Positions 1 to 36,223 of a DNA stretch of 36,223 bases are shown here, in pieces. The stretch covers positions 1-36,223 of the forward strand of contig JACPTH010000181.1 in assembly GCA_016192885.1 (NCBI GenBank), read 5' to 3'. Numbering within the stretch: position 1 is the stretch's first letter; each line of letters begins with the position of its first letter. The stretch is from a bacterium. GTDB taxonomy: Bacteria > Muiribacteriota > Ozemobacteria > Ozemobacterales > Ozemobacteraceae. The notes beneath the pieces were generated by a model. It saw only the letters and a program-made list of their open reading frames with translations. It had not been told where the DNA came from and made no database searches. The translations under genes were made by a program, and so were the position numbers.

Positions 1-100
1 AGAAGTAAATTTTAAAATTTTGCGGGATTCCGTGGGTTGGTTCATTTTGAAACCCAACTTTCATGCAAGTTAAGCCACAAAAAAATTGTAAGCGGTCATA

Positions 101-159
101 GGGGTAGAATTCAGAATCCAGAATTCAGCAGTCAGAATGATTGGAGAGTGGTTAGGAAT
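101..159 (+). repeat. 59-nt intergenic repeat, copy A (58/59 identical to 16856-16914)
   Basis: Direct comparison of ggggtagaattcagaatccagaattcagcagtcagaatgattggAgagtggttaggaat with the copy at 16856. There is one mismatch. The core has 7-nt periodicity (tcagaat/ccagaat/tcagcag/tcagaat) and two palindromic gaattc sites able to pair. Confidence 0.85.
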
Positions 160-182
160 CATCTGATTTAAGGTATGTCGAG

Positions 183-1163
183 TTAGCGAGCTCCAATTGT
201 GGAGACCATTACGGCCTTAATGGTGTGGAGACGGTTTTCGGCTTCATCAAAAACTTTGGAAAATTTACTTTCGAAAACCTCGTTAGTAACTTCCATTTCC
301 CCAATCTCTCTTGATACCTCAGTATTATTATTATGAAATGCAGGCAAACAATGCAAAAAGATCGGGTTTTCTTTCCCTGTTTTCTTCATCATTTCAAGAT
401 TGACTTGATAAGGCTTGAGCAGCTTAATGCGTTTTTTGGTTTCCGCCTCTTCCCCCATGCTCATCCAAACATCCGTGTAAATTACATCCGCACCCTTTAC
501 TCCTTTTTCAATTTCTTCGGTGATCAGAATCCCGGATCTTGAATCCTTGGCAAAGTTCATGGAAATATCTACAATTTCTTGAGATGGGAAAAGTTCTTTC
601 GGCGAAATAATTCGAAAATCCATCCCCATTTTCGCGCATCCAACCATCAATGAATTAGCCATATTGTTTCTTCCGTCACCAACATAGGCAAAAGACAACC
701 CATTCAAAGTTCCAAAATGCTCGATTATCGTTAAGAAATCAGCCAGCACTTGGGTCGGGTGATGTTTATCGGTAAGACCATTCCATACCGGAACCCCTGA
801 GAATCTCGCCAAGGTCTCGACCGTTTCGTGTTTATAGCCGCGGAACCCAATACCGTCGAACATCCTTCCTAAAACCCGTGCGGTATCTTCCATCGTCTCC
901 TTTTTACCAACTTGAATGTCATCTTTTCCAAGATACTCCGGGTGTGCGCCTTCGTCATGACAAGCGCAAACAAAGGCGCAGCGAGTACGTGTAGAAGGCT
1001 TTTCAAAAATAAGGGCGATGTTCTTCCCTTCAAGGTTTTTGGGTCTCAAACCTGCTTGTTTTAGCCTTTTAAATTCAGTCGAAAGCTGCAACAAATAGTT
1101 TATCTCTTCTCCCGAAAAATCTTCCAAGGACAAAAAATGGCGCCCACGCAAACTTGCCGTCAT
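183..1163 (-). CDS. argF: ornithine carbamoyltransferase
   Basis: 326-aa ORF with the STRTR carbamoyl-phosphate motif ([11 protein letters not shown]), HPTQ, DVWMSMG and FLHCLPAFH motifs. The ATG is preceded by AGGGAGA. Confidence 0.9.
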
Positions 1164-1254
1164 AATTTGAATTCTCCCTAAAAGTTAGTTTTACAACTAC
1201 TCCGTTTTTTTATTCTTTTTCCGAAAATGAGGTCAAATTAAAGAAAGAATTGTG

Positions 1255-1890
1255 TTACCCAACTTCTTTTTCTTTGTTTCGAGAAATTCCAAAAGTAATA
1301 AATTTTCTAAACAGCACGAAAAAGAAAATAACCCCTAGACCGCAGAAAAAATAGAACTTGTAAGGTTTTAAAACCTCATGGGCATAAGGGCCGAAACGAA
1401 AACCAAACCAAATTGAAATTGGGCAAGTTAATAGAGTTCTTAGGCCATCCCAGAATAAAAACGTTGAATATTTCGTCTTCATGGATGCGCTAAGAAAAAA
1501 AGTTGCAGCTCGAATTCCGGCAAAAAACCCGGCGAAAAAAACGGTTTTTGACCCGTGCTTCTTAAAATAGTTTCTTCCCTTTTCCAAACGATGGTCGCTG
1601 AATATTAATTTAAAAGGCCAGGTTTTTAAAAGATTTTCGCCGTATTTTTGGGCCAAAAAGAAAAGAAGAGTGTCCCCAAGCAAAACGCCCGAAACCGCAA
1701 GGACGATCATCAATTCAAGGGAACCATCGATTCTATCCACCAGGTAACCGCCTAAAATGAAGGTTACCTCTTCCGGGAGCGGAAGGCCAAGCCCACAAAG
1801 GGTTAAAAGAACAAAAACGATAAGGTACGCGCTGCTCTCTATCCCGACAGGTGAACTATTTACCCAGCTCAACAAAATATTCAATGTCAT
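1255..1890 (-). CDS. DedA/VTT-domain family membrane protein
   Basis: 211-aa polytopic ORF. It has the GLGLPLPEEV motif and the overall layout typical of DedA (SNARE-associated) proteins. Confidence 0.75.
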   Translation of the reverse strand: MTLNILLSWVNSSPVGIESSAYLIVFVLLTLCGLGLPLPEEVTFILGGYLVDRIDGSLELMIVLAVSGVLLGDTLLFFLAQKYGENLLKTWPFKLIFSDHRLEKGRNYFKKHGSKTVFFAGFFAGIRAATFFLSASMKTKYSTFLFWDGLRTLLTCPISIWFGFRFGPYAHEVLKPYKFYFFCGLGVIFFFVLFRKFITFGISRNKEKEVG

Positions 1891-2015
1891 AAATTTAAAA
1901 CCTAGTTAGGAACCTATTTCAAAAAGCATACAAACCCGATTCCCGGTTTTAAGATCGCAGATCTTTTCAAAACTTAATCCGGGAAGTTGAGAACTTTTAG
2001 GAATTTCGATTTCAT

Positions 2016-2438
2016 TTAGGGTTTTCTAGAGCCTTTGTTCCTTTGATCGACATCCGCCGAATTCCCTTCACTTTTATAGGAAAGCGCAATCATTTGCGCG
2101 CCAGATTGCATCATTTGCGTAATGATTGTTGAAGCAATAATGCATAGTAAAACGAAAAAAAGAAACGCAAGTATATTAGCAACGGGGTATTTTTTTCCAT
2201 TTATTTCAACATCAAATTCTCTTTCCCCTACTAACGTGGCAAGCGCTTTAAACGCGGTTTGAAATTCCTGGGTAACTGTAATGCTTCCGTAAACCAGGTA
2301 AAAAAGCTTTATGGAAAAAATCACCCCCAAGACCACAACGACCACTCCCGCTCCAAGGGTGAGAATTCTTCCCATAGTTTGAAGTATGTCAATAACGTTA
2401 ATTTGGGGGGATTCAAATTGTTTCTTTTCTTCTTGCAT
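2016..2438 (-). CDS. hypothetical small membrane protein (two predicted TM segments)
   Basis: The ORF track gives 2016-2495 starting at GTG. An internal ATG at 2438 has a GGAGA 7 nt upstream and is the more likely start. Hydrophobic stretches are LTLGAGVVVVVLGVIF and ILAFLFFVLLCIIASTII. No family was recognised. Confidence 0.45.
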   Translation of the reverse strand: MQEEKKQFESPQINVIDILQTMGRILTLGAGVVVVVLGVIFSIKLFYLVYGSITVTQEFQTAFKALATLVGEREFDVEINGKKYPVANILAFLFFVLLCIIASTIITQMMQSGAQMIALSYKSEGNSADVDQRNKGSRKP

Positions 2439-2576
2439 AAACCATTCTCCGAAGTAAATTCCTTTTATATGATACCACAAACGGGAATTAGACACTTGGA
2501 TGTTCTTGATCGCCTACAAATTGCTATCATGTTAGAATAAAAAAAGGTACCGTTCACCTTGCAGGGGGTAACAATA

Positions 2577-3608
2577 ATGTTGAGATTGCAAAAAAATGGA
2601 AACTTCAACAAAATAAGAGAATTGAAAACAATTTTTCTAGTTTCCTATTTTACATTCATTTTCATTGGTTCCCTTGTTGCTCAGGATTTTCCAGAAAGCA
2701 CATCTGAAGAACCTTACAATATGGATGTTAATTACGGAAATCAACCTACCGAAGAGGCGATTCCCGCCCCTCCACCCAAACCACCACCCCCTCCCGCCTC
2801 TATAAGAATGGCCCAAAAAGTTGTGATGATCGGAAGGGTCCCTTATATGAGCGTTAAAGAGATGATGGGGCACGTCAAGACTCTTCTAGGATATCTGCGC
2901 AAGGAAATGGGGGTAAAAGAAGTTCGCCTGGTTACCTCCAAAGACTATGCCGGAATTTTGGAAGCCCTATCGCGGGGAACCATCGATTTCGCTTGGCTTG
3001 GGCCCACAGCCTACGTTCTTGGTAAGGAAAAGAATGCAATGATTCCCCTTGCCAAGACCAAATTACGCTCCGGTTCAAGTTACCGAGGCGTCTTCATCGC
3101 AAGAAAAGATAGCCAAATTCTAGGAATTGAAGACATCAAGGGAAAGGTTATGGGTTTTGTTGATCCTGAATCCGCAAGCGGATATCTTTATCCCCTTTAC
3201 ATTTTGAAGCGATCCAAAATAAATCCCTTTAAAGACTGCAAAAAGGTTGAGTTTTTGAAAAAGCATGATTTGGTTCTTTCCGCCGTGCTTGAAAAGAGAA
3301 TTGACGCCGGAGTTTGCCTTGAAGATACCTTGGGAACCTTGAAAGACAAAACCCTACTGGAACAAATAATGATTTTAGGAAAAACCGACCCGGTTCCGTC
3401 CGATGTGATTGCATGCCGGGAAGATTGCCCATTAAACCTTCGAGAAAAATTCAAGGAGACTCTTTTGAAAATAAAGGGAAATCCTCAATCTGAAAAGGGC
3501 GCCGGTGCGGGTGAAAAACTCTCCGAGTTTCTTCCCGTTTCAGATGAGGAGTTTAACTCGGTTCGGGATGTTTTGAGAGCGATTGGAGATATCATTCAAA
3601 AGAAATGA
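2577..3608 (+). CDS. PhnD-like (phosphonate/phosphite-type) periplasmic substrate-binding protein, membrane-anchored, orphan
   Basis: The DFAWLGPTAYVL and GFVDPESASGYLYP motifs resemble the PhnD SBP family. The N-terminus has a TM anchor followed by PAPPPKPPPPPA. The ATG at 2577 has AGGGGG 8 nt upstream. No ABC permease or ATPase gene lies nearby. Confidence 0.65.
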   Translation: MLRLQKNGNFNKIRELKTIFLVSYFTFIFIGSLVAQDFPESTSEEPYNMDVNYGNQPTEEAIPAPPPKPPPPPASIRMAQKVVMIGRVPYMSVKEMMGHVKTLLGYLRKEMGVKEVRLVTSKDYAGILEALSRGTIDFAWLGPTAYVLGKEKNAMIPLAKTKLRSGSSYRGVFIARKDSQILGIEDIKGKVMGFVDPESASGYLYPLYILKRSKINPFKDCKKVEFLKKHDLVLSAVLEKRIDAGVCLEDTLGTLKDKTLLEQIMILGKTDPVPSDVIACREDCPLNLREKFKETLLKIKGNPQSEKGAGAGEKLSEFLPVSDEEFNSVRDVLRAIGDIIQKK

Positions 3609-3647
3609 ATGAAAAAACTCACGTTTTCCCTGATTTCATTTCAAAAA

Positions 3648-3676
3648 TTGAATTTTTTTTACTTTTGAAGTAATAA
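3648..3676 (+). promoter_or_regulatory. candidate sigma70-type promoter for the 3722-12028 operon
   Basis: TTGAAT (3648-3653), an exact 17-nt T-rich spacer, then TAATAA (3671-3676). It lies about 45 nt upstream of the first ORF. Confidence 0.35.
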
Positions 3677-3721
3677 TCTTTCAAGGTTGTTTTTTACTTA
3701 CTTACGCGATTTTTTTTCTCC

Positions 3722-4318
3722 ATGAAGGAATCATTAATGGATGCAACAGGTGTCGGAAATGAATCCGAAAAAGATTATCAACTTCTGTTTTGGTGTTTAT
3801 TAGTCGTTTTAGAGCTCGGAATAATTGCCCATCTAACCGAATTTAGGCTGGTAATGCTTTTGACCCTCATTCTTTTCCGACCTTTTAAAGCCTCTTTAGG
3901 AATGGAGATTGACCCAAACCCAGAGACCCCTCAGGAGAAAACATCTTCCATGGCTTCCCAGCCTTCTCATACGCTCCACGATTCGGCCATAAATTCCGAA
4001 AAGAGCCATTTTTCGCTTCTTTTCGAAGGCAACTCGAACCCGATTAGCCTTCAACTTGGGCAAAAAATCAAGAGCCCCATAAATAAATCAGGAAGCTTCA
4101 ATGAACAAACCGGTTTTATGGCTGAAGTTACCCACAAACCGGATGACAAATCAGTTTTAGGGTTAAAGAACATTAGCGAGAAAGAGTGGGTTGTCCAACT
4201 TCCCTCTGGAGAATGCCGAGTTTCTCCCCAAAAATCTGTCGCCCTTGCCCCGGAAATGAAAATTGATTTCGGGGATTGTAAGGGGTCGATCCATCCCTCA
4301 ACCGATACCGGAGATTGA
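3722..4318 (+). CDS. hypothetical protein, hydrophobic N-terminus plus beta-rich C-terminal module (operon gene 1)
   Basis: 198-aa ORF. An alternative ATG at 3737 has AAGGA upstream. The stop (4316-4318) lies 2 nt before the next ATG. The C-terminal pattern VLGLKNISEKEWVVQLPSGECRVSPQKSVALAPEMKIDFG suggests a small beta-sandwich or FHA-like binding module, which is unverified. Confidence 0.5.
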   Translation: MKESLMDATGVGNESEKDYQLLFWCLLVVLELGIIAHLTEFRLVMLLTLILFRPFKASLGMEIDPNPETPQEKTSSMASQPSHTLHDSAINSEKSHFSLLFEGNSNPISLQLGQKIKSPINKSGSFNEQTGFMAEVTHKPDDKSVLGLKNISEKEWVVQLPSGECRVSPQKSVALAPEMKIDFGDCKGSIHPSTDTGD

Positions 4319-4320
4319 AT

Positions 4321-7083
4321 ATGGAAAAAATCGAGTTTATTGCCGCAACCGGAATTTCATTCTATTCTCCATCCCAAAACGCCAGAATCCCTGAATCTAT
4401 CTTGGAAAGAAAGCAGAGCTTTCGAATATTAAGAAATGAGAAAGGTCAAATTACGATTCAATTTGGGACAATGCCTTTAGAAAAAGTTGAAAATCCGCCG
4501 GAAAATGGCTTAACCGATATTGGTCAAATTTCAATCAAATTTCAAGACGCTCTAAATGCTTGTTTGCGTAAGTGGATACCTCTTCCCTATGCGAGAAAAA
4601 ACCCCGAACGGTCGACGCCTTCAAAAAGCAATGACTGGATTAGGTTTTGGTTAAGCCGTCCCCCTCTTTCAAATGAAGATACCGCGTTTCGAATTGTTTT
4701 CTCCGTCGATACTTCAATTCAGCCGTTTGTTCCGCAATCAGATCAACCGAAAGATTGTCTCGGTTTTTTTTCCGATGATATAGGCTTTGCTTTCGAACCT
4801 AACATAGGTTCCACAAGCTTTTGGCAATCATCCACTCTTTTTACTTGGATTCAATCAATTTTCAAGCAAGTCCCCACCGAGGGATTTGAAAAAGCTCCTC
4901 CTTCAGCTATCTCCATGGCCGCATTCATGACTTTTGTTGAAGGTTTAAGATCGGCGGATCTTCTTCCGGAAGTCACAATGATGCGCGCGGAAGGGCAACC
5001 AGTTGAAGCGCATCTTATCCTTGATCTTGGAAACAGCCGTGCATGCGGAATTTTAGCGGAATGTGAACCCGGGCAGCCTATCAGCCTCGATGAATGTAAT
5101 AAATTGGAGATTCGTGACTTAAGCCGCCCTACCGAATTATACACGGAGCCGTTCGATACCAGTTTCAAATTCCAACCTCCATTGTTTTTCTCGCCCGATA
5201 ATCCAATTCCTCATGTGGGAACAGGTTTCCGATGGCCAAGCATTGTTAGACTTGGGCAGGAAGCCGCCCAGATGGAACCGGTAGAAATCGGTGAAACCGG
5301 GATGTCCAGCCCCAAACGCTACTTATGGGATGATCGTCAAAAGCCGTACCCATGGTACTTTAATCTTCCGGATGACGGATTAGGAAAGAAAATTTCCGCT
5401 CCATTTCTGAAAAATTTGGATGACAGCGGGAATTTTTTGGGAAATGAAGGGCGTCCGCCGTTTGAACCATGTTACCCCCCAAATTCAATGATGACCTTTC
5501 TAATTTTGGAAATACTAAATCATGCGTACGCGCAAATAAATTCTTATTCATATCGAAAATTTCGAGGAATCAGGCAAGCGAAACGAATTCTGAAAAGCCT
5601 TGTAATTACTACGCCCTGCGCCATGTCCGAGCCTGAGAAACAAATCTATCGTCAAAGAGTACAATCCGCGATTGATATCTATTTTCACTCCTGCAAATTA
5701 CCGGTAGATGGCAAACCTCAGCTTTTTCTCGATTTTGATGAAGCCACCAGCGTTCAACTTACTTATTTGTACGGAGAGGTTAAGCATCGCTTTCTTGGAG
5801 AAACAAAGCACGCCATCTCAACCCTAGGTAAGGAAAGAACCGCATCGAACGGAAACCGCGAAACGAATTTGCGCGTCGCAAGCATCGATATCGGGGGGGG
5901 GACAACCGATTTGATGATAGCGGAATATTATTCTCCGGATCATGGACTATCCGGATTATACCAAAAAATGCTTTTCTCCGAGGGTTTTTCCATCGCGGGT
6001 GACGAGATTGCAAAACGAATAATTGAAAAAATTGTATTAAAAAGAGTCTACGACTTCGCGAAAGAAAAAAATGCCTCATTGGCCTGGGAAGAATTTCAGG
6101 GCTTCTGGGGGCCAAGCAAAGGCGGAAGAGACAAAAAATTCCTGGATGACAAGGCCGAAATTTGTAGGCAAGTTTGGATCCCCATGGCGCATAAACACCT
6201 TGAATTTGCCGAACTTGATCTTGACGAACCCATTCTTGAGTTGACTTTTGATAAATTTTTCCCGCGGCGCCTTCCAGGCGGAAACATCCTGGATTTCTTT
6301 GCGAGACATTTGAAACAGGAGTTCGGATGCGATATTACCCTCACGGAAATTCCATGGGTTCTTTCAAAACGCAAAATCAACGCCGTGGTTTCAAATGTGA
6401 TGGAAAACATTTTGCGAATTTTTTCGGAAGTGATTTCCCAATTCGACTGTGATGTCATTATTCTCGGGGGAAAACCATCTTCCTTGCCCGTTATCAGGGA
6501 ATTATTGGTTCGATTTATGCCCGTTCAGCCTGGTAACATTATTGGGTTGAAGGGTTTTTCCGTAGGAAGCTGGTATCCGTTTTCCCAAAAAGGCGGGGGG
6601 ATTTCCGACCCCAAAACCGCTTGTGTCGTAGGGGCCGCGGTGTGGCTTTTCGCTGAAAAGCTAAACAACTTAGACGGGCTAAGCTTAAAGACCGACCGAT
6701 CTCGAATTGTCGGCCAGGAATGTTTTATCGGCCCGTTTAACCCTGAGGCCATGACCCTAAAACAAAAATTGTTTCCAAACCCCAACAACCAAGAAGTCCC
6801 ATTTTCTCTTACAAAGCCGGTGTTTTTGGGAAGCAGGCGCATTGATTCTGATGTTTGCACAGTAAACCCCGTTTGGGAGTTAAGTTTAGATTTAAAAAAT
6901 CTAAAATCCCAGGGTCCCTTTACGGTTTACCTTAACCAAGACCCGAATTCAAAACAAAAAATTAGCCTATCTCGAATTGAAGACGAAACAAAGCAATCTC
7001 TTGATCTAAAAAAAGCGACATTGCGGCTTCGGTCCATGGTGACAGACCAGTATTGGCTTGATTCGGGCAGTTTTGACCTTTAA
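4321..7083 (+). CDS. SrfB-like large ATPase with Hsp70/actin (ASKHA) fold (operon gene 2)
   Basis: The ORF track starts at TTG 4315. ATG 4321 is the more likely start. ASKHA signatures are phosphate-1 LILDLGNSRACG (5023-5037 = DLGNS), phosphate-2 SIDIGGGTTDLMIAEY (5887-5910) and an adenosine-type motif DVIILGGKPSSLPVIRELL (6451-6507). Its size and its neighbourhood with a SrfC-type P-loop protein fit the SrfB family. Confidence 0.8.
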   Translation: MEKIEFIAATGISFYSPSQNARIPESILERKQSFRILRNEKGQITIQFGTMPLEKVENPPENGLTDIGQISIKFQDALNACLRKWIPLPYARKNPERSTPSKSNDWIRFWLSRPPLSNEDTAFRIVFSVDTSIQPFVPQSDQPKDCLGFFSDDIGFAFEPNIGSTSFWQSSTLFTWIQSIFKQVPTEGFEKAPPSAISMAAFMTFVEGLRSADLLPEVTMMRAEGQPVEAHLILDLGNSRACGILAECEPGQPISLDECNKLEIRDLSRPTELYTEPFDTSFKFQPPLFFSPDNPIPHVGTGFRWPSIVRLGQEAAQMEPVEIGETGMSSPKRYLWDDRQKPYPWYFNLPDDGLGKKISAPFLKNLDDSGNFLGNEGRPPFEPCYPPNSMMTFLILEILNHAYAQINSYSYRKFRGIRQAKRILKSLVITTPCAMSEPEKQIYRQRVQSAIDIYFHSCKLPVDGKPQLFLDFDEATSVQLTYLYGEVKHRFLGETKHAISTLGKERTASNGNRETNLRVASIDIGGGTTDLMIAEYYSPDHGLSGLYQKMLFSEGFSIAGDEIAKRIIEKIVLKRVYDFAKEKNASLAWEEFQGFWGPSKGGRDKKFLDDKAEICRQVWIPMAHKHLEFAELDLDEPILELTFDKFFPRRLPGGNILDFFARHLKQEFGCDITLTEIPWVLSKRKINAVVSNVMENILRIFSEVISQFDCDVIILGGKPSSLPVIRELLVRFMPVQPGNIIGLKGFSVGSWYPFSQKGGGISDPKTACVVGAAVWLFAEKLNNLDGLSLKTDRSRIVGQECFIGPFNPEAMTLKQKLFPNPNNQEVPFSLTKPVFLGSRRIDSDVCTVNPVWELSLDLKNLKSQGPFTVYLNQDPNSKQKISLSRIEDETKQSLDLKKATLRLRSMVTDQYWLDSGSFDL

Positions 7084-7096
7084 GAGGAACTTGAGC

Positions 7097-7918
7097 ATGA
7101 CTGAAAATGAGAACTTTATCAACTTACCCCCATTCAAGGAAAAGAAAGAAGAGAAAAATGCTCAATCAGATTCTTCCGCCCTAATTTGGGACTCCTCCGC
7201 TTCGAAAAGTTGCGCCGGATCCGCGATTCCGACTTCCCTTCCGCCCGCTCAATCTGAAAACCTTGAAAACCAAATCCTATCTTTTGAAGAAATAAAGGAT
7301 TTGAGAATCCTTCTTTCTCATTTCTCAGCCACGATAAAAAATGTTCGCCAAATTTGTAGAGAACAAATTGTTTCAAATGTTGATGTTTCTCAAAAGCCTG
7401 CAGAATCTTCTGTAATTCCGCTTCCCACGCCAAAAATATCTCCAAATTTAAAAGAAGAGCTAATAGCTTTATGGAAGAAGTTTCCGGTAAAACCGTCTGA
7501 AAAAGATTTTGGAGCGAACCTCTTAACCATTTTGAATGGAATTCCGGAAAAGCCGCACTTTTCAAGAATTTTCCACGCAGTTTCATCTGTTTTTCCCATC
7601 CAAAATTTTCTTCGACACGCTACACCGGAACAAAAAGTTTTTACTCTAATCGTTCTCACCGACCGATTTCTTTCACTTTTAACCGAAATACAGTTCGAAG
7701 GTCGCAATACGCTTTTGAAAACCATTTCTCGCTTTTGCTCGGATGTTTCAGAAGGTTACTCCTTTTTTCAGCACGAGGGCGAACCCATCGAAATTCAGTA
7801 TTACGAAAGAGTTGAAGGATCAAATTCATCAAGCCGGGTTATCAAAGAGATGCATGGTTTTGTAGTCATCAACAAAAAGACCGGAAACGTTTTTCGCATG
7901 GGTCGGGCAATGACGTGA
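7097..7918 (+). CDS. hypothetical protein, C-terminal half possibly GrpE-like (operon gene 3)
   Basis: ATG 7097 has AAGAGGA upstream, while the ORF track starts at 7058 inside the previous gene. C-terminal pattern: LIVLTDRFLSLLTE ... EGYSFFQHEGEPIEIQYYERVE ... VIKEMHGFVVINKKTGNVFRMGRAMT. It resembles the GrpE helix plus beta-domain (LLPViDsLdrAl ... Gve.i...G..fDP..H.av ... V..v.qkGY.l..r.lRpA.V.V). Confidence 0.6.
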   Translation: MTENENFINLPPFKEKKEEKNAQSDSSALIWDSSASKSCAGSAIPTSLPPAQSENLENQILSFEEIKDLRILLSHFSATIKNVRQICREQIVSNVDVSQKPAESSVIPLPTPKISPNLKEELIALWKKFPVKPSEKDFGANLLTILNGIPEKPHFSRIFHAVSSVFPIQNFLRHATPEQKVFTLIVLTDRFLSLLTEIQFEGRNTLLKTISRFCSDVSEGYSFFQHEGEPIEIQYYERVEGSNSSSRVIKEMHGFVVINKKTGNVFRMGRAMT

Positions 7919-7925
7919 TTTTTTT

Positions 7926-7957
7926 AGAAGTTAGAAGTTAGAAGATAGAAGATAGAT
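7926..7957 (+). repeat. tandem heptamer repeat (agaagtt x2, agaagat x2, agat) in the gene3-gene4 spacer
   Basis: Read directly: agaagttagaagttagaagatagaagatagat. It fills most of the 44-nt intergenic gap. Confidence 0.8.
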
Positions 7958-7962
7958 TAAAA

Positions 7963-9531
7963 ATGAAAATAATTGGAACTACGTTTACCAAGGGGTATAA
8001 GCCCGCGATTTTTCACAATTCCCCGATTCATAGTTTTTTTGAAAATTTGCAAGCCGTTTTGCGATCGATTGATAAAACTGGCGGATTAGACCATCTTTTC
8101 GCGAAGCCCTATTTTGAAGGTGGAGACCTCAGCCAAGCTTCAGAAATAAAATGGATGAGCGAACTTTCCGGCGAACCATCCTCATTTTCTCAGCTTCCAA
8201 AGCCGACCCAGAAGGTTGTGGGCGAAGCCCTGGCGAGGAGTTTGGAAGGCATTCGAGAATACGGTCGCAGTTTTGAAGATTCTTCAGGCTTGGAAAAACA
8301 GTACGCCGATTTCCTAAAAGCGATTTCAATTTCTCCTGAAATGCAGCATGTTATTGTTATCAACGAGAAAATACCTGTTCTTGTTCACTGGGGTTTCATC
8401 CGCGAGGAAACGAATCCCAACCTTGCTCTTTTCGTGGGTTGGACCGACATGATTGCTCAACTGAAACCCAAGAGTCCCGATGCTGAAAAAAAACCTGCGA
8501 TACAAGGCGAAACAAATCCGGTAAATGAAAAGAAAAACGCCGCTCAACCCGAACCTGAGAAAAAAGCCCCGACTTCAGAGCAAACACCAAAGGAAAGCCT
8601 CGAAAAGCAACCCCCATCAAAGGAAAAAGTTCCTCCCATTCAACCCGAGCCTACTCCCGTAAAGAAAAGGTCATCTACAAAAAAATACGGATGGGTAAAG
8701 TGGTTGGCAATCCTTTTGGCGATTATTATTGTACTTCTTCTCCTTTTAAGGAAGTTAAGACCCCCTCCCTTAGTTATTCCATCAAACAAGCAACCTTCAC
8801 AGCCATCTTTAACCGGAGGAAATTCTTCCGGCCAACCTCCGTCGTCGTTGGTAGGCGCTGGTGGTGGTGGTTCAGGTGGCGGGGGCGGCGGGTCAGGCTC
8901 CGGCGGCGCGGGGTCTGCTGGAAGTGCCGGTTCCGGCGCAGGCGGTTCAGGGTCAGGCTCCGGCGGTTCAGGGTCGAACTCCGGGGCTGGAGCCGGCAAC
9001 GGGGGGGCGTCAGGCGGGCAGCAAGGCGGGTTCCCTTCCGCTCAACCTTCTAACGGAGTTGGGGGCGGAAACGCTTCTTCGCCTAATTCGGTAGCCCCAT
9101 CTAGTAATGCTTCACAATCCGCTCAAACTCCGAAACATCCTAAAGTACCAATAAAAAAAACGACCCAACCGAAAGTTTCTAATCCAAATCAAAATCACCA
9201 AACAAAGAAACCTCCAGTTCCAAAGACCCCTCCAGCTCAACCTTTGTTGATTTCCCTGGAAGTCGTCGGAACAAAGGACCAAACCCTAATTTCCTCCCCC
9301 CCCGATCCGGGGACGCAATGGAAACTAGTTCCCGACAAAGGCGGCGCATTTGACCCTGCTTTGGCGTATTTTTTAAATTCGGGTCAAAGAAACCAGGCGC
9401 GGGGTCCCAAAGTTACTCTTCACTTGATTCCGGCATCCAAGGAATATTCGGTAAAAGTTGTGGCCAAGGGTACAACCGGAATCCAAACCACCTACCATTT
9501 CAAGGTCAAATCCGGAAAGAGTGAACCGTAA
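7963..9531 (+). CDS. single-pass membrane protein: cytoplasmic N-domain, Lys/Pro/Glu linker, TM, Gly/Ser-rich spacer, Pro/Gln/Lys tract, C-terminal beta-domain (operon gene 4)
   Basis: 522-aa ORF. The TM segment is WLAILLAIIIVLLLLL (about 8692-8754). Low-complexity GGGGSGGGGGGSGSGGAGSAGSAGSGAGGSGSGSGGSGSNSGAGAGNGGASGG follows it. The C-terminal about 90 aa is rich in alternating beta-type residues (LISLEVVGTKDQ ... YHFKVKSGK). Confidence 0.75.
   Translation: MKIIGTTFTKGYKPAIFHNSPIHSFFENLQAVLRSIDKTGGLDHLFAKPYFEGGDLSQASEIKWMSELSGEPSSFSQLPKPTQKVVGEALARSLEGIREYGRSFEDSSGLEKQYADFLKAISISPEMQHVIVINEKIPVLVHWGFIREETNPNLALFVGWTDMIAQLKPKSPDAEKKPAIQGETNPVNEKKNAAQPEPEKKAPTSEQTPKESLEKQPPSKEKVPPIQPEPTPVKKRSSTKKYGWVKWLAILLAIIIVLLLLLRKLRPPPLVIPSNKQPSQPSLTGGNSSGQPPSSLVGAGGGGSGGGGGGSGSGGAGSAGSAGSGAGGSGSGSGGSGSNSGAGAGNGGASGGQQGGFPSAQPSNGVGGGNASSPNSVAPSSNASQSAQTPKHPKVPIKKTTQPKVSNPNQNHQTKKPPVPKTPPAQPLLISLEVVGTKDQTLISSPPDPGTQWKLVPDKGGAFDPALAYFLNSGQRNQARGPKVTLHLIPASKEYSVKVVAKGTTGIQTTYHFKVKSGKSEP
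8851..9030 (+). repeat. G+C-rich low-complexity coding tract (Gly/Ser/Ala repeats) inside gene 4
   Basis: Imperfect repeats such as gggtcaggctccggcgg occur twice. The local G+C is far above the flanks, which produces long spurious ORFs in other frames and on the other strand. Confidence 0.8.
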
Positions 9532-9544
9532 GGGAGAATTATTG

Positions 9545-12028
9545 ATGGAAGCCGACATTCTAAAACCCAACGAGCAAAAAGTAGTTGAAATGGCAAGAGG
9601 GTTGGAAGACATTCTTCAACAAAGTCTTGGCTGGGCTCAAACACACCTTAAGCAACCCCAAGTTCAGTCTTTTATTCTAAAAACTTTGCAACAAAAAAAG
9701 GGCACCGCGAAAAAAATCCTTGATTCAGCCTATAGGCCTATCGCCCTGGGCGTTTTTGGGTCGAGTCAATGCGGAAAGTCATATCTCGTATCCGAATTAA
9801 TTAAGGGTGACCAAAAGGCGCTTGAGATTTACATTAGCGGGAAGAATGGAACGCCGGTTTTAAAGGATTATTTGGAGACAATAAATCCTGCCGGCGGAAG
9901 AGAAAGCACCGCGCTAATTACGCGTTTCACTAAACGCCCATACGCCGAAGTTCGCGGGTGTTCCATACACGCTCGGCTTATCAGTCGCACAGATATTATT
10001 AAAATTCTCTTAAACGGGTTTCTTTTCGAATGCGTGTCCGATTTCACCCCCTCCGCGGATGATCTTCTTAAGCTGAAAAATTCCTTTCGAGGAATTCCTC
10101 GTGACCCCGTTCCCGTATTTAGCGCTGATGATATTTGGGACATCCAAGATTATGCCAAGCGCCACTTTCGCAACCAGTTTTTAAAAATGCTTGAAGATAT
10201 AAATTATAAATTGACCGAGTTGTATAGGTCACTGCATAAGGCTTTGGGAGACCTTGGAGACCAGGTGGTCGGGCTTTATGACGAATCCCTTGTCCCTCGG
10301 GAAAAAAGCATCATTGATATTGAACGTTTATATTCCCTAGGGAAACCTGGAAACCGAAAGTGCGCGGTAGTTCCAGCGAGCGGGGGAGCCGTAGAATTTG
10401 ATACTTCGTTTTTGTGCGCTCTCACCCGAGAGCTAATTTTAAAAGTTCCCCAGGAAGTAACGAATTCCTTGCTTGACCAAATGGACGTCCTTGATTTTCC
10501 CGGGGCACGCTCGCGAGAACAAGTTTTTGACCAAAGTAAACTTGCTTCAGACCCCTTGGCGTTATCGGAGGTTTTTAAACGCGGGAAAGTCGCGTACTTG
10601 TTCGACCGGTCTTCCGACGACCGCGATATAACGGGGTTGGTTCTTTGCCAGGAAGGAGGTCCCCAAGAAGCTAAATCCCTTCCGTACATGATTAACAAAT
10701 GGATTGAATGGAGCCATGGACCGAATCCAAAATCCCGCCAAGGAAAACCGCTTCTTCTTTTTCACGTTTTTACCAAATTCGATCTCGACCTTATCTGGAA
10801 AAAGGGGGAAGACCAGAACGTTCGTTGGGAAAGCAGGTTAAAAAGTAACTTTGAAGAGTTTTTTGGAAGAGCGGGCGATTGGGTCGTAAATTGGGATGAG
10901 ACCGGCGCTTTTCGAAATTGTTTTTGGGTGAGAAATCCGAACGTTCAGCAAACCGTTTTTGGTCGCAAGGACGGGTTGGAATTTATTAGGGAAGAAACTC
11001 AATTGGCCGAAACGAAAGCGCAATATTGCCGCCATGAACTTGTTCGAAAACATTTCCGGAATCCGGAAGAAGCCTGGGACGAAGCCGCTAGCCCTAACCA
11101 TGCCGGGATTCCTTATCTTAAAGATCGAATTAGAAAGACTATTGAGCCGAACTCTAAGGTCATTCAACTTGGAAGCAATATTCAAGCAATTCTTCATGAT
11201 GTTAAAACGCATCTAAAGCCTTATCACGTGGGTGACGACGTTAGTCAAGCGCGTTTGGCCGCGGAAGAGAGAGCTAAGAAACGCCTTTCCGCCTTGATGA
11301 AGGCGATGCCGACCAGATATTCTCTCGCATTTATGCTTGACCACGAGCGATTCGCGATATCCGAAAAAACGGTCGCGATGATTTACGATTCCATCGTAAA
11401 CCCGATGATTGACGAGAAAAGCGACGATGAGAAAGATTCAAGTTCACTTTCCATTGAATCTCCTCGTTTTGATGAAAGTATTTTTGAGATTCCCGGAGTC
11501 GAAACACAAAAAGAGCCTGAAAAAGTTGCTAAGCCTCCAATGAAGAAGGGGGATTTGTTCGCAAAAGCCGTAATAGACCGTTGGCACGAGCAGTTAATTC
11601 AAATGACCGCCGATCTGGAATTCCAAAGGGAAATCGAGCTTGATTCAGAATGGTTAACCGATATTACCCAGGAGTTAATGAAGGGGGCTTCAAGGTTTTC
11701 CTTGTACGAAAAGATATCAGAAGACAGCGATAAAAGACTAAATTCCCCGGCTTCAACAAAATTAATGCGAATGCAGTCGGCTTCGACCGCTGCGCTTTTG
11801 AACCGATTTGTAACTGAATTGGGCCAGGCAAGAAAAGAAATCCAGATTCCAAAAGGCCCTCCGAAAGCCAACCTTTCGGCAAAATCATATCCCGGACTTG
11901 CGATTTACCAGCATTGGACGATGTCGCTAATAAAGCTCTTCAAGGATAATATCGCCGAAGGCGACAAGATAGATGAGGAAAGCAATTCAAAACTAAAGCG
12001 CATTTTAGATTTTTCCATTCAGTCATAG
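9545..12028 (+). CDS. SrfC-like large P-loop GTPase with dynamin-style G motifs (operon gene 5)
   Basis: ATG 9545 has AAGGGAGA upstream, while the ORF track start 9458 overlaps gene 4. G1 is GVFGSSQCGKS (9749-9781). G3 is DVLDFPGARS (10484-10513; compare dynamin DLPG). G4 is TKFD (10772-10783; compare dynamin TKLD). It is followed by a long helical C-terminal region. Confidence 0.8.
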   Translation: MEADILKPNEQKVVEMARGLEDILQQSLGWAQTHLKQPQVQSFILKTLQQKKGTAKKILDSAYRPIALGVFGSSQCGKSYLVSELIKGDQKALEIYISGKNGTPVLKDYLETINPAGGRESTALITRFTKRPYAEVRGCSIHARLISRTDIIKILLNGFLFECVSDFTPSADDLLKLKNSFRGIPRDPVPVFSADDIWDIQDYAKRHFRNQFLKMLEDINYKLTELYRSLHKALGDLGDQVVGLYDESLVPREKSIIDIERLYSLGKPGNRKCAVVPASGGAVEFDTSFLCALTRELILKVPQEVTNSLLDQMDVLDFPGARSREQVFDQSKLASDPLALSEVFKRGKVAYLFDRSSDDRDITGLVLCQEGGPQEAKSLPYMINKWIEWSHGPNPKSRQGKPLLLFHVFTKFDLDLIWKKGEDQNVRWESRLKSNFEEFFGRAGDWVVNWDETGAFRNCFWVRNPNVQQTVFGRKDGLEFIREETQLAETKAQYCRHELVRKHFRNPEEAWDEAASPNHAGIPYLKDRIRKTIEPNSKVIQLGSNIQAILHDVKTHLKPYHVGDDVSQARLAAEERAKKRLSALMKAMPTRYSLAFMLDHERFAISEKTVAMIYDSIVNPMIDEKSDDEKDSSSLSIESPRFDESIFEIPGVETQKEPEKVAKPPMKKGDLFAKAVIDRWHEQLIQMTADLEFQREIELDSEWLTDITQELMKGASRFSLYEKISEDSDKRLNSPASTKLMRMQSASTAALLNRFVTELGQARKEIQIPKGPPKANLSAKSYPGLAIYQHWTMSLIKLFKDNIAEGDKIDEESNSKLKRILDFSIQS

Positions 12029-12195
12029 TTTCTGATTAACAAAACCTATCCTTTACCCACAGAAACTTACCGAAAAAATCAACTTTCCGAGCCATTGTTT
12101 TGTCTTGGATTTCATTGATTCGAAGGGCATTTCCAACACCCAAATTATCAATTGCTTCAATTCAAAAATTTCGTTAACATTGATCGGGTAAAAAA

Positions 12196-13332
12196 ATGAT
12201 TTCATTTTCAATTGAAAAAAATTCCTCCGAATGTAGCGGAAGAACAGGAGTTCTTCGAACCCGTCGCGGAGAAATCCAAACTCCGATTTTCATGCCCGTC
12301 GGAACGCATGGGGTCGTTAAAACCCTTTCTCCAAAGGAGTTATCCGATGTCGGAGCCCGGATCATTCTAGCGAACACTTATCATTTGTTTCTTCGACCCG
12401 GATTAAGCACGCTCGACCATTTTGGAGGCCTCCATAGAATGATGTCCTGGAACGGACCAATTCTTACCGATTCCGGCGGATTTCAGGCCTTTTCTTTAAA
12501 GGCGATCAATTCAATCTCCGATAGCGGAATTAAATTCGTTTCTCACCTCGATGGGTCAAGTTATGAACTAACCCCTGAAGAATCCATGCGTATCCAGCGA
12601 ACCATCGGCTCAGAAATAATTATGTGTCTTGACGAATGCACGGATTATCCCGCCACCGAGGAAGAAGCAAGGACCGCGATGCTTCGTTCCGTAAATTGGG
12701 CGCAAAGATGTCGAAACGACCACCCCCCCAATAGAAATGAACAAGCTCTTTTCGGGATTATTCAAGGGTCCACCAATCTTAATTTGCGATTCGAATCTCT
12801 CGAAAGAACGTTGCCTATTGGTTTTGAAGGGCTGGCAATAGGGGGCTTGTCGGTCGGAGAACCGAAGGAAGAAATGATCGAAATTCTTGATCAGATTGTC
12901 GAAAAAATTCCCTCTCATCTTCCTCGATACTTAATGGGAGTCGGAACCCCCAAAGATCTCTTCATGGGAATAGAGCGAGGAATCGATATGTTCGACTGCG
13001 TAATGCCGACCCGAATAGCACGTCACGGATCGGTTTACACCCAACGCGGAAGAATAGATATTACCGCCAGCCGTTTTAAGAATTGTACTGAACCGCTTGA
13101 TTCAAAATGTTTTTGTTACGCCTGTCAAACATTTTCCCGTGGTTACCTGAGGCATCTTTTTCAAAATAAGGAGATGCTTGGAATGAGAATGGCCAGTCTC
13201 CATAATTTGGCTTTTATGTTGAACTTGACAAACCGGATTCGAAAAGCGCTAAATGAAGGAAAGTTTTTAGGCTTTAAAAAAGATTTTTTTGAAGAGTATG
13301 ATTCAAAGGAGGGAGTTTATGCCAGATCCTAA
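12196..13332 (+). CDS. tgt: queuine tRNA-ribosyltransferase (tRNA-guanine transglycosylase)
   Basis: 378 aa. Motifs: GRTGVLRTRRGEIQTPIFMPVGT, ILANTYHL, TDSGGFQ and the zinc site CFCYACQ...H. Confidence 0.95.
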   Translation: MISFSIEKNSSECSGRTGVLRTRRGEIQTPIFMPVGTHGVVKTLSPKELSDVGARIILANTYHLFLRPGLSTLDHFGGLHRMMSWNGPILTDSGGFQAFSLKAINSISDSGIKFVSHLDGSSYELTPEESMRIQRTIGSEIIMCLDECTDYPATEEEARTAMLRSVNWAQRCRNDHPPNRNEQALFGIIQGSTNLNLRFESLERTLPIGFEGLAIGGLSVGEPKEEMIEILDQIVEKIPSHLPRYLMGVGTPKDLFMGIERGIDMFDCVMPTRIARHGSVYTQRGRIDITASRFKNCTEPLDSKCFCYACQTFSRGYLRHLFQNKEMLGMRMASLHNLAFMLNLTNRIRKALNEGKFLGFKKDFFEEYDSKEGVYARS

Positions 13333-13876
13333 CCAAGAAAAGGCCCTTTTGAAGAAAGCCATGGAATTTTTTAGATCCGGCGATCTTGAAAATGCCGAGA
13401 AAAAGTTTAACGAGTTTATCGAAAATTATCCTAAAAGTGAAGTGATTGACAATGCCTGTTACAATCTCGCCCAAGTATACATGAAGCTTGGTGAAAAGCA
13501 GAAAGCCTTGGAATGGTTAAATTACTTGCTCAAGCATTTTTCGAAAAGCGACGCATGTTACATGGCAAAAGATGAGCAAATAGCGTTAATGCAAGAACTT
13601 GGCATTGCCCCTTCGGAGATTCCCGACGATCTATTTCAATCGGGGAAGAAAGCGTATGCTGCGGGAGAATTTGACCAAGCGGAAGAAATTTTCCTGTCCT
13701 TTATTCAAAAATACCCTGATTGCGACCTTTTGGATAACGTTCATTTTAACCTCGCTTTAATCTACAAGAAACGCGGAGATATCGAAAAAGCAAAACAGCA
13801 AGTTGACATTATTCTGGAGCGATTCCCGGAAAGCGATTCCGCAACCTATGCCCAAGATTTGCTTTTAGAAGATTAA
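13319..13876 (+). CDS. TPR protein of the YbgF/BamD-like type
   Basis: Two copies of the pattern F..FI..YP.S...DN..YNLA.VY.K.G....A. ATG 13319 has AAGGAGGGA upstream and overlaps the tgt stop by 14 nt. Confidence 0.7.
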   Translation: MPDPNQEKALLKKAMEFFRSGDLENAEKKFNEFIENYPKSEVIDNACYNLAQVYMKLGEKQKALEWLNYLLKHFSKSDACYMAKDEQIALMQELGIAPSEIPDDLFQSGKKAYAAGEFDQAEEIFLSFIQKYPDCDLLDNVHFNLALIYKKRGDIEKAKQQVDIILERFPESDSATYAQDLLLED

Positions 13877-13879
13877 GGC

Positions 13880-14491
13880 GTGGTTATCCCTCTACCAACT
13901 GTCATTTTCGTGGTTGGATTGGCGGGCACAGGCAAAACAACATTTTCAAAGCTTCTTGCAGAAAAATTAGAAAACTCTTTCTTGATTAACAAGGATTCGA
14001 TTAACAACTCATTCCTTATTAAAAAATTCATTGTTGAGGATCGGCCCCCAAAAATACTGAAAAATCTTTCGTATTGTCGCGCAAGTAAATTTTATTTCGA
14101 CCATGTTAGAATGCAGTCATACCTTTGCATGTTAAATTTGGCTGCGGATAATCTAAAAATCGGAAAACACCCAATTCTAGACGGGAATTTTACCAAGGAA
14201 ATAATTAACGGCAACTTTAAGCGAAATTTTCTCCCTTTTTTTGAAAAAACACCCGGGCACTCCGCGAAAGTGATTCTTTGTACAAGCGAGGAGAAAACCC
14301 TGAAAGCGAGGATTCTCTCTAGGGCTTTAAAAAGAGATCGGGAAAAAACGCTTTCAGCGGAATCTTGGAGCGATTTTTTTTCTCAACAAACCGCCATTGA
14401 AATCGAATTGGAAGGTGTTGACCATTTTAAGATCGAAACAACGACGGATTCTAAACAGGTTTTAGAAAAAGCGTTGAGCTTTATTCTGTAG
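13880..14491 (+). CDS. P-loop ATP-binding protein (small kinase-like, AAA_33/zeta-like)
   Basis: GTG start 4 nt after the previous stop. The Walker A motif VGLAGTGKTTFSKLLAEKL is at the N-terminus. 203 aa. Confidence 0.6.
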   Translation: MVIPLPTVIFVVGLAGTGKTTFSKLLAEKLENSFLINKDSINNSFLIKKFIVEDRPPKILKNLSYCRASKFYFDHVRMQSYLCMLNLAADNLKIGKHPILDGNFTKEIINGNFKRNFLPFFEKTPGHSAKVILCTSEEKTLKARILSRALKRDREKTLSAESWSDFFSQQTAIEIELEGVDHFKIETTTDSKQVLEKALSFIL

Positions 14492-14504
14492 GTGATTTTC
14501 CTTC

Positions 14505-16376
14505 GTGATTGACCGTCTCATCAAAAATTGGGTTCCCTATTGGCCTGGTTTCCTGGTCTTGGTGGTTCCTTTCCTTTGGACGGCAAGCGAAACTTTTACC
14601 ATCTCCTTTATACAAATTGCGTCATTGCTTCTTTTAATTCTTCTTTTGCAAACACATTATTTTCAGTACGGAAGCGAAGCCTCCCAAAGATTCTTTCAGA
14701 TGTGTCTAGCTTGGTTGGTAATTTTGGGAATCTCTGCAATCCTTTCTGTAGACCCAACCACTTCCATTCCGATTTTCGTAAAAATAATTGGCTTGGCCCT
14801 AACTTGCGGAAGCATTAGATACTGTCTTTATCATGAAAGAACATCTGCGATACTTTTCATGGGGGCATCAATCTCTGCTCTTGCTCACGGCCTTTTTGGA
14901 GTATTTGAATATTTTCAAGGATTGCCTGTTCCCCCCTCGTGGCTTGACCCTGGAATGGCCGGAATCATACGCACGAGAGTCGCGGGAATTTTTGGAGATC
15001 CTAACATTTATGGGGTTTACCTTGGAGCATTGATTCCATTTATCGTTGCGGGAATCTTTATCCACCCCAATCAGGTAGCTTTTACGATTTTTTTCTCCAT
15101 CTGTCTATTTTTTGGCGGACTGGGTCTTCTTCTAAGCTTTTCCAGAGGCGCTTATTTGTCCGCAATTGCAGGCCTTGTGATTTTGGTCGCCATAAAGAAG
15201 CCGGCGTTCAATTGGAATTCTCGTAAAAAAGCCATTTCTGCGGTATTTATGGCCCTTTTCCTGGTTTTTCTTATAGGGCCTTTTAAGTACCGGTTTTTAA
15301 GCATTGTTAACCCCAAAGACATGACTCTTTCTCAACGGACCCTGATAAATAAAGGAATCTGGAATGCTTTCCCGTCAGTTCCTATATTTGGTTTCGGTCT
15401 TCACTCTTTCAATCAGGTTTATCCACGCTTTCGGGTAGTGGGCGGGGACTACCCTATGAATGCCCACAACGAATTTCTTCAATCATATTTTGAATGCGGT
15501 CTAATTTCGGTAATTTTTTTAATTGGTATGTGCGGGATACTTTTTTTTCAATTGGGCTGCTGGCTAAAAGGCAGCCGCGAACGTATTTCTTGGGAAAACG
15601 CATCTTCCGCAAGCGTTTTTATTACTTTTTTTGTACAAAATATGAGCGGGTTTTCCGACCGAATTTTCCCCACATCCATCTTGCTTGCGGTAGCCATCGG
15701 GGGAATCTTAAATGGGATGAAAGGCGAGTCTCCCTTTCAAAAATTTTCCGCTTATCACAGGTACTTCAAATGGATTGGAACGATTTTTGTGGCGCTTTTT
15801 CTCCTTTTTACGTTGAAAAATCTATACGTCCAAGTATCAATTTCGGAGGCATCTTTGGCTGTTAGGTTTGATCGATTTCTTACGGCGCAAGACATTCTTC
15901 AGGGAGTTGAAAGGATCCAAAGCAATAACCCGGTGATTCATTACCAGATGTCCGGAATCGATGAAGCCATGGGAAGGCCCGCAAGCGCCGTTGTCAGAAT
16001 TGAAAGAGCTATCGCTCTCAATCCAACCGAAGCTTTGTTTTGGGTAAAAAGATCCCGGCTTGCCCGGAAGTACAAGTTCGGGAAGGCAAATGAATACTTT
16101 CTGGAGGCAATTAAATTGGACCCGGCCTCGGAGCATTTTAGGTTGGAAATGGCATCTATACTAGCGTCTGAAGGAAAACTCACCGAAGCCATGGAACAGC
16201 TAGATTTGGCCTTGAGTTTTTCTCCTCAATTTGATGAGGTGTATAAAGCTTACAAAGAAGTAAAGAAACAAAAAGAGATTTTGAAATTCGCTTGGGAAAA
16301 ACAAATGAAAAAAGAAGCGGACGAATCAATCCCGGCTTGGAATGGAATCTCAGGTTCCCCCCCTTCTGAAAGATAA
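14505..16376 (+). CDS. O-antigen ligase (Wzy_C) family membrane protein with C-terminal TPR domain
   Basis: 623-aa polytopic ORF with SFSRGAYLS and NAHNEFLQSYFECG motifs typical of O-antigen ligase-like proteins. The C-terminal about 170 aa has TPR-like repeats. Confidence 0.8.
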   Translation: MIDRLIKNWVPYWPGFLVLVVPFLWTASETFTISFIQIASLLLLILLLQTHYFQYGSEASQRFFQMCLAWLVILGISAILSVDPTTSIPIFVKIIGLALTCGSIRYCLYHERTSAILFMGASISALAHGLFGVFEYFQGLPVPPSWLDPGMAGIIRTRVAGIFGDPNIYGVYLGALIPFIVAGIFIHPNQVAFTIFFSICLFFGGLGLLLSFSRGAYLSAIAGLVILVAIKKPAFNWNSRKKAISAVFMALFLVFLIGPFKYRFLSIVNPKDMTLSQRTLINKGIWNAFPSVPIFGFGLHSFNQVYPRFRVVGGDYPMNAHNEFLQSYFECGLISVIFLIGMCGILFFQLGCWLKGSRERISWENASSASVFITFFVQNMSGFSDRIFPTSILLAVAIGGILNGMKGESPFQKFSAYHRYFKWIGTIFVALFLLFTLKNLYVQVSISEASLAVRFDRFLTAQDILQGVERIQSNNPVIHYQMSGIDEAMGRPASAVVRIERAIALNPTEALFWVKRSRLARKYKFGKANEYFLEAIKLDPASEHFRLEMASILASEGKLTEAMEQLDLALSFSPQFDEVYKAYKEVKKQKEILKFAWEKQMKKEADESIPAWNGISGSPPSER

Positions 16377-16398
16377 TTCACAAATTCGGAGATTTTTC

Positions 16399-16833
16399 AT
16401 GAAAATTCTAGTGCTTAATGGGCCCAATCTTAACCTTCTCGGAACTCGCCAACCGGAAATCTATGGCTCCGAAACCCTTTCTTCGATCGAGCAAAGATTG
16501 CAAATGCTTGCCGAAAAACACGGGTGCAACGTAACCTTCTTTCAATCGAATCACGAAGGTGTGCTTATCGATCGAATTCAGGCCGCAAAAGATTTTAACG
16601 CAATCGTGATTAACCCCGGCGGATTAACCTACAGTAGCGTTTCCCTGAGAGATGCTTTAGGAGCTCTTCATATCCCCGTTATTGAAGTTCATATTTCAAA
16701 CATTTTCTCGCGGGAGAGATTCAGGGCAAAATCGCTAATATCTCCGATTTGCCGCGGAGTTATATCAGGGTTCGGAGGAGACGGGTATCTACTTGCCCTA
16801 CAAGCCATTTGCGGGTTCCAACCCGGAACATAA
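16399..16833 (+). CDS. aroQ: type II 3-dehydroquinate dehydratase
   Basis: Motifs: ILVLNGPNLNLLGTRQPEIYG, QSNHEG, INPGGLTYSSVSLRDA and EVHISNIFSRERFR. The ATG at 16399 lies inside the longer tracked ORF. Confidence 0.93.
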   Translation: MKILVLNGPNLNLLGTRQPEIYGSETLSSIEQRLQMLAEKHGCNVTFFQSNHEGVLIDRIQAAKDFNAIVINPGGLTYSSVSLRDALGALHIPVIEVHISNIFSRERFRAKSLISPICRGVISGFGGDGYLLALQAICGFQPGT

Positions 16834-16855
16834 AGGATATCGGTAACCGTTCAGA

Positions 16856-16914
16856 GGGGTAGAATTCAGAATCCAGAATTCAGCAGTCAGAATGATTGGA
16901 AAGTGGTTAGGAAT
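16856..16914 (+). repeat. 59-nt intergenic repeat, copy B
   Basis: 58/59 identical to 101-159. It begins 23 nt after the aroQ stop. The preceding taaccgttcagagg (16844-16857) recurs at 24863-24876. Confidence 0.85.
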
Positions 16915-17080
16915 TAGTGGATAGGATAACTTCAAAAAAACCTATTCCACCAAGTGAACGTTTACGAATATCGATTATTCAGAATCGGGAAAAACCGAAA
17001 ACATTTTTTTCTAAATTGCAAAATTATTTTGAAAAGAGCGCTAATAATAAGAGGTTGCGCAGGCTTTATGCAATGACAGC

Positions 17081-17620
17081 CTATTCGTCAACTACCACCG
17101 CGGTTGCCAAATAACGTCGATACTCCGCAGGAGTCAAAACAATCTCCGGATATTCGTTACTGACCCAAAAGCGTTTTCCATCGGGTGCGGTATTCCATTC
17201 CCCATCCAATAGATCTACCTCTCGCCCGCCAATGTTGGCGATTTTCTTTTTCCCTTTTATTCCTTCGGAACGGCTTGAAAAAGCCTTTCGCAGAGAATCT
17301 AAAGTTCCGTTGAGGTCATTTCGACTTTCTTGAACCACTTTAAACTGTATACGGTTGATCAGTCGATTTAAAAGCCCCGTTTCCAGCCTTGTAGCGACTT
17401 CCGAAAGCCCTGGAAGACCATCCTGGGAAGTTAAAACACTATTGAAAAGGGATTCTTCATAAACCAGCAGGTCATTTTCCCGTGATTGGTTCGGTTCAAG
17501 AAGAAAATTTTTTTCATAGGTGTTGCTTAAGGAAAGCAACTCAGTTGCCAAATCTAGCCCTAAACCAGGAAAGGCAATTAGCAAGTTTAAAAGAACCAAA
17601 AGATAAAAAGAAAGTCTCAT
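17081..17620 (-). CDS. hypothetical secreted protein
   Basis: 179-aa ORF with an N-terminal signal-like segment MRLSFYLLVLLNLLIAFPGLG. No family was recognised. Confidence 0.5.
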   Translation of the reverse strand: MRLSFYLLVLLNLLIAFPGLGLDLATELLSLSNTYEKNFLLEPNQSRENDLLVYEESLFNSVLTSQDGLPGLSEVATRLETGLLNRLINRIQFKVVQESRNDLNGTLDSLRKAFSSRSEGIKGKKKIANIGGREVDLLDGEWNTAPDGKRFWVSNEYPEIVLTPAEYRRYLATAVVVDE

Positions 17621-17721
17621 TAGTTATTTCTCCTCGATGCTAGGAAGTTAAGTTAGCAAATCCCATACCAAACTAAAGTTATGCTTCTTTCCTCAATTTT
17701 CCCTTTTACTATTTTCATCAT

Positions 17722-18894
17722 TTGTTGAAAATGCTAAAATACTGGCTAATGTCTGCTAATTCTTCATCGTTTAATGAACCCGCAATTCTCTTTCGGATTC
17801 AAAACTACAACTGCGTGAGCGCCGGAGCGCTCTTGGGCGCTTGCCAAGTTCATGGAGTTTCAGATATTCGCCCATTATTTTGGAAGGGGGATTCGCATAT
17901 TCCCAAGGACGTATTTTCCAACAGGGTCTTGTTTATCTATTCGTTCATGGCTTTGCACGTTAAATCCGTTGAAAATGAAATACAGACTTTAAAAAAACTG
18001 GCAAGGCAGGGAGTAGACGGGGAGGGCGAGGAAATTTTCCCTTGGATAACCGAAAGGTGGTTAAAGGAAAAACTATCTCTTGGGTTGATTACATCCAAGA
18101 GGGATTCTGTGGATATTGACCGATATCCGGGATTCCATTTTTCAACAGGTTATCTTCCTCCCATTGAGATCACCCGAGGATGCACTTATTGTTGTACTTT
18201 TTGCGCCGTTCCGCGACTCTATGGCGGAACCATCAGGCATAGGTCTGTCGCGGGAGTGGTGTCGATTGTTGAATCATATCTGAGATTAAAGCCCGATCGA
18301 AAGCGAATAAAATTCTTATCGCCAAACGCATTTGCGTATGGGTCCAAAGATGGAAGAACCCCAAATTTTTCGGCCCTTCATGAGCTTTTGTCTGCCTTAA
18401 AAAAAATGGGAGTTCCCGAAATATGCCTTGGGTCTTTCCCTTCCGAAGTTCGCCCCGATTTTGTCACAAAAGAGTTACTAGACCTGGTAGTTCCATTTTT
18501 GTCGAATCGTGTTATAGTGATGGGAGCTCAAACTTACAACGATGAAAAACTTAAAGAAATGCATCGATATCACGATAGAGCCGATGTTGAAAAAGCAATT
18601 CAACTTCTTCGAAAATATGGATTTGTTCCTCATGTGGATTTCATCATCGGACTTCCGGGAGAGACCTTCGAGGAACAAGATAAATTGTTGACTTTTTTTG
18701 AAACTCTGGTTCGAGAGTATGGTATCCGAATCCATTTGCATACTTTTATGCCTCTTCCTGGTACGCCTTGGGAGCGCTATTCTCCGGCGCCTATAGGTGA
18801 AACAGCAAGGCGCGGAATTCAAAATCTTTCAAGCGCAAAGGTTCTTGATGGCTGGTGGGATCATCAGATTGCATACGGAAGGGGAAAACTATGA
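17722..18894 (+). CDS. radical SAM protein (function unknown)
   Basis: CxxxCxxC cluster motif in RGCTYCCTFCAVP, with an upstream N-terminal region and a downstream TIM-barrel-like region. The true start may be ATG 17731 or 17749. Confidence 0.8.
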   Translation: MLKMLKYWLMSANSSSFNEPAILFRIQNYNCVSAGALLGACQVHGVSDIRPLFWKGDSHIPKDVFSNRVLFIYSFMALHVKSVENEIQTLKKLARQGVDGEGEEIFPWITERWLKEKLSLGLITSKRDSVDIDRYPGFHFSTGYLPPIEITRGCTYCCTFCAVPRLYGGTIRHRSVAGVVSIVESYLRLKPDRKRIKFLSPNAFAYGSKDGRTPNFSALHELLSALKKMGVPEICLGSFPSEVRPDFVTKELLDLVVPFLSNRVIVMGAQTYNDEKLKEMHRYHDRADVEKAIQLLRKYGFVPHVDFIIGLPGETFEEQDKLLTFFETLVREYGIRIHLHTFMPLPGTPWERYSPAPIGETARRGIQNLSSAKVLDGWWDHQIAYGRGKL

Positions 18895-19814
18895 CAGGAA
18901 TTCATACCCCCTTGGAAAATATTCAGCCAAAGAGAAAAAACTGGATTTTTCGGCACCGAAGGAAAATTTACGGTGGCATGGTTTGGGGAAGCTTTTTCAT
19001 TTGCTTGTACATTTTAAAAACTTTTATATCACTAATGCTACTGACTTTTATCATGAGCTATTCAATCAATTCCCTTGTTAATTTCTTGCGCTCAAAATTT
19101 TCGTGGCCTCGCTGGGGAATTATTTTGGTGGTTTACGGGGTTCTTGGAATTTTAATGCTTGGAGTTGGAATGATAGTCATTCCGAATGTATATCATGAAG
19201 GACAAACGCTTTCACGGGAGATTCCCCAGGTTTTACTCAGGGAAATTCCCAAAGCAAAAGAAAAGCTCCCAGAACAACTTCAGGTTTTGGTCAATTCTCC
19301 GGAGTTTTCCAAATTTATTGAAGGGCTAGACCTCGAAAACACGGTCCGAGAGAATTTTGGGGACATTTTACAAGCCGTTACTGTTTTTTTTCGTGATTTA
19401 CTGCGGATTTCTTTTTACTTGATTCTTTCGATGATTTTTAGCTTTCTGATTCTCTGGGACCTAGAAAGGCTAAAACGCGATGTAAAAAGTTTAAGAGACA
19501 CAAGGCTTCAAGGGGTGTACCATACCATAACTCCCCATTTGGTGCGACTAAGCGATATACTTGGAAAAGCTTTTGAGGCGCAAATTGTTATTGCCTTTGC
19601 AAATACCGTTCTAACGTTAATCGGTTTAACGTTTTTAGGAATCCCGAGCAAGCTCTTTTTAAGCGTTTTTGTTTTTTTGTGCAGTTTTATCCCCGTTTTA
19701 GGAGTTTTTATCTCCACCATCCCAATTTGCTTGGTCAGAAAAAACTTCAAAAGTCCGCTTGACCAGAGATTAATTCCATGTTACTGTACTTTTCGAGATT
19801 GGGGAGTCGTCTAA
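18891..19814 (+). CDS. AI-2E (PerM/UPF0118) family transporter, C-terminally truncated
   Basis: The ATG overlaps the radical SAM stop (ATGA). TM layout and the FIPVLGVFISTIP motif fit AI-2E transporters. The last two or so TM segments and the conserved C-terminus are missing. The reading frame runs into tRNA-Gln (19800). Confidence 0.65.
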   Translation: MTGIHTPLENIQPKRKNWIFRHRRKIYGGMVWGSFFICLYILKTFISLMLLTFIMSYSINSLVNFLRSKFSWPRWGIILVVYGVLGILMLGVGMIVIPNVYHEGQTLSREIPQVLLREIPKAKEKLPEQLQVLVNSPEFSKFIEGLDLENTVRENFGDILQAVTVFFRDLLRISFYLILSMIFSFLILWDLERLKRDVKSLRDTRLQGVYHTITPHLVRLSDILGKAFEAQIVIAFANTVLTLIGLTFLGIPSKLFLSVFVFLCSFIPVLGVFISTIPICLVRKNFKSPLDQRLIPCYCTFRDWGVV

Positions 19815-19873
19815 TGGTAGGACGACAGACTCTGGATCTGTCTATTGGGGTTCGAGTCCCTGCTCCCCAGCCA
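19800..19873 (+). tRNA. tRNA-Gln (anticodon CUG), CCA encoded
   Basis: Manual cloverleaf. Acceptor tggggag/ctcccca, D stem gtct/ggac, anticodon stem acaga/tctgt with loop ctCTGga, T loop ttcgagt, discriminator G plus CCA. It has the U1-A72/G73 pattern typical of bacterial tRNA-Gln. Confidence 0.9.
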
Positions 19874-19879
19874 AGGATT

Positions 19880-19953
19880 GGCCCCATGGTGTAACCGGCT
19901 AACACGCAGCCCTCTCAAGGCTGAGAGCGGGGGTTCGAGTCCCCCTGGGGCTA
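19880..19953 (+). tRNA. tRNA-Glu (anticodon CUC), CCA not encoded
   Basis: Manual cloverleaf. Acceptor ggcccca/tggggct (G1-U72), D stem gtgt/acac, anticodon stem cagcc/ggctg with loop ctCTCaa, T stem ggggg/ccccc with loop ttcgagt. A T-run follows. Confidence 0.87.
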
Positions 19954-20207
19954 TTTTTTATTTGTTCAAGAAAATCTTATTACGTCTAGTAACCCGCAAT
20001 TAACCCGCTGATGAAGCGGGTTATCCCCGAAACTCCTGTCTAACAAAATCCAAGCTTTTTCTATGTTCCCCCTGAAACTATTTATAAAATTTAAAGATGT
20101 TCCATGATGCCGCTATTTTGATTAGGGTTTGAAATTATCTCAAAAAACCATTTGGGTAAATTGAAATCGACCACTTTTCGTTAACTGTCCCCCAACCAAC
20201 GGTTTGC

Positions 20208-20635
20208 TCATGCCGCCTTGGTAATGTCTACGATGATGCGTGATCCAAGAGGTTTCAGAACTTCCTCAATGCTTCCGATATGGGTTCTATGCTTGGGATT
20301 CAGCATTCTTTGAAGAGTGGTAAGCGGCAATCCAAGTTTTTTGGATAACGCAAGGCAACTTAATCCGGTATTCTTCCATGCAATATATAGAGCAACTTTG
20401 GCGGCAATAAGAGAGCTTGGAGAAACCATGTGGATTGCTTTTTTGAAGGCATGGGAATTTCTTCCACGAGTTTTATTCTTACTGCCAGAGCTTCATCAAG
20501 GCAATCAATAGCTTCCATTAAAGCTTCCTGAATAGATTTGCCATCGGTGACGGCTCCCTTGATGTCAACGAATTTTACCAGAAAATATCCGGTCTTATCT
20601 TTGGAGATGGTAACCGGAAACGAAAGCCTATTCAT
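20208..20635 (-). pseudogene. hicB: HicB-family antitoxin, frameshifted (N-terminal HicB fold and C-terminal HTH are in different frames)
   Basis: ORF 20360-20635 encodes MNRLSFPVTISKDKTGYFLVKFVDIKGAVTDGKSIQEALMEAIDCLDEALAVRI..EEIPMPSKKQ. ORF 20208-20429 in another frame encodes (H)MVSPSSLIAAKVALYIAWKNTGLSCLALSKKLGLPLTTLQRMLNPKH (Xre-type HTH). The junction lies at or near a 6-nt homopolymer (20439-20444). Confidence 0.75.
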
Positions 20636-20640
20636 CTCCT

Positions 20641-20858
20641 TTATCTCAAAATATCCTTTTTGGTTATTCCCAAATCAGTAAGCATAGCCATTAGAATGCC
20701 TTCCCCAATTTCCTTGGTTCGATCTTTTACGTGGTTCGATTAAATCCAAAGAATATCGTTCCGTGACTTCCCTTCCCATGAATTTTATTGAAACAAAAGG
20801 AAATACCTCTTTCCTTGGAAAGTTTTTTTATTCTTCTCAGGAATTCATTACCATTCAT
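20641..20858 (-). pseudogene. hicA: HicA-family toxin, frameshifted
   Basis: My translation of the minus strand gives MNGNEFLRRIKKLSKERGISFCFNKIHGKGSHGTIFFGFNRTT then a stop. The frame offset by one missing nucleotide continues VKDRTKEIGEGILMAMLTDLGITKKDILR then a stop. Together these form a full-length HicA-like sequence (GKGSHG ... LGI). The gene ends 5 nt before the hicB start. The shift lies around 20727-20735. Confidence 0.75.
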
Positions 20859-21184
20859 AGAGAAAAGTTAATACATATTTGTGTTAATGTCGAATTAGCG
20901 CCAGGAAAATTTTCGGTATATCCTTGGGTACATTTTTGGGATTGCAAAAAATGAAATTACTGCCGACGCCGCTTGGAGAGGCAAATTCGTTAGCCCTTGA
21001 GGCTACATCAAATCACATTCGCTCGTTTTGCAAATGAACGAGTCCTTCTTTTGAACCAACATTCCATCCTATAATAATCACTTTTTTTCTATCTCTTTGC
21101 TAAAAATTGGTTGGAAAATGTGGTATTCTCTCCCATTGAATTTAAACTCGTTTATGATTGACTAAAAAAATGGGGTTTTGACTC

Positions 21185-22906
21185 ATGCTCCGGCTTTTTT
21201 GGGGTGTCTTGTTTTTTCTTTTGGGGTTTCTCATGCTTTCCTGGCTCCCACTTTGGGCTTGTCCACATGGACCTCAGTCCCCCGCAGATTGTTTATTCTG
21301 CAAAAAAGGATTCAAGGAACTGTGCCCTCATGGGTTTGTCCTTCCTGGGGCGTATAGCACTCCTTCCCCAAAATGTCCAACATGCAATCCCCCAATCAAC
21401 CAAAAGAAAAAGAAAAACCGGCTAGATCAAATCGAAGAAGCTCAAAGTGCCGCGGATAAAGGCGGGAGCGCTGCGATCGGGAGCAAATGCCCGATTCATC
21501 CGAGCGCATACGTTCCCTCATGTCGAACCTGCAACCCAAAAGGTTTGAACCAGGGAAACGCAAAAGCTCCCAGCACAACAGGATCCCCGAAATCTCAATC
21601 CTCCAGGCAACCCTCAAATACGCGAAAAGAGGGATACCTTTCAAACCGGCAAGGAAAAGTTCCTTCCCGCGATAGTTCCCTCCCCGAAAGGGAATATACG
21701 CCGGAGGAAAAGAAAAACCTCTTGCAAGCAGCGGGGGTCATGGGGGGGCTGGGGCTCCTCCTTGGCCTTGCATGGTGGTTTGGAAGCGGGAAGCCCAAAG
21801 TCGGCGGGTCCTCGATTGGAGAATCCGAGAAAAATTCGGTTTTTTCAGGGGATGCCGCTTCAAGTTCCCCCGTAAGCGTGGAAGAAAGAATCGATGGCGT
21901 TCCCACAGAAAGCTCTCAAGTGGGAGATACTAGATTCGATGTTGATGAGAGCGGACACAAATGGGAAATGGTTTACGATGGAAGCCGGTGGATAGATCGC
22001 GACAGCTACACGGAAAAACAAAGAACCGCTGCGGAGAACGAAACTTTCCAGAATCAGCAAGCGGAGAACCTCAGGACTCATAACACCGAGTTTGACCGTA
22101 ACCTGGAACAACGTCGTGAAAATCTTAAGGATGACTTGAGGGAGATTCACGACCGGAACGTAAAAGAACATCGCGATTTCGTTGAGGTAATTCAGGAAAT
22201 CAACCAGTCGGACAAAGCCCGTGCGGACAACGCTACCCAAACATGGGAAGCTCGGGTTAAATTCGCCGAAAATATGAAAGCGGGAGTCGAAAGCGTCGCT
22301 CTTCCCCTTATCGGCGCCGCGACTGGAGGAATCGGAGGTTTTGCGGTTCAGACTGCATACACATTCGGGTCTGAAATCGTTGGAGGAGCAACAGAAGGAA
22401 TCGTAGGGTCATCCTCGCTTCAGGAGGCGGTCACCGAAGGTTTAAAGGGCGCGGGCATAGGGGCTTTAAAGGGAGGAGTTAACTTTCTTGTCGGTGAAGG
22501 AATGAATGCGGCGGGAGCGGTTGTCTCAAAAGGCGTTAGAAGCGTTCTTCACTCGATTCCCTTGCGAACATCGGGTACGATAGTTCCCCCCTCGCCAATT
22601 TTTAATGAATCACTTCCGGTAACCGATCTGAAGAAAGTTTGGGGAAATTTAAAATCCGGAAATCCCCTAATGAGGGGCGTAGATCAGGGTATGTCGAAAG
22701 TTTCGATTTCACGCGTGTTTGATGTCCTGACCGGGAGTGAAACGCCTTCCCGGGGAGCTTTTAGAACTGAAACGGCTTTTCGGAAAGCAATGGAAAACTT
22801 TAATCTCCTTAAGTCTTCCGCAAGAAATAACCCCGTTAGAGGTCAACTGATCGATTCGAAAATTGGAAATTTCGTTAATGACGAAATCTTTGGAGGAAGG
22901 GACTGA
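21185..22906 (+). CDS. hypothetical membrane protein: signal/lipobox-like N-terminus, duplicated Cys motif, TM, coiled coil, glycine-zipper-like region
   Basis: 573-aa ORF. The N-terminus is LSWLPLWAC. A duplicated motif reads KCPTCNPPINQ / SCRTCNPKGLNQ. The TM segment is GVMGGLGLLLGLAWWF. A charged heptad-like segment (about 22010-22260) follows. The Gly-rich hydrophobic segment is LPLIGAATGGIGGFAV...GGATEGIVG...GAGIGALKGGVNFLVGEGMNAAGAV. Confidence 0.7.
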   Translation: MLRLFWGVLFFLLGFLMLSWLPLWACPHGPQSPADCLFCKKGFKELCPHGFVLPGAYSTPSPKCPTCNPPINQKKKKNRLDQIEEAQSAADKGGSAAIGSKCPIHPSAYVPSCRTCNPKGLNQGNAKAPSTTGSPKSQSSRQPSNTRKEGYLSNRQGKVPSRDSSLPEREYTPEEKKNLLQAAGVMGGLGLLLGLAWWFGSGKPKVGGSSIGESEKNSVFSGDAASSSPVSVEERIDGVPTESSQVGDTRFDVDESGHKWEMVYDGSRWIDRDSYTEKQRTAAENETFQNQQAENLRTHNTEFDRNLEQRRENLKDDLREIHDRNVKEHRDFVEVIQEINQSDKARADNATQTWEARVKFAENMKAGVESVALPLIGAATGGIGGFAVQTAYTFGSEIVGGATEGIVGSSSLQEAVTEGLKGAGIGALKGGVNFLVGEGMNAAGAVVSKGVRSVLHSIPLRTSGTIVPPSPIFNESLPVTDLKKVWGNLKSGNPLMRGVDQGMSKVSISRVFDVLTGSETPSRGAFRTETAFRKAMENFNLLKSSARNNPVRGQLIDSKIGNFVNDEIFGGRD

Positions 22907-22908
22907 AC

Positions 22909-24072
22909 ATGGCCGGCAAGAAATCAACGGAAATATTTATTCCGTCGACTTTGGTCGGGCATCTTTTCCGCTTTCTCCGGGAACCGCCGGATAACTTGTA
23001 CCCATTTCCAATTAATGACAAAAGCCCTTCCGATGCGGAAACTCGGGAGTTACTGGAGAATGGGATTTTAGACAAAACCGGAAACCTTGCCAATGATCCC
23101 CAAAAACTTTTGGCCATTATGGGGAAAGCTCGTTCCATGGCACGTTTCAAGTTCCTGGCAGAGGGGGATCTGATGGAGTATCGGGTGTTTTTCGGCAAAA
23201 ATACCGGAGCTTCCGCCTCCCTAAGACAGAATGCCAAAGGATTTTTGCTTGATTCGCCCGCCCCTTCCAGGGAACTCCTTGAGGCGATCACGGATTTCTC
23301 CGGTTCCGGGATGTCCGGGGTAGTGCCTCCCCTGGGGGAAATGCCCATTTCCGTGGCTTTATGCGCACTTTCCGCGGCCGATCTTACCCGCCGGGAGCTT
23401 CTTCTTGCGCTTGGTTCGGATTCACCATGGAAACCATCCGGATTGACCCCCGAGAAGATCCTTACGCTTCTGAAACGGGATGATTTGAATTCCGGCTGGC
23501 TGCTATGGCTCCTGAAAACCGTTTTGTGGCACGAACTTTCCGCGGACCAAAGGAGCGTCGATACGGCTTTCGCCGACCTTTCGCGGATGGGATTTCTTGA
23601 AAAGCGCAATGGCGAGTATGTTCCCGGGAACCAACTTCTTGTTCTTTGCCGAAGAATGATGATCCTGAACTTTTTTTACAGGATAGATGCGGTCCGGCTT
23701 GCAGGCAATGGCGATGCTATCAGGCAGGCGTTTACGGTGGTTCAAAACGGAAACCGGGACATTCTGTACCTCGAAGCCACTGAAACAACAGTTTTTATGA
23801 CCGGCCTTTCCGGAAGGGCGCTTATGTCCCTGCTGGAAAATTATCTGACGAATCCTGAGGCGATACCCGCGAGGGAACCTTTAACCGAGGGAAAAAGCGC
23901 ATCTTCCTGCTCAAAATGCGGGAAACCCTTGGAAACAGATGCGGGTTTCTGTAAATTCTGTGGAGCCTCCCAAAGGAAGGATGACGAAAAACCCCGGTTC
24001 TGTTCCGGGTGCGGAGCGAACCTCAAGCCCGAGAAATCTTTCTGCAGCAAATGCGGCAAACCGGTTTCCTGA
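22909..24072 (+). CDS. hypothetical protein with C-terminal double zinc ribbon
   Basis: The ATG is 2 nt after the previous stop. C-terminus: CSKCGKPLETDAGFCKFCGA ... FCSGCGANLKPEKSFCSKCGKP (two CxxC...CxxC ribbons). The N-terminal about 320 aa is unrecognised. Confidence 0.75.
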   Translation: MAGKKSTEIFIPSTLVGHLFRFLREPPDNLYPFPINDKSPSDAETRELLENGILDKTGNLANDPQKLLAIMGKARSMARFKFLAEGDLMEYRVFFGKNTGASASLRQNAKGFLLDSPAPSRELLEAITDFSGSGMSGVVPPLGEMPISVALCALSAADLTRRELLLALGSDSPWKPSGLTPEKILTLLKRDDLNSGWLLWLLKTVLWHELSADQRSVDTAFADLSRMGFLEKRNGEYVPGNQLLVLCRRMMILNFFYRIDAVRLAGNGDAIRQAFTVVQNGNRDILYLEATETTVFMTGLSGRALMSLLENYLTNPEAIPAREPLTEGKSASSCSKCGKPLETDAGFCKFCGASQRKDDEKPRFCSGCGANLKPEKSFCSKCGKPVS

Positions 24073-24100
24073 ACCTAGGATTATCTGGATGATACGAATT

Positions 24101-24844
24101 TTACCAGATAACCAATTCGGATTCTTCGAAATCGGAAAGAGTAGATCCCATTTTATACGATGAAGGGTTATTCGGATTTCGGCGGCCGCTAAGGAAAAAT
24201 CCCAGGATCAGAAACAGCTTCCAGAACTGTCGGGATATGCAGAACCAGAAGGTCGGAGGACTGCCGTATTCGTCCGCCACCCGCAATCCGAGGGCAAGCC
24301 CCCCAAGAGTGGCTCCAAGAAACCATTCTTGGAGGGAATAATATAGGACAAAAGCAGATAAGGCCCATACCCATGCAAGAATTCCTGTTGCGGCGTCATT
24401 TTTCTCCAAATTGGCAACGGTCATTAATGCCGGACCCACGGTGTGAATCGCGGTTACGATAATAACAAGCAATACCGGAAGGTCAAAAGCAAGAGTCAGG
24501 AAATGCCGGAAAAAACCCGGCTTCTGAATTCCCCAGTCCCGGGGTTTTGAAGTCAATCGCGCGTGAACCGGACCAGGAGGGTTTTTGGCTAACATTTCTT
24601 CGCGAAGAGGCAGGGGGTTGGCCATAAGATTAACAATCTCGTCGTATTTTTCTCGGGAAACTGGTTTACGAGTACGTCGCTTGGCGCCTGTTTCCACAGT
24701 TTTCTCGGATTTCCCCTCATCGGTTTCACCATCGGTCGGGGATTCTTGCGATACTTTTTGGGAGGTTTTCTCCAAAGATTTTCCACAACCGGCGCAAAAT
24801 TGATCCCCGCGCTCAAACTTCTCTCCACAGGAGGGGCAAGACAC
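24101..24844 (-). CDS. zinc-ribbon plus RDD-domain membrane protein
   Basis: GTG start. N-terminal CPSCGEKFERGDQFCAGCG is followed by a charged linker. The C-terminal polytopic region contains LGLRVADEYGSPPTFWFCISRQF, typical of RDD family proteins. Confidence 0.78.
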   Translation of the reverse strand: MSCPSCGEKFERGDQFCAGCGKSLEKTSQKVSQESPTDGETDEGKSEKTVETGAKRRTRKPVSREKYDEIVNLMANPLPLREEMLAKNPPGPVHARLTSKPRDWGIQKPGFFRHFLTLAFDLPVLLVIIVTAIHTVGPALMTVANLEKNDAATGILAWVWALSAFVLYYSLQEWFLGATLGGLALGLRVADEYGSPPTFWFCISRQFWKLFLILGFFLSGRRNPNNPSSYKMGSTLSDFEESELVIW

Positions 24845-24862
24845 GATTTCTTAAAGAGAACA

Positions 24863-24890
24863 TAACCGTTCAGAGGAAAAGAATTCAGAA
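24863..24890 (+). repeat. partial, diverged copy of the intergenic repeat
   Basis: taaccgttcagagg plus agaattcagaa matches the left border and first heptads of copy B (16844 onward). Confidence 0.5.
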
Positions 24891-25003
24891 GTAAAAAATG
24901 AAAGAAAACGAAACTTCACCCCTAAATTTTATTTGGAGGTAGTTTTAGAAGACAGTTCTATTCGGTTATTATGAGGGCATTATCATCATGTTACGATAAG
25001 CGA

Positions 25004-25032
25004 AAAAAAGAAATTGATATTTCAAACTACTT
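25004..25032 (+). promoter_or_regulatory. candidate sigma70 promoter of cspA
   Basis: TTGATA (25004-25009), a 17-nt spacer ending in TGT (extended -10 TG), then TAGAAT (25027-25032). It predicts a leader of about 155 nt before the cspA ATG. Confidence 0.5.
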
Positions 25033-25192
25033 ATGTTAGAATAAGTTGTCTTCGAAAGAAGTATCCACGTAAGTTGCTCGTAATTGTGGTTCATAGCTGT
25101 GTAAGTGTGCTCTGCGTGCTTGAACAGGCGTGAGGCAGGTTGGGGTCCTTGTGTGGGTCTTTTTTCTGAGAAATTTATTCAGGAGGACTCCA

Positions 25193-25396
25193 ATGGAGCG
25201 TGGTAGTGTTAAATGGTTTAATGAATCTAAAGGTTACGGTTTTATTACCCGGGAGAACGGCGAAAAGGACGCATTTGTTCATCATCGTTCGATTTTAGGG
25301 ACTGGTTTTAAGACCCTTCAAGAAGGCCAGCAAGTTCAATTTGATGTTGAAGCCGGCCCAAAAGGTCCCCAGGCGATTAACGTAACCAAAGTATAA
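25193..25396 (+). CDS. cspA: cold-shock protein (CspA family)
   Basis: [34 protein letters not shown] contains the RNP1 (KGYGFI) and RNP2 (VFVHH-like) motifs. CAGGAGGA lies upstream of the ATG at 25193. The tracked ORF's 5' extension is probably not translated. Confidence 0.95.
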
Positions 25397-25411
25397 TAAA
25401 CCAAGGACGCA

Positions 25412-25442
25412 AAAAGTGCCCGGAAAAGGGCACTTTTTTTTT
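25412..25442 (+). terminator. rho-independent terminator of cspA
   Basis: Stem agtgccc/gggcact with loop ggaaaa, followed by a run of 9 T. Confidence 0.8.
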
Positions 25443-25596
25443 GCTCCTAAAGAGTTTATAATCGTGTTTCATTTAATGACCGTTGAAGAGTTTTTTCCGG
25501 CATTTCTAACAAGGCGTGTCGCCGTGAAGCGGAAGGATCGAATTTTGCAAGTCTCTCTTTTTAAAAAAACATTATTTTGTTAGGAGAAGTTTCCAA

Positions 25597-26205
25597 ATGA
25601 GATTTAGTTTGATGTTGCTTTCAATTGTTTTTTTGTTTTTTAGCGGGTGTTTGACTTCCCAAGAGAAAGAAAGAAAGAAATGGGCCAAACCTCCCGAAAT
25701 GAAGATCAATTTAGAAAAAAACTACTTTGCTCTTCTAAAGACAAATTTGGGTGAAATTAAAATCGAACTATTCTCTAAAGAATCTCCTAAAACGGTGAAC
25801 AATTTTGTATTTCTTGCAAGCGAAAGCTTCTATGATGGCACAGTGTTTCACCGGATTATCAAAGATTTCATGATCCAAGGGGGAGATCCTTTGGGAACCG
25901 GCGAAGGAGACCCCGGGTACAGCTTTAATGATGAACTTCCCGTAAAACACTCTTACGAACCTGGAATCATTGCAATGGCCAACGCTGGCCCAAACACACA
26001 AGGCAGTCAATTTTTCATCTGCAACGGTGAGGGTGCAAAAAAGCTTGATTCAAGACCCAATTACACCCAATTTGGAAAAGTGATTGAGGGAATGGATGTG
26101 GTTTTGAAAATTTCCTCGGTGGATGTGGGTCCAAGCGTATCGGGAGAGCTTAGCAAACCCAAGGATCCACCGGTGTTACAAAAAGTTACCATTGAAGAAA
26201 AGTGA
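25597..26205 (+). CDS. cyclophilin-type peptidyl-prolyl cis-trans isomerase, lipoprotein
   Basis: Motifs: FHRIIKDFMIQGGDP, GIIAMANAGPNTQGSQFFI. Lipobox FFSGC at the end of the signal peptide. Confidence 0.93.
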   Translation: MRFSLMLLSIVFLFFSGCLTSQEKERKKWAKPPEMKINLEKNYFALLKTNLGEIKIELFSKESPKTVNNFVFLASESFYDGTVFHRIIKDFMIQGGDPLGTGEGDPGYSFNDELPVKHSYEPGIIAMANAGPNTQGSQFFICNGEGAKKLDSRPNYTQFGKVIEGMDVVLKISSVDVGPSVSGELSKPKDPPVLQKVTIEEK

Positions 26206-26272
26206 GTTTTACTTTAAAAGTGAATAACTCGAATGGTTGGAATTTTTTTAAACTTTCATTAAATACTCGCTC

Positions 26273-27148
26273 ATGAAAAGTGGAATTGTTTTAGTTGTTT
26301 CCGCGAGCCTTTCGAACGATGACCTATGTTCTTCTCCTTTCAATTTGCACCCCGAAGAATTTTTTCTTGCGAGTTATGATTCGTTGTGTTTCCTAGGGTT
26401 CTCACGGTTTTGTTTGGTTATCCTTCACGAGCCCGACCCTGATATTTGCACAAAACTTTCGTTGGGAATTCGGGATTCAAGACTTCTTGAAGGCATGTGG
26501 AACTTGGTTGCTCTTTCCAATTCACCCGTGCGAATTATTTCTTCGCCTAAAAACCGTCCTTTAAAATCTTTGCTTGACCTAGGCGTTGAGCCATTTTCTC
26601 CGTCAGAAGTTCGGGATTTTTTATCATCTCTTTCGTCCCCAAAAAATTCCGCTTCGTTTAACCCAAAAAAGCAACCCTTGCTTACCGCTGACGATATCCG
26701 TGAAATGCACAAAATGGGAAAACTGCGATTAGAACCAGGGGCTCTCCTTACCGAATGGGCAAAAGAGGTTGCAGTTACCTTAGGAATTAGTTTGCCTGAA
26801 AAGCAAGCCAATTTTGTTCTGGCTTTTTTGAGCACTCCTACCCGTGCTTCCCTGATAGATTTATCGGAAAAAATTCACTCTTGGAGTCGCGCGAATCCAA
26901 AACTCCTTTTTGTGGTTCCATCCCCACAAATTCCCCTTTTTCGTGAACTTTTTCCGTCAATTTCTTCGCGCCTAGTGGCCCCCGCCTTTCATTGGGCGGA
27001 ATCCGGAGCCTTTACCGGAGAGGTTTCGCTTGGAATGATTCAAGATGCGGGGTGTTTTGGAGCAATTATGCCGCATTCCAAGCCTTTTTTTACAAAAGAG
27101 CAGATTCTCCAAATTGCGTCGCATTGGAGCATTCTCATCGATAATTAA
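26273..27148 (+). CDS. BMC-locus protein: unrecognised N-terminal region, EutQ-N-terminus-like motif, partial triosephosphate-isomerase-like segment
   Basis: C-terminus: LLFVVPSPQIPLF...LVAPAFHWAESGAFTGEVSLGMIQDAGCFGAIMPHSKPFFTKEQ. It aligns by eye with TIM residues about 35-120 (vaiaPP...lGAQNv....SGAFTGEtS..ML.D.G..yviiGHSERR). Residues about 134-175 (LLTADDIREMHKMGKLRLEPGALLTEWAKEVAVTLGISL) resemble the EutQ N-terminal module. Confidence 0.6.
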   Translation: MKSGIVLVVSASLSNDDLCSSPFNLHPEEFFLASYDSLCFLGFSRFCLVILHEPDPDICTKLSLGIRDSRLLEGMWNLVALSNSPVRIISSPKNRPLKSLLDLGVEPFSPSEVRDFLSSLSSPKNSASFNPKKQPLLTADDIREMHKMGKLRLEPGALLTEWAKEVAVTLGISLPEKQANFVLAFLSTPTRASLIDLSEKIHSWSRANPKLLFVVPSPQIPLFRELFPSISSRLVAPAFHWAESGAFTGEVSLGMIQDAGCFGAIMPHSKPFFTKEQILQIASHWSILIDN

Positions 27149-27255
27149 GCTCATAGACCTTCGGAATTCGAGCGCGTTCTCGGTCGGTGATAGAGAAGCG
27201 GTTTTTGTTTCAATTGATGACGTTGAGAAGGGGAGAGTTTCAGGATGGCTGAACG

Positions 27256-27900
27256 ATGATTGATGAAAATACTGTAAAAGTCATAGTAGCCCAAGTAATA
27301 GAGCAAATAGCTTTAAAGGAGCGTGCTCGTTCGGGGGCTGTAACGGTTGGGATAAGCAATAGGCATATCCACCTTTGCGAAGCTGATTTAGAGTCCCTTT
27401 TCGGCACTGGGCATAAGTTGAAAACCTTTAGAGAGCTTTCACAACCGGGCCAATTTGCCGCCGAGGAATGCCTTACCGTCGCGGGGCCTAAGGGCGTTAT
27501 CGAAAAAGTTCGAATCCTTGGGCCAATCCGAAAGCAAACCCAGGTGGAAATCTCGATTACAGACTCCTTTTCGTTGGGAATTCCTCCTATTGTTCGCGAT
27601 TCCGGAGATGTTAAAGGAACTCCGGGATGCGTTCTTATCGGCCCCAAAGGTGCGGTAAATCTTAAGGAAGGCCTTATTGTTGCTTCCCGTCATATCCACC
27701 TTAATTCGAAGGATGCCGAAAAGTTTGGTTTGAAAGATATGGATCGAGTATCGGTGAAGAGTTTTGGGTCGAGGTCCCTGATTTTCAATAATGTTCTTGT
27801 CCGAGTCAGCGATCAGTTTGCCTTAGACTTTCACCTAGATTGCGATGAAGCCAACGCAGCATGTTTGAGGAACGGCGACAAACTTGAAATTATTGGTTAA
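27256..27900 (+). CDS. pduL: phosphate acyltransferase PduL
   Basis: Motifs: VGISNRHIHLCEADLESLFG, QPGQFAAEE, VRILGPIRKQTQVEIS, ASRHIHLNSKDAEKFG, VLVRVSDQFALDFHLDCDEANAA. The amphipathic N-terminus ENTVKVIVAQVIEQI looks like an encapsulation peptide. Confidence 0.93.
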   Translation: MIDENTVKVIVAQVIEQIALKERARSGAVTVGISNRHIHLCEADLESLFGTGHKLKTFRELSQPGQFAAEECLTVAGPKGVIEKVRILGPIRKQTQVEISITDSFSLGIPPIVRDSGDVKGTPGCVLIGPKGAVNLKEGLIVASRHIHLNSKDAEKFGLKDMDRVSVKSFGSRSLIFNNVLVRVSDQFALDFHLDCDEANAACLRNGDKLEIIG

Positions 27901-27951
27901 TTCAGAAAATGAATTGTTTATTTTTAGAATTTATCTTCTTAGGAGGTTTTC

Positions 27952-28257
27952 ATGCAAGAGGCTCTCGGAATGATTGAGACAAAAGGTTTGGTGGCAATGA
28001 TTGAAGCAAGCGACGCGATGGTAAAGGCGGCCAATGTGCGATTGGTCGGTTGGGAAAAAATCGGGTCGGGATTTGTCACGGCAATAGTTCGCGGGGATGT
28101 CGCCGCGGTAAAAGCCGCTACTGATGCCGGCGCGGCTGCCGCAAAAAAAATCGGAGAATTAGTATGCGTCCATGTAATTCCGCGCCCGCACACAAATCTC
28201 GACGAAGTTCTTCCGATTCGCGAAAACACAACCTCAACCAGTACGACTAAAAAATAA
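27952..28257 (+). CDS. BMC-H shell protein (PduA/EutM-type hexamer)
   Basis: [27 protein letters not shown]...[24 protein letters not shown]...[17 protein letters not shown]. Confidence 0.96.
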
Positions 28258-28274
28258 GCCTTTCGGAATTCTAG

Positions 28275-28547
28275 ATGATTCTTGGGAAAACTTGCGGAAC
28301 TGTTGTTTGTACCCGTAAAGATGAAAGACTTAACGGGATGAAATTTTTAATTGTCGAAGAATTAGCGGTAAATACTCAAAAACCAACCGGGAACCATCAT
28401 ATCGCGGTTGATGCCGTCGGCGCCGGAGCATCCGAGACGATTTTGATGGTTTCCGGAAGTTCCGCGCGCCTTACAGGCCGAACAATAAATTGTCCTGTCG
28501 ATGCCGCAATTTGCGGAATCGTTGATGAAATTACCATGGACAAGTAA
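28275..28547 (+). CDS. BMC-P vertex protein (EutN/CcmL/PduN family)
   Basis: MILGKTCGTVVCTRKDERLNGMKFLIVEEL...AVDAVGAGASETILMVSGSSAR. Confidence 0.93.
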   Translation: MILGKTCGTVVCTRKDERLNGMKFLIVEELAVNTQKPTGNHHIAVDAVGAGASETILMVSGSSARLTGRTINCPVDAAICGIVDEITMDK

Positions 28548-28674
28548 AAAGGAATTTGCGAACGGAGAGAAAGCTCTTCAAAGTTTGATCTTTCTCGAAT
28601 AATAAATGAATAGCGCGAATTGCCGGCATGGTAAAAGTTGATTCATTTTTTTCTTGAACGGGAGATAAGCGGAT

Positions 28675-29963
28675 ATGCCGTTTTCAAAAGACGAAGTTAA
28701 TCTCATCGTTTCGGAAGTTCTTAAGCATATTAATACTTTGCAATCGACCAAGGTTGCCGCGGTAGAAAGCGCCTGCGAGAACGGAATTTTTGAGAACATA
28801 GATGACGCCATTCGATCCGCCGCGGAAGCCCAAAAGAAACTTGTAACCCTTTCTCTAAGTACTAGGTCAGCTATTATCGAAAATATGCGGAAGCGGGTTT
28901 TCGGCAAAATAGAAGAACTTTCCCGACTTGGGGTTGAAGAAACAGGCTATGGACGCGTGGAAGATAAGATTCAAAAAAACACGTTGGCCGTAAAAAAAAC
29001 TCCGGGAATTGAAGATCTTCAACCTGTCGCTTATTCCGGAGATCATGGGTTGACTCTCGTTGAACAAGCTCCTTACGGCGTTATCGGAGCGATTACTCCC
29101 TCAACCAACCCTTCCGAAACGGTAATTTGCAATTCGATCGGGATGATAGCCGCCGGCAATTCGGTCGTTTTTGCCCCGCATCCGGCCGCTGCTCGCGTGA
29201 GTCATTTGGCCGTTACTACTCTTCATGAAGCCATTGTCGAAGCAGGGGGCCCGCGAAACCTCGTCGTTTCAGTTTCAAAGCCAAGCATTGAATCCGCCCA
29301 AGTTCTAATGACCCATCCTGGAATCCGTCTTTTGGTGGTTACGGGCGGGCCTGCGGTCGTTGCGGCCGCCGCAAAAAGCGGCAAAAGATTTGTTGCCGCG
29401 GGGCCGGGAAACCCGCCTGCCGTTGTCGACGAGACCGCAGATCTTAAGAAAGCCGCCCGGGACATAGTCTCCGGCGCAACTTTAGATAACAACGTTTTAT
29501 GCATTGCCGAAAAAGAGATTATCGTGGTTGAATCGGTTGCGGATGAATTAAAAAGGAACTTGCTAGTATCGGGCGCTTATGAAGCTACCGCTCGTGAAAT
29601 CATGATGCTCGAAAAGCTGGTAATTGATCCAAAGACACACGGGCCTAACCGCAAATTTGTCGGGAAAAACGCCTCCGTGATTTTGGATGCTCGGCGGTAG
29701 ATTTGGCGGTAAAAGTCGAACACGGTTACCATCATACCGCGGTTATGCATAGCAAGAATTTAGACAATTTGCATTTAATGGCAAGTCGATGCAATTGTTC
29801 CATTTTTGTAAAGAATGGGCCTAGTTACGCAGGTTTGGGGTTGGGCGGCGAAGGTTTCACAACTTTTACCATTGCCTCTCCGACCGGGGAAGGCCTTACC
29901 AGCGCACGCTCGTTTACAAGGCAGCGGCGTTGCGTTTTGGTTGATTATTTCAGAATCGTGTGA
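28675..29963 (+). pseudogene. CoA-acylating aldehyde dehydrogenase (PduP/EutE type), disrupted by an internal deletion plus frameshift
   Basis: ORF 28675-29700 matches EutE/PduP from the N-terminal encapsulation-like helix (DEVNLIVSEVLKHI) through PSTNP, GNSVVFAPHPAA, GPGNPPAVVDETADL and the catalytic NNVLCIAEKE. It stops at ...FVGKNASVILDARR. ORF 29703-29963, in another frame, carries the family C-terminus: (AVD)LAVKVEHGYHHTAVMHS...SIFVKNGPSYAGLGLGGEGFTTFTIASPTGEGLTSARSFTRQRRCVLVDYFRIV. About 40 residues, including the ELMMPVLPVVRV-type segment, are absent. Confidence 0.85.
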
Positions 29964-31270
29964 AAAATAAATTTCCCGATAAGGTTGAGGATTTAGGCAT
30001 TGTTGGCTGTGGTGGCGCGGGGTTTCCCACTCACGTAAAGCTTTCCGCCAAAGATGTTACTTGTTTTATTGTGAATGCCGCGGAATGTGAGCCTTTGCTC
30101 CACAAAGATAAGGAAATCCTAAAACACCATACCGCGGATTTTTTTAAAGGTTTGGAAACCGCGATGAGTATGACCGGCGCCAAAGTAACCCATATTGCGG
30201 TGAAGGAAAAGTATTCCGAGCTCATTTCCCAATTGAAATCATTTTGCTCGAATCCAAAAATTTCGGTTTTTCCGCTCGGAGATTTTTATCCGTCGGGTGA
30301 CGAGTTCGAACTTGTGTATGAAATCACTAAAAAACTAATACCTTTTGGCGGGATTCCTTTGCAAATCGGTTGCGTTGTAAATAACGTTGAGACTCTTCTC
30401 CACCTTGGCAGAGGAAAACCTTTTACCTCAAAGTTTTTAACGGTAGCAGGAGCGGTTCCAAAACCGGTTTCCATCGAAGTTCCTCTTGGAATTACCGTTC
30501 GCGAAGCTATCTCACTCTCCGGTCAAATCGATCTTTGCGACATGGCGATTATTGACGGAGGTCCGATGATGGGGAGGATAGTTTCACCTGAAAACCTAGT
30601 CACAAAAACTTGTGGAGGCCTTGTGGTTCTTCCAAAGGAACACCCGTTGATCGTAAAAATGACCCGACCGGCTCGCCGGAATCAGCTTATTGGGCGGGCA
30701 GGTTGCGATCAATGTACGGATTGCACCGAGCTTTGTCCAAGAAGGTTGCTAGGCTATCCAATTCGACCTCATAAAGCTATGCGCACAAATTTGTTTACCC
30801 GCGGGGATTCAAGCGATTATTCCCTTGAGTCTATTTTTTGTTCAGAATGCGGAGTTTGTTCGTTATTTGCATGCCCTGAAGCTCTTCCTCCGCGCGAGGT
30901 GACTATTATTGCCAAAAGATATCATCTTAGTCATGGAGCAAAACTTTCCGATTGGCAGGGCGTTCCGCAGGTTCATCCAATGCGGCCAGGTCGAAGAATC
31001 GGAATTCAAAGATTAATTAATTGCCTCGGACTAACCGAATTCGATCGCAAAGCCCCGCTAATACAGGCAAAAATTGACCCGCCACACGTGCGATTGCCCT
31101 TAAAAATGAATTTGGGGGCCCCAGCTCAACCGTCCGTAAAAGTAGGGGATGATGTTACAACCGGTCAGCTAATTGGGATTATTCCCGAACGATCTCTCGG
31201 AGCCAACTTACACGCTTCGATTAGCGGGCGGGTAGTTTCGATTGATGATGCGATAACCATAGAGGCGTAA
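29960..31270 (+). CDS. PduS/RnfC-like flavin and Fe-S oxidoreductase
   Basis: The GTG overlaps the preceding stop (GTGA). GIVGCGGAGFPTHVKL (RnfC/NuoF-type nucleotide site). Two ferredoxin-type motifs, GCDQCTDCTELCP and CSECGVCSLFACP. The C-terminus is a barrel-sandwich-like segment, VKVGDDVTTGQLIG...SISGRVVSID. Confidence 0.85.
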   Translation: MKNKFPDKVEDLGIVGCGGAGFPTHVKLSAKDVTCFIVNAAECEPLLHKDKEILKHHTADFFKGLETAMSMTGAKVTHIAVKEKYSELISQLKSFCSNPKISVFPLGDFYPSGDEFELVYEITKKLIPFGGIPLQIGCVVNNVETLLHLGRGKPFTSKFLTVAGAVPKPVSIEVPLGITVREAISLSGQIDLCDMAIIDGGPMMGRIVSPENLVTKTCGGLVVLPKEHPLIVKMTRPARRNQLIGRAGCDQCTDCTELCPRRLLGYPIRPHKAMRTNLFTRGDSSDYSLESIFCSECGVCSLFACPEALPPREVTIIAKRYHLSHGAKLSDWQGVPQVHPMRPGRRIGIQRLINCLGLTEFDRKAPLIQAKIDPPHVRLPLKMNLGAPAQPSVKVGDDVTTGQLIGIIPERSLGANLHASISGRVVSIDDAITIEA

Positions 31271-31275
31271 GCAGA

Positions 31276-31857
31276 ATGAAAATTCCATCAAGTAAAAGTG
31301 ATAGTTTCCCATTTAAAGCCATTGGATTGATTGAGTTATCCAGCATTGCAATGGGTTTTTTAACCGCCGATGCGATGTTAAAGGCAGCATCGGTTGAAAT
31401 TGTTCTTTCAAGAACCGTCTGTCCCGGAAAATACATCGTTCTAATTTGGGGAGATGTTGCCGCCGTAGAAGCAAGCGTTAGGGCCGGAGTTTCGGTAAGC
31501 CAAGGATATCTTGTGAACGAATTGGTCATTCCCAATATTCACCCCCAAATTTTTCCGGCAATTACCGCCACGAACCCGGTAAAAACTACCGACGCGTTGG
31601 GAGTTCTTGAAACATTTGATGTCGTGTCCACAATCTTAGCCGCTGATGCGTCCGCAAAAGCCGCGAACGTAACTCTTTGCGAAATTCGCCTCGCTATGGC
31701 CCTTGGTGGAAAGGCATTTTATTCCTTTACAGGCGACGTTGCCGCGGTAGAAGCCGCAATCGCCGCCGGAAGAGAGGTTTTGGAAAGCAACGGTCTTATC
31801 GTAAATTGGGTTGTTATTCCAAGGCCTCGTGAAGAACTTTTTGAAGAGTTTGTCTAA
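31276..31857 (+). CDS. BMC-T tandem-domain shell protein, PduT-like
   Basis: Two BMC domains (AIGLIELSSIAMGFLTADAMLKAASV and ALGVLETFDVVSTILAADASAKAANV). The TVCPGKY motif (Cys codon 31420-31422) matches the PduT pore Fe-S ligand position. Confidence 0.9.
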   Translation: MKIPSSKSDSFPFKAIGLIELSSIAMGFLTADAMLKAASVEIVLSRTVCPGKYIVLIWGDVAAVEASVRAGVSVSQGYLVNELVIPNIHPQIFPAITATNPVKTTDALGVLETFDVVSTILAADASAKAANVTLCEIRLAMALGGKAFYSFTGDVAAVEAAIAAGREVLESNGLIVNWVVIPRPREELFEEFV

Positions 31858-32315
31858 TGCCGAAAATAATTCTTGGAGCTGATCACGGAGGTTTTTCCCA
31901 TAAGGAAGAATTAAAACAGCATTTGATTTCTTCGGGATTCGTGATTGAGGACATTGGCGCTCATTCCACCGAGCCGGTTGATTATCCGGATATCGCTTTA
32001 TTGGTCGGGCTTGCCGTTTCGCGAAATCCTCAAGCATTGGGGATAATCATTGATGGAGCGGGAATAGGCTCATGCATGGCCGGCAACAAAATCCCCGGGG
32101 TGCGTGCGGCCTGTTGTAACGATCTTTATACGGCCCGGAATAGCCGAGAGCATAATCACGCCAACGTTCTCACCATGGGAAGCATGGTAATCGGGATTGG
32201 CCTTATGAAGCAAATAGTCGATCTTTGGATAACCACCCAACCCGCTCCCGGTCGCCATGCGAATCGAGTCGATAAGATCATGAAAATTGAATCGGCTTTA
32301 AAAACCCTTGAATAA
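31857..32315 (+). CDS. rpiB: ribose-5-phosphate isomerase B / sugar-phosphate isomerase (RpiB/LacAB family)
   Basis: Motifs: IILGADHGGFSHKEEL, GIGSCMAGNKIPGVRAACC, ARNSREHNHANVLTMG. The start overlaps the BMC-T stop (TAATG). Confidence 0.92.
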   Translation: MPKIILGADHGGFSHKEELKQHLISSGFVIEDIGAHSTEPVDYPDIALLVGLAVSRNPQALGIIIDGAGIGSCMAGNKIPGVRAACCNDLYTARNSREHNHANVLTMGSMVIGIGLMKQIVDLWITTQPAPGRHANRVDKIMKIESALKTLE

Positions 32316-32360
32316 AAGTTAAGGTTAGCAAATTAGAAAAATTGCCCTGAGGAAATTATT

Positions 32361-33512
32361 ATGCGAGCGATTTGTATCGTATTAGATAGCGTCGGAATTG
32401 GCGCAATGCCGGATGCCGCCGAATATGGAGATGAAGGCTCCGCGACTTTGCCCAACCTTTCAAATGCCGCGGGGGGCCTAGAACTTCCTACTTTGGAGCG
32501 GCTAGGTTTGGGAAAAATAGCGCCTATAAAAGGCGTATCCGGAGAAATCCAAGCTGAAGGTTCGCACGGAAAGATGAGGGAGCTTTCGCCGGGAAAGGAT
32601 ACGACCACGGGCCATTGGGAGATGATGGGGATAAAACTGGAACATGCTTTTCCCTTGTTTCCGGACGGGTTCCCGAAAGCTTGGTTGACAAAATTCGAAC
32701 GCGCCATAGGCGTGGAAACATTAGGAAATTACGCCGCCTCCGGAACCGAAATAATAGCGCAGTTGGGCGATGAACATGTAAAAACGAGAAAACCGATAGT
32801 GTATACCTCGGCGGATTCGGTGTTTCAAATCGCCGCTCACGAGGAAATAATCCCCTTGGAAGAACTGTACAAGATTTGCAAAATAGCCCGTGAAATGCTT
32901 GTCCCCCCGGAAATGGGAGTTGGGAGAGTAATCGCCCGACCGTTCATAGGAACATCCGGCGGCTATAAGCGCACCGCTCACCGGCATGATTTTAGCCTTC
33001 TTCCGAGTCAAGACACTTTGCTTGATGTCCTCAATAAGGGCGGGGCGGTTACCTATGGTATCGGAAAAATTTACGATATTTTTGCCGGAAAGGGCGTAAA
33101 CAAGAGCGTTTCAACGGAAGGAAACGTTGCCGGGATGAATAAAACATCCGAAGCTTTAGATCTTGTACGGGAAGGTTTCATTTTCACAAATCTCGTCGAT
33201 TTCGACATGCTGTTTGGCCACCGGCGAGATGTCCTTGGCTACAAAAAAGCCCTGGAAGGATTTGACCAGTGGTTATCCGGTTTTCTTAAAAAATTAGATG
33301 AAAATGATTTGTTAATTATTACCGCCGATCATGGTTGCGACCCGACTTTTCGGGGTTCCGACCACACCAGGGAATATGTTCCCCTTTTATCGTTTAGAAA
33401 AGGTTTCCAAGGGAAAGACTTAGGAGTCCGAAACGGATTTTGGGACGTCGGAGCTTCCATTGCGGCTCATTTAAAGATCCCGTTTGATCGTGGAACTTCG
33501 TTCGTTTTCTAA
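32361..33512 (+). CDS. deoB: phosphopentomutase
   Basis: Motifs: RAICIVLDSVGIGAMPDAAEYGDEGSATL, TTGHWEMMG, VYTSADSVFQIAAHEE, ITADHGCDPT. Confidence 0.95.
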   Translation: MRAICIVLDSVGIGAMPDAAEYGDEGSATLPNLSNAAGGLELPTLERLGLGKIAPIKGVSGEIQAEGSHGKMRELSPGKDTTTGHWEMMGIKLEHAFPLFPDGFPKAWLTKFERAIGVETLGNYAASGTEIIAQLGDEHVKTRKPIVYTSADSVFQIAAHEEIIPLEELYKICKIAREMLVPPEMGVGRVIARPFIGTSGGYKRTAHRHDFSLLPSQDTLLDVLNKGGAVTYGIGKIYDIFAGKGVNKSVSTEGNVAGMNKTSEALDLVREGFIFTNLVDFDMLFGHRRDVLGYKKALEGFDQWLSGFLKKLDENDLLIITADHGCDPTFRGSDHTREYVPLLSFRKGFQGKDLGVRNGFWDVGASIAAHLKIPFDRGTSFVF

Positions 33513-33802
33513 GCCGGCTTTTTGCGGGCCGGAAACAAAGAGTTTTCCTGTTTGTTCGTCTCGAATCCACGTTAGTTTAGCGGGATCTTTAGAAACCGTA
33601 CTTCCCTTTTACCTTCAACCGAGCGCATAATGCATACGGTTCCGTCCTTCAAAAATACTTGGTATTTTGACGCAAGAAGTTCTCCTGGGGAAGAAATTGG
33701 TTTTGAAGAAATTACTTTTAAGTCCAAAAAATCGAAGGCACATGTATAAAGATGCCGGGCCGCAGGATGACAAGGGAATCCCATTTCTATTGTTGAATCA
33801 TT

Positions 33803-34648
33803 CTAAGCATATCGAAAATCCACGGGGAAAAACGGATTTTTCCTTAAAAACTCGAAGTCAAAAATTTTTGATAAAGTTCTTAAAAGCTCCTGAGTAATTC
33901 TGTGCTCAGGGTGAATTTGAAAACATCGTCCAAGTTCAGGTTCAATTTTTTCCAAAATTTGAGCTGTGGAAGACTTGGACTTTTGACAAAGTAAAACTCG
34001 GCTCTTAATAAGATTGCTTAAAATTCGCAAAGACGCAGGGGCTTCATTGATCGCAAGTTCCAACCACCGAATACTTCCTTCAAGATTTCCCCTAAGTTTT
34101 TCTATTTCCTCTATATTATTCATGGCCAACGCCGAATGAGGATTTAATGACAGCTCCTCTTGAAAAAATCGAACGGCATTAAAACGATTTTCATTGAAAG
34201 AAAAACCAGCCAAAGCAAGCTTTTGATAGGCTACCCCAATATTGAAGGCGACTTGGTGGAGGTTGGGGTTTTTCTTCCTAAGAATACAAAGAATTTCGAG
34301 GGCATTTTCGAATTTGCATTCATCCATTAAAGAAACGGCTTTTTCAAGAATGCCTGAATCGTCAATGTACCCTTCCATTGGAACTACCGCAAAAGGCGCG
34401 AAATCGGGAAGAAGGAAAAACGCCAAATTAAATCGGCCCTTTGAGCGTTCTAAGCAGTCATAAAAACTTTTTATTCCATCATTAACCAACGTAAATTTAA
34501 TCTCGATGTCCTCTTCAAGGCAAACATTGGTTAAACGTAAAAGATCTTTCTCAAAGGGTCCAATTGGATTTTTCATTGCATTTGCGAAGTCTTTTTTTAA
34601 CCGTAACTCAAAAATATTTCCTTTCTTGGAGCTTGAGAGCGGAAGCAT
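33803..34648 (-). CDS. TPR-containing hypothetical protein
   Basis: 281-aa ORF with TPR-like repeats (ALEILCILRKKNPNLHQVAFNIGVAYQKL; AVRFFQEELSLNPHSALAMNNIEEI; SIRWLELAINEAP). It overlaps the upstream gene by 41 nt. The start is uncertain. Confidence 0.6.
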   Translation of the reverse strand: MLPLSSSKKGNIFELRLKKDFANAMKNPIGPFEKDLLRLTNVCLEEDIEIKFTLVNDGIKSFYDCLERSKGRFNLAFFLLPDFAPFAVVPMEGYIDDSGILEKAVSLMDECKFENALEILCILRKKNPNLHQVAFNIGVAYQKLALAGFSFNENRFNAVRFFQEELSLNPHSALAMNNIEEIEKLRGNLEGSIRWLELAINEAPASLRILSNLIKSRVLLCQKSKSSTAQILEKIEPELGRCFQIHPEHRITQELLRTLSKIFDFEFLRKNPFFPVDFRYA

Positions 34649-36140
34649 GTTTTTGATTTGTACAAATCCCGATCAAGGGGGCGGATAAATGCTTAGGATC
34701 ATCAAAAAACAATGCGATCGGGAAACTTTCAGGTCCAAAAGGAAACGAATTTTCCGAACATATGTTGGCAATCAGGGATTTTTCCAACGATTTTTCAAGA
34801 TTCGATACGACATTTTTCTCAATTTCGAATTCGGATATTGCCATTTGAAGCGGCTGTATTTTCGAATTTTCTTGGGTTTCCGAGATCGAATCAACTGGCA
34901 ATTTCTCATTTAGAAGGGTTTTCAAAAAATCATCGTCGAGGCGAAGCGCTCTTCCTACTTTCATTAACAGGCTGGTCTCCGCTTCTTCGATCTTTCCGTC
35001 TTCAAGTATTTTTACAAAGACTCTTCTCAAAAAGCGTTCAGGTTGAAAACTGGTGCTCACGGGGGGGAATTTACCCGCCTTTAATTCTTCGGAAACCTGG
35101 ATAAACAAGCTTTGGTAAGTGTCATACGGGATTTCCAGAAAATCTCTTAGATCATGGAGAATAGCTTGTTCGCTTGAGGTAAGAATATCGTCTCCAAGAA
35201 TTTCAATAAGAGCTTGCCTATAAATTTCATTTACGTCCAGAGATTTTGAATTGCGAAAAAGTTTTCGGCTTAAATCAGCGGGAAAAGTGCCATCGGATTC
35301 CAGACGTTTGAGGATTTCTTCAATAAACTTCTGAAATCGCGAGCCATCAGATTTATGGAAATGTTTTGTAAAAAATTCAAGCAAATTCTTCTTCTTAAAA
35401 TTATCCGAACTGAAAAAAGAATCTTTAAGCGTTGGAAGAAAACAGGTAAGAAGGGAAAGGCTTTCAAGAAGATCTTGGTAATATGATGCAAGTGAAAGAC
35501 ACTCATGAAGAAGCGAAAAAAACAATTCTTCACGGTGATTTTTAGCAAGGTAAACCAGTTTTATCATGGAGTCCCGGATGAAAAATTCCAAGAAAGCCGT
35601 ATTTGATCGCATTGCCGCCCATTTTTGGAATCCCGGGGAAGGGAAAAGGGTTTCGATTGCCGAAACGTGGATTTTATAAAGGTTCTCCCAGGCAACTATT
35701 CGGCGGTTCCATTGATCAAAATAGCTAACGCAAAAAATATCCTGAATTTGAAAAAGCTTCCGGACGTGACGGGAGAATTCATCAAGATCCGCATGAAATG
35801 ACGCAAATTGAACGAATAGTTCAAGAAGCTCAAAATATGCGGGGAAGATTTTTCTGGAATCTTCTAAACTTAGTTGAAGGGCGACTGCAAAAGCATTTCC
35901 CACTACATCTAACTCTGATTTAGTCTTGATGGTTTTGGAAAGATCCAGAGTTTTAATTTTTTCAAGAAGGAAATTCGCTTCGGCGTCATTTTCATCAATA
36001 AGAGCTTGAAACAAATGGTTAAATTGCGGTCTAAATCGGCTTGGAAGCATTGTAAGGGCGGAAAATGGATCTAGGCGGAAAACCGAAAACATCTTCGAAA
36101 CGGTTGGGTGGGAAGAAAAAAGCTCCGCTTTTTCCGTCAT
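34608..36140 (-). CDS. hypothetical helical protein with two TerB-like motifs near the C-terminus
   Basis: 510-aa ORF. Its ATG overlaps the stop of an upstream partial ORF (ATGA). The segments GDDILTSSEQAILHDLRDFLEIP and LEDGKIEEAETSLLMKVGRALRLDDDFL resemble the DG.i...E...L pattern of TerB/DjlA-N type domains. This is a weak inference. Confidence 0.6.
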   Translation of the reverse strand: MTEKAELFSSHPTVSKMFSVFRLDPFSALTMLPSRFRPQFNHLFQALIDENDAEANFLLEKIKTLDLSKTIKTKSELDVVGNAFAVALQLSLEDSRKIFPAYFELLELFVQFASFHADLDEFSRHVRKLFQIQDIFCVSYFDQWNRRIVAWENLYKIHVSAIETLFPSPGFQKWAAMRSNTAFLEFFIRDSMIKLVYLAKNHREELFFSLLHECLSLASYYQDLLESLSLLTCFLPTLKDSFFSSDNFKKKNLLEFFTKHFHKSDGSRFQKFIEEILKRLESDGTFPADLSRKLFRNSKSLDVNEIYRQALIEILGDDILTSSEQAILHDLRDFLEIPYDTYQSLFIQVSEELKAGKFPPVSTSFQPERFLRRVFVKILEDGKIEEAETSLLMKVGRALRLDDDFLKTLLNEKLPVDSISETQENSKIQPLQMAISEFEIEKNVVSNLEKSLEKSLIANICSENSFPFGPESFPIALFFDDPKHLSAPLIGICTNQKHASALKLQERKYF

Positions 36141-36223
36141 ATTACAGGCTCAAGAATCTTTTTCAAAACTTGGTAATTTCCTTTCCAGTCCGGCTTAATG
36201 CCTTGGGGCCCCCCATCTAGGCG
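36137..36223 (-). CDS. 3' end of an unidentified gene running off the window
   Basis: My minus-strand translation gives 28 open codons from the window edge (RLDGGPQGIKPDWKGNYQVLKKILEPVI) and a TGA that overlaps the next ATG. This is a translational-coupling arrangement. Confidence 0.35.
   Translation of the reverse strand, partial: RLDGGPQGIKPDWKGNYQVLKKILEPVI

Follow-up and report, generated by a model that had tools for sequence, protein, structure and literature searches.

A probable rearranged SrfABC-type operon with a GrpE-like partner in an environmental bacterial genome

Main finding

At the gene level, we found a five-gene module (g1 to g5) in the window, which here means the whole 36,223-nucleotide stretch of DNA that was analysed. 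We consider it probable that the module is a rearranged SrfABC-type operon encoding a cytoplasmic remodelling machine with two NTPases and a membrane anchor, in which g3 acts as the exchange factor of SrfB. The analysis established the gene identities, the folds, the topology, and the conserved linkage. The system is a variant of the known but mechanistically obscure srfABC module, and its GrpE-like partner was previously unannotated.

Operon layout

Five plus-strand open reading frames occupy positions 3722-12028. When ATG starts were used, we recovered the tight same-strand packing claimed in the earlier note, with intergenic gaps of 2, 13, 44, and 13 nt from g1 to g5.

3648-3677, plus strand: hexamer pair TTGAAT-18-AATAAT ahead of g1, promoter-like; weak, not counted as evidence
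3722-4318, plus strand: g1, 198 aa
4321-7083, plus strand: g2, 920 aa, SrfB
5014-5055, plus strand: g2 phosphate-1 motif LILDLGNSR (ASKHA)
5878-5919, plus strand: g2 phosphate-2 motif IDIGGGTTD (ASKHA)
6451-6489, plus strand: g2 adenosine motif D711...GGKPS (ASKHA)
7097-7918, plus strand: g3, 273 aa, predicted GrpE-like protein
7963-9531, plus strand: g4, 522 aa, predicted divergent SrfA
9545-12028, plus strand: g5, 827 aa, SrfC
9755-9781, plus strand: g5 G1 motif GSSQCGKS (G72/S74/Q75/G77/K78/S79)
10484-10504, plus strand: g5 G3 motif DVLDFPG (DFPG, residues 317-320)
10772-10783, plus strand: g5 G4 motif TKFD (residues 410-413)

These are real genes rather than chance reading frames, since g2 and g5 match Pfam families and related loci carry homologues of all five in matching order. 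A Shine-Dalgarno-like sequence lies ahead of each of g2, g3, and g5. The g1 start at 3722 has none, and an in-frame ATG at 3737 preceded by AAGGA may be an alternative start. A plausible promoter had also been proposed ahead of the operon, but the hexamer pair matches the consensus at only 9/12 positions and the region holds fewer such matches than shuffled sequence (8 vs. 11.2 +/- 3.4), so it does not rise above chance and is not evidence. By hydropathy, g4 has one transmembrane helix, g1 has two, and g2, g3, and g5 have none; signal peptides were not found in these last three. Pfam and NCBIfam searches detected no J-domain protein in the operon.

The ATPase SrfB and the dynamin-like GTPase SrfC

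Profile searches returned the two families that had been anticipated: g2 matches Pfam SrfB (PF07520, E=4.7e-147) and g5 matches Pfam SrfC (PF10139, E=4.8e-140). The proposal that g2 carries a complete ASKHA motif set held, with D235-G237-N238, D523-IGGGT-D530, and G717 invariant in 19 SrfB sequences of 25-61% identity. Judged by these motifs and by its lack of a transmembrane segment, g2 is a cytoplasmic ATPase of the ASKHA fold (Hsp70/actin type). Pfam FtsA and EutA also match weakly at the phosphate-2 motif, and no PDB HMM matched g2. The specific likeness to Hsp70 fared less well than the ASKHA assignment: in hhalign, the g2 motifs are colinear and in register with the DnaK nucleotide-binding domain with weak statistics (P=7e-4 and 4e-3; reversed control 0.06).

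For g5, the G1 and G3 motifs and D413 are invariant in 85 SrfC sequences, and T410/K411/F412 are conserved in at least 90%. In the predicted structure (AF2; pLDDT 86.9, pTM 0.84), a large insertion separates G2 from G3, and the C-terminal part is a helical stalk. The best 28 Foldseek matches in the PDB all belong to the dynamin superfamily (BDLP 2j69, E=3.3e-7), and the matches include BDLP, Campylobacter DLP, Fzo1, MFN1/2, LeoA, and OPA1. Pfam Dynamin_N did not match g5. According to the model, g5 is a GTPase of the dynamin superfamily, akin to BDLP and mitofusins, and its lack of a transmembrane segment makes it cytoplasmic; both its predicted fold and its conserved motifs bear out the dynamin-like reading of the earlier note.

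The membrane proteins SrfA and g1

The earlier note placed three accessory proteins in no named family. This no longer applies to g4. Its cytoplasmic N-terminal domain (residues 1-183, nt 7963-8511) is homologous to canonical SrfA-N (hhalign 98%, E=6.4e-14); therefore, the module is a rearranged srfABC operon, not SrfB and SrfC with three unknowns. A profile search matched g4 with E=3e-63, and the NCBIfam SrfA_fam model matched weakly and below its cutoff (E=2e-9). A P/K/E-rich linker connects this domain to a single hydrophobic helix (residues ~241-272, nt 8683-8778), in agreement with the single-pass topology noted before, and is followed after the helix by a G/S-rich low-complexity stretch and a beta-rich C-terminal domain (residues ~426-522, nt 9238-9528). 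The C-domain has no similarity to the canonical lipocalin-like SrfA-C (P=0.66) and is common only to one other locus (L005). From these sequence features, we classify g4 as a divergent SrfA that joins SrfA-N through one transmembrane helix to an outer domain of a different kind.

Hydropathy placed a two-helix membrane hairpin at the N-terminus of g1 (residues 18-61, nt 3773-3904), as expected for a small membrane protein. The hairpin is homologous to a protein of 60-75 aa directly upstream of SrfB in Riflebacteria, where this small reading frame was matched in 16 relatives by BLAST and profile searches (E 1e-24 to 1e-39); g1 itself scores 1e-27 in the profile search. The beta-rich module previously ascribed to g1 falls outside the conserved system, since the relatives have the hairpin only. 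The remaining C-terminal extension of ~113 aa (nt 3977-4315) is window-specific and unclassified, with no Pfam match even at E<=10 and no homologue in any fetched locus.

A GrpE-like protein next to SrfB

The N-terminus of g3 is disordered and bears short hydrophobic-proline motifs. Residues 63-89 form a long helix and residues 118-218 a helical bundle, and the AF2 model (pLDDT >93 for residues 118-273) shows a six-strand beta domain at 221-272. The suspicion that it is GrpE-like gained ground. The best 10 Foldseek matches in the PDB are all GrpE, from six species and including 1DKG, with modest E-values (3.6e-3 to 0.6) and low TM-scores (0.2-0.37). Against a GrpE profile of nine members, hhalign gave P=3.4e-7 (93%) for the broad g3 family, P=1.5e-6 for the distant relatives only, and P=1.6e-4 (51% probability) for Riflebacteria-only g3, with control comparisons at P 0.1-0.9; the firm signal thus depends on pooling with distant relatives. 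The best PDB HMM match is T. thermophilus GrpE, aligned at the EGE-FDP-xxHEAV motif, and the Pfam GrpE model returned no score for g3. The GrpE-homologous core covers approximately residues 165-273 (nt 7589-7915). Sequence and model together support g3 as a GrpE-like protein from a previously unannotated family, and such a partner suggests that SrfB goes through a chaperone-type ATPase cycle within the cell.

In the loci that carry it, g3 invariably lies directly after SrfB. Its distant homologues (E 1e-11 to 1e-3) keep this place: in other uncultivated bacteria, GrpE-like genes lie directly 3' of SrfB in 6/6 informative contigs, and SrfA-N proteins and SrfC adjoin these distant pairs. A g3-like gene is missing from all six proteobacterial or Bacteroidota plasmid loci, which work without it; therefore, help from an exchange factor is not universal.

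This absence from canonical SrfABC loci also fits a different role, in which g3 keeps a GrpE-derived fold and serves as a structural adaptor that bridges SrfB to SrfA or SrfC or gates clients. The likeness to GrpE is mainly confined to the C-terminal beta domain, the helical part is modelled as a monomer-like bundle rather than the dimeric four-helix bundle of GrpE, and the conserved N-terminal motifs NELFPFP and LPAFP resemble docking peptides. Nevertheless, we think an adaptor role unlikely: to our knowledge, the only function known for the beta domain of GrpE, seen in DnaK-GrpE structures, is binding the Hsp70 nucleotide-binding domain, and the gene always follows the ASKHA ATPase immediately, not SrfA or SrfC. 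Adopting it would leave the rest of the preferred explanation standing.

Conservation across genomes

The closest relatives of the module are all from Candidatus Riflebacteria, and every Riflebacteria-type locus of sufficient length keeps the order small membrane protein, SrfB, g3, SrfA, SrfC. The complete set was found in order in 11 of the 17 loci; the other six are cut by contig ends, or their g1 or SrfA homologue was seen only in later profile searches. The co-occurrence in related genomes that the earlier note predicted is thus found. Overall, the module spans >100 protein clusters. We found no synteny in the flanks of the module loci; therefore, the module moves as a unit.

Such relocation would also suit a conflict or defence system, with SrfA-type proteins sensing envelope attack and the two NTPases triggering effectors or membrane repair. 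In other SrfBC loci, SrfA-N heads bitopic S8 peptidase, vWA, and TerD-type ('tellurite resistance') proteins; SrfC-TerD fusions occur; a CHAT/TPR protein lies near one locus (L040); and a Runella plasmid SrfB-SrfC-S8 peptidase cluster adjoins a BREX system. A part in resistance to phages is also known for the bacterial dynamin DynA. However, PADLOC defence models matched 0/5 proteins, and the module's neighbours in the window are housekeeping genes, as first described, with no peptidase, vWA, CHAT, or nuclease effector. Furthermore, the identity of 57-64% seen in 16 species-representative genome loci of the Riflebacteria type and in one further metagenome contig points to a lineage-wide function more than to a patchy island. 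On balance, we give a defence role little credence.

Proposed mechanism

The earlier note credited SrfB and SrfC with no established biochemical function and did not mention published work that assigns some function to SrfABC. In Xenorhabdus, SrfA, SrfB, and SrfC co-immunoprecipitate, and their expression in E. coli is cytotoxic and insecticidal, with all three required for full activity (PMC6950479). In Salmonella, SrfABC has a role in swarming (PMC4219756). In an AF3 model of the homologous proteins, SrfB and SrfC sit on SrfA-N (bioRxiv 10.64898/2026.09.18.752743).

From that co-immunoprecipitation and that model, we infer that the remodelling machine would assemble physically at the cytoplasmic membrane face via SrfA-N. 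SrfA (g4) would be a bitopic inner-membrane protein with its cytoplasmic SrfA-N as the docking platform. SrfB may undergo Hsp70-like ATP cycling and be reset by g3 as a dedicated nucleotide-exchange factor, and SrfC could drive membrane tethering or remodelling with GTP. Since g5 has no hydrophobic paddle or transmembrane helix of its own, its membrane attachment would be indirect, through SrfA. The lineage-variable extracytoplasmic domain of SrfA may be a sensor or effector coupled to the machine. The likely output would be to remodel the envelope or membrane locally, for example in forming vesicles, repairing the membrane, or handling SrfA-type membrane proteins.

The cytotoxicity in Xenorhabdus (PMC6950479), together with the export in outer-membrane vesicles argued in the preprint (10.64898/2026.09.18.752743), would fit a secreted tripartite toxin that exits the cell and kills eukaryotic cells, but this is very improbable here: the host is uncultivated and environmental with no sign of animal association, and its relatives are Riflebacteria and other environmental MAGs; signal peptides are lacking and SrfA is membrane-anchored; two NTPases with a GrpE-like factor imply repeated cycling in the nucleotide-rich cytoplasm, not a one-shot toxin; and the window lacks both the lipocalin-like, four-cysteine SrfA-C of toxin-type proteins and the associated Lol-like ABC and vWA genes.

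Comparison with known systems

The srfABC operon of Salmonella, Xenorhabdus, Klebsiella, and other Proteobacteria (SrfA NF040486) has the same three core proteins, namely a bitopic protein with SrfA-N and a transmembrane helix, SrfB as the ASKHA ATPase, and SrfC as the GTPase, likewise in one tight cluster on one strand. The order differs (B-X-A-C in the window, A-B-C in srfABC), SrfB identity is 25-28%, and the outer domain of SrfA is unrelated. Compared with the proteobacterial operons examined, the window adds g3 and g1, and it lacks the genes found behind srfC in 4/5 of the proteobacterial plasmid loci examined (Sel1/hypothetical, vWA, and Lol-like ABC). Moreover, the host belongs to a non-proteobacterial environmental lineage.

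DnaK-GrpE likewise pairs an ASKHA ATPase with a partner that combines one long helix with a helical bundle and a small beta domain of six strands, and the beta domains of g3 and GrpE are homologous. In contrast to DnaK, SrfB is 920 aa long and carries large insertions, and an Hsp70 substrate-binding domain is not demonstrable in it; the operon is without a J-protein, g3 fails the Pfam GrpE model, and a dynamin-like GTPase and a membrane anchor are coupled to the SrfB/g3 pair.

In its predicted fold, g5 resembles bacterial dynamin-like proteins (Nostoc BDLP, Campylobacter DLP1/2, LeoA, DynA) and mitofusins, and it shares their G1, G3, and G4 motifs, including the dynamin-type TKxD. Unlike this group, g5 lacks a Dynamin_N match, a paddle, and its own transmembrane helix, carries a very large G2-G3 insertion, and is always paired with SrfB.

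Finally, the loci of uncultivated bacteria (L027, L029, L030, and L040-L042, Nitrospirae bacterium YQR-1 among the hosts) share with the window the GrpE-like gene directly after SrfB and the adjoining SrfA-N membrane proteins and SrfC. None carries the small two-helix protein g1, and several also encode S8 peptidase or vWA proteins that begin with SrfA-N. Their GrpE-like proteins have long coiled coils and are 12-23% identical to g3, and their SrfBs, at 29-34% identity, are closer to that of the window than the six plasmid-borne proteobacterial or Bacteroidota SrfBs.

Operon layout and genomic neighbourhood

The window comprises one complete contig of 36,223 bp from a bacterial MAG. The operon occupies positions 3722 to 12028 of it, and its five same-strand genes are as tightly packed as the earlier note had claimed, with gaps of 2, 13, 44 and 13 nt.

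Genes of the operon
3722-4318, + strand: g1, small membrane protein, 198 aa
4321-7083, + strand: g2, SrfB, 920 aa
7097-7918, + strand: g3, GrpE-like protein, 273 aa
7963-9531, + strand: g4, distant SrfA, 522 aa
9545-12028, + strand: g5, SrfC, 827 aa

Shine-Dalgarno-like sequences precede g2, g3 and g5, and g1 may alternatively start at an in-frame ATG at 3737. The promoter that had seemed plausible did not hold up: the site at 3648 is a 9/12 consensus match, and shuffled sequence holds more such sites than the region. A terminator scan gave no signal exceeding chance.

The surroundings are of the housekeeping type, as the earlier note had it: genes for ornithine carbamoyltransferase, a VTT/DedA protein, a PhnD-type binding protein and tgt are among the neighbours, as are those for a TPR protein, a Wzy_C protein, dehydroquinase II and a radical SAM enzyme. 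Further downstream, a microcompartment-type locus (26273-33512, + strand) contains genes for phosphate propanoyltransferase (PTAC), aldehyde dehydrogenase, an RnfC/Nuo51-like iron-sulfur flavoprotein and a tandem-BMC shell protein, together with RpiB, a phosphopentomutase-like metalloenzyme and a partial TIM-like ORF. The region 21185-24844 holds a 573-aa ORF without a Pfam family, which matches the g3 profile weakly (E=0.001), a 387-aa protein with double zinc ribbons at its C-terminal end and, encoded on the opposite strand, a membrane protein of the RDD family. Four more ORFs of 159-510 aa, at 33803-36140, 2016-2495 and 17081-17620 (all - strand), have no Pfam family at E<=1e-5.

SrfB and its GrpE-like partner

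The earlier note predicted g2 to be SrfB, and the Pfam search bears this out: PF07520 was matched with E=4.7e-147 and 492 bits (cutoff 27), over profile positions 66-991 of 992. The ASKHA motif set is complete, as claimed. The phosphate-1, phosphate-2 and adenosine motifs (DLGNS, DIGGGTTD and GGKPS in g2; DxGNS, DIGGGTxD and GGxxS/P in the family) are invariant in 19 SrfBs of 25-61% identity, and a profile alignment placed them in register with the DnaK nucleotide-binding domain. At the level of sequence, g2 is thus identified as an ASKHA ATPase. Describing it as Hsp70-like is a weaker statement, based on weak similarity and on the nature of its partner g3. The hhalign comparison of SrfB with DnaK and HscC was weak (P=7e-4 and 4e-3; reversed control 0.06). 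Sub-threshold Pfam matches of g2 to FtsA and EutA are located at phosphate-2, and an HMM search of PDB with the SrfB profile returned ASKHA matches only, none of them significant. No DnaJ-type match, indicative of a J-domain co-chaperone, was found in Pfam or NCBIfam for any of g1-g5.

For g3, the suggestion that it may be GrpE-like was supported. The protein is recorded at NCBI as 'hypothetical protein HYY75_04895 [bacterium]'. A single-sequence search retrieved one homologue, and an alignment query built from locus-derived homologues retrieved 106 proteins, all 'hypothetical' and without a Pfam domain. Their named sources are nearly all Riflebacteria, the exceptions being records labelled 'bacterium' or 'uncultured bacterium' and one 'Erysipelotrichia' MAG.

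In the AlphaFold2 model of g3, a long helix and a helical bundle are combined with a six-strand beta domain, and pLDDT is >93 for residues 118-273. Its best ten Foldseek matches in PDB were all GrpE, from six organisms, with low TM-scores (0.2-0.37), E-values from 3.6e-3 to 0.6 and a probability of ~0.9. The helical bundle is intramolecular in the model, unlike the dimeric GrpE bundle.

Profile-profile comparison pointed the same way. Against a GrpE alignment of nine species, taken from E. coli and plasmid-borne grpE genes, the broad g3 family scored 93% with P=3.4e-7 (hhalign), the distant members alone 90% with P=1.5e-6, and the Riflebacteria-only set 51% with P=1.6e-4; the controls –reversed GrpE and two SrfA-N alignments– gave P=0.1-0.9. 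The core of the alignment is the GrpE beta domain with its G-E-x-F-D-P-x-x-H-x-A segment, and through this segment T. thermophilus GrpE ranked first when all PDB sequences were searched by HMM (E=0.018). Other searches were negative. The Pfam GrpE model (PF01025) gave no match for g3 at E<=0.1 nor for 15 homologues at E<=10, the Riflebacteria-only profile (15 sequences) found no GrpE in PDB, and the hhalign comparisons of g3 profiles with the single E. coli GrpE sequence were not significant (E=0.41 and 0.05). Altogether, we regard the C-terminal domain of g3 as homologous to GrpE, and by analogy g3 may act as an exchange factor on SrfB. A duplicated SrfA-N domain was also considered for g3 and ruled out (hhalign P=0.3-0.9).

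The disordered N-terminus of the Riflebacteria GrpE-like proteins carries the conserved short motifs NELFPFP and LPAFP (columns 1-60 of their alignment), which are degenerate in the window (NFINLPPF, within 7097-7300). These motifs could be docking or pseudo-substrate peptides, a role that has also been suggested for the tail at the N-terminus of E. coli GrpE.

SrfC as a dynamin-like GTPase

The assignment of g5 to SrfC was equally clear (Pfam PF10139, Virul_Fac; E=4.8e-140, 469 bits, cutoff 28). Its G1, G3 and G4 motifs (GxSQxGKS, DFPG and TKFD in SrfC) were tested against the dynamin-type patterns GxxxxGKS, DxxG and (T/N)KxD. The dynamin-like set described in the earlier note is present, and across 85 sequences the residues G72/S74/Q75/G77/K78/S79, D317-F-P-G320 and T410-K-F-D413 either do not vary or are conserved to at least 90%.

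We modelled g5 with AlphaFold2 from the 85-sequence alignment (pLDDT 86.9, pTM 0.84). The best 28 PDB matches by Foldseek were all members of the dynamin superfamily, nine of them at E<=1e-3, with Nostoc BDLP first (E=3.3e-7); Drp1, the Campylobacter DLP pair, Fzo1, mitofusins 1 and 2, LeoA, OPA1, MxA and dynamin 1 were also matched. For the predicted structure, this dynamin ranking is unambiguous, and the proposed fold, a large GTPase domain with a helical bundle/stalk, agrees with it. The TM-scores against dynamin structures are low (0.14-0.45) because the domains are differently arranged. In Pfam, g5 matched no dynamin-type model, only PF10139 and a sub-threshold AAA_14, and single-sequence searches of PDB gave no match for either g5 or g2. 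Since the hhalign comparison of SrfC with E. coli RdcA/CrfC was also weak (P=0.026, with G4 misplaced), it was the structure search that settled the assignment. Neither g2 nor g5 has a hydrophobic segment, so any membrane contact of g5 would need to be indirect.

SrfA, the SrfA-N domain and the small membrane protein

The earlier note had treated gene 4 as an accessory protein without a named family, which is no longer tenable. When the first 185 residues of g4 and of its relatives were compared with the N-domains of five proteobacterial SrfAs, they matched canonical SrfA-N (hhalign, 98%, E=6.4e-14). Against NCBIfam SrfA_fam the full protein scored 37 bits, under the curated cutoff of 150, so we consider g4 a distant SrfA member. 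Its description as a single-pass membrane protein is right, with one TM helix at about 241-272. SrfA consists of a cytoplasmic N-domain, a linker, one TM helix and an outer domain (bioRxiv 10.64898/2026.09.18.752743), and g4 agrees with this architecture except for the outer domain. Canonical SrfA-C is lipocalin-like, with an FLNGxW motif and four cysteines (bioRxiv 10.64898/2026.09.18.752743). The outer region of g4 is a G/S-rich stretch followed by a cysteine-free, beta-rich domain of ~97 aa that is common only to g4 and one Riflebacteria-type locus (L005). We discarded the idea of a divergent lipocalin-like SrfA-C, as there was no similarity to the Klebsiella/Rahnella SrfA-C (hhalign P=0.66). 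Most Riflebacteria SrfA-like proteins (L001-L017) have a zinc-ribbon-like CPxCGH motif in a G-rich outer tail; g4 lacks it and has the beta-rich end domain instead.

Besides SrfA, the SrfA-N profile picked up further bitopic proteins encoded in SrfBC loci, in each case at the N-terminus (E 1e-6 to 1e-23). SrfA-N is followed by one TM helix in nearly all of them, one helix being missed by a simple hydropathy scan. They include S8 peptidases (Runella, Cereibacter, L029 and L040), a peptidase-vWA protein, several hypotheticals and a 'tellurite resistance domain' protein of Klebsiella.

SrfA-N-headed proteins adjoining SrfB/SrfC (the range L018-L023 includes plasmid-borne loci; L029 and L040 are from other uncultivated bacteria)
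L018, Runella sp. SP2 plasmid pSP2_1: 14951-17548
L020: 2759-5741
L022: 4127-5272
L023: 2955-5483
L029: 227-3052
L040, Nitrospirae: 2056-4599 and 4625-6058

Heading such varied membrane proteins, SrfA-N behaves as a shared cytoplasmic handle, and this suggests a common handle on membrane proteins with different outer domains.

For gene 1, the proposed small membrane protein was recovered as an N-terminal two-helix membrane hairpin, which is homologous to a 60-75 aa ORF located directly 5' of SrfB in the 16 Riflebacteria-type loci covering the upstream region. The 113-aa C-terminal tail is unique to the window among the loci compared. By eye this tail had been judged FHA-like, and we dropped that reading when no Pfam match appeared even at E<=10.

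Conservation and linkage of the module

With one genome scanned for each GTDB species, a pattern search retrieved 16 loci, and one more came from a Logan assembly. The scanned loci belong nearly all to Candidatus Riflebacteria or Ozemobacteraceae, and their SrfB identity is 57-64%. Conservation of the gene neighbourhood was confirmed: wherever a locus is long enough, its genes stand in the order small-TM, SrfB, GrpE-like, SrfA, SrfC. The window and the Riflebacteria loci share no flanking gene except one unrelated dehydroquinase. As the flanks are not syntenic, the module has been inherited or moved as a unit. A Sel1-repeat protein of 365-415 aa, with the repeats at its C-terminus (e.g. L001 5862-6956), lies just 5' of the small ORF in 16/16 loci with upstream sequence and is missing from the window. 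As Sel1 or hypothetical genes also follow proteobacterial srfC, this protein may represent a sixth component.

The g3 profile, used in an exhaustive HMMER search, yielded 74 representatives, ~35 of them distant (E 1e-11 to 1e-3), in which long coiled coils precede the conserved C-domain. On all six informative contigs, including one Nitrospirae MAG, the distant relative is encoded directly 3' of SrfB, with SrfC downstream and SrfA-N proteins adjacent. SrfB of these distant g3-bearing loci shows 29-34% identity to that of the window, against 25-28% in six plasmid-borne loci (Rahnella, Klebsiella, Gluconobacter, Rhizobium, Cereibacter and Runella), none of which has a g3-like gene. The GrpE-like component defines a multi-phylum clade of SrfBC systems.

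Two of the loci are interrupted: an IS insertion (DDE_Tnp_1) splits the SrfA-like gene of an uncultivated bacterium (L030 9209-12656), and in Nitrospirae a stop codon breaks SrfC into pieces of 510 and 391 aa (L040 10005-12786). Natural fusions were also observed, of SrfC with SrfB in one 1292-aa protein and of SrfC with TerD (PF02342; ~1110 aa), among proteins P0235, P0247 and P0282. They support the view that SrfB and SrfC are physically coupled and that there is a connection with Ter-type stress systems.

Proposed mechanism and alternative roles

The module, strictly co-inherited, combines a cytoplasmic ASKHA ATPase and its GrpE-homologous partner with a GTPase of dynamin fold, also cytoplasmic, and includes one membrane anchor whose cytoplasmic domain is of the docking type. 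We propose that an SrfABC-type complex assembles at the inner membrane face, where g3 would reset SrfB through nucleotide exchange, as GrpE does on DnaK. SrfC would supply GTP-driven membrane tethering or remodelling, and the outer domain of SrfA would connect the machine to the envelope.

A role of the module in defence or conflict is possible. Other SrfBC loci have S8, vWA, CHAT and TerD partners, and in Runella the SrfBC cluster adjoins BREX: on L018 (1-17548), a cluster of SrfB, SrfC and S8 peptidase directly follows a BREX-1 system (PglZ, BrxL) and a restriction endonuclease, possibly a defence-island context. However, g1-g5 had 0 matches in PADLOC-DB v2 at E<=0.1, and the window carries no effector. 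A purely secreted-toxin role is argued against in this lineage, because a dedicated GrpE-like exchange factor would imply repeated nucleotide cycling in the cytoplasm of the producer, that is, a machine working inside the producing cell.

The proposed membrane-anchored complex can be extended, although we regard the extension as unlikely: SrfB, the GrpE-like factor and SrfC would form a prokaryotic Hsp70-dynamin membrane machine acting on SrfA-N-tagged bitopic proteins (SrfA, S8 peptidases, vWA and TerD-type proteins), with SrfA-N as the handle for their extraction, clustering or budding, e.g. into vesicles. If true, such a machine would be a bacterial counterpart of what Hsc70/dynamin do in the vesicle traffic of eukaryotes, and it would account for phenotypes of srfABC as disparate as 'toxin', swarming and stress.

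Comparison with known srfABC systems

Since 2000 the srfABC genes, present in well over a thousand protein clusters, have carried the annotation of a 'virulence factor' operon, and to our knowledge they have no accepted biochemical mechanism. Our results replace this vague label with a testable model, in which a membrane-anchored ATPase cycle of the Hsp70 type would be coupled to a GTPase of the dynamin type. The result is computational, and the GrpE-like partner offers a direct experimental handle.

In Xenorhabdus, SrfA, SrfB and SrfC co-immunoprecipitate, and a heteromeric SrfABC complex with cytotoxicity is known only for Xenorhabdus stockiae (PMC6950479). An AF3 model places SrfB and SrfC on SrfA-N (bioRxiv 10.64898/2026.09.18.752743), and Salmonella mutants of srfB, srfC or the whole operon swarm poorly (PMC4219756). 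Literature searches on SrfB with Hsp70, dynamin, defence or vWA returned as relevant only papers on Xenorhabdus, Salmonella motility and kinase-like domains. No paper that connects SrfB with GrpE or treats the g3-bearing clade was found; this coverage of the literature is incomplete, and an earlier description may exist elsewhere.

In the five proteobacterial plasmid loci compared, SrfB and SrfC come after a SrfA-like gene. Of these five, four continue with a Sel1 or hypothetical gene, and three of those four then have vWA and ABC-transporter genes, the other one (L021) having hypotheticals only. The window has g1-srfB-g3-srfA-srfC, and not A-B-C without intervening genes. It also differs from srfABC in the outer domain of SrfA, the added membrane hairpin protein and the unannotated GrpE-like component.

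The analysis adds that an srfABC-type module exists in free-living, non-proteobacterial lineages amid housekeeping genes. In one clade an unannotated GrpE-like protein is welded to SrfB, and many different membrane proteins in SrfBC loci are headed by SrfA-N. The SrfC of the window, as a representative of its family, models as a BDLP/mitofusin-like dynamin. The operon belongs to the known srfABC family and is new in its gene order, its SrfA outer domain, its hairpin protein and, above all, its GrpE-like component.

Follow-up and report, generated by a model that had tools for sequence, protein, structure and literature searches.

Among sugar-phosphate-utilizing (SPU) bacterial microcompartments, SPU7 is an already catalogued type whose predicted substrate is deoxyribose phosphate released by DNA breakdown. 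Its hosts, as given in Supplementary Data 2 of Sutter et al. 2021, include Riflebacteria, Ca. Ozemobacter sibiricus, Wallbacteria and Cloacimonetes, and the Ca. O. sibiricus locus was itself placed in SPU7 by those authors (PMC8217296). The type is characterized by a satellite location carrying a pfam01791 deoxyribose-phosphate aldolase (DERA) gene and two more BMC-P genes, and by N-terminal encapsulation peptides on its AldDh and PTAC (PMC8217296). The initial annotation of the DNA described here held the SPU class to be experimentally uncharacterised, a view overtaken by work since 2024 in which the enzymes have been partly characterized (PMC11585597; PMC11275729). Specifically, the DERA of SPU6 is active and is found complexed with a catalytically inert RPI, which lacks the catalytic cysteine and is inactive on R5P (Dwyer, Sutter and Kerfeld 2024, PMC11585597). 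Likewise, the PduS homologue is now assigned as an NADH dehydrogenase, MNdh, and electron export via MNdh and BMC-T has gained experimental support (PMC11275729).

The window, a stretch of 36,223 nucleotides analysed at its full length, very probably (roughly 85%) carries an SPU7-type main microcompartment locus, its host being a low-GC relative of Riflebacteria/Ozemobacteraceae. Pfam and NCBIfam searches recovered the gene content first listed for the region, namely nine plus-strand genes from 26273 to 33512 (Table 1). The SPU class originally proposed was likewise borne out, and the published definition, together with synteny to the O. sibiricus locus, adds the SPU7 subtype. The BMC-P (94 aa) and BMC-T (186 aa) of that locus agree in size with the entries OZSIB_0722 and OZSIB_0719, which are labelled “SPU7 (main)”. 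The nine-gene order is common to the window and eight Riflebacteria/Ozemobacteraceae loci (L001, L081-L084 and L087-L089), and in all eight of the latter phosphopentomutase is the final same-strand gene. Save for two damaged genes and an unusual first gene, the locus is ordinary; what is new here are the lesions in the aldehyde dehydrogenase (AldDH) gene and the first gene, the make-up of the TIM-like protein, and a promoter geometry shared by nine loci.

Table 1. Features of the microcompartment locus, in window coordinates.
Feature	Position	Strand	Basis
Candidate sigma-70-type promoter, TTGGAA-17-TAAATA or TTGGAA-16-TTAAAT	26237..26265	+	Read from sequence
First gene, eut_hyp/flavoprotein-like plus partial TIM fusion	26273..27148	+	PF00121, hhalign, AlphaFold2/Foldseek
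Possible trace of the first-gene C-terminus, out of frame (...REAVFVSIDDVEKGRVSGWLNDD*)	27149..27263	+	Weak family-profile alignment
PduL-type phosphotransacylase (PTAC)	27256..27900	+	PF06130, E 4.7e-79, domain from residue 31
BMC-H shell hexamer protein	27952..28257	+	PF00936, E 1.7e-29
BMC-P shell vertex protein, only one in window	28275..28547	+	PF03319, E 2.1e-26
CoA-acylating aldehyde dehydrogenase, disrupted	28675..29963	+	NF011927, split over two ORFs
PduS homologue (MNdh-type NADH dehydrogenase)	29960..31270	+	PF01512, PF10531, PF13534, PF13375
PduT-like tandem-BMC-domain shell protein (BMC-T, Fe-S type)	31276..31857	+	Two PF00936 domains, E 8.9e-46
RpiB-family protein, catalytic Cys and Thr replaced	31857..32315	+	TIGR01120, 148 bits (cut-off 139)
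Phosphopentomutase (DeoB), last gene of cluster	32361..33512	+	NF003766, 519 bits; TIGR01696, 451 bits; both above cut-offs

BMC-H scores 149.9 bits against the NCBIfam EutM equivalog (cut-off 133) and is 85-94% identical to its Riflebacteria orthologues, while the best homologues of BMC-P lie in Riflebacteria/Ozemobacteraceae (76%), O. sibiricus (70%) and Wallbacteria (61-63%). The best NCBIfam match of BMC-T is TIGR02526 (eut_PduT, E 8e-37); its pore carries a VCPGK motif, and the cysteine of SRT(V/I)CPGK is kept in the window and in the four relatives compared (L081-L084), CPGK being the cited Fe-S site (PMC12747264). The shell set was initially described as minimal, which is apt for the main locus taken alone but not overall, as the SPU7 definition places two further BMC-P genes at the satellite site.

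PduL (274 bits against NF011652) begins with an encapsulation-peptide-like helix (MIDENTVKVIVAQVIEQI) that is kept in relatives, AldDH has a similar N-terminal helix, and such amphipathic N-terminal extensions are conserved on both enzymes. The PduS homologue, which shares 56-61% identity with the orthologues encoded at the equivalent position, comprises an FMN/NADH domain (Complex1_51K), an SLBB domain, two 4Fe-4S motifs (Fer4_17) and an RnfC_N barrel. In the RpiB-like protein, IDGAG stands where E. coli has ICGTG; aligned with 3he8 and 1nn4, it has Asp in place of Cys66 and Ala in place of Thr68, and the same replacement is found in L081-L084 and in the SPU1-like locus L007.

The protein annotated as TIM-like is, by profile and structure comparisons, a eut_hyp/flavoprotein-like domain joined to a partial, degenerate TIM domain. 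Its sole Pfam match, to PF00121, is weak and covers residues 209-269 (profile positions 33-92 of 245). Comparison by hhalign gave a probability of 98.2% (E 3e-14) with eut_hyp-like proteins and of 96.7% with true TIM, the latter over 85 columns only; a Foldseek search with an AlphaFold2 model likewise returned partial TIM matches, and the N-terminal domain includes a PduM-like motif, LLTADDIR...TEWAKEVA. The TIM-derived domain does not conserve the catalytic His95 position and offers no residue aligned with Glu165, the homology ending short of the part of TIM that bears Glu165 and the phosphate-binding loops. The family is restricted to this clade. At 291 aa, the window's copy is C-terminally truncated, falling 50-90 aa below the listed relatives, whose lengths are 339-382 aa in a word-index search and, a few shorter entries aside, 345-382 aa in a library search. 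A suggestive but non-significant trace of the missing end is the adjoining out-of-frame stretch, which aligns weakly and co-linearly with positions 323-354 of the family profile (1.3 bits, E 0.03) and whose stop overlaps the PduL start; in the relative L082, the first gene and the PduL start share 4 nt.

The candidate TTGGAA-17-TAAATA promoter reported upstream of this gene is present as described, 7 nt before the ATG at 26273 (7-8 nt across the two candidate -10 hexamers) and with no Shine-Dalgarno sequence in front of that ATG. About half of the window's genes lack a Shine-Dalgarno sequence, so its absence here says little. A consensus scan does not call the site, as its -10 matches at 3/6 positions, and promoter-like sites are no commoner in the region than expected by chance (15 observed versus 10.6 ± 4.0). 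Across the window and its eight relatives, a -35/-10 pair ends 6-10 nt before the first ATG in every locus; in the seven whose start codons were left unadjusted, the pair matches 8-9 of 12 hexamer positions and the -10 ends 6-9 nt before the ATG. The p value of each locus, computed against all of its own positions, lies between 0.003 and 0.10, and combining the first four loci by Fisher's method gives p = 1e-4, although these loci share ancestry and their p values are not independent. The suggestion of a leaderless first gene thus gains comparative support from the recurrence of the pair close to the ATG in nine loci, while the window's own hexamers are weak.

As initially noted, the window lacks an aldehyde-generating signature enzyme: a Pfam scan covering all sizeable ORFs of the 36 kb gave no match to PF01791 or to a class II aldolase, a glycyl-radical enzyme, EutBC or PduCDE, and tblastn with E. 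coli DeoC found no DERA in the window, whereas the same query recovered it in two SPU1-like loci. Since SPU7 is defined by a satellite DERA with two BMC-P genes, this absence is expected; of the two options first offered, “encoded elsewhere” agrees with the published hallmark (PMC8217296) and “unresolved” can be set aside. The key step of the predicted pathway is taken from the SPU7 literature (PMC8217296). Cytosolic phosphopentomutase would turn nucleoside-derived deoxyribose-1-P into deoxyribose-5-P, which would enter a shell of BMC-H, BMC-T and BMC-P completed by the two satellite-encoded BMC-P proteins. There, satellite-encoded DERA bearing an encapsulation peptide would split it into glyceraldehyde-3-P and acetaldehyde; AldDH, targeted by its N-terminal helix, would convert the acetaldehyde to acetyl-CoA with production of NADH, and PduL, likewise targeted, would form acetyl-phosphate and so recycle CoA. 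No alcohol dehydrogenase is present, and NAD+ would instead be regenerated by the PduS homologue (MNdh), with electrons exported via the Fe-S centre in the PduT-like trimer. The RpiB-like protein is most likely a DERA-binding packaging partner rather than an isomerase, and the first gene, a presumably non-catalytic fusion of a eut_hyp-like domain and a TIM remnant, is guessed to play a structural or regulatory part in the core of the compartment. Finally, transcription of the operon probably starts at its own promoter and yields an mRNA that is leaderless or nearly so.

A compartment independent of DERA, that is, a metabolosome outside the SPU class in which the aldehyde arises from another reaction or the RpiB-like or TIM-like protein performs new sugar-phosphate chemistry, appears highly improbable. 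In its favour, none of the nine loci has a PF01791 gene within ±10 kb (or as far as a nearer contig end), the first gene is clade-confined and without known function, and the role of RPI was termed “enigmatic” by its own characterizers (PMC11585597). Against it, the catalogue reports a satellite DERA and two BMC-P genes in SPU7 genomes (PMC8217296), the RpiB-like protein lacks its catalytic Cys and Thr, the first gene's TIM-derived domain does not conserve His95 and its homology stops short of Glu165, and deoB, a conserved operon member, points towards (deoxy)ribose phosphates. The DERA reaction is reversible, and for Atribacteria SPU-like loci a condensing direction has reportedly been proposed, in which acetaldehyde and glyceraldehyde-3-P are scavenged into deoxyribose-5-P and pentose phosphates. 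Here, RpiB and DeoB could connect deoxyribose and ribose phosphates with the nucleoside and pentose pools, but this direction is highly improbable for a locus whose AldDH, PduL and NADH-oxidising MNdh/BMC-T pair form an oxidative route yielding acetyl-phosphate and whose RpiB-like protein is missing its catalytic residues; the 2024 work also presents DERA as the aldehyde-generating signature enzyme (PMC11585597).

A different question is whether the deoxyribose-phosphate pathway still operates in this organism. The AldDH gene is intact in all eight relatives (468-475 aa); in the window it is split into ORFs in different frames, 28675-29700 (product 341 aa) and 29703-29963, which separately match NF011927 positions 3-334 (452 bits) and 380-465 (153 bits). 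A frameshifting deletion of ~124 nt at about 29691/29692 has removed ~41 codons plus 1 nt, including the conserved segment DHPF..EELLMPV; residues 394-431 of 5jfl are missing from the PDB alignments, and relatives have IGVRVSDDVRMVLCETAPDHPFVVEELLMPVVPIVRVRDVH at this point. As sequenced, with AldDH broken and the first gene truncated, the locus is incapable of running the pathway, and a genuine deletion would mean that this organism has lost it. Both defects are either recent lesions or assembly errors. That they are real mutations in an SPU7 homologue under loss, with no working compartment, is a tentative reading to which we give somewhat less than even odds. Elsewhere in the window, long ORFs are unbroken (922, 856, 623 and 573 aa, with full-length SrfB, TGT and OTCase profiles), indicating that the assembly is not generally frameshift-prone, and the ~6 nt of microhomology at the junction (TCGGCG) is too short for collapse at assembler k-mer length. 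In addition, the 341-aa product, unlike neighbouring products, has no called-protein record, consistent with treatment as a pseudogene by the annotators, and the genomic surroundings differ from those of all relatives. On the other hand, the remaining locus genes are all intact, and the excess of damage within the locus (two of its nine genes, compared with one of ~24 outside) is not statistically significant. Moreover, the out-of-frame C-terminal fragment of AldDH is 94-95% identical in amino acids to L081, L082 and L084 (73-88% to two others), conservation being lower in the N-terminal part (61-77%), which suggests that any lesion is very recent, a minority variant or an artefact.

The O. 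sibiricus locus (L084) has the same nine genes as the window in identical order, with amino acid identities from 40% (first gene) up to 94% (BMC-H). The SPU1-like loci L007 and L008 are arranged TIM-PduL-H-P-AldDH-T-RpiB followed by P-P-DERA in the same locus, thereby showing what the satellite module looks like, and by this order the window's first gene holds the position of a true TIM. In lacking the catalytic Cys, the window's RpiB-like protein resembles the inactive, DERA-binding SPU RPI (PMC11585597).

Nine closely spaced genes were identified on the forward strand between positions 26273 and 33512 using Pfam and NCBIfam profiles (see table), and the gene content described in the initial annotation, which had been made from the sequence alone, was borne out by this identification. 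All sizeable ORFs of the 36-kb window were scanned, and they include no aldolase of the DeoC type or of class II, no glycyl-radical enzyme, and no lyase acting on ethanolamine or diols. Likewise, tblastn with an E. coli DeoC query gave no match in the window; deoxyribose-phosphate aldolase (DERA) was detected in two unrelated loci of the sugar-phosphate-utilisation (SPU) class.

Genes of the microcompartment (BMC) locus, with the evidence on which each was identified
Gene product	Position	Strand	Evidence
First gene, weak triosephosphate isomerase (TIM) match	26273-27148	+	PF00121 over residues 209-269 only, i.e., profile positions 33-92 of 245
PduL	27256-27900	+	PF06130, E 4.7e-79; domain begins at residue 31
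BMC-H	27952-28257	+	EutM equivalog, score over cut-off
BMC-P	28275-28547	+	PF03319
CoA-acylating aldehyde dehydrogenase (AldDH), BMC type	from 28675	+	NF011927, 452 bits
PduS-like protein	29960-31270	+	Complex1_51K, SLBB, 2x[4Fe-4S] and RnfC_N domains
Tandem-domain BMC-T	31276-31857	+	Best model PduT; the window's only tandem-BMC protein; Cys of CPGK retained
RpiB-family protein	31857-32315	+	PF02502, E 3.5e-47; TIGR01120 over cut-off
Phosphopentomutase (DeoB)	32361-33512	+	NF003766, 519 bits

The evidence supports the locus as a new, diverged, low-GC main locus of the SPU7 subtype, with the copy in this assembly being damaged. As defined by Sutter et al. 2021 (Nat Commun 12:3809, Supplementary Data 2; PMC8217296), SPU7 comprises eight loci from Cloacimonetes, Riflebacteria, Wallbacteria, and Ca. 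Ozemobacter sibiricus, in which the main locus possesses a green-clade BMC-P, a PduS/T pair, and N-terminal encapsulation peptides on the AldDh and PTAC, while a satellite carries grey and orange BMC-P genes together with DERA. An additional satellite with a GrpU-type BMC-H(p) occurs in half of the SPU7 genomes, and the subtype's colour clades, e.g., P_fadedGreen2 and Ts_darkGreyBlue, are represented in the BMC-specific HMM set (PMC8217296). The published SPU7 text makes no mention of the first gene or of deoB (PMC8217296).

The nine-gene order of the window (first gene, PduL, BMC-H, BMC-P, AldDH, PduS homologue, BMC-T, RpiB, phosphopentomutase) was found in all eight Riflebacteria/Ozemobacteraceae loci fetched for comparison, a few of which have one or two extra genes ahead of the last. 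One of the eight is the locus of Ca. O. sibiricus itself (L084). By length and location, its BMC-P (94 aa) matches OZSIB_0722 and its BMC-T (186 aa) matches OZSIB_0719, both of which are labelled "SPU7 (main)" in the supplementary trees of Sutter et al. 2021 (PMC8217296). Amino-acid identity between the window and this locus ranges from 40% to 94% across the nine genes. Among the best 120 of ~1,200 candidate BMC-P homologues, the nearest named proteins come from Riflebacteria, O. sibiricus, and Wallbacteria, all of which are SPU7 hosts, with the window's protein being 70% identical to that of O. sibiricus and 61-63% identical to those of Wallbacteria. All of these 120 are main-locus-type orthologues, and no satellite-type BMC-P paralogue is present among them. 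The window also displays an RpiB-type protein (pfam02502) and an acylating AldDH with an N-terminal helix, although the gene for the latter is disrupted. N-terminal helices conserved in the relatives are found on both PduL (MIDENTVKVIVAQVIEQI) and AldDH (SKDEVNLIVSEVLKHI), with that of AldDH spanning ~30 aa ahead of the catalytic core; these extensions resemble encapsulation peptides, their helical and amphipathic character being deduced from sequence. Taken as a whole, synteny with the labelled O. sibiricus locus and the presence of every feature that could be sought within the window bear out the SPU-type reading of the initial annotation and sharpen it to a catalogued subtype.

A DeoC-type aldolase (pfam01791) is regarded as the universal signature enzyme of the SPU class (Dwyer et al. 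2024, PMC11585597), and its absence was the central puzzle of the initial annotation, which held the signature step to be either unresolved or encoded elsewhere. The latter alternative is favored by the published account of SPU7, where DERA resides at a satellite (PMC8217296), and, because that placement is part of the subtype's definition, the lack of DERA in the window is a known SPU7 hallmark rather than an unsettled step. PF01791 was absent from the eight relative loci, with flanks fetched up to 10 kb per side. For the window's own genome, a satellite-borne DERA is predicted from the paper (PMC8217296). The accompanying claim that the SPU class is experimentally uncharacterised holds for SPU7 itself and is not so for the class, as work on the SPU6 DERA and ribose-5-phosphate isomerase (RPI) has been published (Dwyer et al. 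2024, PMC11585597).

The window operon lies in a different genomic context from its relatives, since its flanks differ from theirs. In the seven relatives compared in this respect (L081-L084 and L087-L089), the operon is preceded by genes for UvrB, a Peptidase_M55 protein, and a sigma-54 activator and followed by CarboxypepD_reg-domain genes; the window's flanks (25130-26205 and 33803-36140) instead hold a cold-shock protein gene and a cyclophilin gene upstream, the latter just 67 nt from the operon and on the same strand, and two unannotated minus-strand genes on the other side. In one relative (L087), two genes encoding an FGE-sulfatase-domain protein and an unannotated product have been inserted on the minus strand (13553-15747) between RpiB and phosphopentomutase, so that its deoB is not contiguous with the operon.

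The AldDH gene of the window is broken. Its N-terminal 341 codons stop at a TAG codon (29698-29700), and the last 86 codons lie in another frame from 29703, such that the NF011927 profile is split over two separate ORFs (positions 3-334 and 380-465) and residues 394-431 of 5jfl are unmatched in an alignment to PDB homologues. Where the Riflebacteria orthologues read ...ASVILEA-IGVRVSDDVRMVLCETAPDHPFVVEELLMPVVPIVRVRDVH-AAVDLAVKVE..., the window passes from ...ASVILDA directly to (S)AVDLAVKVE with a one-base overlap, which corresponds to a gap of ~41 codons plus 1 nt (~124 nt) at ~29691/29692, with junction microhomology of only ~6 nt. All eight relatives possess an intact AldDH of 468-475 aa. 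Identity of the displaced C-terminal fragment reaches 94-95% with three relatives and 73-88% with two more, compared with 61-77% for the N-terminal part. Because the displaced fragment is the more conserved of the two, the lesion arose very recently, represents a minority variant, or stems from misassembly. No damage was seen in long ORFs in other parts of the window, so the contig carries no general error load. The one independent contig, L086 from the Logan assembly of SRR12113432, matches the window at 100% identity and ends short of the lesion; no database record exists for the exact 341-aa and 436-aa ORF products, and a 26-mer flanking the junction had no match in JGI metagenome contigs. 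It is possible, though less likely than not, that the window shows an SPU7 locus just entering decay.

The first gene, which heads the operon, is likewise reduced. Its product of 291 aa falls 50-90 aa short of the listed relatives, the majority of which have 339-382 aa, and the conserved family block LFS...L....CDII is missing from it. A possible, statistically weak remnant of its extreme C-terminus (1.3 bits, E 0.03) is located in another frame, the stop codon of which overlaps the PduL start. Restoration of the gene by a 1-nt shift was considered and set aside, the shift failing to raise the family profile score and the alternative-frame remnant being so slight; because of this lack of profile gain, the gene is called truncated rather than a proven simple frameshift. 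The family is narrow: 18 homologue clusters were found in a collection of 5.8 billion proteins, and all the named ones belong to Candidatus Riflebacteria or Ozemobacteraceae. A scan of genome contigs with the family alignment returned mostly ordinary TIMs, with which the family has the GAFTGE motif in common, one true family locus (L001), and two SPU1-like loci (L007 and L008).

A TIM that works as an enzyme has the full (beta/alpha)8 barrel, the catalytic residues Lys12, His95, and Glu165, and phosphate-binding loops 6-8. Profile-profile comparison of the first gene with a true TIM aligned 85 columns, from beta2 to approximately beta5, at 96.7% probability, and a PDB profile search matched the same stretch, including the GAFTGE(V/I)S motif. 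Structural comparison was consistent with this kinship, as an AlphaFold2 model of the closest full-length relative (mean pLDDT 81) retrieved only TIMs with Foldseek, and these partially, with ~125 well-superposed columns and TM-scores of 0.25-0.47. The homology ends ahead of the part bearing Glu165 and the phosphate-binding loops, the family does not conserve the His of GHSERR (the His95 position), and the NCBIfam TIM models, whose cut-offs are 130-293 bits, give scores of 19-23. Moreover, the region following the N-terminal domain is too short for a complete barrel, since it spans ~180 aa, relative to ~250 aa in TIM. Judged by its sequence and the predicted fold, the first gene does not encode a working triosephosphate isomerase.

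The N-terminal ~180 residues have relatives of another kind. Used as a profile against 1.84 billion representative proteins, they recovered 31 at E <= 1e-10, nearly all of which are full-length family members, followed by weak matches to a handful of PF02441 flavoprotein-like/TIGR02536 "eut_hyp" proteins, whose C-terminal motif also matches PduM. With hhalign, the relationship to these eut_hyp-like proteins reached 98.2% probability (E 3e-14) over 136 columns, and both groups have in common the motif (L/I)T..D(I/V)R...T.(L/W)A.(D/E).A. Searches of the isolated domain and motif against Pfam and NCBIfam gave no match, and the kinship surfaced solely through profile and profile-profile comparison. 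On these alignments, the first gene is a fusion of a eut_hyp-like BMC accessory domain with a decayed TIM. One might suppose that it is instead a disguised TIM-barrel aldolase taking the place of DERA; this candidate was rejected, as the homology is to TIM itself, covers half a barrel, and is preceded by a eut_hyp-like N-terminal half. Since other microcompartments also contain enzyme relics that are inert, it may be guessed that the fusion protein acts structurally, or as a regulator, within the compartment core. It is tempting to go further and suggest that Riflebacteria SPU7 operons open with the gene for a pseudoenzyme peculiar to their lineage, which would be translated from a leaderless mRNA conserved among them and would serve as a core-organising scaffold or as a sensor of triose-phosphate or flavin, although we consider this fuller proposal rather unlikely. 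Carboxysomal CcmM and the inert SPU6 RPI would be parallels to such a role.

Among the loci compared, the fusion is confined to the Riflebacteria branch of SPU7. A partial SPU7-like locus from Candidatus Wallbacteria (L085; CAZJFS010000088.1) lacks the fusion gene, as well as a BMC-H between PduL and BMC-P, and has an alpha-amylase/pullulanase-type gene directly ahead of PduL. At the end of the SPU1-like locus L007 (17846-18115, + strand) lies a stand-alone 89-aa ORF with a PduM/eut_hyp-type motif (...ISESEIKKRL...IVSPLALEWLTLKGIEI), the same motif as is found in the middle of the window's first gene; because this ORF stands alone, SPU loci can be said to contain the motif also as a separate module of small size.

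With respect to transcription of the first gene, the initial annotation had proposed the promoter TTGGAA-17-TAAATA and, in the absence of a Shine-Dalgarno sequence, a leaderless start. The hexamers do lie at the position proposed, and they fail a consensus scan; promoter-like sites are no commoner in the region than in shuffled sequence. The missing Shine-Dalgarno sequence means little in itself, because approximately half of the window's genes have none. A more telling observation is that a -10-like hexamer ends 6-10 nt upstream of the first-gene ATG in all nine loci (the window and its eight relatives), and that the relatives keep a -35/-10-like pair despite an intergenic GC content that varies from 27% to 58% (see table). 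Per-locus p values, computed for loci with unadjusted starts, were 0.003-0.10, and Fisher's combination for the first four loci gave 1e-4, values that are not independent because the loci are related. The conserved geometry predicts, plausibly, a leaderless or near-leaderless first gene.

Promoter-like hexamers upstream of the first gene in the eight relative loci (the starts of L083 and L084 were moved post hoc to a methionine fitting the family alignment)
Locus	-35	Spacer (nt)	-10	Distance to ATG (nt)
L001	TTGCAA	17	TATTAT	6
L089	TTGCAA	17	TATTAT	7
L087	TTGCTT	17	TATTAT	7
L082	TTGATT	17	TATCAT	9
L084	TTGATT	17	TATCAT	7
L083	TTGCCT	17	TATATT	10
L081	TTGCTC	16	TATGAT	7
L088	TTGCTA	18	AATATT	7

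The active site of RpiB contains a catalytic base, Cys66, plus Thr68 (E. coli numbering). The window's protein reads IDGAG where the E. coli (1nn4) and Clostridium (3he8) enzymes read ICGTG, with Cys66 replaced by Asp and Thr68 by Ala, and an IDGAG-type substitution is also present in the RpiB of five related loci. The catalytic Cys and Thr appear to have been lost clade-wide, and the protein is predicted not to be an active ribose-5-phosphate isomerase. In SPU6, an RPI that also lacks the Cys had little or no activity on ribose-5-phosphate and formed a roughly 1:1 complex with DERA, for which a packaging role was proposed (Dwyer et al. 2024, PMC11585597). With a start codon that overlaps the stop of the BMC-T gene, the window's RpiB leaves no room for an N-terminal extension.

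Homology and the literature together suggest a pathway in which DeoB would supply deoxyribose-5-phosphate, an encapsulated DERA encoded at the satellite would cleave it to acetaldehyde and glyceraldehyde-3-phosphate, AldDH would make acetyl-CoA and NADH, and PduL would yield acetyl-phosphate and release CoA. Regeneration of NAD+ is assigned to the PduS homologue because no alcohol dehydrogenase is present, and electrons would leave through the Fe-S BMC-T according to the MNdh model, for which experiments on other systems provide support (PMC11275729).

Several features unconnected with the operon were also observed. A srfABC-like cluster (3722-12028, + strand) encodes a 922-aa protein resembling SrfB nearly end to end (PF07520, E 4e-147) and an 856-aa protein matching PF10139, "putative bacterial virulence factor" (E 6e-140), with unannotated ORFs in between, including one for a 522-aa protein with a Gly/Ser/Pro-rich low-complexity stretch. 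Between 18855 and 20860, an AI-2E family transporter gene ends early (profile positions 12-248 of 327) and is directly followed by tRNA-Gln(CTG) (19800-19873) and tRNA-Glu(CTC) (19879-19954), beyond which are small minus-strand ORFs (20208-20858), one weakly HicB-like (Pfam E 7e-4) and its neighbour a HicA toxin by eye only; the region looks like a rearrangement or insertion point beside tRNA genes. Finally, a BMC-P 61% identical to that of the window (P0068) is annotated to a "Thermoplasmata archaeon" MAG on a 4.2-kb contig. Archaeal microcompartments are reported only in Hodarchaeales by a 2025 preprint (bioRxiv 2025.11.08.687404); the contig may have been misbinned, or it may represent a further case in Archaea.

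A class that is common in nature yet barely studied experimentally gains a further SPU7 main locus through this work, which also answers the question of the missing aldolase by way of a published subtype hallmark. SPU7 itself was already catalogued, and the new points, all minor, concern what kind of protein the first gene encodes, the loss of catalytic residues from RpiB throughout the clade, and the conservation of promoter geometry. For those working on SPU7, it should be useful that the RpiB-like protein lacks the catalytic Cys/Thr across the clade, as does the inert SPU6 protein, and that the annotated "triose-phosphate isomerase" of these loci is not to be modelled as a working TIM. The broken AldDH also serves as a warning that gene-content calls on MAG contigs can overstate metabolic capacity.

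Of the known systems, the SPU7 loci, e.g., that of O. sibiricus, are the closest, having in common with the window the same nine genes and order, the N-terminal helices on AldDH and PduL, and the lack of a main-locus DERA; the window differs in its broken AldDH, truncated first gene, GC content (44% versus 65%), and unrelated flanking genes. SPU1 loci of Elusimicrobia and relatives (L007 and L008) maintain the order TIM-PduL-BMC-H-BMC-P-AldDH-BMC-T-RpiB and the Cys-to-Asp change in RpiB. Unlike the window, they lack a PduS homologue and deoB, encode a full-length TIM (NWKMN, GHSERR, EPVWAIGTG) where SPU7 loci have the first gene, and carry a BMC-P/BMC-P/DERA module, its DERA with a long N-terminal extension, within the same locus. 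That module shows how the SPU7 satellite module looks when unseparated. The SPU6 loci of Chloroflexi (Dwyer, Sutter and Kerfeld 2024, Commun Biol 7:1562) resemble the window in their predicted DERA-then-AldDH chemistry and Cys-less RPI, but possess DERA in the locus, a C-terminal AldDH encapsulation peptide, BMC-T(dp), no PduS homologue, and usually no PduL, and their RPI bears an N-terminal encapsulation peptide that is absent from the window's RpiB.

The first gene has two counterparts. Its N-terminal ~180 aa are homologous to TIGR02536 "eut_hyp"/PF02441 proteins and the PduM C-terminal motif, although in the window this domain is fused to a TIM remnant and too diverged for curated models, and in SPU4 loci eut_hyp and TIM are separate genes (PMC8217296). 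The remainder aligns with triosephosphate isomerase (PF00121) over ~85-125 residues, and TIMs are also its best structural matches. Finally, the SPU-type microcompartments of Hodarchaeales are proposed to follow the same route (Dr1P to Dr5P by a mutase, then DERA, AldDH, and PTAC) and, like the window, have an MNdh and a BMC-T with the CPGK motif (bioRxiv 2025.11.08.687404). Their flavoprotein-like domain, however, is carried by the core enzyme DERA, which is encoded in the operon, whereas that of the window sits on a TIM remnant, and their hosts are Archaea, with Myxococcota as the inferred donor lineage, both unlike the window (bioRxiv 2025.11.08.687404).

What the first reader, a model, noticed from the sequence alone, without database searches (positions are those of the whole stretch)
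28675..29963. The BMC core aldehyde dehydrogenase is split by an internal deletion of about 40 codons plus a frame change
By-eye alignment to E. coli EutE places ...FVGKNASVILDA at ...WVGRDAGKIAAA. The next recognisable residues, AVDLAVKVEHGYHHTAVMHS, match AIALAVKLEGGCHHTAAMHS. The intervening segment, which includes the conserved ELMMPVLPVVRV region, is missing, and the two halves are in different frames. The junction is at about 29685-29705 and the stop at 29698-29700. If real, the organelle's central enzyme is dead and the locus may be decaying, like hicAB and the permease. If it is an artefact, it flags assembly collapse.
Basis: partly seen in the sequence, partly recalled or inferred. 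Interest (0 to 1): 0.6.

Follow-up and report, generated by a model that had tools for sequence, protein, structure and literature searches.

The report
Assembly gap splits microcompartment aldehyde dehydrogenase
The microcompartment aldehyde dehydrogenase gene does lack 124 bases and change frame in this sequence, but the same kind of unmarked missing piece hits about one in twenty conserved genes of this fragmented metagenome-assembled genome, so it is almost certainly an assembly error and not a dead enzyme.

Summary
The acylating aldehyde dehydrogenase (AldDH) reads 28675-29691 (339 codons, frame 1), then runs into TAG at 29698-29700. Its last 90 codons resume at 29691-29960 in another frame.

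All family relatives compared have one intact open frame (467-474 aa in the nine translated). Each carries exactly 124 extra bases (41 codons plus 1) at this point, including the conserved EELLMPVVPLVRV block.

The "decaying locus" reading is not supported.
- The window is the longest scaffold of a 2.7 Mb, 582-piece, 64%-complete assembly. It has 83 N-runs of 1-103 N whose lengths misjudge the true gaps.
- I compared 174 conserved loci with intact relatives. About ten of them (the AldDH included) have N-less junctions missing 59-238 bases with a frame change. These include RNase Y, FeoB and a sigma-54 activator. PNPase is broken at a 3-N gap.
- None of the 174 loci has a single-base frameshift.
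- The same test among four good relatives gave 0 of 194.
- Both AldDH pieces still show strong purifying selection.

Most likely (about 85%) this is a local assembly or scaffold-join error. A genuine recent deletion remains possible (about 10%). Interest is low.

The parts
28675..29691 (+). AldDH N-terminal piece, codons 1-339. It has an amphipathic N-terminal helix (MPFSKDEVNLIVSEVLKHI, encapsulation-peptide-like by inspection) and the catalytic Cys276 in the motif NNVLCIAEKE.
   Evidence: Matches PDB 5jfl residues 61-391, E 3e-99. It is 70-77% identical to intact relatives over residues 1-339. Cys position.
29689..29693 (+). The junction, GC|T|CG. Relatives carry 124 further bases here (41 codons plus 1).
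   Evidence: Four references each give 124 nt missing. There is no N in the whole scaffold.
29692..29700 (+). Out-of-frame tail Arg-Arg-TAG that ends the N-piece ORF.
29691..29963 (+). AldDH C-terminal piece: 90 codons (SAVDLAVKVEHGYHHTAVMHS...FRIV) plus a TGA stop, in a different frame from the N piece.
   Evidence: Matches PDB 5jfl residues 435-522, E 2.6e-32. It is 87-96% identical to relatives. pN is 0.05-0.08 with synonymous sites saturated.
27256..28547 (+). Upstream locus genes, all intact: PduL phosphotransacylase (27256-27900), BMC-H shell protein (27952-28257) and BMC-P/EutN shell protein (28275-28547).
   Evidence: Full-length Pfam matches. Collinear with relatives.
29960..33512 (+). 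Downstream locus genes, all intact: PduS/RnfC-like Fe-S flavoprotein (29960-31270), tandem-domain BMC-T (31276-31857), RpiB (31857-32315) and a phosphopentomutase-like metalloenzyme (32361-33512).
19737..19799 (+). Probable second unmarked missing segment in the window. The AI-2E permease loses homology after ...STIPICLV, 63 nt before tRNA-Gln.
   Evidence: Relatives have about 97 more residues, then tRNA-Gln and tRNA-Glu in the same order.

Best explanation
The gene is an ordinary PduP/EutE-type CoA-acylating aldehyde dehydrogenase. It is the core enzyme of a sugar-phosphate-utilisation-like (SPU-like) microcompartment in a Riflebacteria (Ozemobacteraceae-type) metagenome-assembled genome. 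In the organism it is most likely intact, at about 472 aa. The 124-base gap plus frame change is most likely a local assembly or scaffold-join error: two contig ends were written together with no Ns, and the bases between them were lost. Shown: the exact lesion, its absence in every relative compared, and the genome-wide recurrence of the same lesion type in this one assembly. Inferred: that this particular junction belongs to that class. Reads were not available to test it.
For: 1. The assembly is fragmentary and scaffolded. It has 582 pieces, N50 6.2 kb and 64% completeness. There are 83 N-runs of 1-103 N in 74 scaffolds.
2. N-run lengths misjudge the true gaps and break frames. C20 has 36 N where the relative has about 63 nt. 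PNPase on C163 has 3 N with about 47-68 nt missing.
3. ORFs from 1.19 Mb of four good relatives were compared with the assembly, giving 174 conserved loci. About ten, the AldDH included, have N-less abutting matches in different frames. The missing lengths are 59, 67, about 77, 97, 101, 110, 124 (AldDH), 139, 146 and 238 nt. Where two or four references are available they agree to the base.
4. The affected genes include RNase Y, FeoB, a sigma-54 activator, an AAA ATPase and a glycogen debranching enzyme.
5. None of the 174 loci has a single-base frameshift, so base-level quality is good.
6. The same scan among the four relatives gave 0 of 194 loci. Fisher one-sided p = 5e-4, or 2e-3 for the eight clearest cases.
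7. The rate is 0.04-0.05 per kb, which predicts 1.4-1.8 such junctions in this 36-kb scaffold. Two are seen: the AldDH and the permease 3' end.
8. Neither AldDH piece carries another lesion. pN is 0.05-0.19 against saturated synonymous sites. All neighbouring locus genes are intact.
9. [quoted passage not shown]
Against: No second assembly of the same species was found. The best protein hits are 77% identical, or 83% for a partial one. The exact N-piece protein is not on record. The metagenome scan found only a 73%-identical relative. The N-less losses (59-238 nt) are larger than the errors seen at N-marked gaps (-22 to +68 nt), so the exact assembler step that made them is not identified. No second aldehyde dehydrogenase or copy of the missing 41 codons is present in the bin. 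That is expected for an artefact, but it also fits a real deletion.
Confidence: 0.85

Rival explanations
1. A genuine, very recent 124-bp deletion, fixed or at high frequency in the sampled population, has inactivated the core aldehyde dehydrogenase. The N fragment would keep Cys276. It would lose the EELLMPV block, the counterpart of the ALDH EEIFGPV cofactor-binding motif, and everything after it. The microcompartment would then be non-functional.
For: The sequence as deposited shows it with no Ns. No other ALDH is present in the bin. hicA/hicB-like remnants about 9 kb upstream appear to carry single-base frameshifts by inspection, so some real pseudogenes may exist.
Against: The same lesion type hits about 6% of conserved genes, including RNase Y and FeoB, while there are no small indels in 174 loci. 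That spectrum does not fit natural gene decay. Both pieces, and all neighbouring locus genes, are otherwise intact and under purifying selection. On rough estimates, the per-gene chance of an artefact (about 6%) far exceeds the prior for a lone deletion of about 100 nt in a conserved gene.
Confidence: 0.1
2. The source population is mixed: a minority deletion allele sits beside an intact majority allele, and the assembler happened to write the deletion path.
For: Assemblers can pick one branch of a variant bubble. This cannot be excluded without reads.
Against: It would need the same coincidence at about ten other conserved genes. Nothing in the bin carries the intact alternative.
Confidence: 0.04
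3. This is a natural two-polypeptide or recoded form of the enzyme: N and C parts are made separately, or joined by programmed frameshifting, and the lineage naturally lacks the 41 residues.
For: A TTG at 29703 could start an 86-aa C fragment.
Against: All nine translated family relatives and the metagenome relative have the segment in one frame. All listed database homologues of comparable length are single proteins of about 465-480 aa. The missing block is among the most conserved parts of the protein. A frameshift would not restore 41 residues.
Confidence: 0.01

Closest known systems
PduP/EutE CoA-acylating aldehyde dehydrogenases of metabolosomes (solved structures: Rhodopseudomonas palustris PduP 5jfl/5jfm/5jfn; also 6gvs and 4c3s)
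   Same: Strong end-to-end homology on both sides of the junction. The catalytic Cys sits in NNVLC. The N-terminus has an amphipathic extension. The gene lies among shell-protein genes next to PduL.
   Different: As written in this scaffold, the gene lacks 41 codons plus 1 nt, corresponding to about 5jfl residues 394-434, and so changes frame. Relatives do not.
SPU (sugar phosphate utilising) microcompartment loci (PMC11585597; PMC8217296)
   Same: AldDH, PduL (PTAC), a PduS homologue, RpiB-type RPI, a TIM-like protein, and BMC-H/-P/-T shell proteins are all present. A DERA with a long N-terminal extension that starts with an encapsulation-peptide-like helix is present in the genome.
   Different: DERA is not in the main locus. 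It lies on another scaffold (C345). In five relatives it is likewise on another contig, or about 300 kb from the AldDH gene. A phosphopentomutase-like gene follows RpiB. The SPU subtype was not assigned.
Local assembly and scaffolding errors in metagenome-assembled genomes (Chen et al., 'Accurate and Complete Genomes from Metagenomes', bioRxiv 10.1101/808410)
   Same: The consensus sequence has no Ns and breaks genes, in a scaffolded short-read MAG with N-gaps of estimated length.
   Different: The paper identifies such errors by missing read support. Here they are inferred only from comparison with relatives. The assembler used for this genome is unknown.

Membership tests
PduP/EutE-type acylating aldehyde dehydrogenase (Pfam PF00171) | Sequence homology to solved PduP across the cofactor and catalytic domains | tested here: met
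   N piece E 3e-99 to 5jfl residues 61-391. C piece E 2.6e-32 to residues 435-522.
PduP/EutE-type acylating aldehyde dehydrogenase (Pfam PF00171) | Catalytic cysteine in the conserved NNxxC context | tested here: met
   Cys276 in DNNVLCIAEKE aligns with the cysteine of DNNLPCVAEKE in 5jfl; at that position the 5jfn sequence reads X.
PduP/EutE-type acylating aldehyde dehydrogenase (Pfam PF00171) | A single uninterrupted reading frame of about 465-475 aa that contains the EELxMPVxP block | tested here: not met
   The scaffold lacks 124 nt, and the two parts are in different frames. This is judged to be an assembly defect rather than a property of the gene.
PduP/EutE-type acylating aldehyde dehydrogenase (Pfam PF00171) | N-terminal encapsulation peptide | tested here: inconclusive
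   An amphipathic MPFSKDEVNLIVSEVLKHI lies ahead of the region that aligns with the catalytic core. This is by inspection only; no helix prediction or binding test was done.
SPU-type bacterial microcompartment locus | [quoted passage not shown] | tested here: met
   A DeoC domain lies on G000 C345:3750-4343, inside an ORF of about 495 aa with an N-terminal extension. It is not in the window, so linkage to this locus is inferred.
SPU-type bacterial microcompartment locus | Shell proteins plus accessory RPI, PTAC, PduS homologue and TPI | tested here: met
   Pfam matches to BMC, EutN_CcmL, LacAB_rpiB, PTAC and Complex1_51K/RnfC_N/Fer4, plus a partial TIM match. Relatives also show only the partial TIM match.
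Genuine pseudogene (natural deletion) | Reads span the junction with normal support | not testable with these tools
Genuine pseudogene (natural deletion) | Further signs of relaxed selection in the gene or locus | tested here: not met
   There are no other stops or indels. pN is 0.05-0.19 with saturated pS. The neighbouring genes are intact.
Local assembly / scaffold-join error | The same lesion type recurs across the assembly, including housekeeping genes, and is absent from control genomes | tested here: met
   About 10 of 174 loci against 0 of 194, p = 5e-4. RNase Y and FeoB are among the N-less cases; PNPase is broken at a 3-N gap.
Local assembly / scaffold-join error | The assembly is scaffolded and its gap sizes are unreliable | tested here: met
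   There are 83 N-runs of 1-103 N. The C20 and C163 gaps are too short and out of frame.
Local assembly / scaffold-join error | No perfectly matching read crosses the junction | not testable with these tools

The most novel reading that the evidence does not exclude
The 124-bp loss is real and recent. This Riflebacteria population would then carry an otherwise intact SPU-like microcompartment locus whose only aldehyde dehydrogenase has just been knocked out, a natural snapshot of the first step in organelle loss.
Probability: 0.1. Interest if true: 0.3.

Novelty: not a real feature. Interest (0 to 1): 0.08.

Why it matters
This finding matters mainly as a warning. Taken at face value, the gene would be annotated as a pseudogene and the organism scored as lacking a working microcompartment. 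Roughly one in twenty conserved genes in this assembly has an unmarked missing piece of 60-240 bases. Every "split", "truncated" or "decaying" gene seen in this genome, the permease in this window included, should be read with that in mind. Completeness estimates and pathway calls for this species representative are probably too low.

Tried and rejected
- I looked for an independent assembly of the same species and found none. The exact-protein look-up returned nothing. The 5.8-billion-protein search gave a best hit of 77% identity, or 83% for a partial one. A wobble-tolerant DNA pattern scan of metagenome contigs found only a 73%-identical, intact relative.
- I looked for the missing 41 codons or a second AldDH elsewhere in the bin. 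There are none. The shortest scaffold is 1006 nt, so a small orphan contig would have been dropped anyway.
- I looked for microhomology at the deletion ends. Only one shared base (T at 29691) can be asserted. Relatives are too diverged (about 72% nt identity) to reconstruct the ancestral flanks.
- A natural split or two-polypeptide form is rejected, because every relative compared is single-frame.
- Genome-wide true decay is rejected. The lesion spectrum has only 59-238-nt losses, no small indels, and includes housekeeping genes.
- I considered whether operator masking explains the Ns. It does not, because the N-runs do not preserve length or frame.
- Pfam support for hicA/hicB is weak: HicB_lk_antitox E 6.6e-4, below the cut-off, and nothing for HicA.
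- Whether the TIM-like gene's C-terminal tail has shifted frame could not be settled, because that tail is poorly conserved.

Full report
**The observation.** The ORF at 28675-29700 encodes 341 residues ending ...FVGKNASVILDARR, followed by TAG at 29698-29700. A second frame, open from 29652 to 29963, reads ...SAVDLAVKVEHGYHHTAVMHS...FRIV. Against solved structures, the first piece matches Rhodopseudomonas palustris PduP (5jfl) residues 61-391 at E 3e-99. The second piece matches residues 435-522 at E 2.6e-32.

**Exact size of the loss.** A DNA search in 40 relatives gave two-part matches in the family relatives; in every pair I checked, the relative has 124 more bases than the window between the parts. 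In nine relatives that I translated, the gene is one open frame of 467-474 aa with no stops. The N and C parts are in the same frame, separated by 41 codons, for example IGVKVPDDIRMVLCEVGPDHPFVVEELLMPVVPLVRVRDVH. In the window, the Ala339 codon (29689-29691) and the first codon of the C piece (29691-29693) share one base. The loss is therefore 123+1 = 124 nt, and the junction is GC|T|CG. Four references each give 124. A further relative from a metagenome also carries the extra 124 nt. From general knowledge of the ALDH superfamily, the missing block lies about 90-95 residues after the catalytic Cys276. It corresponds to the EEIFGPV cofactor-binding motif, so a protein made from this sequence would be inactive.

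**Context.** Names attached to the closest database homologues place the genome in Riflebacteria/Ozemobacteraceae. The gene sits in a microcompartment locus with this order:
- a TIM-like protein
- PduL
- BMC-H
- BMC-P
- AldDH
- a PduS/RnfC-like Fe-S flavoprotein
- a tandem BMC-T
- RpiB
- a phosphopentomutase-like enzyme

This order is conserved in family relatives, and every other gene matches full length. The set fits the SPU microcompartments described in PMC11585597. Their signature enzyme DERA is present in this genome on another scaffold (C345). There it sits inside an ORF of about 495 aa whose N-terminus looks like an encapsulation helix. In five relatives DERA also lies away from the main locus.

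**Is the loss biological?** The window is the whole of the longest scaffold of an assembly with 2.7 Mb, 582 pieces, N50 6.2 kb and 64% completeness. The assembly holds 83 N-runs of 1 to 103 N in 74 scaffolds, the mark of a scaffolder that writes estimated gap lengths. Those estimates are unreliable. On C20, 36 Ns stand where a relative has about 63 nt, and the frames differ on either side. In PNPase on C163, 3 Ns stand where about 47-68 more bases are missing.

**Genome-wide scan.** I took 1.19 Mb from four good relatives and compared their ORFs with the whole assembly by tblastn. Of 174 conserved loci, about ten have two abutting matches in different frames with reference sequence missing between them and no N:

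| Scaffold | Missing (nt) | Gene | Note |
|---|---|---|---|
| C165 | 59 | ABC_transp_aux protein | |
| C216 | 67 | AAA ATPase | |
| C301 | ~77 | not named | less clear |
| C266 | 97 | RNase Y | two references agree |
| C388 | 101 | TPR protein | two references agree |
| C85 | 110 | 1456-aa protein (family not determined) | |
| C235 | 124 | the AldDH | four references agree |
| C177 | 139 | FeoB | |
| C561 | 146 | glycogen debranching enzyme | less clear |
| C173 | 238 | sigma-54 activator | two references agree |

Not one of the 174 loci has a simple one-base frameshift, so base calling is good and the defects are structural. The same scan among the four relatives themselves gave 0 of 194 loci. 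The only splits there came from spurious antisense ORFs or in-frame indels. Fisher's test gives p = 5e-4, or 2e-3 for the eight clearest cases.

**Why this points to an artefact.** A spectrum made only of 60-240-nt losses, blind to reading frame and hitting housekeeping genes, with perfectly conserved sequence up to each junction, is not how genes decay. It is how unmarked local assembly or scaffold-join errors look. Such errors are described for metagenome scaffolds in bioRxiv 10.1101/808410. The rate of 0.04-0.05 per kb predicts 1.4-1.8 such junctions in this 36-kb scaffold.

**The second junction in the window.** The AI-2E permease (18855-19814) loses homology after ...STIPICLV at about 19736, only 63 nt before tRNA-Gln. 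Relatives have about 97 further residues and then the same tRNA-Gln/tRNA-Glu pair. About 250-270 nt are therefore missing while synteny is kept.

**Support from within the gene.** Against seven relatives, synonymous sites are saturated (pS 0.78-0.98). Non-synonymous differences are 0.16-0.19 in the N piece and only 0.05-0.08 in the C piece, and there are no other lesions. If the deletion were real, it would have to be extremely recent.

**What could not be done.** No independent assembly of the same species was found. The bin holds no second aldehyde dehydrogenase and no copy of the missing 41 codons. That is uninformative, given 64% completeness and a 1-kb length cut-off.

**Verdict.** The interpretation that the organelle's core enzyme is dead and the locus is decaying is not supported. 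The most probable explanation (about 85%) is an unmarked assembly error, one of many in this genome. A real recent deletion keeps about 10%, a minority allele written by the assembler about 4%, and a natural split form about 1%. The finding is of low biological interest, but it is a useful flag on the quality of this species-representative genome.

Noticed in passing
window 18855-19873: The AI-2E family permease stops matching relatives after ...STIPICLV (about 19736), 63 nt before tRNA-Gln (19800-19873) and tRNA-Glu (19879-19954). Relatives have about 97 more residues and then the same two tRNAs. About 250-270 nt are missing with synteny kept, probably another unmarked assembly junction.
   Followed up: yes
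G000 scaffolds C165, C173, C177, C216, C266, C388, C85, C561, C301 (N-less); C20, C163, C330, C56 (with Ns): Conserved genes are broken by missing segments of 59-238 nt with a frame change and no Ns. They include RNase Y, FeoB, a sigma-54 activator, an AAA ATPase and a glycogen debranching enzyme. PNPase and others are broken at N-gaps of the wrong length. About 6% of the conserved loci tested are affected, so gene calls and completeness for this genome are unreliable.
   Followed up: yes
window 20208-20858 (- strand): This looks like a hicA/hicB toxin-antitoxin remnant. The hicA-like ORF (20727-20858) stops after ...GFNRTT, and its tail KDRTKEIGEGILMAMLTDLGITKKDILR continues in another frame. 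The hicB-like N part (20360-20635) and an HTH-like C part (20208-20429) are also in different frames. Both look like one-base shifts. Pfam support is weak (HicB_lk_antitox E 6.6e-4, nothing for HicA).
   Followed up: partly
window 26273-27263: The first gene of the locus (291 aa) matches only positions 33-92 of the 245-position TIM profile. The 355-aa orthologue in a relative also matches only positions 49-89, so the partial TIM domain is natural to this family. The window copy is about 55-65 aa shorter than the orthologues. A possible C-terminal tail (...REAVFVSIDDVEKG...) lies in another frame, ending at the PduL start. The tail is too poorly conserved to decide.
   Followed up: partly
G000 C345:3750-4343 (- strand), ORF of about 495 aa: The DERA (DeoC family) of this genome sits on a separate scaffold. 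It carries an N-terminal extension of about 270 aa that begins with an encapsulation-peptide-like helix (MDGIVEKIAREVMLKLKS). In five relatives the DeoC domain also lies in an open frame of about 500-670 aa, on another contig or about 300 kb from the AldDH gene. This suggests a satellite-encoded signature enzyme for an SPU-like microcompartment.
   Followed up: partly
window 29960-31270: The PduS-like protein has the Complex1_51K FMN domain at its N-terminus and the RnfC barrel-sandwich domain (RnfC_N profile) at its C-terminus (residues 368-431). That is the reverse of the position the Pfam name implies.
   Followed up: no
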